Source: Shewanella electrica (GTDB lineage: Bacteria; Pseudomonadota; Gammaproteobacteria; Enterobacterales; Shewanellaceae). Taken from it: a DNA stretch of 64,000 nt. Position 1 is the stretch's first letter, and each line of letters starts with the position of its first letter. Below, piece by piece: positions 1-64,000 of this stretch. The translations under genes and the position numbers were made by a program. The notes beneath the pieces were generated by a model. It saw nothing but the letters and a program-made list of their open reading frames with translations, had not been told where the DNA came from and did no database searches. Location: contig NZ_JAKOGG010000004.1 in NCBI RefSeq assembly GCF_022321485.1, positions 50,156-114,155 on the forward strand, in the 5' to 3' direction.

Positions 1-1739
1 TCGGTGAAACCATTACCGTAGCTGACCTCGCTCAGCGTATGGCGGTTAAAGCCACTGAAATCATCAAAGCGATGATGAAAATGGGCTCAATGGTTACCAT
101 CAACCAAGTACTGGACCAAGAAACTGCACAATTGGTAGCAGAGGAAATGGGCCACAAAGTGATTCTGGTGCGTGAAAACGAACTGGAGCATGAAGTACTG
201 GCTGACCGTGACGGCGAAGATGTCAAAGTAGAACCACGCGCACCGGTTGTTACCATTATGGGTCACGTTGACCATGGTAAAACCTCGTTGCTGGACTACA
301 TTCGTCGCACCAAAGTGGCCTCTGGCGAAGCCGGTGGTATTACTCAGCACATCGGTGCATACCACGTTGAAACCGACAACGGCATGATCACCTTCCTGGA
401 TACTCCAGGCCACGCAGCGTTTACCGCAATGCGTGCTCGTGGTGCGCAAGCGACCGATATCGTGGTACTGGTAGTTGCAGCAGATGACGGCGTAATGCCA
501 CAAACCATCGAAGCTATCCAACACGCAAAAGCCGGTGGCGCGCCACTGATTGTTGCTGTGAACAAGATGGATAAACCAGAAGCTGACGTAGACCGCGTGA
601 AGAGCGAACTGTCGCAACACGGCGTAATGTCAGAAGATTGGGGCGGCGACAACATGTTTGTTTACGTTTCAGCCAAAACTGGTCAAGGCATTGATGGACT
701 GCTTGAAGGCATCCTGCTGGAAGCTGAAGTACTCGAACTGACAGCCGTTCGTGACGGTATGGCTGCTGGCGTGGTGGTTGAGTCTAAACTCGACAAAGGC
801 CGTGGTCCTGTGGCTACTGTACTGGTTCAAGAAGGTACGCTGCACCAAGGTGATATCGTACTGTGTGGTCTTGAGTACGGTAAAGTTCGTGCGATGCGCG
901 ACGAAGATGGCAATGAGATCAAAGAAGCTGGCCCATCAATTCCAGTGGAAATCTTAGGTCTGTCAGGTGTGCCATCAGCCGGTGACGAAGCCACCGTTGT
1001 TAAAGATGAACGTAAAGCACGTGAAGTTGCTCTGTACCGTCAAGGTAAATTCCGTGAAGTGAAACTGGCACGTCAACAAAAAGCGAAACTGGAAAACATG
1101 TTCGCTAACATGACCGAAGGTGAAGTTCAGGAATTGAACATCATTCTGAAAGCAGACGTACAAGGTTCTCTGGAAGCGATTTCAGACTCTCTGACCAAAC
1201 TGTCTACAGAAGAAGTGAAAGTGAACATCATCGCTAGCGGTGTAGGTGCACTGACTGAGAACGATGCGACTCTCGCGGCAGCGTCTAACGCTATCATGGT
1301 CGGCTTTAACGTTCGTGCTGATGCGCAAGCGCGTAAAGTGATTGATGCTGAAAGCGTTGATCTACGTTACTACAGCGTGATTTACGACCTGATTGATGAA
1401 GTGAAATCAGCGATGAGCGGTATGCTGTCGCCTGAGTTCAAACAACAAATCATCGGTCTGGCTGAAGTACGTGACGTGTTCAAATCACCTAAGATCGGCG
1501 CGATTGCTGGTTGTATGGTTACCGAAGGTGTGGTTAAACGTAGCGCGCCAATCCGCGTTCTGCGTGACAACGTGGTGATCTACGAAGGTGAACTTGAGTC
1601 ACTGCGTCGCTTTAAAGATGACGTTAACGAAGTTCGTAACGGTACTGAATGTGGTATCGGCGTTAAGAACTATAATGACGTTCGTGTTGGCGACCAGATC
1701 GAAGTGTTCGAAACCGTTGAAGTGGCACGTAGCCTCTAA
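1..1739 (+). CDS. infB: Translation initiation factor IF-2, 5'-truncated by the window edge
   Basis: The frame is open from base 1. It reads [25 protein letters not shown]...[13 protein letters not shown], a GTPase G1 motif, and is collinear with the IF-2 C-terminal two-thirds. The ATG at 39 is internal, not the true start. Confidence 0.95.
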
Positions 1740-1800
1740 GCGGTAACAACAGATTTTTGGGCGGCTACGGCCGCCCTTGTTGGTTTAAGAGGGTAAAAAG

Positions 1801-2211
1801 ATGGCGAAAGAATTTAGCCGTACCCGGCGTATCGGCCAGCAGCTGCAGCAAGAGCTGGCGCAGGTGCTGCAACGCGATATGAAAGATCCACGCATTGGCA
1901 TGGTCACAGTGAACGACGTTGATGTTTCACGTGACTTGAGTTTTGCCAAAGTGTACGTGACCTTGTTTGAAGAAGATCCGCAAGTGATCGAGGACAAAAT
2001 GGCTGCGTTGATGAAGGCTGCGCCATACGTGCGTACGCTGGTGGCTGGTCGGATGAAACTGCGCGTGATGCCTGAGCTGAAGTTTGTATATGACTCCTCA
2101 TTGGTTGAAGGTATGCGCATGTCTAACTTGGTAAGCCAAGTGATCAATACCGATAAAGCCAAACAAGAGCAGTTTGGCTCAGATGATGAGCAGACTGAGG
2201 AAAAAGATTAA
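1801..2211 (+). CDS. rbfA: Ribosome-binding factor A
   Basis: [24 protein letters not shown] matches the RbfA N-terminus. It sits between infB and truB as in the conserved operon. Confidence 0.93.
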
Positions 2212-3161
2212 TGGCAAGACGACCGAAAGGCCGTTTTATCGATGGCATCGTGTTGTTGGACAAGCCAACAGGCATTAGCTCCAATCATGCGTTGCAACAA
2301 GTAAAGCGTTTTTATCAAGCCGCTAAAGCGGGTCATACCGGTGCATTGGACCCATTAGCAACCGGCATGTTGCCTATCTGTCTCGGTGAAGCGACCAAGT
2401 TCTCCCAGCATTTGCTCGAGTCTGATAAGCGCTATCTGGTGACAGCCAAACTGGGTGAACGTACCGATACCAGCGATTCTGATGGCGAAGTGGTGCAGAC
2501 GCGTGTGGTGAACTTCAGTCAAGAGGCGCTCGAGGCTGCTTTGGATAGCTTCCGTGGCGAAACCATGCAAACGCCATCGATGTTCTCCGCGCTGAAATAT
2601 CAGGGACAACCGCTATACAAATATGCCCGCGAAGGCGTTGAAGTACCGCGCGAAGCACGCCCAATCACTGTGTATGACCTTAAGTTTATTGCCCTTGAAG
2701 GTGATGAACTGACACTGGATATTCGTTGTTCTAAAGGCACTTATATCCGCACCATCATCGATGATCTGGGTGAAAAGCTCGGCTGTGGCGCACACGTGAT
2801 CATGCTGCGCCGTACCGAAGTGGCGGACTATCCAACCGACAAAATGGTCACCATTGAGCAATTAGCTACGCTCATTGAGCAAGAAAAAGCCGCTGAAAGT
2901 GCGCCGTTTAGCTTGCTTGATAATTTGTTACTACCCATGGATACCGCGGTGGCCGATCTGCCAGAGTGCCATTTGGACGAAGCATCAGCCGGTTATGTGC
3001 TCCATGGCAATCCCGTGCGAGTTAACGGCCCGGCAGCGGGCACGATGGTGCGATTGACCAGCGGTGCTGAGCGCCAGTTTATCGGTGTTGGTACCATGAA
3101 CGATGATGGTTACGTTGCGCCAAAGAGGTTAGTGGTTTTTCAAGAAAAAAGCCCTAACTAA
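2211..3161 (+). CDS. truB: tRNA pseudouridine-55 synthase
   Basis: [25 protein letters not shown] and [24 protein letters not shown] are near-identical to TruB catalytic regions. The ATGA overlap with rbfA's stop codon is typical coupling. Confidence 0.95.
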
Positions 3162-3256
3162 ACTTGCGGTAGTGCGGTTAGCACGGTATTATGCGCAACC
3201 TTCGGCTGAGTTAGTGATCGGCTGAAGTTACATTAAAATTTATTTTGGAGATTCTC

Positions 3257-3526
3257 ATGTCACTAAGTACTGAGCAAAAAGCAGAAATTCTGGCTAAATT
3301 TGGCCGTGGCGAAAACGACACTGGCTCACCAGAAGTTCAAGTTGCCTTGTTGACTGCACAGATCAACCACCTGCAAGGTCACTTCAAAGAGCACAAAAAA
3401 GATCACCACTCACGTCGCGGTCTGCTGCGCATGGTAAGCGCTCGTCGTAAACTGTTGGCTTATCTGAGCAAGAAAGACAACACTCGTTACGCTGCTCTGA
3501 TTCAAGAACTGGGTCTGCGTCGCTAA
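3257..3526 (+). CDS. rpsO: 30S ribosomal protein S15
   Basis: [43 protein letters not shown]..., 89 aa. GGAG lies 7 nt upstream of the ATG at 3257. The track ORF start at 3245 is a spurious in-frame extension. Confidence 0.95.
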
Positions 3527-3541
3527 TCCAGTTGTATGAAC

Positions 3542-3574
3542 AAAAAAAGGAGGCTTATTAGCCTCCTTTTTTGT
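3542..3574. terminator. Bidirectional rho-independent terminator after rpsO
   Basis: aaaaaaaggaggc-ttatta-gcctccttttttt is a perfect hairpin flanked by A and T runs. Confidence 0.8.
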
Positions 3575-3589
3575 TGCTCAAGCGTTAGC

Positions 3590-4168
3590 TTAGAAACGGT
3601 ATTCTAAACCGATAGACGCTTGTTTGAAGTCGGTACTGGTGTTGGCACCATCGACCACGTCACCAGCATCAATCTCGGCATCATACCAAGTGTATTCAGC
3701 ATTGATGAGGAAGTTTTCGGTGATTTTAAAACCGACACCGGCACCTGCGAATACACCAGTATCGTCATCACTGGCGCTGATGCCCGCTACGTTATAATCC
3801 GTGTCATACCAAAGTTGACCACCTTTAGCGTAGAGTTCAACGCGCTCGCCAAGCGGTAGCATCAGTTTCAGCGCTGCGGTGTAACCATCGGTTTCGGCAC
3901 CCGCGACACTGCTGCCATATTTACCAAAATCGATGTAACTCCCTTCGACAGCGATATATGGGTTAAATTTATAACCGACTAATCCTTGCCAGACATCGTT
4001 GTCATCATCAAAATCATCGTCACCATCGACTTTTAAGTAACCATAGTTACCACCCACATAAAGCCCACTGTCGTTTTTGACATCGGATTCTGCTGCCATA
4101 GATGCAGCGCTATAAGTGGTGGTAAGAGCTAAGGCTGCGATAAGGAAAGGTGTTAATTTTTTCATCAT
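3590..4168 (-). CDS. Small outer-membrane beta-barrel protein (OmpX/OmpA-like 8-strand family)
   Basis: Signal peptide MMKKLTPFLIAALALTTTYSAASMA. The sequence has alternating aromatic/Gly-rich beta-strand patterning and ends in the OMP sorting signal ...IGLEYRF. AGGAG is upstream of the ATG at 4168. The ORF-track start at 4273 is an upstream extension. Confidence 0.7.
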   Translation of the reverse strand: MMKKLTPFLIAALALTTTYSAASMAAESDVKNDSGLYVGGNYGYLKVDGDDDFDDDNDVWQGLVGYKFNPYIAVEGSYIDFGKYGSSVAGAETDGYTAALKLMLPLGERVELYAKGGQLWYDTDYNVAGISASDDDTGVFAGAGVGFKITENFLINAEYTWYDAEIDAGDVVDGANTSTDFKQASIGLEYRF

Positions 4169-4727
4169 GAGACTCCTGATTATCTTCCTGATTCGAGAGA
4201 TATTTTCACTTGTATTTCTCAATGTGCAGTTGGATATAAACAAAGCTTGTGCCAAGAGCAGATGAAACATCATTTAGTTAACATTTGCTGATTAGAAGGA
4301 TAAAAATCCTAGATTTTTCAGGTGGAAGCGTTATCAGCTTTTAAACAGCTTTGTAAGCTGGCTGTTCTATTTTTGTTTTTGATGATTTTACGTTTAATTT
4401 TAATGAGTTATCGGTCGGAAATTTCTTCATGCCGATCGGAAAAAACTGCTTTTGGCGGCAGTAATACTGGCAGTTAGTGGATTGGCGCCAGCCGCTGTTG
4501 GTTGAATGTCGCCGTTAACGCAAGCTGGCACAGGTATGCTGTCCCTAAAGCTTTACATTATTGCTAGTTTACTGGGCAAATTTATCTGTGAAATCTCACT
4601 AATAGGACACTACAAACGGCCGCTAACTTACTATAATACTTCGGTTTTTAGCTCAATTAATGCGCGAAGTATGCGCTTTGGCTAAACATTATTAATGGCA
4701 CAATGTGGTTCGATAGAGAGGCATAAC

Positions 4728-5555
4728 ATGGCAAGGCATCGGCAGATGTTGCTGTTAAGTTTGGGAGTATCGCTAATGATGGGGGCGCTGGCACAAGTGA
4801 GTGTAGCCGCAGAACAAAATACCGCGATTGAACTACGCGCCGCGGGTAGTTTAAAGGCGGCGATGACTGAGATTATTCGTCAGTATCAAGCCGAGACTCA
4901 GCAGGCAGTGGTGGCGCAGTATTCATCATCTGGTATCTTGCGCGAACGCATTGAAGCGGGCGAGAAAGTCGATATTTTTGCTTCGGCTAATATGCAGCAT
5001 CCACAGGCGCTAGTGAACGAACAGCGCGGTACCGAAGTGGTGATGTTCGCCCGTAATCAACTATGTGCCTTAGCTCAGCCGAACTTGCCACTAACCACCG
5101 GTAATTTTTTGGACGTGTTGTTAGATCCCGAAACCAAATTGGGCATCTCGACACCTAAATTTGATCCCGCAGGTGATTACGCACTAACCGTGTTTGAAAA
5201 AGCGGAAACGCTGCAACCTCAAGCACAAAACATATTAACTAAGAAGGCGTTAAAGCTGACGGGCAGCCCAAACAGCGCCAAAGCGCCTGTCGGGCGTAAT
5301 CTTTATGCGTGGGTGATGGAGAACGAGCGGGCTGATGTGTTTCTCACTTATTGCACTAATGCCAAATTGGCGCAGCAAGAGGTCCCCGAGCTGCAGATAG
5401 TTGCTTTACCCGCTGAGCTAGCCATTGGTGGCAAATTTGGCTTGGTGGTGCTGAAAGACGCCAATCCGCATGCGGCAGCGCTGGCTAACTATATTTTGTC
5501 TGACAAAGCTCAAGCGATACTGGCTGAATACGGTTTTCAACCACCGCAGCGTTAA
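4728..5555 (+). CDS. ModA-like (molybdate/tungstate family) periplasmic solute-binding protein, orphan
   Basis: It has a signal peptide. AAGSLKAAMTEI...SSSGILRERIEAGEKVDIFASAN and ANYILSDKAQAILAEYGF parallel the ModA motifs AAASL...SSG.L..QIEAG...DLFISAD and YL..P.AQ.IF..YGF. An AGAGAGG RBS precedes the ATG at 4728. No ABC permease or ATPase gene is adjacent. Confidence 0.6.
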   Translation: MARHRQMLLLSLGVSLMMGALAQVSVAAEQNTAIELRAAGSLKAAMTEIIRQYQAETQQAVVAQYSSSGILRERIEAGEKVDIFASANMQHPQALVNEQRGTEVVMFARNQLCALAQPNLPLTTGNFLDVLLDPETKLGISTPKFDPAGDYALTVFEKAETLQPQAQNILTKKALKLTGSPNSAKAPVGRNLYAWVMENERADVFLTYCTNAKLAQQEVPELQIVALPAELAIGGKFGLVVLKDANPHAAALANYILSDKAQAILAEYGFQPPQR

Positions 5556-5581
5556 GAGTCTGCGGATGTCATTACTCATGA

Positions 5582-5612
5582 AGGGCGGATCTGATGATTC
5601 GCCCTTTTTTGT
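5582..5612 (+). terminator. Rho-independent terminator
   Basis: aagggcg-gatctgatgatt-cgccctt followed by tttttt. Confidence 0.75.
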
Positions 5613-5796
5613 TCGCTCATGAATTCTTCGTTAGCCAACTTTGCCATGCGCCAGCATGCCCGCAGTTAGCAGCCTTGAACTGCTATGGCTTACCAATCCA
5701 GAGCGTCGGGCAGGCTTATCCGCAACTTCCCTAGCTTTATTTTGAATAATGCAGTTAACTACATGTTCTAACGTTGTTTTTCAAGGATGAGTCACC

Positions 5797-7071
5797 ATGG
5801 AAGCTGTAACCTCTATCGGCCAATTTCGCTGGCGTTTTTTCATTATTCGCGCGTTTAGTGGCTTGATCATGGGCATTATTGCGCCTGTGATGTATCTGGT
5901 GCTGCAAGCAAAGGGGTTTAACATGCTGCAAATTGGCACCTTGGTGATTGTTAGTTCAATAAGCACCATGGTGTTGGAAGTGCCGTGTGGCATGTTGTCT
6001 GATCGTCTCGGTCGCAAAACGTTATTTATCTTCGGCCAGCTGAGCATGCTGTTGTTCGTGTTGGGCATGTATAGCCTCAACTCTTGGGGGATCATGTTGT
6101 TAGTGATGGTATGCGCCGGCATGAGCACCGCGATGATCTCAGGCACGCTCGATGCGTTGTTTGTCGAGCAGCTTAAGGCGCAGCAACTCGGTAGTCGTCA
6201 ATTACAACGTGGTTTGGCGCATTTCAGTCTCGCTAATCAGATGGGTATGTTGCTGGGGGCGCTGTTGTCCGGCGCGTTATTTGCCGATGCGGTGCTGGTG
6301 AGCAGCCGCGACAGCTCATCGAATCTTGCTGATTACACGATGAACTATGGGCTGGTGGCGTTATTACTACCATTGCAGATGTTACTTAGCGGCTATCTGC
6401 TGCATGAAGCGACATCACCTAGCGCAACCCCGGTGCGCCAAGGTTTGCTGCCTCTGTTGCAGGAAGCTTGGCAGCCGTTGATGCAGCAAGCTACGCTGCG
6501 GCTATTACTGCTATCCAGTGCCTTGGGTGCCACGGCTTATATCAGCTTCGAAAAATTCTGGCAGCTCCAGTTAAAAACGCTTATCGGCGAGCAACCGTTG
6601 GCATGGCTGTTCGGCGCATTGTTCGCCGGTTCTATCCTATTAGGTATGGCGGGGCAGGCGATGTCACCGCGCTTTTGTCGGCTGTTTAACTACAACTATG
6701 TCGCGGCCAATATTGCTATTCGGCTGTTACAAGCAGCGTTGTTTGCCGCATTATTTTGGGCGCAGCACTGGCTTAGCTTCGTGTTGGTATTTGCGCTGAT
6801 CTATTGGGTATCCGCCTTATCCTATTCGCCAGTGATGACGCTATTTCACAGTGAAGTGCGTGATAGTGAACGCAGCACTATGTTGTCGATCCGTTCGGTG
6901 TTTATCCAACTCGGTGCCGTGCTTGGCGTGGGCATTGCGGCGTGCAGTGCCGAATACGGCTCGCTGCGGCTGGCGTTTTTCGTGTCGGCGCTGATTTATC
7001 TGTTGTCGATTGCGGTATTGTTTGCGCCATCGTTACGGCGTTTAGGCGTGCGTTTGGCTGAAGAAGCCTAA
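5797..7071 (+). CDS. MFS-family transporter
   Basis: 424 aa with about 12 hydrophobic helices. The loop motif GMLSDRLGRK between TM2 and TM3 is the MFS signature G-x3-D-R/K-x-G-R-R/K. Confidence 0.7.
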   Translation: MEAVTSIGQFRWRFFIIRAFSGLIMGIIAPVMYLVLQAKGFNMLQIGTLVIVSSISTMVLEVPCGMLSDRLGRKTLFIFGQLSMLLFVLGMYSLNSWGIMLLVMVCAGMSTAMISGTLDALFVEQLKAQQLGSRQLQRGLAHFSLANQMGMLLGALLSGALFADAVLVSSRDSSSNLADYTMNYGLVALLLPLQMLLSGYLLHEATSPSATPVRQGLLPLLQEAWQPLMQQATLRLLLLSSALGATAYISFEKFWQLQLKTLIGEQPLAWLFGALFAGSILLGMAGQAMSPRFCRLFNYNYVAANIAIRLLQAALFAALFWAQHWLSFVLVFALIYWVSALSYSPVMTLFHSEVRDSERSTMLSIRSVFIQLGAVLGVGIAACSAEYGSLRLAFFVSALIYLLSIAVLFAPSLRRLGVRLAEEA

Positions 7072-7233
7072 CGCTAGTGCGCTAGTAACGATTGCAGCGG
7101 CTGAGGTGGCGGCCATGGGCTGGTGAATGCGGCGAATCTTGATGGGTGGCTGTAGTGTTTTTATCTAATAAAATGCTTTATTAGTAGTTTAAAGTGTTAT
7201 TATTTTTTTACACCAACAAATTTAGATGTGAAG

Positions 7234-7266
7234 TTGACAGATTTTGTAATTAGATCTACTTTATGC
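7234..7266 (+). promoter_or_regulatory. Candidate sigma-70 promoter for tRNA-Lys
   Basis: TTGACA at 7234-7239 is followed about 17-18 nt later by TACTTTAT and a GC-rich discriminator GCGCCG (stringent-type). An AT-rich UP-like tract lies upstream. Confidence 0.35.
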
Positions 7267-7337
7267 GCCGAGATATGAACAGCCCTATGGTTTCCCCTTT
7301 CGCTTTCTTCCATATCTCAATATCAGTGTTGTTAAAT

Positions 7338-7413
7338 AGGCCGCTAACTCAGTTGGCAGAGTAGTTGACTCTTAATCAATCGGTCGTGGGTTCGAGCCCC
7401 ACGCGGCCTACCA
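7338..7413 (+). tRNA. tRNA-Lys (anticodon CUU)
   Basis: 76-nt cloverleaf. Acceptor AGGCCGC/GCGGCCT, then U8A9, D-arm CTCAGTTGGCAGAG, anticodon arm GTTGA-CTCTTAA-TCAAT with anticodon CTT, T-arm GTGGG-TTCGAGC-CCCAC, discriminator A and encoded CCA. It is near-identical in architecture to enteric tRNA-Lys except U34->C. Confidence 0.9.
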
Positions 7414-7628
7414 ACATCCCTCTTTTCAAGCTCACATTTTCCTCCTTTCGTTGTTGATTTTTGTAGCGCTGCGCCTGATTTCGGCAATTGGTGCGCCATT
7501 AATGGCACTCTCTAGCAAAAAACATCACAATAGCCTCCTTGTGGCGGCGAGCGAGTCAACCAATGGTGTTGGTATTTATGCTCAATGCGCTAGTAACTAG
7601 CTGCGTGTCAAAGTGAAAGAGAATCAAC

Positions 7629-8753
7629 ATGGTCACACCTGCGCCTAAGCGTGCATCTAAACCTACGGCAAAGTCCGCTAACACAAAGGCGACTCAATCC
7701 TCTGCTGAGCGAGCAAATAAGCGTGATACAGCGCATCGCAATAACGCTGCTAAAACAGCGGTAACGGCGCTGAAGATGACCACGATAAACAGCGCCGCGG
7801 GGCTGCATCAACGTAACCGCCATCGTGGCAGTTATGATTTTACTGCGCTGGTGCAAGCTGAGCCTGCGTTAAAGCGCTTTGTCACGAAAAACCCGCGAGG
7901 GCAGGATACCATCCCATTTGCTGATGCTGACGCGGTTAAGTTGCTGAATAAGGCCCTGTTGGCACAGCATTACGGCATTCGCCACTGGGACATTCCAGCA
8001 GGGTTCTTGTGTCCACCCATCCCAGGGCGTGCAGATTACATCCACCGTATTGCTGAGCTGCTATATGCTGACTGTCCAGCGCTGCAACAACGGTCGGCGC
8101 GGATGCTGGATATCGGCGTGGGCGCTAACTGTATCTATCCGATTATTGCGCGCGTGGAATATGGCTGGCAGGTGGTGGGCAGTGATATCGATCCGCTGTC
8201 AGTCAAAAGTGCGCAGACTATTATCAATGCCAATGCCGCGCTTAAGGGCAATATTGAGTGTCGTTTGCAGCAACAACCGCAGCATATTTTTAGCGGCATC
8301 ATCGCTGCCGATGAGCGTTATATGCTGACCACCTGTAATCCGCCATTCCATAGCTCGTTAGCTGAAGCGCAGCAAGGCGCTCAGCGTAAGCTCAGCAATC
8401 TTAGTAAAAACCAACATAAACGTGGCGCTACGGCGGCTCACGATAACGCGAGCGCTAAAGGTAACACTGCACTTAATTTCGGTGGTCAAAAAGCCGAGTT
8501 ATGGTGCCCCGGTGGTGAGGCGGCGTTTTTGAAAAATATGGCGTTTGAGAGCGCCAAATATGCTGAGCAAGTACTGTGGTTTAGTAGTTTGATCTCCAAG
8601 AGCGATAACGTGCGTTGGCTACGCAAGCAGCTTGAAAAGGCGGGCGCGGTGGAAGCAAGAGTCGTTGAGATGGCACAAGGACAAAAGATCAGCCGCTTTG
8701 TGATGTGGAGCTTTTTAAATCCCGCGCAGCGGCAGGCATGGGTAATGCAGTAG
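7629..8753 (+). CDS. rlmF: 23S rRNA (adenine1618-N6)-methyltransferase RlmF with a basic Ala/Lys-rich N-terminal extension
   Basis: From [14 protein letters not shown] onward it is collinear with RlmF: [30 protein letters not shown] and the catalytic NPPFH motif. The roughly 50-aa N-terminal [15 protein letters not shown] tail has no counterpart in E. coli RlmF. An alternative start is the ATG at 7776. Confidence 0.85.
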
Positions 8754-8796
8754 AGCACATAGCGACTGTGTTTATGGCATAGTCGCTACCGGTTAA

Positions 8797-10053
8797 TTAG
8801 CGGCCGCCAGTTTGCTGATCATTATCGTCACTACTATTGCTTGCCGTCATCTGCTCATGTGGTGGAATAGGAGTTTGGCAGGCGAGGGCATCATTGCTTT
8901 TCGCCATACGCAATAACATGCGATGACCAATATTGTTGTTCCAGTTAAAGCTGTTTTGCAGCACTACCACGGCGGTTTTTAGGCGTTGATCCATGCCGAT
9001 ATAGCTGGAGAATCCGCCAATAAAGCCGGATTGATACAGAATTTGCTCACCTTCAATCTCATTGCGTAACCAGCCCAACCCTACGGAATCCGCATCTGCA
9101 ACCTGCAATCTCATGGTGGTTGCATCGGTAAAGGCTTGATTAATTACCTCGTTATCCGTGCCATAGAGATGGGCGCGAGCGTATTGCAGTAGGTCGTTTG
9201 CACTGCTCCACAAATTAGCAGCACCGACCATATAACCATGGAATTGCCAATCTGGCACTTGGCTACCGCGAGCAATAAACTTAGGTTGATCCCCCGCATG
9301 TCCACGCGCGCGCTGGGCATAACCCGGCAGCAATTCTGGTTGATAGCCGGTGTTTTTTAGTCCCAAAGGTTTAAGCAACAGCTGCTGGGTGAGTTGTTCA
9401 ACTGGCTCCCCCACACGCTGTTGTATCGCCTCATCTAAAATGCTGTAACCCAAATTAGAATAAATCACGGTTGGCGTGGTGGGTGGCTCAAATGATGCGA
9501 GATAGTCGGCAAAGTCGCCGTTATCTAGTTCAGCGTAAAACTGGTTGCCAGTAAACAGATAACCGACAAACTGATGCAGCATGGCGAAGCTGTTTACCTG
9601 TCGTGGCAGGCCTGAGGTGTGACTGGCTAACTGCTCTAATGTGACGTGGGATGCGCCATCGCTAAGCGGTGTGTTTGGCAGTAATGCACTGAGTGATTCC
9701 TGCCAGCCAAGTTGCTGCTGTGCCACTAACATGGCAACGGTTTCGGCGGTAAAACCTTTGGTCACGGAGCCTACGGCAAACAAGGTATCGCCGGTTAATG
9801 GGATCTGCTGTGTTTCGTCGGTATAACCGTAACTGAATACTTGGGTTTGACCTTGTGGAGTCAACACCGCCACCACCATGCCAGCAGAATCTCCTGATTC
9901 AATGGATGGCAGCGCCAACGCATCCACTTGCTGCTGTAGTGGTACATGACAATAAGCCAACGGGTTATCTTGATCGACATTGTTGCTGGATAAACTACTA
10001 CAACCACAAAGTACGCTGCTTATGAGCAGTAAGAGACTGATTCTGTTCAACAC
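8797..10053 (-). CDS. Serine hydrolase of the beta-lactamase/esterase (class C-like) family, lipoprotein
   Basis: Lipobox LLLISSVLCGCSS. The S-x-x-K active-site motif appears as GSVTKGF. Size and composition fit PBP/AmpC-type esterases. The GTG start is at 10053. Confidence 0.7.
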   Translation of the reverse strand: MLNRISLLLLISSVLCGCSSLSSNNVDQDNPLAYCHVPLQQQVDALALPSIESGDSAGMVVAVLTPQGQTQVFSYGYTDETQQIPLTGDTLFAVGSVTKGFTAETVAMLVAQQQLGWQESLSALLPNTPLSDGASHVTLEQLASHTSGLPRQVNSFAMLHQFVGYLFTGNQFYAELDNGDFADYLASFEPPTTPTVIYSNLGYSILDEAIQQRVGEPVEQLTQQLLLKPLGLKNTGYQPELLPGYAQRARGHAGDQPKFIARGSQVPDWQFHGYMVGAANLWSSANDLLQYARAHLYGTDNEVINQAFTDATTMRLQVADADSVGLGWLRNEIEGEQILYQSGFIGGFSSYIGMDQRLKTAVVVLQNSFNWNNNIGHRMLLRMAKSNDALACQTPIPPHEQMTASNSSDDNDQQTGGR

Positions 10054-10288
10054 TGTTTATTCTTATCGTACGGCAGCACTCTTGTGGAGAGAGCGCTTGA
10101 TATTAAGAAGACTACAAACGGTACTGTTTATTGTTGTTAACGCTTGCACGATGTCATGATGTCGCTATTAGCAAAGACAAGCCATTTTGTTAAAAGAGGC
10201 GTTATTGTCTAGAAACTTTAATCAACAGAGATAACATCATCATTTTTATGGAAAGACACTTCCATGGTCACTGGTCTAATTGCCGCCT

Positions 10289-10480
10289 TTAATCCATTAC
10301 TATGCCGCTCGATTTTCCGCTGAGGCGCGCCAGAATATCCTGCATTACACCTTGAAATCTATCTAAATTTGTCTGAGTGATTGTTAATGCTGGAACTATG
10401 CGAAATACCTCTAAATTTGGCCGACGCACCACAGAGATTTTTTGCTGTAATAATTGCTGGTGGATTAACGTGGCAAAGGA
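10289..10480 (-). pseudogene. 3'-terminal remnant of a class-III (acetylornithine/GABA-type) aminotransferase
   Basis: The minus-strand translation ...ISVVRRPNLEVFRIVPALTITQTNLDRFQGVMQDILARL resembles the conserved C-terminal N-h-h-R-h-h-P-P-L-x-I block of PLP aminotransferases. No upstream catalytic portion is present, and the surrounding 700 bp are non-coding. Confidence 0.35.
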
Positions 10481-10804
10481 ATATGTGGCATTTGCTTCAA
10501 ACTGTAGCAAATGCCGCTTTGCATCTCACCGCGATAGTCACGGCTTTTTTGAGTGCGGCAAAAGTCATTTACTCAGCTTAACGGACTGATGACTTTAAAC
10601 CTAGCGCATGCACTGTCTACGGCAAAAGGTTCTGTAAAACTCATACTCCTCGGCATTTGTTTTGTTTCTTGCACTAATCGCCATGTCATTCACCCTCCTA
10701 TGGTTGACTCAAATGATGACTGCTGGCAGGTTTAGTTATATCTAAAGTTGAAGCGTGAAATCGTTCGTTGTGTGGTCGAAGGATTAACTGCATCGGAGTT
10801 ATGC

Positions 10805-11506
10805 ATGAAACTCATTGCCATCATTACTGGCTTGTTACTGGTTATGACCAGTGCAACAGCGTCTGCGACAACGGTTACACCTGCAGCTTTTGCACCGAAG
10901 TTGGGGTTAGCAAAATATCAAGTCACATACTTAGATAAGCAGGCACAGCCGATCAGTGTCGGGGATTATCTTGGGCCTTATGATACGCATTTCAGCATGT
11001 GGCAGGAGCAAACGACGCGGGCGGTAACGGTTGCGGCTGAACCTTCGAAGCACAACACTCACCCTTTGGCTAACAGCGCAGCGACCTCATTAGCCACAGG
11101 TGAGCCTGTTCCTGCCATTCAGGGGAAAAACCTGATGGGGCGTGATGTGAAAGAAGATTGGTCAAGTAAGCAGTTTATATTGCTTAGTACCTTCTCTGTT
11201 GATTGCCCCGGTTGTGTAAGAGAGATCCCTGACGTTAAAGCTTTTTCCGAACGGCATGCTAATGTAAAAGTCCTGTATGTCACTTGGGACTCGGTAGAAA
11301 ACAGCCGCCAGTTTGCTAGTCAGTATGAGTTAGAGGCGCAGGTGATCGCCAACGCCGAACCATGGTTAACGCAAGTAGGTATCAGCACTTATCCCACGTT
11401 AATGCTGTTATCTCCCACAGGGCGTCTTCTGTATGCCGATGCGGATTATGATGCCGAAGGGCATGGGCTGCAAAAGATGGCAGAGTTGCTGATCCCCGCG
11501 GTGTAG
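10805..11506 (+). CDS. Periplasmic thiol-disulfide oxidoreductase (TlpA/ResA-like redoxin)
   Basis: Signal peptide MKLIAIITGLLLVMTSATASA. The thioredoxin-fold motif FSVDCPGCVREIP is a C-x-x-C. GGAG lies 5 nt before the ATG at 10805. Confidence 0.65.
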   Translation: MKLIAIITGLLLVMTSATASATTVTPAAFAPKLGLAKYQVTYLDKQAQPISVGDYLGPYDTHFSMWQEQTTRAVTVAAEPSKHNTHPLANSAATSLATGEPVPAIQGKNLMGRDVKEDWSSKQFILLSTFSVDCPGCVREIPDVKAFSERHANVKVLYVTWDSVENSRQFASQYELEAQVIANAEPWLTQVGISTYPTLMLLSPTGRLLYADADYDAEGHGLQKMAELLIPAV

Positions 11507-11618
11507 CGCTGCCCGAAGGGTTCATTTAAATGCCTGCTGAACTTGGTTGCGCTAGTTGACTCATTGCCACTGGCTGCGCCTCGCCCATAATGCGGTTGCT
11601 TTGAACGAAAATTAAACA

Positions 11619-11831
11619 CTAAAGAGAAGCAGCCTCTAAGGCGGTCAACTGCTCATTCAAATTAGCCCAATGTTGGCAAGCGTCGTAGCATGCTTGGGCC
11701 ATTTGTGGCAGTTCTTCAAAAGCCGCTGGTAGCCTATCTTCTACCAGATCATGTAATTCACCCGCCCGTTCAGACGCGATACGTTTGGCGCGGCGCACCT
11801 CTTTTTGCAGTTGTTCCAATTGTTGTGCCAT
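11619..11831 (-). CDS. Small all-helical hypothetical protein (70 aa)
   Basis: MAQQLEQLQKEVRRAKRIASERAGEL... is coiled-coil-like. A strong AAGGGA RBS lies 7 nt upstream of the ATG. No recognisable family. Confidence 0.4.
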   Translation of the reverse strand: MAQQLEQLQKEVRRAKRIASERAGELHDLVEDRLPAAFEELPQMAQACYDACQHWANLNEQLTALEAASL

Positions 11832-12603
11832 GATTTGTCCCTTGCTGTTAATCAACTGGTCAATAACGCTTCAAAAAGTAGACCAACGATAATTCCCAAT
11901 AAATCAGCATATTAATTATCTTATGCACGTAGTAAATGTGACAAACTACCGGCTTTTGGCAGGTTTTCGACAAAGATAACTGAACGTGGCGTATCAGTGA
12001 ACGACGTGGCATGGTCCGCAAAAGCCCCCGTCAGTTGATATCAATTCGTGGTTGCTAATTGGACATTATTTCACAGCGCCTTACGGCGAACTTTTTTAAA
12101 GCCGATACGGCTAAGGATGATACACAGTGGCGTTAAGACGCCATTTATGCCGCTGCGATATGCTGCTAACGGGCTTTTTTCTGCTCACTATTGCAACAAT
12201 ATTTACAATTTGTCGGTGATATTTTGCTAGAGCAAACAGCGTTGATGGGGTAATGTGCGCACCCGTACCGAACTTCAAAATTTTAGCTTGGATTACGGTA
12301 GTAGTTGGTCGTGTTTTATCAATCATTGTAGTGAGTTAGCGGGGCCGCGGCGTTGGACGCTGGTGGTGATATTGCAGTGTATTTGCGGCGGTTAAGTCGC
12401 GCTTTATCAGCCGCTGAATTGAGTCATGGTGGCTAACCACTGCTCTAGGAGCTGTTGCTGGAGCATAACGACACCGCACACCACCTTCCATGCCTAACTC
12501 ATGCGCTGCCAGCTGCAACAACAGCCAGCAAAGATAACCATCCCCTAATATCCATAGATTATTTGTTTGAGCTAGTAGACGTTAAAAATGAAGCAATCGA
12601 TGT

Positions 12604-13599
12604 GTGGCTGTTGTCATTGGATTGATGCATATGGCGAATGAAGTACTAAAAGTGCTGATGGTTGATAACGCTATGCTGATGTGCGATTTCGTTCACTCTG
12701 TGGTGGCGAAAATCGACGGCGTTAGCCTGATTAGGGCAAATAGCTATCGCATGGCTTGCGACATTTTAGCAACGGAATCGGTCGATTTGTTGCTAACGGA
12801 AATTAATCTCGATACTCAGGCCTGTCTTGGGTTAGAGCTGGTGGGCCGCCTGCGTTCTGACGAGTTTGAAGCTACGGCTTACAGCATTCCCATTATCGTG
12901 TGTTCAAGTGTTGCGCTTCGCAGTGCTGTGCGCGATGCCTTGTTATACGATGTCAGCGACTTTCTTATCAAGCCGATTTCCGCCGATATTGTGAAATCGA
13001 AACTGCAATACCATCTCACTCGGCCGAATGAGGTCAAACAAGTGGCGTTTTATGATCGGTTGCATCAATACCGCTTGCAACAGGCAGAAGAGAAGCCAAA
13101 GCCAAACAGCGGCTTAAAAGCTTGGATCGTATTGTCTCCTACCAGCGACAGCGAACAAACTCCGTTTGATGACGATGAGAGTGATGATGGGGTGCTCTAT
13201 CGCATGGAGGAGTTTATTCGCTGGCCAGATGATACTTCTACCGGTAATCAGGCCATTGATAAACATCTGAAAAAACTGGCGTTTCACGTTAATGGTTTAT
13301 ACTTCGCTTATAAACACAATCGTCGCTTGATCGTGCTAGGTAAAGAGCGCGATAACGTCTGCCAAGCTGTGACATTTTTGGTGCAAGTCATCGGCAGAAA
13401 TTATGTCGAGAATCACACTGATCCGCTATTGCAGCGATTGATGCAGCGCTTGGATAAGCTGGAGCAGATTAACGCTGAGTTGTTGGCGATTGATCTGGTA
13501 CATCATCGAAAATTAGCGCGGGTGTTACGTGCTATATCGCAATGGTGGATGGCAACTTGTAGTCGGCAATTTATGGAGAAAAAGCCACGCAGGCGTTGA
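12604..13599 (+). CDS. Atypical (pseudo-)receiver domain protein with an uncharacterised C-terminal domain
   Basis: The N-terminus follows the CheY-fold pattern: KVLMVDN (DD -> DN), LLLTEINL where Glu replaces the phospho-acceptor Asp, IIVCSS at the Thr/Ser position, and FLIKPI at the conserved Lys. The 200-aa C-terminal region is unrecognised. The start is ambiguous among GTG 12604, ATG 12625 and ATG 12631. Confidence 0.5.
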   Translation: MAVVIGLMHMANEVLKVLMVDNAMLMCDFVHSVVAKIDGVSLIRANSYRMACDILATESVDLLLTEINLDTQACLGLELVGRLRSDEFEATAYSIPIIVCSSVALRSAVRDALLYDVSDFLIKPISADIVKSKLQYHLTRPNEVKQVAFYDRLHQYRLQQAEEKPKPNSGLKAWIVLSPTSDSEQTPFDDDESDDGVLYRMEEFIRWPDDTSTGNQAIDKHLKKLAFHVNGLYFAYKHNRRLIVLGKERDNVCQAVTFLVQVIGRNYVENHTDPLLQRLMQRLDKLEQINAELLAIDLVHHRKLARVLRAISQWWMATCSRQFMEKKPRRR

Positions 13600-13948
13600 T
13601 TTAGCCGCTTGTCTCAATTGGCGGTATAACGTTGCATACCATTGTTATCGGCGGCAGCGGGTGAGGTCGATAAGGCCGGTGGTCGATTGTGTTGTCATTC
13701 ACGGCAATAGCGACTAACGCTGAATAAATTGCCGCCTGAAACGGCATTAAACGCGTGTTTTATGGCGTAGCCTCTGCTTATCTTGTTTGACCAGCGCCAC
13801 TGGCAGCGCGCTTTTTATCGCGCGGTTAACCTGATTGAATACCCAATATCAACGCTCGATAATCCTTTACTTTTATTAGACAACTCAGCGGCTTATATGT
13901 GATTCTTCGCGGTGTTGTTATCCCTCGTTACTGATTGTTGGACTTTTT

Positions 13949-14905
13949 ATGAAGCAGTTACTTATTTTCGTGAGCCTCGTTTGGCTGAGCTGTTCGCCAG
14001 TCTATGCCGTAGAGTTAGGTTTTAGCGGTATGACCCAAATTAACGAACATGCGTATCTGGTCGTGCTGGATAAGAAAGTGTTCCACCAAGGGGAACGGGT
14101 TGGCATTCTCAATATCGGTAAACACGGCAAACAGAAGTTTAAGCCGGTGACCATTGCTGATTGGCATGATGATGATGGTCAAGCGAGTGACCTCGAATCT
14201 GTATGCAAGTTACCGCAAACCGATGATGAATACCTGCTGGCTGAATCGGGTTACTGGCATGGTAAGTTTGGCCGTATTTTTCACATCCAACTAAAGCAAC
14301 AACAAGCTAAGGTGCTGCATGTTTATCATCTGCCTAACTATGTGAGTAACTCAGAGCAGGTTGACGGTGATAACTTTGAGGGATTGGAGTGTGTGGCTCA
14401 CGGCCAGCAAACTTATCTGGTACTCGGCGAGCGCGGTGGTAGTGAACTGTACCGTTCCGGCTTACTTAGATTCGGCTTGCTCAATGCTGATAAAACGCAA
14501 GTGGATTGGCAATCTTATGCCGACAACGCACTGCCAGTGAGCGCTCCAGGTCAATGGCATAATGTTGATGGCAAGCGCAGTATTGCTGATCTCTATCTCG
14601 ATCCGCACGGCACCTTATGGGCAGTGGCGACTGAAGATGCTGGTGATCAAGGGCCGTTTCGCTCGGTGATTTACGCCGCCGCCAAATTGGTAGCCCCAAC
14701 CGCTGAGCAACCATTGCCATTACAACTGACCACGCCAACACAGGCCCAATGGGTTGTTGATGGTTTTAAAGTCGAGGCGTTAGCTGCGCCCACCCAGCGT
14801 ATTAATAATAGTGTGATGAGCTTTGGTACCGAGGATGAAGACTTCGGTGGCGTCTGGCGCGTGCTATTTGCACCGCTCGAAAATTCAGCGCAGCTGGTTA
14901 AATAA
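13949..14905 (+). CDS. Secreted hypothetical protein
   Basis: Signal peptide MKQLLIFVSLVWLSCSPVYA. 318 aa, hydrophilic, no recognisable motif. Confidence 0.45.
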   Translation: MKQLLIFVSLVWLSCSPVYAVELGFSGMTQINEHAYLVVLDKKVFHQGERVGILNIGKHGKQKFKPVTIADWHDDDGQASDLESVCKLPQTDDEYLLAESGYWHGKFGRIFHIQLKQQQAKVLHVYHLPNYVSNSEQVDGDNFEGLECVAHGQQTYLVLGERGGSELYRSGLLRFGLLNADKTQVDWQSYADNALPVSAPGQWHNVDGKRSIADLYLDPHGTLWAVATEDAGDQGPFRSVIYAAAKLVAPTAEQPLPLQLTTPTQAQWVVDGFKVEALAAPTQRINNSVMSFGTEDEDFGGVWRVLFAPLENSAQLVK

Positions 14906-15213
14906 TATCATTTGTATGACTATATTAGTGATGGCTAAATATCTTTGTTATGTGCTGATATTTAGCTTTTTATATTAAAAAAATCAGCATGTGTTTACTG
15001 ATGACTTGGTAATCATGCTGATTATGTAGTGAAAACAGCTTGAATATTATTAAGTTACATATCTTTATTTAGTTTTTAATGATATATCGTTGAATTGCCC
15101 GCTCACACAATGATGCTAGTCTTCGCAGACGTTTTTTTAACGACCCAGTCACTGGGGGCTTCACCATCCCTTTAAGGGAAATACTAAAAACTCTGCAAGA
15201 GCGAGCAATAATA

Positions 15214-16503
15214 ATGAATAGCACTTCTATTTCTGCCAAAGATAAGCGCACGATTAATATCGTGTTCTTTCTCTCAGCGGTGATTATAACGCTGGCCACT
15301 CTTCAAAATCAGTTACCGTCAGGGCTCATTGGGGCACTGGGCATCATGGCGGTTGTTGGTTATTTACTTAATCTCATTGGTAACAAGACGCCAATCATCA
15401 ATCAATTTTTTGGTGGCGGGGCGATCGTGGTTATCTTTGGTTCATCTTACATTTTTCATAGCGGCTGGATGCCACAAGAGACCGTAACCACGGTAACGAC
15501 CTTCATGAAAGGAGGCGGTTTCTTAGCATTCTTTATCGCCAGTTTGGTCACAGGATCTGTTTTGGGGATGGATTCTAACGTACTGAAAAAGGCCGCACTG
15601 AAATATATTCCAGTGATCCTTGGTAGTGTCTTTTTTGCCTTTCTATTTGCCGGTGTTGTGGGGCATTTGTTGGGCGAGGGATTCTTTGAATCCATCATGT
15701 TAATTGCGTTGCCGATCATGGGGGGCGGCATGGGCGCTGGCGCGGTGCCGCTAGTGGAAATTATGTCGGGGCAAACTGACATGAGCAGCGAAGCCTTGAT
15801 GTCTAAAATGGTTCCCGCACTGGCCATTGGTAATGCGATTGCCATTGTCGTCGCTGGGCTGTTGCACAAACTGGGTCAGTACGTGCCATCATTGACGGGT
15901 AATGGCCGTCTGATGCGAGATGGCGACGTAAAAGAGCAGATGGAAGAGATACGCGACGCACACACCGTGCAACAACTCGGTCTTGGCGCGCTTTTAGCTA
16001 TCTCAATGTTTTTTGTTGGCACCTTGTTGGCCTCTGTGATCGACATGCATCCTTATGCATTGATGATCATCTTTGTGGCGCTGATTAAAGTCTCTGGGCT
16101 GTTACCACGCGAACTGGAAATTGCTGCACACGGCTGGAGCAAGTTTGTGGTCGATAACCTGACGCCAGCACTGCTGGTGGGCATTGGTGTGGTTTATACC
16201 GATTTAGGCCAGATCGCTGCGGCGCTGACGTGGGAAAACTTGCTGATGGTATTTACCACCGTCGTGGGGGCCGTTGTTGGTAGCGCCTTGGTTGGCCGTA
16301 TGATGGGCTTCTATCCGATTGAAGCGGCTATTACCGGTGGTTTGTGTATGGCAAATATGGGGGGGACCGGCGATGTAGCGGTATTGGCCTCATGCAAACG
16401 TATGGAGCTGATGCCATTTGCACAGATCTCCTCTCGCCTTGGCGGTGCGCTGATGTTGATTCTCGCTACGCTGATTTTGCAGCTATTAAGCTCAGTGATG
16501 TAA
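15214..16503 (+). CDS. 2-hydroxycarboxylate (citrate/malate):cation symporter, CitS/2HCT family
   Basis: Collinear with Klebsiella CitS: LPIMGGGMGAGAVPL, YTDLGQI, GFYPIEAAITGGLCMANMGGTGDVAVLASC and AQISSRLGGALMLILA. Confidence 0.85.
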   Translation: MNSTSISAKDKRTINIVFFLSAVIITLATLQNQLPSGLIGALGIMAVVGYLLNLIGNKTPIINQFFGGGAIVVIFGSSYIFHSGWMPQETVTTVTTFMKGGGFLAFFIASLVTGSVLGMDSNVLKKAALKYIPVILGSVFFAFLFAGVVGHLLGEGFFESIMLIALPIMGGGMGAGAVPLVEIMSGQTDMSSEALMSKMVPALAIGNAIAIVVAGLLHKLGQYVPSLTGNGRLMRDGDVKEQMEEIRDAHTVQQLGLGALLAISMFFVGTLLASVIDMHPYALMIIFVALIKVSGLLPRELEIAAHGWSKFVVDNLTPALLVGIGVVYTDLGQIAAALTWENLLMVFTTVVGAVVGSALVGRMMGFYPIEAAITGGLCMANMGGTGDVAVLASCKRMELMPFAQISSRLGGALMLILATLILQLLSSVM

Positions 16504-16528
16504 CTCCCATTCTTTTGCCCAAACTCCA

Positions 16529-16556
16529 AGCCTCGGCAGTTGCCGAGGCTTTTTGC
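16529..16556 (+). terminator. Rho-independent terminator after the CitS-family gene
   Basis: gcctcggca-gt-tgccgaggc followed by tttttg. Confidence 0.8.
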
Positions 16557-17035
16557 TACATAAGGGCTTGCTCAGCCAATATAGACAGATGCTCCCGATG
16601 TCATCAACTGCTGTTGCTATGGTCGTTGCGCATCAACTCCGTGTCTGTTCTGTGTCAGCATCCCGTCTTTAGGTGCTAGCGCTGGTTGCTGCCAATGCAG
16701 CCCTTAGGCTAAGTGTTCCGCTAATTCACCGTTGCTGCGGGATTGGCGAACGCTTCATCGAATTATGCAAATTGTGCAGCACATTAGCAGCATTCTGTTT
16801 TTCGGCTCAAAATTATCAAGTTATAAAAGTGATAAAAATCAGTGTATTAAATATTTACAGTCTGTTGTTTGTTGTTGGCTAGCCGATGTTGTCGCTGCAG
16901 AATGAAAAGCGACTCTGAAGAATTAGGCAATAATGGAAGAGGATCAGGCAGAGTAATATCCGCTTGATTTCTGCATAATATCCGCCGTATTTAATACCTG
17001 TATTTTTAACTGAAGAGCAATAGGGAATCGATTTT

Positions 17036-18085
17036 ATGAAAACAGTAGGATATGCGGCACACTCAGCCGACTCAGCATTAGTTCCTTATCACTTTGAACG
17101 TCGTGACTTACGCGCCAATGACGTGGCTATCGAGATTCTGTATAGCGGCGTATGTCACTCAGATTTGCACACAGTGAACGGTGACTGGGGCCCACAACCC
17201 TATCCATTGGTGCCAGGTCACGAAATCGTTGGTGTGGTGAAATCCGTCGGTGCTGACGTTAAAAACTATAAAGTTGGTGACCATGTTGCCGTTGGCTGTA
17301 TGGTTGATAGCTGCCAAGAGTGTGACCAGTGCCATCACCATGAAGAACAGTATTGCCGCAACGGTATGACTGGCACTTATGGCGCACCTGATCGCCAAAC
17401 TGGCGATATCACCCAAGGTGGCTACTCCAAGCACATCGTGGTACGTGAAGAGTTTGTCCTGCGCATTCCTGACAACATGGATATCAGCAAAGCTGCGCCA
17501 ATTCTGTGTGCGGGTATCACTACCTTTTCACCACTGCGTACGTGGAACGTGACTAAAGGCACCCGTGTCGGTGTTATTGGTCTGGGCGGTTTGGGCCACA
17601 TGGCTGTGAAATTAGCGCATGCTATGGGCGCAGAAGTCACCGCTATCAGCCGTTCTAAAAACAAAGAAAAAGAAGCGATCGCCATGGGCGCTAAAGGCAT
17701 TTTGGCGTCTACCGATGCTGATGCAATGGCCGCTGCCGCAAACGCATTTGATATCATCATCGATACCGTACCGGTCAAGCACGACGTGACCATGTACGCG
17801 CCGCTGTTGGACGTTGACGGAACTATCGTTATCGTCGGCCAAGTCGGTCCGTTGGAAGAGCCGTTGACACTGCCATTGATTCTGGGTCGTCGCCGCATTG
17901 CCGGTTCTTTGATCGGTGGCATCAAAGAAACTCAAGAAGTCTTGGATTTCTGTGCCGAGCACAACGTCTATCCAGACTGCGAAATGATCAAAATGGAAGA
18001 TATCAACAGTGCCTTTGAACGTTTGGCACAAGGTGACTTGGCACACCGCTTCGTTATCGATATGTCTTCGCTGTCTGCTGAGTAA
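17036..18085 (+). CDS. NADP-dependent zinc alcohol/aldehyde reductase (YahK/cinnamyl-ADH family)
   Basis: The GVCHSDLH and PGHEIVG zinc-site motifs, the GLGGLGHMAVKLA Rossmann motif and the length all match YahK-like MDR enzymes. Confidence 0.85.
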   Translation: MKTVGYAAHSADSALVPYHFERRDLRANDVAIEILYSGVCHSDLHTVNGDWGPQPYPLVPGHEIVGVVKSVGADVKNYKVGDHVAVGCMVDSCQECDQCHHHEEQYCRNGMTGTYGAPDRQTGDITQGGYSKHIVVREEFVLRIPDNMDISKAAPILCAGITTFSPLRTWNVTKGTRVGVIGLGGLGHMAVKLAHAMGAEVTAISRSKNKEKEAIAMGAKGILASTDADAMAAAANAFDIIIDTVPVKHDVTMYAPLLDVDGTIVIVGQVGPLEEPLTLPLILGRRRIAGSLIGGIKETQEVLDFCAEHNVYPDCEMIKMEDINSAFERLAQGDLAHRFVIDMSSLSAE

Positions 18086-18100
18086 GCAGGATTTAGCACA

Positions 18101-18129
18101 AAAACGGTAGCCGCGGCTGCCGTTTTTTA
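18101..18129 (+). terminator. Rho-independent terminator after the yahK-like gene
   Basis: acggtagccg/cggctgccgt hairpin followed by tttttt. Confidence 0.7.
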
Positions 18130-18321
18130 TGCTTATTTTTGCTGGTGGTTTTTGCAGCTTGCTTAGTTGATGCGTCGCAGGCCGCGCCTCGTTCAGAATG
18201 TGTTTAATTTGGATAAAAATTAAACAATAAAAATAAACTGCTCCCAGCAGCATGACGGCCACCAAGGAAAATATTAAGGTAGCAGCGGTATACCTACCCA
18301 AAAGCGATAAGGAGTTTTGCT

Positions 18322-19245
18322 GTGGTAATGGAACAAGTGAATAAGCTGGACCGCGCGCGTGGATGTTTGATTGGCCTTGCAGTAGGCGATGCCATCGGCA
18401 CTACGGTGGAATTTATGCCGCGCGGCACATTCACCCCAATTGATGATATGCAGGGCGGCGGCCATTTTCAGTTGCAAAAAGGCCAGTGGACCGACGATAC
18501 CTCAATGGCATTGTGTTTAGGCCACAGTTTGCTGGAACGCAATGGCTTTGATGCCCACGACCAGATGCTGCGTTATTGTGACTGGCATGACAACGGCTAC
18601 ATGAGTAGCACTGGCAGTTGCTTTGATATCGGTAATACCGTACTGGCCGCATTGCAGCGTTTCCAACAAACTGGTGACCCTAACGCCGGGGCCACCAGCC
18701 GCTGGAGTTCTGGTAATGGCGCGTTGATGCGAATGGCGCCGATTGCGCTGTATTATCACGATGATGCCAACAAAGCCGCGTTTTATGGCGCCGAAAGCTC
18801 ACGTACCACGCACGCCTCTGCCTTGTGTCTTGATACCGCACAATACTTCGCCCAGCTGTTAGTCACCTTAATCGACGGCGCTGACAAATCTTGCTGTTTC
18901 AGTTTGCACTATCAACCGAAAACCCCTGAGTTAGCCGCCATTATGTCGGCAGAGCTGCTAAGCAAACAGCCTGCGCAATTGCGCGGGAGCGGTTATGTGA
19001 TGGAATGTTTAGAAGCTGCGTTATGGTGTTTTTTAACGACGGATAGCTTTGCTGCTTGTGTGCTGGCTGCCGCTAATCTCGGTGATGATGCTGATACCAC
19101 CGCTGCTGTTGCCGGGCAACTTGCTGGCGCGTACTACGGCTATCAAGCGATTCGCGCAGATTGGCGTGCGGCACTTTGCCAACACGATGACATGTTACTG
19201 TTGGCCGATGCCTTATGGCATGCTGAAGCCTCACCGTGTGATTAG
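18322..19245 (+). CDS. ADP-ribosylglycohydrolase (DraG/ARH3 family)
   Basis: N-terminal RGCLIGLAVGDAIGTTVEF and C-terminal LGDDADTTAAVAGQLAGAYYG are the two hallmark metal-binding blocks of the ADP-ribosylglycohydrolase family. TDDTSMALCL is also present. Confidence 0.85.
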   Translation: MVMEQVNKLDRARGCLIGLAVGDAIGTTVEFMPRGTFTPIDDMQGGGHFQLQKGQWTDDTSMALCLGHSLLERNGFDAHDQMLRYCDWHDNGYMSSTGSCFDIGNTVLAALQRFQQTGDPNAGATSRWSSGNGALMRMAPIALYYHDDANKAAFYGAESSRTTHASALCLDTAQYFAQLLVTLIDGADKSCCFSLHYQPKTPELAAIMSAELLSKQPAQLRGSGYVMECLEAALWCFLTTDSFAACVLAAANLGDDADTTAAVAGQLAGAYYGYQAIRADWRAALCQHDDMLLLADALWHAEASPCD

Positions 19246-19250
19246 CCACT

Positions 19251-20060
19251 ATGACCTCAGAGTATGCCGCAGATGCTGCTGAACTACAGCGTTTAACCCA
19301 GCTGTGCATTCCCTTTAATCGTTGTAATGTTCCGGCTTGGTTGCTGGCGAGTACCGGCTACCAAGCGCGGCCGATCCCGTTACTGCTAGACAGTATTGTG
19401 ACTTGGTATCAACCGCTGTTTGATGAGTTAGCCTTATTGCCAGACGCTGGAGCACGTGCCGATGCCTTTGAGCGTTTTATGCAGCAACGGTTTGACTTGA
19501 GTACCTTGGCGGATGAACCACCACAACGGGCTAAGCTGCACTATCGACGCATGATCATCGGTTGGCTGTTTGATTCAGACAATGACCAAGGTGCGGCATG
19601 GCGGAGCTGGGCCGAATCCCGTTTTGGCTTGCTGACGCAGTTTCATCGTCAGCCGCTGTCAACGCCAGACAGTACCAGTTATGGACGCTATCGCCAGCAC
19701 AGCTTCGCCGCCACTAACAATAGCAATGAGTTGTTTGAACAACTCGATCTGCTGTATCAATTTTGCCAGCTACAGCTAACGCTGTCACCGCAAGCCCCAT
19801 CTCACCTGACACTCTATCGCGGTTGTGCTCACTTAGAGGAGTTGAGCGACATCGCCGCTGGCGTGGTGCAGTTTAATAATCTCAGTTCATTTGCGGCAAC
19901 CGCCGAGAGTGCTGCCCAATTTGGCAGTTGTGTGTATCAAGTTGCGGTACCGCTGAGCAAGATTGTTTGTTACGAGTCGCTATTGCCAAACATCATGACT
20001 GGCGAGCAGGAATTTATGGTACTTGGCGGCCTTTATCGCAGTCGCTTATTGCGCGTATAA
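19251..20060 (+). CDS. Putative R-S-E class ADP-ribosyltransferase (DraT-like), coupled to the upstream hydrolase
   Basis: It starts 5 nt after the ARH stop codon. The C-terminal region carries the three ART motifs in order: aromatic-Arg LTLYRG, Ser-rich FNNLSSFAAT, and G-E-x-E followed by hydrophobics (TGEQEFMVLGG, compare C3/iota GEYEVLL). The N-terminal half (...GARADAFERFMQQRFDL...) is not recognisable by eye. Confidence 0.5.
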   Translation: MTSEYAADAAELQRLTQLCIPFNRCNVPAWLLASTGYQARPIPLLLDSIVTWYQPLFDELALLPDAGARADAFERFMQQRFDLSTLADEPPQRAKLHYRRMIIGWLFDSDNDQGAAWRSWAESRFGLLTQFHRQPLSTPDSTSYGRYRQHSFAATNNSNELFEQLDLLYQFCQLQLTLSPQAPSHLTLYRGCAHLEELSDIAAGVVQFNNLSSFAATAESAAQFGSCVYQVAVPLSKIVCYESLLPNIMTGEQEFMVLGGLYRSRLLRV

Positions 20061-20333
20061 TCTATCATTCACCGCATCTCTAATCTGTAAAATCCATCCA
20101 TCTAATACGATTTTTAATCCGTGTTACGACTTCATATTGTAAAGCGTCGCTTTTTAGCCAATAGTTATAACTTGTTGAAAGTTTAGGCGGCAAGTTGCTT
20201 TTGTTGTGCAACACTTAGGGTCGGTGTAAACAAGTCTTCGCGACGCAGACACGTGCGGGACATTCGCACCCTCCTTAATCGATAGCCAATTGGTGTTCAT
20301 CACCTTAGGTGTTCATTTGCACGGAGAGCTACA

Positions 20334-23300
20334 ATGCTGAACATTGCTAAATCCCTCGGACGGTTAAACTTTTCGATCCGGGTAACAGTGGTATCAGTAT
20401 TTATTATCGCTACCTTAATCACTGCATTGGTGGCGTTAACACTGCAATATCATTTTGCCTTCTCGTTAGCCAAAGATAACGTTGAGGATAATTTCCGCGA
20501 TTTTGGCGAAGAGGTGGGGCAAGCGCTCAAGCAGCTCGATGACTCGGCTGCCAGCACCGTCCGCATCTTAGCCAAGCAACAAACCTATAGCTCCATCGAC
20601 ACTATTCCTGAAAACACCTTAGATCTGTTCGCCGAATTCATGCGCACCAACGCAATGTTTAACGCTATCTACGTTGGTTTTAGCGGTGGCGATATCTATG
20701 AAGTGGTGAATCTGGATAGCGCAGCGATTATGCGACGCCAATACGAAGCCGATGCGAACGACCGTTGGTTGATTATCCAAGTGCGCGATATTGATGGTAA
20801 GCGTGTGCGACAGATGGCGTTTTTATCTGAGAACTATGAGGTGCGCCATACCCGCGAAGAGCCATCAAACTACTATGCTGATCGACGTTTGTGGTTTCGC
20901 CAATCCAACGCGCTAACGGTGAACAAAACCGAGCCTTATCTGTTTCAGAACCTGCAAGCTCCGGGGCAAACCTACTCATTGAAAGTGAATAATGGCCATG
21001 CGGTGATCGCGCTCGATATTGCCTTGAGTTCGGTGCTGCAATACTTCGCTACCAATATGAAAAACAGCCATGCCGAGGCGTATATCTATCAGCCCTCGGG
21101 GAGTTTGATCGCTGCCGTCAATCAAAAGATAACCGAGAATGATCTGCCGCAGATGCCAAAACTCAATTGGACTGCAGAGCAGCAGCAAATATTGGCGAAA
21201 TATCCTGAGATCAAAGTGTCCAATGAGACCAATTGGTCGCCAATAGATTTTATGATCTCTGGCGAACCCTCTGGCTACAGCGTCGATTTTCTACGCATGG
21301 TGGCGCAGGCGATGGGGGTGCATTTTAATTTTGTGAATGGGGTCAGTTGGTCTGAGTTATTGCAGCTTTACCAGCAAGATGACATCGATATGTTGCAGTC
21401 AGTCAATAAGAGTATCGGTAACAGCCATTTGGGAGAGTTCTCCGATGCTTATCTTGACCTGCCATTTGCGCTAGTGACTAGCGATCAACAGCCAGATTTA
21501 TACAACATCGCCTCCTTGTACGGTAAAACTATCGCCATCCCCCAAGGGTGGACCATAGTGAAATATATTCAGCGCAAATTCCCACAGATCCGCGTGGTTG
21601 AATTGCCCACAACTAAAGATGTATTACAAGCGGTGGCGAGTGGCAAAGTATTTGGCGGGATTGATTCTCATGCGGTGCTGAAATATGAAGCCGCTAACTA
21701 TTTTATCAGTGGCTTACGTTATCAAACGCAGCTCGATCTCAACAGTCTTGGTGTACCCAGTGAGTTACACCTTGTCGTGAAAACCGCCGATGCTGAGCTG
21801 TTGCCGCTATTAAACCAAGCAATGAAAGAGGTTAATGCGCGCCACAGCCAACTGCTGAGTAAACATTGGTTAGGTGAGCAATGGCAGCAAGAGCATTCCA
21901 CCACCGTGCCGTATCAAAAGTTTATTGAGTTTGCTACGGACGCCACTAAGCAAAATCAACTGATTCAGACGGCGGAGCAGGGCAAAGATTTTTTTGTCTA
22001 CGTCACTCGTGTTGATGAAGCTGAGAGCTACACCCATTATCTGGCGGTATTGCTGCCACGTAATGACTTATTGGAACCAGCAATCAAACGGGTAGCCATT
22101 TCGCTGGCGATTACCATCGGCGTGCTGATACTGCTCAGTCCCGCATCGTGGTTATTTTCGGGGCCGATTGTGTCACCCATTCGGCGGTTGGCGATTGAAA
22201 ACGAAAAAATCCGCAATCGTCAGTATGACAAGTTGGATATTCCCAATAGCAGCATCACTGAAGTGCATAATCTGGGGCAGTCAATTAAAGAGATGGCGAG
22301 TGCCATTCAAACACATGAACAGAGCCAGCAAGAGCTGTTAGATGCCTTTATTCAACTGATAGCACAAGCCATTGACTATAAATCGCCTTATACCGCAGGC
22401 CATTGTTTACGGGTGCCTGAGCTAGCGTTGATGCTGGCGAAGCAGGCACACGATAGTGATACGCCAGCGTTTGCTGATTTCAAATTCAACACTAACTCGG
22501 AGTGGCGTGAATTCCGCGTCGGCGCGTGGTTACACGACTGTGGCAAGATCACCACACCGGAGCATATTGTTGATAAAGGCTCCAAGTTAGAGGTGATTTA
22601 TAACCGTATCCATGAAGTTCGTATGCGCTTTGAGGTGCTCCTGCGCGATGCCGATATTGAGTACTGGCGAGCATTGAATAAAACACCGGAAAAACAGGCG
22701 CTACTGGCGCAGCAGCGCGAAGTTAAGCGCGCACAGATCATGGATGACTTTGCTTTTGTTGCTAAAACCAACGTCGGTGGCGAGCAGCTCAGTGACGCGG
22801 ATAAGGCGCGCTTAGTCAATATCAGTAAACAAAGTTGGACGCGTCATCTCAGTGATCGCCTCGGTTTGTCGCCATTAGAGGAACGCATGTATCACAGCTT
22901 GGAACCGGAAGAGTCGTTACCGGCCACCGAACAGGTGTTGAGTGACAAACCGATCCACGAAGTTCCTCGCTTCCACAGCACGGATTATCCAGAACATCTC
23001 GGTATCAAAATGGATATTCCTAAGCTGCTGTATCATCGTGGGGAGTTGCATAACTTAATGATTGAACGCGGCACCTTAACCGCCGAAGATCGCTTCAAAA
23101 TCAATGAGCATATTGTGAATACGATTCAGATGCTCGACACCTTGCCGTTCCCGCCAGAACTGAGCAAAGTGCCACGTTACGCCTCAACCCACCATGAAAC
23201 TTTAGACGGCCGCGGTTATCCACGTAAGCTCACCGCCGATGACCTGTCGGTGCCTGAACGCATCATGGTATTGGCCGATATTTTTGAAGCGCTTACCGCG

Positions 23301-23513
23301 AATGATCGTCCTTATAAAAAGGCCAAACCCGTCAGCGTGTCGCTCAAGATTTTGGCGCAGATGGTCAAAGATGGGCATGTGGATGAAGACGTCTTTAAAC
23401 TGTTTTTAAGCTCCGGTATCTATCTCGATTATGCGCGCCGTTATTTGGCGCCAGAACAGATTGATGCGGTGGATATTGAGCAGTTTATGGATGTTAAATG
23501 GCGCAAAGATTAG
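20334..23513 (+). CDS. Membrane-anchored sensor with a periplasmic Cache-like region, an SBP_bac_3 solute-binding domain and a cytoplasmic HD-GYP c-di-GMP phosphodiesterase
   Basis: TM1 VTVVSVFIIATLITALVALTL. A periplasmic stretch of about 550 aa includes an amino-acid-binding-protein-like block (NWSPIDFMISGEPSGYSVDFLRMVAQAMGV...). TM2 VAISLAITIGVLILL. The HD-GYP domain has HD (AWLHDCGKITTPEHI) and HHETLDGRGYP motifs. Confidence 0.8.
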   Translation: MLNIAKSLGRLNFSIRVTVVSVFIIATLITALVALTLQYHFAFSLAKDNVEDNFRDFGEEVGQALKQLDDSAASTVRILAKQQTYSSIDTIPENTLDLFAEFMRTNAMFNAIYVGFSGGDIYEVVNLDSAAIMRRQYEADANDRWLIIQVRDIDGKRVRQMAFLSENYEVRHTREEPSNYYADRRLWFRQSNALTVNKTEPYLFQNLQAPGQTYSLKVNNGHAVIALDIALSSVLQYFATNMKNSHAEAYIYQPSGSLIAAVNQKITENDLPQMPKLNWTAEQQQILAKYPEIKVSNETNWSPIDFMISGEPSGYSVDFLRMVAQAMGVHFNFVNGVSWSELLQLYQQDDIDMLQSVNKSIGNSHLGEFSDAYLDLPFALVTSDQQPDLYNIASLYGKTIAIPQGWTIVKYIQRKFPQIRVVELPTTKDVLQAVASGKVFGGIDSHAVLKYEAANYFISGLRYQTQLDLNSLGVPSELHLVVKTADAELLPLLNQAMKEVNARHSQLLSKHWLGEQWQQEHSTTVPYQKFIEFATDATKQNQLIQTAEQGKDFFVYVTRVDEAESYTHYLAVLLPRNDLLEPAIKRVAISLAITIGVLILLSPASWLFSGPIVSPIRRLAIENEKIRNRQYDKLDIPNSSITEVHNLGQSIKEMASAIQTHEQSQQELLDAFIQLIAQAIDYKSPYTAGHCLRVPELALMLAKQAHDSDTPAFADFKFNTNSEWREFRVGAWLHDCGKITTPEHIVDKGSKLEVIYNRIHEVRMRFEVLLRDADIEYWRALNKTPEKQALLAQQREVKRAQIMDDFAFVAKTNVGGEQLSDADKARLVNISKQSWTRHLSDRLGLSPLEERMYHSLEPEESLPATEQVLSDKPIHEVPRFHSTDYPEHLGIKMDIPKLLYHRGELHNLMIERGTLTAEDRFKINEHIVNTIQMLDTLPFPPELSKVPRYASTHHETLDGRGYPRKLTADDLSVPERIMVLADIFEALTANDRPYKKAKPVSVSLKILAQMVKDGHVDEDVFKLFLSSGIYLDYARRYLAPEQIDAVDIEQFMDVKWRKD

Positions 23514-23696
23514 CGTGAATTTGGCGCTGAGCAGCAGCTGCAATTTTTACCCGCTTGTCGGCAGATATTGCAGTCTTTAAACGCATAGAAACTACGGGTT
23601 TTTATTTATTTTCATAAATATCATATAGATAATAAGTTGGCATGATGTTGGCTCCTGCTTAAGTGACCGCAACAACTTGAGCAAAGGAGTCTCATT

Positions 23697-24017
23697 ATGG
23701 CAACTACAACAACTGCTAAGAAAACTACCGCCGCTGCTGAAGATAAAGCACACAGCAACATTGATCGTGCAGCAAACGCGGCGCATAACGGGGTTGATAA
23801 AGCGGCAGATGTCGCTCAGTCAGGCCAAGAGAAAGTGCAAGATGTCGCGCAACAGATTTCAGCGCAAGCGCACCATATGGCCGAACAGGCAAAGCAGCAA
23901 TCTGAGCGAGTCTCTGACGCCGTGTCCAATTACACCAAGGAACATCCAGTGAAATCCGTGGGTATCGCCTTCTTGGCAGGTGCTGTCGCGGCTGGCTTGT
24001 TGCTGCGTCGTCACTAA
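23697..24017 (+). CDS. yqjD: ElaB/YqjD/DUF883 family ribosome- and membrane-associated stress protein
   Basis: A hydrophilic helical N-terminus and a C-terminal TM anchor HPVKSVGIAFLAGAVAAGLLLRRH are typical of YqjD/ElaB/YgaM. Confidence 0.75.
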   Translation: MATTTTAKKTTAAAEDKAHSNIDRAANAAHNGVDKAADVAQSGQEKVQDVAQQISAQAHHMAEQAKQQSERVSDAVSNYTKEHPVKSVGIAFLAGAVAAGLLLRRH

Positions 24018-24038
24018 TCGGCTTGTCGCTGGAGGCCA

Positions 24039-24410
24039 GTGATGTCTGAATCAACTTCCACCAACGAGCAACCACTCACGGCATTATGGGCGAGCCATAA
24101 ACGATGGCTCGCCAAGCTGTTGCAGCTGGGGGCGCTGGAAAGCAAAATTTGGCTGACATCGAGCGCACAGTTACTGGCGCTGATGTGCGGCATGCTGATG
24201 TTACTTACCAGCGCGTGGCTGCTGACATTGGCTATGGTGGCAGTGTTGTTGTGGCAGGCTGGCCTACCGCTGGTGGCCGTCATGGCGTTAATGGTGTTGC
24301 TGCTGTTACTCAGCGCCGTGCTGGTTTACGGTGTCATTCGGCTAACATTGCAGCGCATGGATATTAGTCGTTCGCTAGAGTTGTTACTGCATAGTCAGGA
24401 GGATGAGTGA
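24039..24410 (+). CDS. yqjE: YqjE-like inner-membrane protein
   Basis: Two long hydrophobic helices. It is collinear and co-oriented with yqjD as in the enteric yqjD-yqjE-yqjK operon. Confidence 0.55.
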   Translation: MMSESTSTNEQPLTALWASHKRWLAKLLQLGALESKIWLTSSAQLLALMCGMLMLLTSAWLLTLAMVAVLLWQAGLPLVAVMALMVLLLLLSAVLVYGVIRLTLQRMDISRSLELLLHSQEDE

Positions 24411-24706
24411 TGGGGCCGATGAAATCGTTACTGCGCCAACGTAAGTTACTGCATGCAGAACTGAACCTAGCCGCTGAGCAGGCTAAGCTGCGACGCCAAC
24501 AGGCCTATTATGCTGTTGAACAACAGCTAAGTAAGCCGGAATCCTTGTTCGCCAGTTTCGCGCTTGGTTGGTGTTCCTCTGCGGCGGGTCCGCGACTCGG
24601 CCGCTTGAATCTACTTACCAAGCTGTCACCACTCCTGTGGCAATTCAGTTTGCAACAGCTATTACAGCAAGACCGTACCACTCAAGTATCAAAGAATGAA
24701 CCATAA
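24407..24706 (+). CDS. yqjK: YqjK-like small protein
   Basis: Overlapping ATGA junction with the yqjE-like gene. About 100 aa with an N-terminal basic coiled segment, matching the position and size of YqjK. Confidence 0.45.
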   Translation: MMGPMKSLLRQRKLLHAELNLAAEQAKLRRQQAYYAVEQQLSKPESLFASFALGWCSSAAGPRLGRLNLLTKLSPLLWQFSLQQLLQQDRTTQVSKNEP

Positions 24707-24796
24707 CGGCGAACATTACTGTTCAAAAGCTACGCAATGAAATAATTTGCTTTATTTGTTACGCATTGGAGATTATTTTTATCGAAAGCCCCGTCA

Positions 24797-25267
24797 TTGG
24801 ATGCCGTAATGAAGCTGGATAATACCGATAAAACGCTCCTCAACCTGTTACAACAAGACGCCACCATCTCGCTTAATGAGCTGGCTGAGCAGGTTAACCT
24901 CACCACTACACCTTGTTGGAAACGCCTAAAACGGCTAGAAGAAGCGGGCGTTATTGCCAAGCGTGTGGCGCTGCTCGATCCGGAAAAACTCGGTCTAGAA
25001 CTCACTGCGTTCGTGTTGGTGGTCACCAATAATCACTCGCACGAGTGGTATCAGTGCTTCGTGGATAAGGTCAGCGAATTTGCCGAAGTGATGGAATTTT
25101 ACCGTATGGCGGGTGAGTACGATTACATGATGAAAGTGCAAGTCGCGGATATGAAAAGCTTTGATGAGTTTTACAAGAAGCTGGTCAACAACGTTGCGGG
25201 CATTTCTAAGGTCACCTCGACATTCGCTATGGAGTCGCTCAAATACTCCACAGCGTTGCCAGTGTAA
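24797..25267 (+). CDS. Lrp/AsnC-family transcriptional regulator
   Basis: N-terminal [51 protein letters not shown] plus a C-terminal RAM domain. It is convergent with, and tail-to-tail overlapping, the yhaM-like gene. The start could be the ATG at 24812. Confidence 0.8.
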
Positions 25268-25270
25268 AGA

Positions 25271-26566
25271 TTACAGCGCTTTTTGCACCATGATGTCGAG
25301 GATCTGTTGATCGGTGTGCATCATGGCGCCGTTCGCCAATGCCGACAGGTTGCGAATGGAACTATCAACATCGTTAGCCACAATCCCTTCTTCACCTGTC
25401 ACACAGATGTTATCTATCGCCATCAGGCTCGATTTCATCGCGGCACCTGCAGAAGATGAAACCTTCATGGCGCAGGCGTTTTTAGCGCCGTCACAAATCA
25501 CTCCCGCCACATCACCAATCATGCTGCTTACGGCATAGCTGATCTGCTGATAGCTGCCGCCCAGCAGGTAAGTGATGCCCGCTGCCGAGCCCATGGCCGC
25601 AGTGGTTACCGCACACAACGCCGACAGCTTGTGCTGATGATGTTTGATATAGATGGCGAGCAGGTGCGACAGCATCAATGCACGCAACAATTGCTCATGG
25701 GTGGCTTTGAGATATTCAGCGGCGACGACCACCGGCATGGTGGCGGCAATGCCTTGGTTACCTGAGCCTGAGTTGCTCATGGCCGGTAACATGGCACCGC
25801 CCATGCGCGCATCAGATGCCGCAGCGGAACGGCTAATCACATCAGTGAGCAGGCCGCCGCTGATCAAACCGCGATCCACGTGACGTTGCAGCGTTGCCCC
25901 CACTTGTAAACCGTAGTCGGCGTTAAGCCCTTCCACGGACAACGCTTCGTTCAGCACTTTGGCTTGCTCAATAAAAGCAATCTCTGCCACGGGAACTTGG
26001 GTAATAAATTGGTAGATGTCCTGCACCGTGGTGTGCTGCGGCAACTTCACCGGACTTGCAACATCGCTGTGGCGGTCACTGGGTTGTACTAAGAACGTGG
26101 TAATACCATTCTCTTCAATCGACACCACGTGGGTGTGTTCATCAGCAATGGTGACGCGCACCGACTTGCCATTGGCAAATACAGTGACTTGCGCGAACAG
26201 TACCCGTTGTGTTGTTGCAACACTGACTTTGACCTTACCAATATCCATTAATGCCTTGGCTTGCTGTACATGGATAGGCGTTAAGGCGTGAAACACTTCT
26301 AAACCCGCTTCAGCATCACCGCCAAAAGCGCCCACCGCCGCGGCAATGGCGAGGCCATTCATTCCCGTTCCGGGCACTTTTACCCCCATACCATTTTTCA
26401 TCAAGTTGGGGGATACCTGCGCTTGAATACTTTGCGGTACGGCATTGAGTTTCTGACGCGCGATAGCGGCCGCGAGGCCAACAGAGACCGGTTCGGTACA
26501 TCCCAATGCAGGCAAAACTTCTGCCTTTACCGTGTTAATAAAAGTGGTCCATTGTGGGTTGGTCAT
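25271..26566 (-). CDS. yhaM: UPF0597/YhaM-family protein (L-cysteine desulfidase-like, serine-dehydratase-related)
   Basis: The N-terminus ...[19 protein letters not shown]...[31 protein letters not shown] is collinear with E. coli YhaM ([17 protein letters not shown]...[32 protein letters not shown]). Confidence 0.85.
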   Translation of the reverse strand: [431 protein letters not shown]

Positions 26567-26855
26567 CTACGTGCCTCAGCGTATCAGTTAATGAGCAACA
26601 AGATAGCGCGAATAGCAGAGAATTAAATTGCTATGTTTTCTAACTTTCCCGATTTTGGTAGTAAAAAATTCTACTTTTATCCAACAATGTAGGCTCGTGG
26701 TTGTTATTTCAGTAGGTGGTGATATTTGCTAGCGCTGGATGATAGCTCGGCCAAACGTCTGTTTAAAAAAACGTCATAAATTTGGCGAGATCGTTATCCC
26801 TTTCCTAAACTGCTTATATATCAAACAAAACATGGAACGTTTGGGAGCTAACTCG

Positions 26856-28883
26856 ATGCGTCTACAATCCATCAGAATCAAAATGATCCTTCCGATAGCC
26901 TTTCTGGCCGTCATCCTCATTGGTTTGTTCGCATTTATGGCCATTATGGGCACAGTGCAAGCCAACGCCATGAAACGTCAGGCTGAAACCTATTTTGAAG
27001 CGATCGCCGTGGTGCTCAATGCCGACCGCGACATCTATCAAGCACGTTTGGCCCAAGAACGTTTACTCAACGGTGAAGGCGAGCGCGAGGCCAATCAAAA
27101 AGATTTCAACGACAACGCCGACCAAGTTTATGAGCGCTTTCACAAGTACCTCGATTACCTCGCGGATGAGCCTGAAGTCATTGCACCATTTGGTAACTTT
27201 GAAGGGCTATTTCAGCAGTGGGTGCAAGCCAGCGCTACCGTGATGGATACCTCACAAGCATCGGTCTCGTTAGTGCAGGAGATGAAGCTGGGCGATACCG
27301 AGTTTATGCAGATGCGTAACATGTTGGATAAAGCTGGCGAAGCGTTGCGCGCTCACGCACAAGATGCGGAAAAGTACCAAACTGCGGATATTTCGGTATA
27401 TGTGGAAGCGATGGCGGAAGTCTTAAACGCCGACCGCGACATCTATCAAGCTCGGTTAGCATTACAAAAGTTGTTGCATCATGAAGGGGATTTTCAAGCT
27501 AACAAAGACTTCTTTGAGGAAAACGCAAAACAAGTGATTCAGCGTTTTCATAACTTTCGCAGTTTTATGGTGCGCAATCCTCAGCTATTAGAGCCGTACG
27601 CCAACTTTGATAGCTTATATAACAAGTGGTACGACAACAGTAAAACCTTGATTGCCTCACCAGATACGCTCAAGCAGCAAAGTTTGCCTGCAGATCAAGT
27701 GGTGATGGAGCAAAAATTTGCTGCCATCCGTAGCGTACTTGATAAAGCCGGTGAGGCGGTGCGGCTGCATGCGCGTGATGTGAAAGATCAAATAACCGCC
27801 AAAGTCGCTGGTTATCAGAAAATTGCTATGGTGGTGATCAGCATCGCTTTCGTCTTAGCTTTGATTGTCGGTTATATCGTGCCATTAAGGTTGACCCGTG
27901 AAGTGGAACATATCTCCACACGGATTAAGGAGATCGCCGCGGGCGATGGTGATCTCACCCAACGTATCAACAGTCGTGCTAAAGACGAATTGGGGGATTT
28001 AGCGGGAGAATTTGATGGTTTTGTTGAACATTTGCGCCATATCATCGGCAACATCCAGCAACAGTCTAGTGCGCTTGGTGCGACAACGGGTGAACTGAAC
28101 CGAGCCTCGGAGCAGGCGGGCGGTATCACTGCCGGATTAGTCCAAGCGTCTGAAGCGATTGTCAGCGCCGGTAGTGAAATGAATATGGCGAATCAGCAGA
28201 TGGCTGAACTGGCGAAAGGCACGGCCGATGAGGCTTACAACTCCAGTAGTTTGACCCAAACCGGTGTGTTAGCGGTCACCGCCTCCAATAAAGCGATCGA
28301 TAGCCTAGTGAGAGATATTGAGATCGCGCTGGAACGTTCTAATGTGCTGGAGCAAAGTTCGGCCGCGATTGCGTCGGTACTTGAAGTGATCCGCAAAATT
28401 GCCGAGCAAACTAACTTATTAGCTTTGAACGCCGCTATTGAAGCGGCCCGCGCGGGCGAACAAGGACGCGGTTTTGCGGTGGTGGCGGACGAAGTGCGTG
28501 TACTCGCCACGCGTACCCAAAGCAGTACTGACGAAATTGAAACCATGATTGAACGGCTAAAACTCAGTGTGAAAGAAGCATCTGAAGCGATTCGTAATAG
28601 TCGCGTCAACGCCGACAGTACCGTAACCAACTTTGAAGAGGTGATGCGCATTTTTGAAGGCCTGAGTGACTCCTCCGATAAAGTACAAGGCATGGCCGCA
28701 CAGACCGCCCAAGCGACGCAAGAGCAATCCACTGTCGCTAATCATATCAATCAGAATTTGGTGGAGCTGAAAGACCAAACCGAAGGCGTCAATCAGATGG
28801 CTGATCTGGTGCAACAACAGTCTTATCGTATCAATGAGCTGTATCAGTCGCTCAATAAACAAGTCGATAGTTTTAAAGTGTAA
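26856..28883 (+). CDS. Methyl-accepting chemotaxis protein with a duplicated helical periplasmic sensor (HBM-like)
   Basis: TM1 [23 protein letters not shown]. The periplasmic region holds two homologous modules, each with ...[14 protein letters not shown]... TM2 is followed by HAMP and the MCP signalling domain ([31 protein letters not shown]). A GGGAG RBS precedes the ATG at 26856. The track ORF begins at an upstream in-frame codon. Confidence 0.9.
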
Positions 28884-28894
28884 GGGCAATTATT

Positions 28895-28928
28895 GCGGTA
28901 GCGGCGCTCGGTCGTTACCGCATTTTGC
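28895..28928 (+). terminator. Rho-independent terminator after the MCP gene
   Basis: tgcggta...taccgca stem with a GC-rich loop, followed by ttttg. Confidence 0.55.
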
Positions 28929-28956
28929 GTTATGATGACGCATCATTCCTTATCTC

Positions 28957-29205
28957 ATGCAACTCATGGCTTGCGACGCGTGTGTTAGTGACGTATTCAA
29001 ACAAAAAATCGGCCGCTGCAAAACCTGCATGTGGCAGCTGACCGTACTGTCTGTGGTTTGTTGGCCGAGTTGGTTTTATTTCTTTTACGACCAGCCAACA
29101 TCGGTAAACTCCATCGCCTTGCTGTTTTTTAGCGGTGCCTTTACTGGCTTACTCACGTTGCACTTGTTGGTCTTGAGTTGGCGCAAGCTAACCGGGCGAC
29201 AATAG
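28957..29205 (+). CDS. Small Cys-containing membrane protein, hypothetical
   Basis: 82 aa with an N-terminal CDAC...C...C cluster followed by two hydrophobic helices. The RBS is weak. Confidence 0.3.
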   Translation: MQLMACDACVSDVFKQKIGRCKTCMWQLTVLSVVCWPSWFYFFYDQPTSVNSIALLFFSGAFTGLLTLHLLVLSWRKLTGRQ

Positions 29206-29283
29206 TTGCTCATCAGCGGCCGTTGATGACCGCCGATAACCGATACTGCTGGCCTTCTCATCCGTAATTTTGCCATTCAGCAA

Positions 29284-30894
29284 TCAATAATTTGCAGTGT
29301 TTAATGCTTGCAGTTGCTCCCAACGAATCCCGAATTTTGCCAGATACTTTTGCAACCGTGATGAATCATTGCTGCTGGCTTTTTGGGTGCGGCTCACATC
29401 AAACAACGCCCGTCCAGCCGCAGCGAGTGATGGCTGCTGCATACAGATGCTCAACACATAGTCGAGCTGATGGCGATCGAATTGATCGAGCTGCGCATCT
29501 GCTTCAGCGGTGAGTAACTGCTTACTTAAACTCTCAATTGATGTGCTGCTTTGCTGCCAGTCTTGCGTCAGCCGCGCAGTTTCATCCTGCACATCTTGCT
29601 CGGCAATGCGTGATGAATCCGCCAGCGTACACAGCCGCGTAATCGATGACGCTAAGTCGCGAAAGTTGCCGCGCCACTGCGAGCTGGGCGCGTGGGCAAA
29701 ACGCAAATACTGCTGTTTGGCTTCTTTATTAAAGCGGATGCGATTGCCTTGCTCGCGGCTAAAACGCTCCAGTTCAAAGTCGATATTGGCGTCGATATCT
29801 TCGCGACGATCTTTCAGCCCCGGCAGTTGATAACTCCACAGATTGATCCGCGCCAGCAAATCTTCACGAAATTCGCCGTTGGCAACGCTGGCGCGCAGAT
29901 CGCGATTGGTGCCAGCAATCAGTTGAAAGTTACTCTGCACCTCTTTGTCGCTGCCGACTGGATGGAAGGCACGGTTTTCAATGGCGCGCAGTAGCATAGC
30001 TTGTTCTTCTAACCCCAGTTCGCCCACTTCATCGAGAAACAGCAAACCGTTATTGGCGGCGCGCAGGAAACCGTCGCGCGCGCTGGCGGCACCAGTAAAG
30101 GCGCCTTTGGTGTGGCCAAACAGCGCCGCCATGGCGTTTTCACCTTTGAGCGTGGCGCAGTTCACCGTGACTAACTCACCGGTAACCGTGCCGCGGCGCT
30201 TTTTCAGTTGATAGATCCGCTGTGCCAGTTGGCTTTTACCCGCGCCGGTAGGGCCGGTTAACAGAATCGGCGCAGCGGAGCGAATGGCAACCTTTTCAAT
30301 TTGGGCGATCATGCGGTTGAAGTGAGTATTTTGGGTGGCGATGCCACCTTTCAAAAACTCGGTGCCTTGCTCGTGCTCGGCATCAAAACGGGTGGCAAGT
30401 TGATCGTATTTGGACAGATCTAAATCGATGATCTGTGCATGACCGCGCGCTTTATCTTCTGGTTGGCGGCTGGGTGATGTTTGGATTAAACGACCAGGGA
30501 AGTGGCGACTCTCGGTCAGCAAAAAACTACAGATCTGCGCCACGTGGGTGCCGGTGGTGATGTGGAACAGATAATCGTTGTTATCAATATCAAACTGAAA
30601 CTTGGCACAAAAATCATATAACTTGGCGTACACCTCGCCAAAATCCCACGGGTCGTCCAACTCCAACGTATGCAACTGCACTTGGGTTTCTGGTGACACG
30701 GTTTCGATATCCACTGCCACATTATTTGCTAAGCGCCAACTCTGTTGGTTGTGCAGCAAGTGCAGCTCATCAATCACTAACTGCTCTTGGCTCACCAAGC
30801 TGATATTTGGCCGCCAGCGCTCCCAACGTTTTTTGCCTTTACCGACCGAGTCGAGCTGCGTTCCGAGCAAACTAATTGCAATAGTCTTTCTCAT
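29284..30894 (-). CDS. rtcR: Sigma-54-dependent transcriptional activator RtcR (CARF sensor domain + AAA+ domain)
   Basis: Collinear with E. coli RtcR from MRKTIAISLLGT...RWERWRPNISL (CARF) through GPTGAGKSQLAQRIY, GHTKGAFTGA and GAF..WRGNFRDL to the C-terminal HTH. It is divergent from the rtcBA operon. Confidence 0.9.
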   Translation of the reverse strand: MRKTIAISLLGTQLDSVGKGKKRWERWRPNISLVSQEQLVIDELHLLHNQQSWRLANNVAVDIETVSPETQVQLHTLELDDPWDFGEVYAKLYDFCAKFQFDIDNNDYLFHITTGTHVAQICSFLLTESRHFPGRLIQTSPSRQPEDKARGHAQIIDLDLSKYDQLATRFDAEHEQGTEFLKGGIATQNTHFNRMIAQIEKVAIRSAAPILLTGPTGAGKSQLAQRIYQLKKRRGTVTGELVTVNCATLKGENAMAALFGHTKGAFTGAASARDGFLRAANNGLLFLDEVGELGLEEQAMLLRAIENRAFHPVGSDKEVQSNFQLIAGTNRDLRASVANGEFREDLLARINLWSYQLPGLKDRREDIDANIDFELERFSREQGNRIRFNKEAKQQYLRFAHAPSSQWRGNFRDLASSITRLCTLADSSRIAEQDVQDETARLTQDWQQSSTSIESLSKQLLTAEADAQLDQFDRHQLDYVLSICMQQPSLAAAGRALFDVSRTQKASSNDSSRLQKYLAKFGIRWEQLQALNTANY

Positions 30895-31044
30895 TGGTCT
30901 ATCCAAATAGATATTTAACTATCTTAATTTCATCATTTTATCGTTTATGTGGCAATGGGGAATCTATGGTTATTTGTCTTGGTTAAATTTATTGTCATTT
31001 AAAATCAATTGCTTGAGATTTTGTTTTACTGTTTATGCAGAAGT

Positions 31045-31060
31045 TGGCACGTGGGTTGTA
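31045..31060 (+). promoter_or_regulatory. Sigma-54 (-24/-12) promoter for the rtc operon
   Basis: TGGCACG-tggg-TTGTA matches TGGCACG-N4-TTGCW at 14 of 15 specified positions. It lies 130 bp upstream of the divergent rtcR start and upstream of the leader RNAs and the SPFH-rtcB-rtcA genes. Confidence 0.7.
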
Positions 31061-40037: not shown

Positions 40038-41042
40038 ATGTTAGGTATTAAATTCTATAAAGCTGACCCTTCAACTTTTGTCATGCTGTTTAAAAACGGC
40101 AAAGTCACTAAACAGGGCGCAGGCACCAGTTTCTACTACTACGCCCCGTCATCATCGCTGGTGGCGGTACCGCTAAGCAGCTGTGAAGTGCCATTTGCCT
40201 TTCGCATGAAAACTGAGGATTTCCAAGAAATCACCCTGCAAGGGCAAGTCACCTTCCGCATTGCCGAACCACAGCAAGCCGCCACCATGGTGAACTTTAC
40301 CTTGGATGTTGCCGGGCGTTATGTCAGTGAAGACCCAGAAAAACTGGAAGAGCGCGTGCTACGCAGTGTGCAGGTGGTGATCCGCAACCAGATTGAAACC
40401 ATGAGCTTGCAACAGGCGCTGCGGGCGAGTCGCTCACTCACCGAGTTGCTGCAGCAAAATCTGCCAGAGCGGCACTCGCTTAAAAACCTTGGCATTGATA
40501 TTACCGAAGTGTCGTTGACCTCGATTGTGCCCAATCCTGAAACGGCTAAAGCACTGGAAGCGGATGTGCGTGAGCAACTGCTGAAAGATGCCGATTCCGC
40601 CATTTATACCCGTCGTTTAGCCAGTATCGACCAAGAGAAACAGGTGCAGGAACGCGAGCTAGAAACTGAAAAAGCCATCAACAAACAACAGCAAGAGTTG
40701 GAGCAACAAAAGTTGCAGGCTGAGCAGGAAAAAATGCGCAAGAAGTTCGCTATGGATGAAGAAGCATTAACCGCGAAGACCGAGGCTGAACGCCGTCGCA
40801 ATGAATTGGTTGAACTGGAAGCGGTGAATACCCGCGCCCGCAGCGACGCCAAAGCGTATGACATTCGCAGCCAGTTGCAAGCTTATGAGGCGATTGATAT
40901 TGAACGCTTAAAAGTGATGAGCATGAGCGGCATGAAACCGGAAACCTTGATTGCCCAAGCGCTGGAAAACCTCACCAAAGGTGAAAACCGCGTTGGTAAC
41001 TTAAACATCTCCCCTGAGTTGCTGCAATCATTAGTGCGCTAA
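40038..41042 (+). CDS. Soluble SPFH/band-7 (flotillin-like) protein with a long coiled-coil
   Basis: SPFH core with no TM helix. A coiled-coil of about 90 aa (IDQEKQVQERELETEKAINKQQQELEQQKLQAEQEK...) follows. AAGGAG lies upstream of the ATG at 40038. Confidence 0.65.
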   Translation: MLGIKFYKADPSTFVMLFKNGKVTKQGAGTSFYYYAPSSSLVAVPLSSCEVPFAFRMKTEDFQEITLQGQVTFRIAEPQQAATMVNFTLDVAGRYVSEDPEKLEERVLRSVQVVIRNQIETMSLQQALRASRSLTELLQQNLPERHSLKNLGIDITEVSLTSIVPNPETAKALEADVREQLLKDADSAIYTRRLASIDQEKQVQERELETEKAINKQQQELEQQKLQAEQEKMRKKFAMDEEALTAKTEAERRRNELVELEAVNTRARSDAKAYDIRSQLQAYEAIDIERLKVMSMSGMKPETLIAQALENLTKGENRVGNLNISPELLQSLVR

Positions 41043-41052
41043 GGAGTGACCT

Positions 41053-41976
41053 ATGCTGACCGATAGAAAACTGGTGTTAGTCACCCGTAAAACTCGCTTA
41101 CAGGAGTTAAAAGAGCGCTACGGTACGCTGGGACAAGCCAAATTTTATCTGGAACATTTGGGCGAGTCGTTCGCCCAATATGAGGATGAACACAATCGCT
41201 TTGAGGCCTGCCGCCGCCAAGTGGTGCAACTGCTCGGCAGTATCGGTAAGTTGCAACAGCTAGAACGCGGCGTACTGCCAACCTATCGCTTCGACGCGCA
41301 GGATATTATCTGCGTGTTGGGGCAGGACGGTTTAGTGGCTAACACGCTCAAATATCTGCGTGGTCAGCCGGTGATTGGTATCAATCCGTTGCCGGACTTG
41401 TTCGACGGTAAATTGCTGCCGTTTAACGTCAATGAGTTAAAAGCGATCCTCCAGCATGTGTTAGCTGCTGAAGCGCAAACACGGGCGGTGACGTTAGCGC
41501 AGGTGGATACCAATTTAGGCGAATCACTGTTGGCGGTAAATGATCTGTTTATCGGCCCGCGCAGCCATAGCTCAGCACGTTATTTGCTGAATTATCAGCA
41601 ACAAATGGAGGAGCAAAGCTCCAGCGGTATTATTGTCTCCACTGGGCTGGGCTCTACTGGTTGGTTCCGCAGTATTATCGCTGGCGCCAGTGGTGTGGCA
41701 GGTAAACCGGTGCAGGCAAACATAGCTAACGGTTTTCCATGGGAAGCGCCGTATTTATATTATTCAGTGCGCGAGCCGTTTCCATCTCGCAGCACCTCAT
41801 GTAAGCAAGTGTTTGGCCGTATTGAGCAGGGCAAAGCATTGAAGTTGACTTCGCGCATGCCCGACAGCGGGGTGATCTTCTCTGACGGTATGGAAAGCGA
41901 CGCCATCAGCTTTAGTGCTGGCACCATTGCTGATATTCATGTGAGTGATATTCAAGGAGCTTTGGTGAGCGGCTAA
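41053..41976 (+). CDS. NAD-kinase-fold (NadK/diacylglycerol-kinase superfamily) protein
   Basis: The G-x-D-G motif (ICVLGQDGLV) and especially GIIVSTGLGSTGW parallel the NAD kinase DG-h-h-V-S-T-P-T-G-S-T-A-Y substrate-binding block. The gene lies 10 bp downstream of the SPFH gene. Confidence 0.5.
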   Translation: MLTDRKLVLVTRKTRLQELKERYGTLGQAKFYLEHLGESFAQYEDEHNRFEACRRQVVQLLGSIGKLQQLERGVLPTYRFDAQDIICVLGQDGLVANTLKYLRGQPVIGINPLPDLFDGKLLPFNVNELKAILQHVLAAEAQTRAVTLAQVDTNLGESLLAVNDLFIGPRSHSSARYLLNYQQQMEEQSSSGIIVSTGLGSTGWFRSIIAGASGVAGKPVQANIANGFPWEAPYLYYSVREPFPSRSTSCKQVFGRIEQGKALKLTSRMPDSGVIFSDGMESDAISFSAGTIADIHVSDIQGALVSG

Positions 41977-42012
41977 CGCCGAAAGGTTAGTGTTTACCAA
42001 CTGCCGCTTTCA

Positions 42013-42864
42013 TCACTTCAGCGGCAAATAAATATCCGTCTGTAAGTCACATTCATCCACTTGATGGACAAAGTTGAGCCAATGGAAAAAACAGGGAAAA
42101 TCACCCAGCTCCTTGCCACTTTGCGGTAACCAATCGCGGTACAGCTGATACACGCTGTCACTTAAGTTATCGTGGCTGCCGTAATGGCGCAGCACAGCAA
42201 AACGACCGCCGGGAATTGTGCCCGTTTGTACGCCAAAATCATTGGCTGGCACATCGCCCTTAATTGTTCCGGCAATATCAAATCGAAATTCATCTGGTGC
42301 AACGGTATTGGGATCGGCGTAGGGAATACCGAACGTATCACTGCTGGCGATAGGCGATAACCCCGTTTGTTTACGCCAAGCGATGAATTGCGCTGAGGTG
42401 GCTAACACACGCTCAGGCGCACCTAGATGACTGAGATACGCGATTTTCTGATTCGGTTTGGTGACGATGTTGACTTGCATAAGTTCAGCTCCCGCCAAGA
42501 TATGTGGCAATTGAAAAAGATGTTGCCATTGAGTCCAGTCCGGTTGCTGCCGAAAAGCCGTTGGGGTTTGGCCAACGGTTTTCTTAAAGCTGCGGGCAAA
42601 TGCTTCTGGGCTGGCAAAGCCCGCAAGCAGCGCAATATCAATCACTTTTAGCGGCTCAAATGCCAGTTGGTAAGAGGCTCGTTTCAACTTAGCCAACTGA
42701 ATGTAGCGCGTGGCACTCATGCCAGTATGCGCCACAAACAGCCGATGAAAGTGAAACCGCGAGCAAGCCGCAATATTGCTCAATTGCTCTGGCGTTAGCG
42801 CTTCATCTAAATGCTGCTGAATATATTCACATACTTGCACAATACGTTGATATGGCGCGGCCAT
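42013..42864 (-). CDS. AraC-family regulator with a C-terminal GyrI-like effector-binding domain
   Basis: N-terminal dual HTH (FHFHRLFVAHTGMSATRYIQLAKLKRASYQL). The C-terminal region of about 150 aa is GyrI/SbmC-like. Confidence 0.75.
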   Translation of the reverse strand: MAAPYQRIVQVCEYIQQHLDEALTPEQLSNIAACSRFHFHRLFVAHTGMSATRYIQLAKLKRASYQLAFEPLKVIDIALLAGFASPEAFARSFKKTVGQTPTAFRQQPDWTQWQHLFQLPHILAGAELMQVNIVTKPNQKIAYLSHLGAPERVLATSAQFIAWRKQTGLSPIASSDTFGIPYADPNTVAPDEFRFDIAGTIKGDVPANDFGVQTGTIPGGRFAVLRHYGSHDNLSDSVYQLYRDWLPQSGKELGDFPCFFHWLNFVHQVDECDLQTDIYLPLK

Positions 42865-42976
42865 TGGCGGTTGGCTCCTTCGGCGTTTTAGGAATGACTC
42901 AATAGCGGCGCTTAGTGTGGCGCGAAGGCCACGGAAAAACCTGATTCAAATTGCGCAGTTATCGAACCAAAACGCG

Positions 42977-43945
42977 TTACAGCCAGCGATGGCGATAGAA
43001 AAACCACAACTGCACCGCCACAATCAGCACTAAACCAGTACAGAATGCAGTGAAAGCCCATGGCGTTTCTGCCCCCGGAATACCGGCGATGTTGACGCCA
43101 AGTAAGCCAGTGAGAAAACCTAACGGCAGAAACACCGCACTGATCAAGGACAGGAAATACAAGCGCTGGTTAACCGCTTCCGATTGATGGTTTTGCAACT
43201 CTTCTTGCGCTACGGTAGCGCGCTCGCGTACCGAGTCTAGGTCTTCAATGCCGCGGACTAAGGTATCGTTCACTTCGTTAAATGCTAGCCGTTGGTGTTC
43301 ATCATAAATACCGGCGGAGTCGTTCAGCAGTTTACTGAAGGCATCGCGTTGCGGCGCGAGGTAACGTCGTACCACCACGGTTTGGCGGCGCAATTCGGCA
43401 ATATCGGTGCGCAGATCGCGGCGATCACCATCAAGCAGTTTGTCTTCCAACTCGTCTAAACGTTCTTCTAATTGATCAATAAAGGTGACATTACGGTCGG
43501 TCAAACGCTCACACATACTTAGCAAAAAACCACCACTGTTATCGGGGCCATTACCTGCAACAATATCTTGCGCTAGTCCTTTTACCGACAGCAAGTCGCG
43601 GCAGCTGGTAGTGATAATGCGATGTTGCGATACATATAGCCGCAGCGACACCATATCCTCCGGGTCGGCTCCCGGGTTTAAGTTAATGCCGCGCAATGCC
43701 AACAGTAAGCCGTCGCCGGAGCGCAAAATACGTGGGCGGGTGTCTTGTGCGAGCAAGGCATCGGTTTCCAACATGGTTAAACCACTTTCTTCAGTTAACC
43801 AACGTTCAGTTGCTGGATGTTTGTAGTTGAAGTGCAGCCAAACTAGCCCTTGTTCGGGCGGGAAATCGAGCGCTTGTTGTTTGGACATCTGCATCGGCGC
43901 ACCATTACCGCTGAGCAGCACTGCATTAACTAATCCATCTGGCAT
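42977..43945 (-). CDS. CorA/ZntB-family divalent cation transporter
   Basis: Cytoplasmic N-domain, then two C-terminal TM helices carrying the signature YFLSLISAVFLPLGFLTGLLGVNIAG (GxN motif). Confidence 0.8.
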   Translation of the reverse strand: MPDGLVNAVLLSGNGAPMQMSKQQALDFPPEQGLVWLHFNYKHPATERWLTEESGLTMLETDALLAQDTRPRILRSGDGLLLALRGINLNPGADPEDMVSLRLYVSQHRIITTSCRDLLSVKGLAQDIVAGNGPDNSGGFLLSMCERLTDRNVTFIDQLEERLDELEDKLLDGDRRDLRTDIAELRRQTVVVRRYLAPQRDAFSKLLNDSAGIYDEHQRLAFNEVNDTLVRGIEDLDSVRERATVAQEELQNHQSEAVNQRLYFLSLISAVFLPLGFLTGLLGVNIAGIPGAETPWAFTAFCTGLVLIVAVQLWFFYRHRWL

Positions 43946-44127
43946 AGTGTTATCTCCTGAGTGAACTGTGAGCGGAGCACATAGTGAGTCTTAACAAAAT
44001 CGCGCGGCTCCAGCTTGGGTCACGCTAACCTAATATCGCAATATTGAGAAGTGAAGAATGATTCCTGAGGCAATCTATAGCGGCCTAGATTAAACTAGAA
44101 ATAACCGTACCAAACCAGAGAATCTCC

Positions 44128-44499
44128 ATGGAATATGAATTTAGACGCGATATGCTGAGTGGCACGCCAGGTGCCAGTTTCAGTATGGAACATCAGGTAA
44201 TGGGGCAGTGGTTTTCTGAAGAATTAGGCAATGATGTTGAGCGTTGTGCGCAAGTGAATCAGGCGATTGTGTCATTGCAGCAAGGCAAGCTGAACGAGTG
44301 GCAGTTGGTGGGGGGCGATCTCACCTTGCAGATGGATGCTGAGCAAGTGCGCATTTACGCCAATGTGCTTGATTTTGAAAATGATACTGAACTAGATGAA
44401 GACCTGTCGTTATATGATGCAGAGTCAGAAGCCTTTTGTGGATTAGAGGATTTCCAACAAGTGATGGCAAGCTGGCAGCAGTTTATTGCTGAGCATTAA
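44128..44499 (+). CDS. yacL: UPF0231 protein YacL
   Basis: MEYEFRRDMLSG...MEHQVMGQWFSEE...FCGLEDFQQVMASWQQFI is collinear with E. coli YacL (MDYEFLRD...MGHEVVGHWFNEE...LCGVEDFLQVVAAYRNFV). Confidence 0.85.
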   Translation: MEYEFRRDMLSGTPGASFSMEHQVMGQWFSEELGNDVERCAQVNQAIVSLQQGKLNEWQLVGGDLTLQMDAEQVRIYANVLDFENDTELDEDLSLYDAESEAFCGLEDFQQVMASWQQFIAEH

Positions 44500-44602
44500 T
44501 CCTCAATAACAATGCTCCAAAACCAAAGCCCAAATGTTGCCATTTGGGCTTTTTGCTATTCAGCGCTGGTGGTTTCACGTCGGGCAGTGTTGTCGCCAAA
44601 TG

Positions 44603-45232
44603 TTAGCGATTCAAATACCTTACTGCCATCTCAGTGCGTGATTTGGCATTGGCTTTGCGCAGGAGATTTTTCACATGCACTTTAACCGTGCCTTCGCTGA
44701 TATGCAGCACTTCGGAAATCATGCGGTTACTCAATCCTTCGGCAAGATTTTGCAGAATTTGCAGCTCTCTTGGGGTTAACTCTCCCACCCACTCCGTTTC
44801 ATCCGCCGCACTGGCTAATTCGTCTAGATAGGGCGCGATTTCAGGGCTGATAACGGTTCTGCCCGACATCGCCTGTTTTAACTGAGTCAGTAATAAATCG
44901 GGTTCAGTATCTTTCAGCAGGTAACCATCGGCGCCCGCTTTGAGCAGACGCAGCACATCTTGTTTAGCGTCAGATACGGTTAAGATAATGATTTTACAGG
45001 TAACGTCTTCTTGGCGCAGCGCATTGAGTGTATCCAGACCCGACATGCCTTTCATATTGAGGTCGAGTAAGACGATATCTGGTTCATCTTCTGCTAACGC
45101 AGATAGAGCTTCAATGCCACTGCCCGCTTCACCAAATAGGCGGAACTGCTGATCGGATTCAAGTAGTTGACAGATCCCCCGTCGCAGCAGCGGATGATCA
45201 TCCACTACTAATACCGAATACACATCACCCAT
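44603..45232 (-). CDS. narP: Nitrate/nitrite response regulator (NarL/NarP family)
   Basis: Receiver domain (VLVVDDHPLLRRG...DIVLLDLNMKGMSG) plus a LuxR-type HTH (LTPRELQILQNLAEGLSNRMISEVLHISEGTVKVHVKNLLRK). It lies downstream of and overlaps the narQ-type kinase gene. Confidence 0.85.
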   Translation of the reverse strand: MGDVYSVLVVDDHPLLRRGICQLLESDQQFRLFGEAGSGIEALSALAEDEPDIVLLDLNMKGMSGLDTLNALRQEDVTCKIIILTVSDAKQDVLRLLKAGADGYLLKDTEPDLLLTQLKQAMSGRTVISPEIAPYLDELASAADETEWVGELTPRELQILQNLAEGLSNRMISEVLHISEGTVKVHVKNLLRKANAKSRTEMAVRYLNR

Positions 45233-46931
45233 TGTCTGACTCCTGTTGTGGTGGAAACTCTAATGTCACGCAAGCCCCACCATTGGGGTTAGCTGAGAAG
45301 GTCACTTTCCCTGATAATCGATTGGCACGTTCGTGCATAATTCCTAAGCCAAAATGCTGTTCGCGTTCTTGGATATGGTCAAGGCCGATGCCGTCATCAC
45401 AGATGCGGATCACCGCCATGTTAGCAGCATTCTTTTCACAAGACACATCGATATGACGCGCTTTTGCGTGCTTAATCGCATTGAGCGTGGCTTCTCTAGT
45501 GAGTTGTAAAATATGGATATGTTGGTGGGCTGCCAATAGGTGTGATGGTAAACGGTAATTTAGGCTGATCTCAACATCGGTTTGCGATCTGAGCTGTTCT
45601 AACATGCTTTCAAGGGCGATACGCAGGTTAGGTTCTTTTACCGTGAGGCGGAAAGTCGACAGTAGCTCGCGCAGCTGTGAATAGGCTAAATTGACACCTT
45701 GATTGAGTTCGGTGAGCTGTTGGTCAACTTTGTCAGCGTAACCTTGTTCGTCCAATGCTTTGCGTAGCAAGCTGATCTGAATTTTTAGAAATGACAGTAA
45801 TTGTCCGAGTGAGTCATGCAGCTCGCGGGCAATCACTGCGCGCTCCTCTAACAGTGCCAACTGCTGGCGCTCCTCCGAGGCGTTATGAATGATGATCGAG
45901 CGAGCCAGCATCAGAGCATAGTTTAAAAACAGTGCCTCGTTAACGCCGTTATCGCAGATCACTTCCAAATAGCCTAAGCGCTGCTGTTCAAACGTCACCG
46001 GAAAACAGGTACTACTGGCATTTGCGGGCCAGTCTTCAGTGGCGGAGATCACCTCCATCTCTTCATCATCTTGTTGAATGATGAGCCGTAGATAACTCAA
46101 TTGTTGGTAATCTTTTAACTGTATCAGCGACTCTTGCAGCAGTTTTAAGTTGAGTTGCCCCGAGTTGAGCATAATCGCTTTGTCGTACAGAAAGGTTAGC
46201 TCGTTATTGGCTTTAGTCAGCGCCAGTGTTTTCTCTTTGACTTGCGACTCTAGATCGCCATATATCGATGCGAGCTGTTTTACTGTGTAAGTTAGCGCTT
46301 CAGAGAGAGTGCTTAGTTCATTGTATTCCGAGGTGGGAATCGCCACGTCAAAGCGGCCTTGGGCGATGATATTGGCGGACTGCATCATCTCGCCCAGTGG
46401 TTGGGCGACTTTTCGACGCATAAAACGCACGGTAACAAAGGCGATGACAATCATCATGCTTAAGCCGATAACTTGCAGGATCACTAACAGCCGTAGTTTA
46501 AAGGCAGCATGGTGTTCCATCTCCAGCACCAGCTTATCAATGGTATCAACAAAATCTTTGACCGAGGCGGCGTAAGCGCGGGAGTTCTCCTGCTCGGCGT
46601 AAGTTTTCATCTGCTGCCACTTTTCGATGACCAGTTGATACTGTGCTTTTAGTGCTTGCGGTGATGACCAATCGAGTGAGCGAGTGAGGGCATCCGAATG
46701 CAACGTTTGCTCGAACTCTTGGATCTTGTCATCGGTAGCCTCACTGCCACTGTTGGCATAAAACAGTAAACGATAACTCTGCATCCGCAGTGAGCCCGAA
46801 GCATTAATCGCCCGGGCATCTCCCACGCTGTAGGACAGGTTCACAATCGAGAATGTGGCCAGACCGCTCGATAACAAAATTAACAGCATCATCATGCCCA
46901 GTATCGTGGCGGTTAAACTCCTTTTTATCAT
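45225..46931 (-). CDS. narQ: Nitrate/nitrite sensor histidine kinase (NarX/NarQ family)
   Basis: Two TMs flank a periplasmic P-box-like region. These are followed by HAMP, a Cys-containing central module, the H-box (RELHDSLGQ) and an HATPase_c domain. It overlaps narP by 8 bp. Confidence 0.85.
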   Translation of the reverse strand: MIKRSLTATILGMMMLLILLSSGLATFSIVNLSYSVGDARAINASGSLRMQSYRLLFYANSGSEATDDKIQEFEQTLHSDALTRSLDWSSPQALKAQYQLVIEKWQQMKTYAEQENSRAYAASVKDFVDTIDKLVLEMEHHAAFKLRLLVILQVIGLSMMIVIAFVTVRFMRRKVAQPLGEMMQSANIIAQGRFDVAIPTSEYNELSTLSEALTYTVKQLASIYGDLESQVKEKTLALTKANNELTFLYDKAIMLNSGQLNLKLLQESLIQLKDYQQLSYLRLIIQQDDEEMEVISATEDWPANASSTCFPVTFEQQRLGYLEVICDNGVNEALFLNYALMLARSIIIHNASEERQQLALLEERAVIARELHDSLGQLLSFLKIQISLLRKALDEQGYADKVDQQLTELNQGVNLAYSQLRELLSTFRLTVKEPNLRIALESMLEQLRSQTDVEISLNYRLPSHLLAAHQHIHILQLTREATLNAIKHAKARHIDVSCEKNAANMAVIRICDDGIGLDHIQEREQHFGLGIMHERANRLSGKVTFSANPNGGACVTLEFPPQQESDNG

Positions 46932-47238
46932 TAAAATAAAACCTTTTAGTCTTTATGGTTATATTACATCTTTATGAAAATAAAAGATTATCTGTATCGT
47001 TGGCTATACTTTTCTTGCTTGGCGCTTAGCTTGTTGTGCTTCCGTTTTATCAGTGGTTGCTAAACTTACTTAACATTTCGTTAAAATTGTGAGCTGGGTC
47101 GTGTGAGCAATTTGATCTCACGCAAGTTTACGTTTGTATATTCCCTAAGAGGTATATATCCGACCATAGCAAAGGACTACTTTTCATGGCGAAGTCGTCG
47201 CTCATGCAGCGCCACAATGAACATAACACGGAGATGAA

Positions 47239-48639
47239 ATGGTGAAAAACTTCAGCAGAAAATCTATCGCGGCTAGCTTGCTCATGGCTACCTCAGTGAT
47301 GGCTGCCGGCACCTTCGCCAGCGATAAAACTGAACCTCGTAGTGAGGTTTATCAAAACAAATTTAAACAGCAGTATGCCTCTTGGCATGCCACAGAGGAA
47401 AGCAAAGACAACACCGATTTACTGGCAGCAGATCCTAACTTGGTCGTGTTGTGGGCGGGTTATGGTTTTGCCAAAGATTACCGTGCGCCTCGCGGCCATA
47501 TGTATGCGGTGACAGATGTGCGTGCAACATTGCGTACTGGTGCACCACATGCGGCAGGAGAAGGTCCAATGCCGATGGCCTGCTGGAGCTGTAAAAGCCC
47601 TGACGTGCCACGTGTGATTGAAGAGCAAGGTGAAGACGGTTATTTCACTGGTAAATGGTACAAAGGCGGTGAAGAGATCAGCAACACTATCGGCTGCTCT
47701 GATTGCCACGAAAAAGGCACCGCGAAACTGCGTATTAGCCGCCCATTCGCGGAGCGTGCTTTTGACACCATTGGTAAGCCATTTGATAAGGCATCACGTA
47801 ACGAGAAACAATCGTTAGTCTGTTCACAATGCCACGTCGAGTACTACTTCGAAAAGACCGAAGATCGTAATGGCTTCGTGAAGTTTCCATGGGATGACGG
47901 TACCTCCGTTGAAGCGATGGAGAACTACTATGACAACATCCATTTTGCAGACTGGACGCACAAAATCTCCAAAACGCCGATGTTAAAAGCACAGCATCCG
48001 GGATATGAAACATGGTCAACCAGTGTCCATGGGGTTAACAATGTCTCTTGCGTCGATTGCCATATGCCTAAAGTGACCAATGCGGAAGGCCGTAAATTCA
48101 CCGATCATAAAGTCGGTAACCCATTTGATCGGTTTGAAGATACCTGCGCTCGCTGCCATACCCAAAGCAAAGAGTTCATGGTCGGGCAATATGAGAAAGG
48201 CAAAGCAAAAGTGCTGGAATTGAAAGCGGCGGCTGAAACCCAGTTGGTGCATGCTCACTTTGAAGCCGGTGCAGCTTGGCAAGCGGGAGCGACTGAAGCT
48301 GAAATGACACCGATTCTCGAAGATATCCGTCACGCACAATGGCGTTGGGATTTTTCAATCGCATCGCATGGTGTTTATGCTCATAACCCAACTGAAGCGT
48401 TGCGTATTCTGGGGACCGCGGTAGATAAAGCGGCTTCAGCCCGCATCAAGCTGGCGCAGTTACTGGCGCAAAAAGGGGTTAAACAACCGGTAGCCATTCC
48501 AGATATTTCTACCAAGGCGAAAGCGCAGGCGGCTATCGGCCTAGATATGGATCAGCTAAACGCAGAGAAAGAGAAATTTAAGCAGGAAGTCTTGCCTAAA
48601 TGGGATGCTGCCGCGAAAAAACGTGAAGCAACGTATTAA
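47239..48639 (+). CDS. nrfA: Cytochrome c552 nitrite reductase (pentahaem NrfA)
   Basis: Signal peptide, the Lys-ligated haem motif CWSCK, plus four CxxCH motifs (CSDCH, CSQCH, CVDCH, CARCH). Size and order match NrfA. Confidence 0.93.
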
Positions 48640-48720
48640 TTCAGTCGACCAGCATATCCAGTGCACAATAGTTGCTTGGTTTGAGTAACGACTCAACTTT
48701 AATACGTTAATTTAGTGATA

Positions 48721-48748
48721 AAAGCCCTCAGAATGTTGAGGGCTTTTT
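48721..48748 (+). terminator. Rho-independent terminator after nrfA
   Basis: aaagccctca-gaatgt-tgagggcttt followed by tt. Confidence 0.8.
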
Positions 48749-49120
48749 GCTATTAATCGGTAGCGTTTTAAGTGAGCACCATCGATGTGCAAATGTTCAT
48801 AAATGGTGATCTATTGTTATTATCATCAACTAACAGTGTGGGTTATCGCTCCGTAATCTCTATGCCTCAACATCCTCTATACGCACTCGCTAATCTATTG
48901 ATTTAGCCTATATCAACTGAATTGATTGACTCACGCTTCGCCATCGTCTCCGACATGATTGCTTGGTAAATGTTGCGGAAAATTTACCAAGCAATCACCG
49001 TCATTACTCGTGCTCGCTTGTGGTGCATTTCTCGCGGTTGTGACCACTAATGGTGCAAATGTTTTGAACCAAATTGGTATGTTTGTATGTAAGCCTTTGT
49101 AAAACAAAAAATTAACATTT

Positions 49121-49521
<401 letters not shown>

Positions 49522-49535
49522 AGGGGATAATAATA

Positions 49536-50783
49536 ATGGAAGAGTTAACCAAATTGGGGACTTCAGTATCAGAGCTGAGTTTTGCACTGAATACTTTCTA
49601 TTTTTTAGTGTCTGGGGCGTTGGTCATGTGGATGGCCGCCGGATTTGCCATGCTGGAAGCTGGCCTAGTACGCGCTAAAAATACCACCGAAATTTTGACA
49701 AAAAACTTTGTGTTGTACGCCATCGCTTGTGTGACTTTCTTGCTGGTGGGTTACAACATTATGTATGTCGATAACGTTGCCGGTGGTTGGTTGCCATCGT
49801 TTGGTGCCTTAATTGGTTCCCAAGCGGCTGATGCTAATCATGCACTGGAATCTGACTTTTTCTTCCAAGTAGTGTTTGTGGCAACCGCCATGTCAGTCGT
49901 CTCTGGTGCCGTTGCTGAACGTATGAAACTGTGGGCGTTCCTGATCTTCGCTGTAGTGTTGACCGCAGTACTGTACCCAGTTGAAGGTTACTGGACGTGG
50001 GGTGCTGGCTTCTTGAATGCGGCAGGTTTCTCTGACTTTGCTGGTAGTGGCATTGTGCACATGGCAGGGGCTTCAGCAGCATTGGCTGGCGTATTGTTAC
50101 TTGGCCCACGCAAAGGTAAATATGGCCCTAACGGTCAAGTTAACCCAATTCAAGGTTGTAACTTGCCTTTGGCAACATTAGGTACCTTTATTTTGTGGTT
50201 CGGTTGGTTCGGCTTCAACGGCGGTTCACAGCTGGCTGTTGCCGATGCAGAAAATGCGTCTGCCGTAGCTAAAGTGTTCGTAAACACTAACTCAGCAGCA
50301 GCGTTTGGTGCCGTATCAGCGCTGATTGTTTGTAAAATGGTTTGGGGTAAAGCCGACTTAACCATGGTACTGAATGGTGCTTTAGCTGGTCTGGTTGCTA
50401 TCACCGCTGATCCTGCCAGCCCTTCACTGGTGATGGCTGGTATCATCGGCTTGATCGCTGGTGCTCTGGTGGTGTTCTCAATTGTTGGCTTTGACCGCAT
50501 TAAGATTGACGACCCAGTGGGTGCTTGTTCGGTACACGGCGTTGCGGGCTTGTTTGGTGTAATGGTTGTGCCGGTATCAAATGCTGAAGCCACCTTTGGT
50601 GCACAAGCATTAGGTGCAGTTACTATCTTCGCTTGGATGTTTGGTACTTCATTGATTGTATGGGGCATCCTCAAAGTCACTATGGGTATTCGCGTCACCG
50701 AAGAAGAAGAATATAACGGTGTTGATGCATACGATTGTGGCGTTGATGCTTATCCTGAGTTTGTTACCGTTAAAAACGCGTAA
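49536..50783 (+). CDS. amtB: Ammonium transporter AmtB
   Basis: Signal-like N-terminus, 11 TM helices, and the conserved Amt blocks DFAGSGIVHMAGASAALAGVLLLGPR and twin-His region. It is downstream of glnK. Confidence 0.93.
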   Translation: MEELTKLGTSVSELSFALNTFYFLVSGALVMWMAAGFAMLEAGLVRAKNTTEILTKNFVLYAIACVTFLLVGYNIMYVDNVAGGWLPSFGALIGSQAADANHALESDFFFQVVFVATAMSVVSGAVAERMKLWAFLIFAVVLTAVLYPVEGYWTWGAGFLNAAGFSDFAGSGIVHMAGASAALAGVLLLGPRKGKYGPNGQVNPIQGCNLPLATLGTFILWFGWFGFNGGSQLAVADAENASAVAKVFVNTNSAAAFGAVSALIVCKMVWGKADLTMVLNGALAGLVAITADPASPSLVMAGIIGLIAGALVVFSIVGFDRIKIDDPVGACSVHGVAGLFGVMVVPVSNAEATFGAQALGAVTIFAWMFGTSLIVWGILKVTMGIRVTEEEEYNGVDAYDCGVDAYPEFVTVKNA

Positions 50784-50802
50784 TTACAACGCATTAGCAA
50801 TA

Positions 50803-50830
50803 AAAACAGGGCGCAAGCCCTGTTTTTTTA
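50803..50830 (+). terminator. Rho-independent terminator after amtB
   Basis: acagggc-gcaa-gccctgt followed by ttttttt. Confidence 0.85.
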
Positions 50831-51005
50831 TGCTTAAAAAATAACCTAAAAAATCACCATTATTTAGCTATGGTGCTTATGATTTTTTAATAAAAAAGCG
50901 GTTTTTATTGGTGGATTTACTTGTGTGAACTGTGATTTAATAAATTTTATTCAATATATTCACTGAATCGCTTGAAAGCCTAATTTTAGCTTTCGTTTGT
51001 GTTGA

Positions 51006-52088
51006 ATGTCAGAGGCTCACAAAAACATGTTGTACCAGAATGATGATATAAGAATTAATGAAGTTAAAGAGTTATTACCACCTATTGCCATTCTGGAGCG
51101 ATTTCCGGCGACTGCTGCAGCATCTGAAACGGTGTTTAATTCCCGTAAGAGTATTCACAATATTCTGAAAGGGGTTGATGACCGTTTATTAGTGATTATT
51201 GGGCCGTGTTCAATCCATGATCCAGCATCTGCATTGGAATACGGGCGTCGTCTGAGTGTGTTGCGCGAGAAGTACCAAGATCAGCTAGAAGTGGTGATGC
51301 GAGTCTATTTTGAAAAACCACGTACTACGGTGGGTTGGAAAGGGCTGATCAACGACCCCTACATGGATAAGAGCTTCGACATCAACGATGGCTTACGCAA
51401 AGCTCGCCGCTTGCTGTTAGAAGTGAACGATGCCGGCATGCCAACTGCGGGTGAATTTCTCGATATGATTACACCGCAATACTTAGCGGACTTAATGTGT
51501 TGGGGAGCCATTGGTGCGAGAACGACTGAGTCGCAAGTGCATCGCGAGCTGGCATCTGGTTTATCTTGCCCCGTAGGCTTTAAAAATGGCACCGACGGCA
51601 ATGTAAAAATTGCGATTGACGCGATTGGCGCTGCGAGTGCGTCACACTATTTCTTGTCAGTGACTAAGTTTGGTCACTCAGCGATTGTTTCGACGAAAGG
51701 TAATCAAGACTGCCACATTATTTTACGTGGTGGCAAAGCGCCTAACTACAGTGAGACTCATGTACAAGAAACCAGTGCTAAGCTGAAAAAGGCGGGGTTA
51801 CGGCCGAATATTATGATTGATTTCAGCCACGCTAATTCGAACAAAGATTACAAACGTCAGCTCGTGGTTGCCGAAGATATTCAGCAACAGATGGCGAAAG
51901 GTGAAACAGCCATTTTCGGCATCATGGTTGAGAGTCATTTGATCGAAGGTCGGCAAGATATGCAGCCGGGTGAGCCGTTACGTTATGGTCAAAGTATTAC
52001 TGATGCGTGTCTTGGCTGGGAAGATACCGAAACGTTATTGGCGATGATGAATGATGCGGTGCTTGCTCGTCGACAAGCGACCAAGTAA
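51006..52088 (+). CDS. 3-deoxy-7-phosphoheptulonate (DAHP) synthase, class I alpha
   Basis: MLYQNDDIRINEVKELLPPIAILERFP...RLLVIIGPCSIHDP is collinear with E. coli AroG/AroF. The true start is probably the ATG at 51027. Isozyme specificity is not assignable. Confidence 0.9.
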   Translation: MSEAHKNMLYQNDDIRINEVKELLPPIAILERFPATAAASETVFNSRKSIHNILKGVDDRLLVIIGPCSIHDPASALEYGRRLSVLREKYQDQLEVVMRVYFEKPRTTVGWKGLINDPYMDKSFDINDGLRKARRLLLEVNDAGMPTAGEFLDMITPQYLADLMCWGAIGARTTESQVHRELASGLSCPVGFKNGTDGNVKIAIDAIGAASASHYFLSVTKFGHSAIVSTKGNQDCHIILRGGKAPNYSETHVQETSAKLKKAGLRPNIMIDFSHANSNKDYKRQLVVAEDIQQQMAKGETAIFGIMVESHLIEGRQDMQPGEPLRYGQSITDACLGWEDTETLLAMMNDAVLARRQATK

Positions 52089-52107
52089 ATCAAGCTGAAG
52101 ATAAAAA

Positions 52108-52140
52108 AGCAAAGGCGCCTTTAAGGTGCCTTTGTTGTTT
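52108..52140 (+). terminator. Rho-independent terminator after the DAHP synthase gene
   Basis: aaaggcgcc-tttaa-ggtgccttt followed by gttgttt. Confidence 0.6.
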
Positions 52141-52605
52141 GTAGCTGTTGGTGAACATAATCATTTGCTTTGGCGAGGCTGCCAAAGCAGTTTATAAGAT
52201 TATTTTTACCTTTCTCGCGGATCTCGGGTGTATTGGATTCCACCATCATCCAAACCCATGTTTGTACGAGCGGGAGAGGTGGGTATTTTGTTTGCGTATC
52301 CGGCATATAAGAACCTTGTTAACTTTTATTGTTACAGACTCACGCCCAGTTTCCTCGTTCGTGTTATCACTCCATTGTCTCGTCTGCGGCGATAGATTAG
52401 CAAAGAATTTGCGCCACGATAACCCAGAGAATGGCGTTATATTCAAAAAATATGACAGTTTATTTCGATTGGGGATCAACAACAGCAGCATCTCTAAAAT
52501 AACCTATTGTTGAAAGAATGTTATCACGAGTTAGATTCAGTACTGATTCAGCATCGGCTATTTAGTATGAATTCGTGGTAAATGGTGAATATCAGGAGGA
52601 TACAC

Positions 52606-52875
52606 ATGGAAAACATCTCTTTGTTAGTGAGCCTAGAAGGAACACAACATCAGGTCACTACCGACTGGCGTAGTTTGGCGGCTACGTTGGAAAAGCGCGG
52701 CGTTGATGTTCTTGCACTGAATAAACTGCACACAGAACTTCGGGCTGGGTTAATTGTTACAACACGTGGTTTAACGTTAGCGATGAAATCTGAGAAGAAG
52801 TTGGGTGGGATTAATTATGAAGCACTCTACGCATCGCTGAGTAAAGAAAAGAAATTCGAAAACCATCCGCAATAA
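52606..52875 (+). CDS. Hypothetical small protein (89 aa)
   Basis: A strong CAGGAGG RBS lies 7 nt before the ATG at 52606. It is followed by a terminator hairpin (atccgc-aataata-gcggat-tttttt at 52864-52892). No recognisable family. Confidence 0.5.
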   Translation: MENISLLVSLEGTQHQVTTDWRSLAATLEKRGVDVLALNKLHTELRAGLIVTTRGLTLAMKSEKKLGGINYEALYASLSKEKKFENHPQ

Positions 52876-52889
52876 TAGCGGATGGTTTT

Positions 52890-53105
52890 TTATTTGCCTT
52901 GAGAAGGTTCTTTCTCCCAGCCGTCACAAAGTAAGTGTTTGCAGTTGTCTGCCTCATTCATCGGCGTTAGAGCTGTTATTTTGCCGCCGCGATAACACAA
53001 CAGTTCACCTTCAATTTCAATCATACGATTGCAGCTTCTGCAGCTAAAGGATGTCTCTTTGACGTGCTCTGCGTTGGGCGTCTGACTCGCGTATGTAGGC
53101 TTCAT
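52890..53105 (-). CDS. YfgJ-like zinc-ribbon protein (DUF1407-like), partly degenerate Cys ligands
   Basis: 71 aa. CRSCNRMIEIEGELLCYRG resembles E. coli YfgJ CRSCGEFIEMKALCPDC. An AAGGAA RBS lies 8 nt upstream. Confidence 0.45.
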   Translation of the reverse strand: MKPTYASQTPNAEHVKETSFSCRSCNRMIEIEGELLCYRGGKITALTPMNEADNCKHLLCDGWEKEPSQGK

Positions 53106-53198
53106 TCTCGTTCCTTGAATACTTCGTCACGTGACTTTAGACGTGCATAGTATCATTTTTGTGAGGTGGCGCACAATGTAGAGCGGCGTCAGATATTG

Positions 53199-54689
53199 CT
53201 AACGCTCCAGATGTCTATAACTGTCATCTAACGCTTGGGTGAATCCCGTCTCAGTAACGATGCGAATATGCCTTGGCGATAGCTCTCGAGGATCATGAAT
53301 GCCACACGTGTGTGCCAACATGCCCAAGTCATGATGCAGTGCATGATGATAGTTGGCGACTCGTACCGACTTATCGCGCGGATCGAGCCCTTGTTGTAAG
53401 CGCTTATTGTGCGTTGTTATCCCTGTTGGACAGGTGTCTTTATTACATTGCATTGCTTGAATACAGCCTAAAGCGAACAAATTACCTCGTGCAGATGCGA
53501 TAAAATCGGCGCCTAAGGCGAGTGCCCAAGCGATACGAGAAGGTGTGATCAATTTGCCTGAGGCGATGACTTTTATACGATGCTTGAGCCCATTCTGTTT
53601 TAACAGTGCGACCACAATCGGCAGACTCTCCTTGAGTGGCAGGCCAACGTAATCCATCAAAGGTTGTGGTGCCGCACCGGTACCGCCCTCGGCACCATCA
53701 ATGGTGATGAAATCAGGTGCAGATGCTTCGCCGCGATGGTTTATTTCGGCAAAGAATGATTGCAGCCATTGCTGTTCGCCCAGCACGAACTTAATGCCAA
53801 CAGGTTTTCCTGTGACTTTGCGTACCGTATTGATCATATCGACAATATCGCTGACGCTCTGAAACTCGATATGTCCATTAGGACTGATCGAATCCTCACC
53901 TACGGGGATCCCACGGATCTGCGCAATCTCTTCGGTCACTTTCACTCCCGGAAGAATGCCGCCTTTACCGGGTTTCGCCCCTTGGCTCATCTTTATTTCA
54001 AACATTTTTACTTGCGGGTAGTTCGCCAACTGTTTCAGCTTGGCATGATCGAGATGGCCTTTGCTATTTCTAACGCCGTATTTAGCGGTGCCAATTTGAA
54101 ACACTAAATCGCAGTTGCCTTTTAAATGGTATGGGCTGAGACCACCTTCACCGGTATTTAGCCAGCAGCCCGCCATGGCGGCACCGTGAGATAAGGCGGT
54201 GATGGCTGGGCGAGACAGGGCGCCGAAGCTCATGGCTGAAATATGGCAGATGCGGTCGGTACTGTAAGGCTGTGGGCAATCAGGGCCGATGGTCAGCGTT
54301 GATGGCGGCACACTCTCTTCGTCGACATTGGGAAATGCTGTATTGAGAAAAATGATACTGCCATTAGCTTCAAGTGGTCGTGTCGAGCCAAAGGCAATAG
54401 TGCGGTCGACATTTTTGGCGGCGCGATATACCCAACTTCTTTCTGAACGATTAAATGGTAGCTCCTCACGATCCATGGCGAAGAAATACTGCCTGAAGAA
54501 TTCGCCCTGTTTTTCGAAAAAATAGCGAAATCGACCAACAATCGGGTAGTTGTGTCTTACTGCTTGTTTGGTCTGCCAGCGGTCGGCGATATACATGTAA
54601 ACCAATAGCAGCAATACACAGCCAATTACGATCAAGAATAAACTTGAAAACAGCTCCAACCCCAAGATGAACCAGTTGCTATCTGCCAT
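53199..54689 (-). CDS. Membrane-anchored FMN-binding glutamate-synthase-family protein (GltS domain-2-like)
   Basis: N-terminal TM (ILGLELFSSLFLIVIGCVLLLLVYMYI). The FMN/substrate block KMSQGAKPGKGGILPG parallels the GltB QGAKPGEGGQLPG motif. Confidence 0.8.
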   Translation of the reverse strand: MADSNWFILGLELFSSLFLIVIGCVLLLLVYMYIADRWQTKQAVRHNYPIVGRFRYFFEKQGEFFRQYFFAMDREELPFNRSERSWVYRAAKNVDRTIAFGSTRPLEANGSIIFLNTAFPNVDEESVPPSTLTIGPDCPQPYSTDRICHISAMSFGALSRPAITALSHGAAMAGCWLNTGEGGLSPYHLKGNCDLVFQIGTAKYGVRNSKGHLDHAKLKQLANYPQVKMFEIKMSQGAKPGKGGILPGVKVTEEIAQIRGIPVGEDSISPNGHIEFQSVSDIVDMINTVRKVTGKPVGIKFVLGEQQWLQSFFAEINHRGEASAPDFITIDGAEGGTGAAPQPLMDYVGLPLKESLPIVVALLKQNGLKHRIKVIASGKLITPSRIAWALALGADFIASARGNLFALGCIQAMQCNKDTCPTGITTHNKRLQQGLDPRDKSVRVANYHHALHHDLGMLAHTCGIHDPRELSPRHIRIVTETGFTQALDDSYRHLER

Positions 54690-54784
54690 GCGGCTTCCTT
54701 CTATTATGCTATCGACGAAAAATTGTTCTCTGCCATCATACGCATGCCATGCTGCTTTACTAAACTGGATATAAGGCTAAAGTT

Positions 54785-55450
54785 GTGCAAAAAATGGCCG
54801 ATAACGAATTGGGTATGAGTCATTGGGTGCTTATTATGGATATTCAAAATCACGGCTATCAGGTGTCACAAGTAGCAAAAGATAAGACGGCAACGGTGGA
54901 TGGCAACCACGGTAAGGCGGTGTCGGAGGTCGCAAGCAACAAAAGTAGCTACGCGCAGGGGCAGCAACTGAAAAATGCGGCAATTCTTGCGGCACAGGAA
55001 GATGTGGCGATCAGCTCTGGCGATCAGTCGCTGGCCTTGCTGTACCGTACCGCGTTGGAGGCGATCAATGAAGAGTTAGCGCCTTATATGGGTAATAACG
55101 CTGTACAAAATAGCGTTGCTACTGGCATGGATTATTCGCCGGAAGCGACGGCAGGCCGAATTGTCGATTTCGCCACCCAGTTTTTTTCAGTTTATCAGCA
55201 ACAGAACCGCGGTTTAGCATTTGAAGATCAGCTTAATGGTTTTATGAATATCATTGGCGGTGCAATTGACCAAGGTTTTGGCGAGGCCAAAGATATTCTC
55301 GACCGATTACAGGTACTCAACGGGGATGTTGCCGCTGGCGTCGATGAAACCTATCAACATGTGCAATCTGGGCTACAAGCGTTTTACGAGCGAATGTTGC
55401 CGCCGAAGGACAGCGAAACCGAGGCGACTAGCTCCACAGATGCACAATAG
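54785..55450 (+). CDS. Hypothetical protein (221 aa), acidic C-terminus
   Basis: An ORF with coding-like composition and no recognisable motifs. The start is uncertain. Confidence 0.35.
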   Translation: MQKMADNELGMSHWVLIMDIQNHGYQVSQVAKDKTATVDGNHGKAVSEVASNKSSYAQGQQLKNAAILAAQEDVAISSGDQSLALLYRTALEAINEELAPYMGNNAVQNSVATGMDYSPEATAGRIVDFATQFFSVYQQQNRGLAFEDQLNGFMNIIGGAIDQGFGEAKDILDRLQVLNGDVAAGVDETYQHVQSGLQAFYERMLPPKDSETEATSSTDAQ

Positions 55451-55827
55451 CGTTGCTCCTTGCTTAACCCTCTGGTCGCCAATCACCACCGCTATCTTTG
55501 GATACAGTGGTCGGGATTGGCGATATCGCCTTATTGCTTGCCTAATTTTGGTCGATATTGATAACAGCTTTACAGCAACAGAGTTGAATTTTTGAGCAAA
55601 TTGCCAGATGCTCCATTAATCAACATTCATCGCCTTCGAGATTATGGCCGACATGCATGATGTTATGAGCGTGCCGTTTGCTTATGTGGTGATCATTAAT
55701 GTCACCGCCTTACCGATAAATTTATGCTAACTTGTTTATAAATTTATAATTAATCTGCAGTGATCGATTAACTTTTTGCTCAAGAAGCGGATAATGTTGC
55801 CGAATTAAGTTCAGATTAAAAGGTAGC

Positions 55828-56766
55828 TTGATGGATATGCTCGATATGCCACGTGAACAACTGGGAGTGTGTGCCGAAGGAAATCTGCACAGCGTCTATT
55901 TAATGTTTAATGCCGTAGAAGGTGCCGAAGCTCAGCTACGGCCATGTTTGGCTAGTATTGCTCAACACATCTATGACCTTGCCGATCAATACGCTGACAG
56001 CGCATTTAATGGCTTTATTGCCATCGGTGCTAACTTCTGGGACAGCTTATATGCTGGCGAACGTCCAGCGCTGTTACGACCATTTCCAGCAATGGAAGAG
56101 GGCAATCGTGATGCACCCGCGATTGAATATGATCTGTTCGTGCAGTTGCGTTGTGATCGTTTAGATATCCTCCATCTGGTTGCCAACGAAGTCTACGATA
56201 TGTTGGAAGATGTGGCAGAGTTGCAGGATGAAGAACGCGGCTTCCGTTACATGGACAGCCGAGATTTGACTGGGTTTGTCGATGGCACTGAAAATCCTAA
56301 AGGCCGCCATCGTCAAGAGGTTGCCTTGGTTGGTGATGAAGACTATGCGTTTCGCAGCGGTAGTTATATTCACGTGCAAAAGTACGTGCATAATCTGCGC
56401 AAGTGGCAACGTGTACCGATGAAAAAGCAGGAAGATATTATTGGCCGCACCAAGCTAGATAATATTGAATATGCTTCTGCAGATAAGCCGTTAACCAGTC
56501 ATATCAAGCGGGTGAATCTTAAAGATGAACAGGGCGCATCAATGGAGATCCTGCGGCAAAGCATGCCGTATGGCTCGTTGAAACAGCAAGGTTTGATGTT
56601 TATCTCTACCTGCAAAACGCCGGTGCATTTTGAAAAAATGCTGGCGAGCATGATCCATAGTGATAGCGCGGGCAATCATGATCACATGCTGCATTTTACC
56701 CAAGCGGTGAGTGGCTCCTCCTTTTTTGCGCCATCGTTGGATTTTCTTATCCAGTATGATGATTAA
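55828..56766 (+). CDS. yfeX: Dye-decolorizing (DyP-type) peroxidase, YfeX-like
   Basis: [22 protein letters not shown] is the DyP signature GXXDG block and matches E. coli YfeX [23 protein letters not shown]. The gene lacks a signal peptide, consistent with cytoplasmic YfeX. Confidence 0.85.
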   Translation: [312 protein letters not shown]

Positions 56767-56854
56767 CAGCGGCTGATATGCAGTTGCATGTTTTGCCGCT
56801 GACAGCGGGGCGTTAAAAGGGAGATGCCGTTACTCGCTACTCATTGCCTTTAAA

Positions 56855-56884
56855 TAAAAAACGCACTTGAAGTGCGTTTTTTAT
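56855..56884. terminator. Bidirectional rho-independent terminator (yfeX / argR convergent)
   Basis: aaaaaacgcac-ttgaa-gtgcgtttttt. Confidence 0.85.
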
Positions 56885-56898
56885 TAGGCGTTTCGTAA

Positions 56899-57369
56899 TT
56901 ACTCAGAGTAATTGAATAGCGATTTTACCGTCTCCAGCGTGTCATCAATGCTTTTGATATTCGCCGGGCAGATGAAAATCGTGTCATCCCCGGCAATGGT
57001 ACCGAGAATGCCTTCAGGTTTGCCGATAGAATCGAGCAGACGTGCAATCAACTGAGCGGCGCCGGGGCTGGTACGCACCACAATCATGGCTTGGTTATGG
57101 TCAACATCCAATACCAAATTCTTAAGTGGGCTACCGGCGGTTGGCACGCCTAATTCAGCGGGCAAGCAGTAAACCATCTCTTGTTTAGCATTGCGGGTAC
57201 GCACTGCGCCAAACTTGCTCAGCATACGTGATACTTTGGATTGGTTCACGTTGCCGAAACCTTCGGTTTGAAGTGCGTTAACTATTTCACCCTGAGAACC
57301 GAACCGCTCTTCTTTGAGTAGTGCTTTGAATGTCTTAATCAGATCATCCTGGCTTTTTGCTGTTTTCAT
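56899..57369 (-). CDS. argR: Arginine repressor
   Basis: [51 protein letters not shown] is the winged-helix N-domain. The C-terminal oligomerisation domain carries [11 protein letters not shown]. Divergent from mdh as in enterics. Confidence 0.93.
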
Positions 57370-57642
57370 TATATCTGTTCCAGGTATTCATTAAATCGCG
57401 CCAATACTGCATACAGCTGGAAGCTAAGTCAACTTCCACGCATTCACAGTGAATAAAAATGCATTATGCCACTGTAAGCTTTTATAAACATCCTGATTTG
57501 TAACTATTGAACTTTTAAATTCATGGAGCCAATCATGTGACTAAGGGATAATTGATATTTTTGTGATCGTAGCCTAAATTTTCTCCTGCCTAAAGTTGGA
57601 TCTGGCTCACAAAAAAGTCCGATAATTGACGGAGTAAGACAT

Positions 57643-58578
57643 ATGAAAGTTGCTGTTCTTGGTGCTGCCGGTGGAATTGGTCAGGCGCTCGCCCTTTTAC
57701 TGAAAACTCAATTGCCTGCTGGTTCTCAGTTATCTCTATATGATATTGCGCCAGTGACTCCAGGTGTTGCGGTTGATCTTAGCCATATCCCAACCGCTGT
57801 GGATGTAAAAGGCTTTGCTGGGGAAGATCCTACTCCTGCACTAGAAGGCGCTGATGTTGTTTTGATTTCTGCCGGGGTAGCACGTAAGCCGGGAATGGAT
57901 CGTTCCGATCTATTTAATATTAATGCAGGGATTGTGCGTAACCTTATCGAAAAGGTTGCCGTGACTTGTCCGAAAGCGCTCGTTGGTGTGATTACCAACC
58001 CAGTAAATACCACTGTTGCTATTGCTGCCGAAGTACTGAAAAAAGCCGGTGTGTATGACAAGAATCGTTTATTTGGGGTAACCACCCTAGATGTGATCCG
58101 TTCAGAAACCTTTGTGGCTGAATTAAAAGGTAAGAACGTTGCCGACGTTAAAGTGAACGTGATTGGTGGTCACAGTGGCGTGACGATTTTACCGCTGTTA
58201 TCACAAATTGACGGCGTGTCCTTTACCGAAGACGAAGTGGCTGCGTTAACGAAACGTATTCAAAATGCCGGTACTGAAGTGGTAGAAGCGAAAGCCGGTG
58301 GCGGCAGTGCAACATTGTCGATGGGCCAAGCGGCGTGTCGTTTTGGATTATCGTTGGTGCGCGCGCTTAATGGCGAAAGCAATGTGGTTGAATGTGCCTA
58401 TGTTGATGGTGGTAGCGAGCATGCGGCGCTGTTTGCTCAGCCAGTGCTGCTTGGCAAGAATGGTATCGAAAAAGTGCTGCCTTATGGTGAGCTGAGTGCC
58501 TTTGAAGCCCAAGCTCGTGACAGTATGTTAGATACGCTGAAGGCAGATATCCAATTGGGTGTGGACTTCGTTAAATAG
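57643..58578 (+). CDS. mdh: Malate dehydrogenase
   Basis: [21 protein letters not shown] and [18 protein letters not shown] are near-identical to E. coli Mdh. Confidence 0.95.
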
Positions 58579-58603
58579 ACGGACAGTTTACTAACCATAG
58601 ATA

Positions 58604-58635
58604 CAAAAATGCGGAGCTAGGCTCCGCATTTTTTA
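58604..58635. terminator. Bidirectional rho-independent terminator (mdh / ispB convergent)
   Basis: aaaaatgcggagc-tag-gctccgcatttttt. Confidence 0.85.
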
Positions 58636-58652
58636 TGGGTATCATGCAACGA

Positions 58653-59624
58653 TTAGTGGGTGCGAGATACTGAGATTTTCGCCAGTGCGATCAGTGCTTG
58701 TTTGAAGTCACTTTCGGGGATTGGTGCTAATGCAGCAATCGCTCGCTCAGATTCTTCAAGGGCACGTTGGTAGGTATAATCCAACGCACCACAATCATGC
58801 AGCGCTGCAACGATGGTATCGATTTGGTCAGTACCGTCACCTTGCTCAATCGCGGTGCGGATAATCTGCTGCGCAGTCGCATCACCATGAGATATGGCAT
58901 AAATCAGTGGCAGCGTTGGTTTGCCTTCTGCTAAGTCATCACCGATATTTTTACCTAGCTCTTCAGTATCGGCAGTGTAATCGAGAAGATCATCGATTAG
59001 CTGGAAGGCGGTACCAAGGTATTTACCGTAATCAGCCATGGCTTGTTCGATTTTACTGTCACATCCCGCTACAACAGCAGCGAGTTGGGTAGCAGCTTCA
59101 AACAACTTAGCGGTTTTACAGTAGATAACCCGCATGTAGGTTTCTTCTTTGGTATCTGGGTCGTTGCAGTTCATTAACTGCAATACTTCCCCTTCGGCCA
59201 GCACGTTGGTAGTGTCGGCCAGTACCCGTAATACTTTCATTGACTCGAGTTCGGTCATCATTTGAAAGGAGCGGGTATAAAGGAAGTCACCTACTAATAC
59301 ACTGGCACTATTACCAAACAAGGCATTAGCGGTTTCTCGCCCGCGGCGCAGGGTTGATTCATCAACCACATCATCATGTAGTAAAGATGCGGTATGAATG
59401 AACTCGACAATAGCAGCGAGCTTAACGTGTAAATCACCTTGGTAATCAACCGCACGCGCCGCTAGTACCGACAGCAGCGGGCGCATGCGTTTTCCACCAC
59501 CATTGATGATGTAAAAACCGAGTTGATTAATTAAGGCAACATCTGATTCAAGTTGTTTATAAATCAGTTGATTGACTGCTTGCATGTCAGCGTCGGCTAA
59601 CTGACGAATTGCGGTTAAATCCAT
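58653..59624 (-). CDS. ispB: Octaprenyl-diphosphate synthase
   Basis: Trans-IPPS fold with DDxxD motifs (LLHDDVVDESTLRRG and FQLIDDLLDY). It is positioned upstream of rplU-rpmA on the opposite strand, as in enterics. Confidence 0.9.
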   Translation of the reverse strand: MDLTAIRQLADADMQAVNQLIYKQLESDVALINQLGFYIINGGGKRMRPLLSVLAARAVDYQGDLHVKLAAIVEFIHTASLLHDDVVDESTLRRGRETANALFGNSASVLVGDFLYTRSFQMMTELESMKVLRVLADTTNVLAEGEVLQLMNCNDPDTKEETYMRVIYCKTAKLFEAATQLAAVVAGCDSKIEQAMADYGKYLGTAFQLIDDLLDYTADTEELGKNIGDDLAEGKPTLPLIYAISHGDATAQQIIRTAIEQGDGTDQIDTIVAALHDCGALDYTYQRALEESERAIAALAPIPESDFKQALIALAKISVSRTH

Positions 59625-59894
59625 ATCAGACTCTAAGTTTGACGGATAACTAGCTATCCGGATTGCTTGTTTGGCTGTGTATCTGCTGCGGGATTTTACC
59701 TAAAATCGACTGTTAAGACAGTACTTAAGCAACAGATGTGTGTAATTAACTACTGTTTTTAATATCTGTGCTAATTAGGGCTTGCCTGTGTAGGATTCTT
59801 CGCGTAGAATCCGCGCCCATTGTCATTAAAGTTTTTATGGCGCCTAGTGGTATTATATTTGCCTGGGTGCTGAGAATTTCGGAGTAAAATAGCT

Positions 59895-60206
59895 ATGTAC
59901 GCTGTTTTTCAAAGTGGTGGTAAGCAACACCGTGTTGCTGAAGGTCACACTGTACGATTAGAAAAAATTGAAGTTGCTACAGGCGAAACCATTGAGTTTG
60001 ATCAGGTTCTGCTGGTTGCTAACGGTGAAGACGTTAAAGTAGGTACTCCTTTGGTTGCTGGCGGTAAAGTGGTTGCTACTGTTGTTAGCCACGGTCGCGG
60101 TGAAAAGGTTACTATCCAAAAGTTCAACCGTCGTAAACACCACGAAAAGAAAACTGGCCATCGCCAGTGGTTCACTGAAGTTAAAATCACTGCTATCAAC
60201 GCTTAA
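59895..60206 (+). CDS. rplU: 50S ribosomal protein L21
   Basis: [17 protein letters not shown]..., 103 aa. Confidence 0.95.
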
Positions 60207-60217
60207 TAGGAGTCTGA

Positions 60218-60475
<258 letters not shown>

Positions 60476-60496
60476 GGTTTAGTTCCTTTAGTACTT

Positions 60497-60527
60497 AAGC
60501 CCCGCCATTGGTGGGGCTTTTGTTTTA
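60497..60527 (+). terminator. Rho-independent terminator/attenuator after rpmA
   Basis: aagccccgcc-attg-gtggggctt followed by ttgtttt. Confidence 0.75.
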
Positions 60528-60530
60528 TAA

Positions 60531-61769
<1,239 letters not shown>

Positions 61770-61794
61770 TAACTAAGTGAGAGCCTGACTTCCT

Positions 61795-62553
61795 GTGTAC
61801 GCTGATACCCAAAATGATATCACCCGGCAGGTCGTCCGGGCTGCGCAGTTATTATTGGCCTATGGGGCCGAGTCTGATCTGGTTGAGGAACTCAGCCAGC
61901 GACTTGGCCGAGCCCTTGGGCTTGCCAGTGTTGAGTTATCCATTTCAGCTAACGCTTTGGTCATGACCAGCTTGGTGCATGGCCGTTGCGTTACTACCAC
62001 CCGTCGTATCCGTGAACACGGTATCAATATGGCGGTGGTCTGCGAGTTACAGCGTATCTGTTTACTGGCAGAAAAAGGGCTCTACGGCCCGAATGAAGTA
62101 CGCAAACGGCTTGCCCGCATTCACCCGCGTACTTATCCTCGCTGGGCACTTATTCCCACCATTGCTTTATCCTGTGCCAGCTTTTGTCACCTTTCTGGTG
62201 GCGATCTATTTGCCTGCTTAATTACTTTTCTTGCGTCGAGTGTCGGCATGTATGTGCGCTTGCTGTTGGCGGCGAGACATTTCAATGTGCTGATTAACTT
62301 TGCGGTGACGGCGTTTGTGACCACCCTCATTGCGCAATTGGGTTACTTTCAACCGATCACGGAAACACCACGTTTGGCAATGGCGGCTGCGGTGTTGATG
62401 TTGGTGCCTGGCTTTCCGATGATCAACGCTATCTCCGATATGGTGAAAGGCCATTTGAATGTGGGCATTTCGCGCTGGGGCCAGGCGACGTTAATGACGG
62501 TATCTTCTGTCATCGGTATGACCATTGCGATGCAGCTGGGAGGTTTATTGTGA
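61795..62553 (+). CDS. yjjP: ThrE-family exporter subunit YjjP-like (N-terminal half)
   Basis: An N-terminal cytoplasmic region is followed by 4-5 TM helices. It is paired with, and overlaps, a downstream yjjB-like gene. GTG start. Confidence 0.7.
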   Translation: MYADTQNDITRQVVRAAQLLLAYGAESDLVEELSQRLGRALGLASVELSISANALVMTSLVHGRCVTTTRRIREHGINMAVVCELQRICLLAEKGLYGPNEVRKRLARIHPRTYPRWALIPTIALSCASFCHLSGGDLFACLITFLASSVGMYVRLLLAARHFNVLINFAVTAFVTTLIAQLGYFQPITETPRLAMAAAVLMLVPGFPMINAISDMVKGHLNVGISRWGQATLMTVSSVIGMTIAMQLGGLL

Positions 62554-63020
62554 TGGAGCTGCTGCTGGTTTTATTGAATGATGCGTTTTTTTCAGCGATC
62601 CCTGCGGTTGGCTTTGCCATGTTGTTTAATGTGCCGCGCCGTTTTTTAGTGTTTTGTGCTATCGCTGGCTCAATCGGCCATTGCGCACGTACCATTATGA
62701 TGCGAGGCGGATTACCGATCGAATGGTCCACCTTTGCCGCCGCTGCGATCATTGGCGTTATTACTATCGCCTTTGCTAAGCGCCATTTAGCGCCGCCACT
62801 GTTATACGCAGTAGCGGCGATTATCCCGATGATCCCCGGTTCATATGCCTACAATACGGTTATCGCCATTGTGCAATTAACCGCGAGCCAGTCGTTGCAG
62901 CCAGAATTACTCAATAGTGCAGTTACTAACGGATTGAAAACTATTTTTATTTTGGGAGCCTTGTCTGTTGGCTTGGCAATGCCCGCCTTAGTGTATTACC
63001 GTACACGCCCTATTATTTAA
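62550..63020 (+). CDS. yjjB: ThrE-family exporter subunit YjjB-like
   Basis: 156 aa with four TM helices. The ATGA overlap with the yjjP-like gene matches the conserved yjjP-yjjB pair. Confidence 0.7.
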   Translation: MMELLLVLLNDAFFSAIPAVGFAMLFNVPRRFLVFCAIAGSIGHCARTIMMRGGLPIEWSTFAAAAIIGVITIAFAKRHLAPPLLYAVAAIIPMIPGSYAYNTVIAIVQLTASQSLQPELLNSAVTNGLKTIFILGALSVGLAMPALVYYRTRPII

Positions 63021-63032
63021 CAGGATAAGCTA

Positions 63033-64000: not shown

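Follow-up and report, generated by a model that had tools for sequence, protein, structure and literature searches.

The 64-kb window analysed here (the whole stretch of DNA, from Shewanella sp. C32, i.e. Shewanella electrica) contains two adjacent genes on the forward strand, an eraser and a writer of ADP-ribosylation. The upstream gene (18322..19245), for a predicted ADP-ribosyl(arginine) hydrolase (ARH; 307 aa, PF03747) that is DraG-like in role, begins with GTG, has an alternative ATG at 18328, and ends with TAG at 19243-19245. It is followed by draT (19251..20060), encoding a 269-aa protein of the NAD(+)--dinitrogen-reductase ADP-D-ribosyltransferase family (PF07357). At the junction (19243..19253, forward strand) the TAG stop, a 5-nt spacer (ccact) and the ATG of draT could be read directly, in agreement with the spacing given in a preliminary description of this DNA; no obvious Shine-Dalgarno sequence was seen across these positions, and the two genes are probably translationally coupled. 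Related loci have at this point either an ATGA overlap (L001, L002, L006, L007, L008, L014 and L082) or a gap of a few bases.

A terminator-like hairpin with a 12-bp stem and a T-run (18100..18127, forward strand), detected by consensus scan only, lies 3′ of the upstream Zn-alcohol-dehydrogenase gene, which implies that ARH and draT are transcribed together, as a unit of just these two genes, from a promoter located within 18137-18321. The search for sigma-54 −24/−12 elements (TGGCAC-N5-TTGCW, up to two mismatches) returned 44 matches against 53.7 expected by chance, with none in the gap that precedes either the ARH gene or the Rop-like gene, and therefore gave no evidence for control by NifA or NtrC. 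Both genes are intact with all catalytic residues kept, and both are under purifying selection, with dN/dS of 0.052 for ARH, in comparison with its 91%-identical orthologue from L082, and 0.066 for draT, the orthologue used lying at a dS of about 1.

The writer matched the DRAT profile PF07357 over its full length (E 5.1e-75, 252.4 bits, cut-off 25), the alignment spanning residues 22-264 of the protein and positions 1-254 of the 256 in the profile. It is 100% identical to the RefSeq protein WP_238895642.1 of Shewanella sp. C32, which already bears the name NAD(+)--dinitrogen-reductase ADP-D-ribosyltransferase. The three R-S-E motifs named in the preliminary description are all present and in the order proposed there, with R190 in L188-Y189-R190-G191 (codon 19818..19820), S213 in L211-S212-S213-F214, part of NNLSSF (codon 19887..19889), and the ExE/ARTT catalytic glutamates in E252-Q253-E254 of GEQEFMVLGG (codons 20004..20012; E252 at 20004-20006, E254 at 20010-20012), all on the forward strand. 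R190, S213, E252 and E254 were invariant in alignments of 16 and of 43 DraT family members, with identities down to 32%. The AF2 model (pLDDT 89.4) has an ART-like C-terminal core and its best structural neighbours are ADP-ribosyltransferases, so that the predicted fold and the profile match both agree with the preliminary assignment. No solved relative was found by sequence search of the PDB, consistent with PMC8120803. To judge from these sequence features, the ART of the pair is a bona fide DRAT-family protein.

The eraser is less canonical. It matched PF03747 (ADP_ribosyl_GH) over its full length (E 1.6e-76), carries the metal-site motifs WTDDTS and GDDADT, both evident in its sequence, and adjoins draT. 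Against the DraG model TIGR02662 it reached only 169.7 bits (cut-off 337.05); five DraGs from nifH-linked loci scored 359-400 bits with the same model, and five ARHs from loci of the type described below scored 144-172 bits. The NCBIfam model for Tri1 (NF041672) gave 313.8 bits, also under its cut-off of 490, and the match covered model positions 62-358 only, in line with a PDB alignment that begins at Tri1 residue 66. Among solved structures, Tri1 (6DRE, 235.7 bits, E 7.9e-69) was closest, followed by the Thermus thermophilus protein 2CWC (224 bits) and Rhodospirillum rubrum DraG (2WOC, 121.8 bits). On these scores, the ARH belongs to a Tri1/TTHA-like ARH subfamily, outside the canonical DraG equivalog. 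The earlier designation of a DraG/DraT-type pair holds for the combination of an ARH with an R-S-E ART and for the writer, a true DRAT; since the ARH fails the DraG equivalog model, its specificity for ADP-ribosyl-NifH is assumed.

As stated in the preliminary description, there are no nif genes in the window: tblastn with nine Nif queries (NifH, D, K, Y, E, N, X, U and S) gave no match in the 64 kb. The glnK and amtB genes reported at 29 kb from the pair are real and lie downstream of draT on the forward strand, with glnK, encoding a PII protein, at 49132-49521 (PF00543, E 8.8e-33) and amtB at 49536-50783 (PF00909, E 6.9e-97). In characterised DraT/DraG systems, the products of glnK and amtB gate DraG activity. 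The two genes in the window are a housekeeping pair, which by analogy may or may not exert such gating here. Immediately around the pair, the alcohol dehydrogenase (ADH) gene lies upstream and an SBP/HD-GYP sensor gene downstream. The same neighbourhood (phytase-like, 2HCT, ADH, ARH, DraT, HD-GYP, AsnC, SdaA and MCP) is found in Shewanella avicenniae, and five or more Shewanella lineages have kept the ARH-DraT pair.

Nitrogen fixation genes are encoded elsewhere in the genome. We took the host to encode nitrogenase on the basis of NifN, recorded by name and accession (WP_238896978.1) for S. electrica C32 on another contig than draT, together with full nif clusters in close relatives, in which the NifH Arg101 was also read. 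In S. avicenniae, nifHDKTY-DUF6129-nifENX-fdx is located on the same chromosome as the ARH-DraT pair, about 294 kb away, and the sequencing run SRR31968160 contained both a contig with an 88%-identical DraT and a contig with a complete nifHDK...ENX cluster. NifH from both sources has kept GRGVIT with an Arg at position 101. The claim that the pair stands outside a nitrogen-fixation context is thus true only locally, given NifN in the same organism, nif clusters in syntenic relatives and the embedding of the pair within nif genes in Vibrio-type loci.

Beyond the host, we considered a gammaproteobacterial layout, here termed class B (Vibrio, Aeromonadaceae and Shewanella), in which a non-DraG ARH lies upstream of draT. 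Eleven named class-B DraT carriers also have NifD or NifN, namely V. diazotrophicus, V. albus, V. hannami, Vibrio sp. HA2012, RC27 and JC009, S. mangrovi, S. avicenniae, S. electrica, S. ferrihydritica and an unnamed Shewanella sp., and none of the carriers for which nif status could be established proved to be without nif. Conversely, the nif-carrying S. dokdonensis, S. yunxiaonensis and Shewanella A32 were absent from the DraT matches, indicating that nitrogen fixation in Shewanella does not require a DraT. With V. hannami NifD as query, the best 120 representatives included no Shewanella, which would suggest a nif-less host; this reading was rejected, because clustering at 90% had hidden the NifDs of Shewanella inside a cluster named after Vibrio. 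According to a review (PMC8120803), only nitrogen fixers have DraT homologues. We found no direct literature on S. electrica, or on Shewanella with nif or draT; a passage of PMC10774155 gives a second-hand hint in the form of nitrogenase reads "related to Shewanella mangrovi".

In the phylogeny, the DraT of the window falls within a monophyletic clade of gamma sequences that have the ARH-upstream layout in common. Class-B pairs from Vibrio, Celerinatantimonas, Psychromonas, Aeromonadaceae and other Shewanella share the layout of the window and have ATGA-type junctions, with 59-65% identity within the same ARH subfamily and 45-56% within the same DraT clade; the DraTs of the S. electrica group are 53-56% identical to other class-B DraTs. 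At three loci (V. hannami L005, Vibrio sp. JC009 L089 and contig L088), ARH followed by DraT sits between nifENX-fdx and nifUSV, whereas the Shewanella pair occupies a non-nif neighbourhood hundreds of kilobases from nif, and we conclude that the pair moved away from the nif cluster in Shewanella. Most other class-B loci are likewise unlinked from nif within 10 kb. The class-B pairs are automatically annotated, and we know of no experimental study of them.

The systems of R. rubrum and Azospirillum brasilense share with the window pair a PF07357 writer with the R-S-E triad, a metal-dependent PF03747 eraser, nif genes in the organism, NifH Arg101 (read in relatives for the present host) and glnK-amtB. 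They differ in arrangement, as their draTG(B) operon adjoins nifHDK with draT preceding draG, whereas the window has ARH before draT on the same strand and no adjacent nifH. The canonical layout, with draT divergent from nifH and draG downstream of draT, is therefore not that of the window; nifH was divergent from draT in 58 of 83 DraT loci, of which 80 came from a genome scan and the other three were the window, L081 and L082. They also differ in sequence, the ARH being about 30-38% identical to DraGs near nifH-linked draT and the DraT about 35-41% identical to sampled nifH-divergent DraTs from beta-, gamma- and alphaproteobacteria.

Given an already annotated DraT and nif genes in the host, one would expect the pair to work as the textbook nitrogenase switch, and it is reasonable to suggest, with a probability of roughly 80%, that the pair is a DraT/ARH module for post-translational switch-off and switch-on of nitrogenase in nif-carrying S. 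electrica C32. By analogy with Rhodospirillum and Azospirillum, DraT would respond to an ammonium upshift or energy loss by using NAD+ to mono-ADP-ribosylate NifH at Arg101; the ADP-ribose on NifH, the Fe protein, would block its docking to the MoFe protein, and the tightly linked upstream ARH would remove it again and restore nitrogenase activity. The gatekeepers expected from the same analogy are the PII proteins (GlnB/GlnK) and AmtB, through which the window pair would presumably be regulated. Three observations count against this reading: the 64 kb contain no nif gene, the ARH scores below the DraG cut-off, and the search for a promoter of sigma-54/NifA type upstream of the pair found none. 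The preliminary description had left the target open, and NifN in the host together with the nif-linked relatives now points to nitrogenase, with NifH Arg101 as the probable site in S. electrica C32. It had also held that the pair would be unremarkable as a DraT/DraG orthologue in a diazotroph; with a DraT orthologue in a nif carrier, the finding is largely deflated by that standard and the pair is essentially ordinary.

It is unlikely that in Shewanella the pair has been recruited to another target, instead of NifH or besides it, e.g. some other Arg-containing protein of metabolism or signalling, and that it acts more generally as a reversible switch by ADP-ribosylation, in place of a nitrogenase switch or in addition to one. 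Such a recruitment would fit the lack of linkage to nif in this genus (a separation of about 294 kb in S. avicenniae), the neighbourhood conserved across species without any nif gene and with the SBP/HD-GYP sensor gene adjoining, the eraser that is no DraG equivalog, the DraTs of the S. electrica group at only 53-56% identity to other class-B DraTs, and the nif-carrying Shewanella without a DraT match. Nevertheless, all DraT carriers with determined nif status have nif, the orthologous pair lies inside nif clusters at three loci, and, since most other class-B loci are also unlinked within 10 kb, and some of these come from lineages known to include diazotrophs (e.g. Vibrio and Celerinatantimonas), missing linkage by itself is weak evidence. 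With similarly low probability, the class-B module, having exchanged the canonical DraG for a Tri1-like ARH, might be regulated unlike the textbook case, e.g. by stoichiometric co-synthesis instead of sequestration of the eraser by AmtB/GlnK, and its Shewanella version might have targets beyond NifH. That the pair is instead a decaying and no longer functional relic of an ancestral nif island is the least probable reading; its separation from nif and the V. hannami draT copy, apparently N-terminally truncated with an in-frame stop upstream, could suggest decay, but the window genes are intact with their catalytic residues, evolve at dN/dS of 0.05-0.07 at dS about 1, and have been kept in those five or more Shewanella lineages.

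A module of toxin and immunity protein or of toxin and antitoxin, on the pattern of Tre1/Tri1 or DarT/DarG, had also been proposed and appears very improbable; in such a module the ART would act as a toxin that arrests growth, and the ARH would serve as the antidote. The ARH is closest in sequence to Tri1, the immunity protein that accompanies the T6SS effector of Serratia proteamaculans, whose partner Tre1 is likewise an arginine-type R-S-E ART, and a gene order that places the antidote first, with a junction that overlaps or nearly does, resembles that of toxin-antitoxin operons. However, the ARH falls under the Tri1 cut-off and misses the first ~60 residues of Tri1, whose N-terminal segment reportedly inhibits Tre1 by direct binding, and its partner is a DraT rather than Tre1, a full-length DRAT protein without a delivery domain. 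No T6SS, VgrG, PAAR or Rhs genes were recognised in the annotated neighbourhood (ADH, 2HCT transporter, HD-GYP sensor, AsnC), PADLOC gave no defence-system match, and Pfam detected neither DarT nor a macrodomain, only PF07357 and PF03747. The stable chromosomal synteny across Shewanella species, the strong purifying selection and the presence of nif in the carriers checked also speak against such a module, and beyond the closeness of the ARH to Tri1 we found no support for it.

As a discovery, the pair carries little weight, given a writer already annotated as DraT and a host with nif. Shewanella is a genus not usually regarded as diazotrophic, and our results indicate that one of its clades (S. 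electrica, S. ferrihydritica, S. mangrovi and S. avicenniae) has nif together with a post-translational regulator of the DraT type. The DraTs of Vibrio, Aeromonadaceae and Shewanella are paired in reversed order with a non-DraG, Tri1-like hydrolase, a non-orthologous eraser that to our knowledge nobody has characterised. The patchy occurrence of DraT among diazotrophic Shewanella and Vibrio provides natural comparisons for engineering ammonium-insensitive nitrogen fixation.

The gene pair consists of an ADP-ribosylhydrolase (ARH) ORF of 307 aa (18322-19245, forward strand, TAG stop at 19243-19245; ADP_ribosyl_GH, Pfam PF03747, E 1.6e-76) and, after a spacer of 5 bases, a draT ORF of 269 aa on the same strand (19251-20060, ATG at 19251). 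The latter matched the DRAT family (PF07357) over its entire length (E 5.1e-75, 252 bits with the cut-off at 25 bits). This spacing and the R-S-E ADP-ribosyltransferase motifs of the second ORF had been noted in the preliminary description, and both were borne out: the motifs are L188-Y189-R190-G191, L211-S212-S213-F214 and G251-E252-Q253-E254, with R190, S213, E252 and E254 shared by all homologues in two alignments, one of 16 and one of 43 sequences (identity down to 32%). The ORF is 100% identical to WP_238895642.1/MCH1924335.1 of Shewanella sp. C32 (= Shewanella electrica, 452-kb contig), named "NAD(+)--dinitrogen-reductase ADP-D-ribosyltransferase" in RefSeq, so the writer had already been annotated as DraT. 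Compared with the orthologues on a contig from SRR31968160, dN/dS was 0.052 for ARH and 0.066 for DraT (dS about 0.9-1.1), indicating strong purifying selection on both genes and ruling out that they are relics. A strong terminator-like hairpin lies 3' of the upstream ADH gene (18100-18127) and no sigma-54 promoter match was found in the 18.1-18.3 kb gap upstream of ARH, suggesting that the two genes form a unit of their own.

The eraser belongs to a different ARH subfamily from the canonical nitrogenase eraser DraG. The window ARH scored 169.7 bits on the DraG equivalog TIGR02662 (cut-off 337 bits) and 313.8 bits, over model positions 62-358 only, on NF041672 (cut-off 490 bits), the model of Tri1, the immunity protein of the T6SS effector Tre1. 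Its best PDB match was Tri1 (6DRE, 235.7 bits, aligned from Tri1 residue 66), followed by Thermus thermophilus 2CWC (224 bits), and the DraG structures of R. rubrum and A. brasilense reached 121.8 and 115.1 bits, respectively. Unlike Tri1, the window ARH carries no N-terminal extension. Five ARHs of the same gene layout likewise failed TIGR02662 (144-172 bits; 302-350 bits on NF041672), whereas five DraGs from loci with draT divergent from nifH passed it (359-400 bits). By these scores, the eraser of this layout is not an equivalog of DraG, nor of Tri1.

A genome scan yielded 80 DraT loci, whose layouts were separated by tblastn and a neighbour-joining tree. In class A (58 loci), from beta-, gamma- and alphaproteobacterial diazotrophs such as Azonexus, Gallionella, Chromatiaceae and Ectothiorhodospira, draT and nifH are divergently oriented; the class A DraTs share 35-41% identity with the window DraT, and the DraGs nearby 30-38% with the window ARH. 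In class B (17 loci, counting the window, S. avicenniae and the SRR31968160 contig), found among others in Vibrio, Celerinatantimonas, Psychromonas, Aeromonadaceae, Pseudaeromonas and Shewanella, draT is directly preceded on the same strand by an ARH with 59-65% identity to that of the window. Class B DraTs form a single clade, with the window DraT nested inside, except for the one in an acidobacterial MAG (L051). The two genes overlap by ATGA in seven class B loci and are separated by a few bases in most others, and tight coupling is thus common, though not universal, in this layout. No nif genes were found within 10 kb of most class B loci; in three, V. hannami (L005), Vibrio sp. JC009 (L089) and contig L088, the pair is flanked by nifENX-fdx and nifUSV. 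Eleven named class B DraT carriers also have NifD or NifN, namely V. diazotrophicus, V. albus, V. hannami, Vibrio sp. HA2012, RC27 and JC009, four named Shewanella species and one Shewanella sp., and no nif-less carrier was seen among those whose nif status was determined.

Several loci differ in detail. In L051 (labelled Candidatus Sulfotelmatobacter, 5674-7462), a DraT of the class A clade is preceded, with an overlapping junction, by a Tri1-like ARH 47% identical to that of the window, reflecting either independent assembly of the same arrangement or horizontal transfer. The DraT genes of Marinobacterium lacunae (L011) and Marinobacterium sp. YM272 (L012) are sister to the class B clade, with no ARH and no nifH within 10 kb on both sides. 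An in-frame stop immediately precedes the nif-embedded draT of V. hannami (9904-10732), and TTG is the sole start left, giving a DraT of 239-243 aa that is ~30 N-terminal residues short; between this draT and nifU, a TacA-antitoxin/GNAT-toxin pair (11067-11833) has been inserted on the other strand.

The preliminary description placed the pair outside a nitrogen-fixation context. This holds for the window, in which tblastn with NifH, D, K, Y, E, N, X, U and S detected no nif structural or assembly genes, but not for the host, whose record includes NifN. A first NifD search returned no Shewanella among the best 120 representatives; the NifD of S. dokdonensis, S. yunxiaonensis and Shewanella sp. 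A32, which carry nifHDKTY-DUF6129-nifENX-fdx, sits within a Vibrio-named cluster. With NifN of strain A32, a more variable protein, as the query, cluster look-up recovered WP_238896978.1 of Shewanella sp. C32/S. electrica on a 119-kb contig; for C32 itself, the nif evidence consists of this named record together with close relatives. S. ferrihydritica A3A has NifN and a DraT sharing the 90% cluster of the window DraT, and both S. mangrovi and S. avicenniae carry NifN and DraT. The complete S. avicenniae chromosome (CP071503.1) carries nifHDKTY-DUF6129-nifENX-fdx at ~617.9-627.1 kb and the ARH-DraT pair at ~920.8-922.6 kb, where the gene order matches that of the window (Rop-like, phytase-like, 2HCT, ADH, ARH, DraT, SBP/HD-GYP, AsnC, SdaA, MCP). 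SRR31968160 gave a contig with an 88%-identical DraT and the same synteny, and also a nif contig whose NifN belongs to the C32 cluster. In the complete genome of S. dokdonensis (CP074572.1, L084), nifY (112+123 aa, 13413-14119) and nifE (108+363 aa, 14577-15991) are each split in two; both are intact in its draft assembly (L083; 235 and 471 aa), so the splits are due either to frameshifts introduced by sequencing or to true pseudogenisation.

Two further genes keep their places in S. avicenniae and the SRR31968160 contig. A Rop-like ORF of 70-78 aa (11619-11855, reverse strand; PF05082, E 1.2e-23) lies ~6.5 kb upstream of the pair; its family is described from nitrogen-fixation operons, and the ORF may be a further nif-accessory gene that has moved out of the nif cluster. 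Directly 3' of draT is a sensor gene of 1059 aa (20334-23513, forward strand) with periplasmic SBP_bac_3 and HD-GYP-type HD_5 domains.

Arg101 of NifH is the canonical DraT target, and the NifH proteins of the Shewanella nif loci studied keep GRGVIT with Arg at position 101. The textbook nitrogenase switch is the best-supported mechanism, at a probability of about 0.8, its target and regulation being predicted by analogy: upon an ammonium or energy shift, DraT would mono-ADP-ribosylate Arg101, the ARH would reverse the modification, and PII/AmtB would be the likely gatekeepers. The glnK-amtB pair (49132-50783) pointed out earlier is indeed present 29 kb away, but it is a housekeeping pair and its closeness carries no weight; with nrfA (cytochrome c552 nitrite reductase) it forms a row on the forward strand (47239-50783), an ordinary nitrogen-assimilation neighbourhood.

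That the pair acts on targets besides NifH is unlikely but conceivable, as it no longer resides in the nif cluster and its eraser is not DraG. The toxin/immunity or toxin/antitoxin module raised in the preliminary description, to which the ARH similarity to Tri1 and the antidote-first gene order might point, is very improbable, given that the writer belongs to the DraT family, the ARH misses the Tri1 extension, no T6SS or Rhs gene was recognised in the annotated neighbourhood, PADLOC matches are absent, chromosomal synteny is stable and nif co-occurs in the carriers checked.

According to a review (PMC8120803), only nitrogen fixers have DraT homologues, and the window case conforms to this. 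Measured against the yardstick set in the preliminary description, the pair, with its previously annotated DraT orthologue in a host that carries nif, is unremarkable. V. natriegens ATCC 14048 is without DraTG (bioRxiv 10.64898/2026.05.30.728972). S. dokdonensis, S. yunxiaonensis and A32 were absent from the 97 DraT homologues found, and no ARH-DraT follows nifENX-fdx in either S. dokdonensis assembly or in Shewanella sp. A32 (L085). DraT thus seems confined to part of the diazotrophic Shewanella, namely the electrica/ferrihydritica and mangrovi/avicenniae groups. What is mildly new is the host genus, the non-DraG eraser in a reversed, tightly linked layout across a gammaproteobacterial clade, and the patchy distribution of DraT within the diazotrophs of Shewanella and Vibrio.
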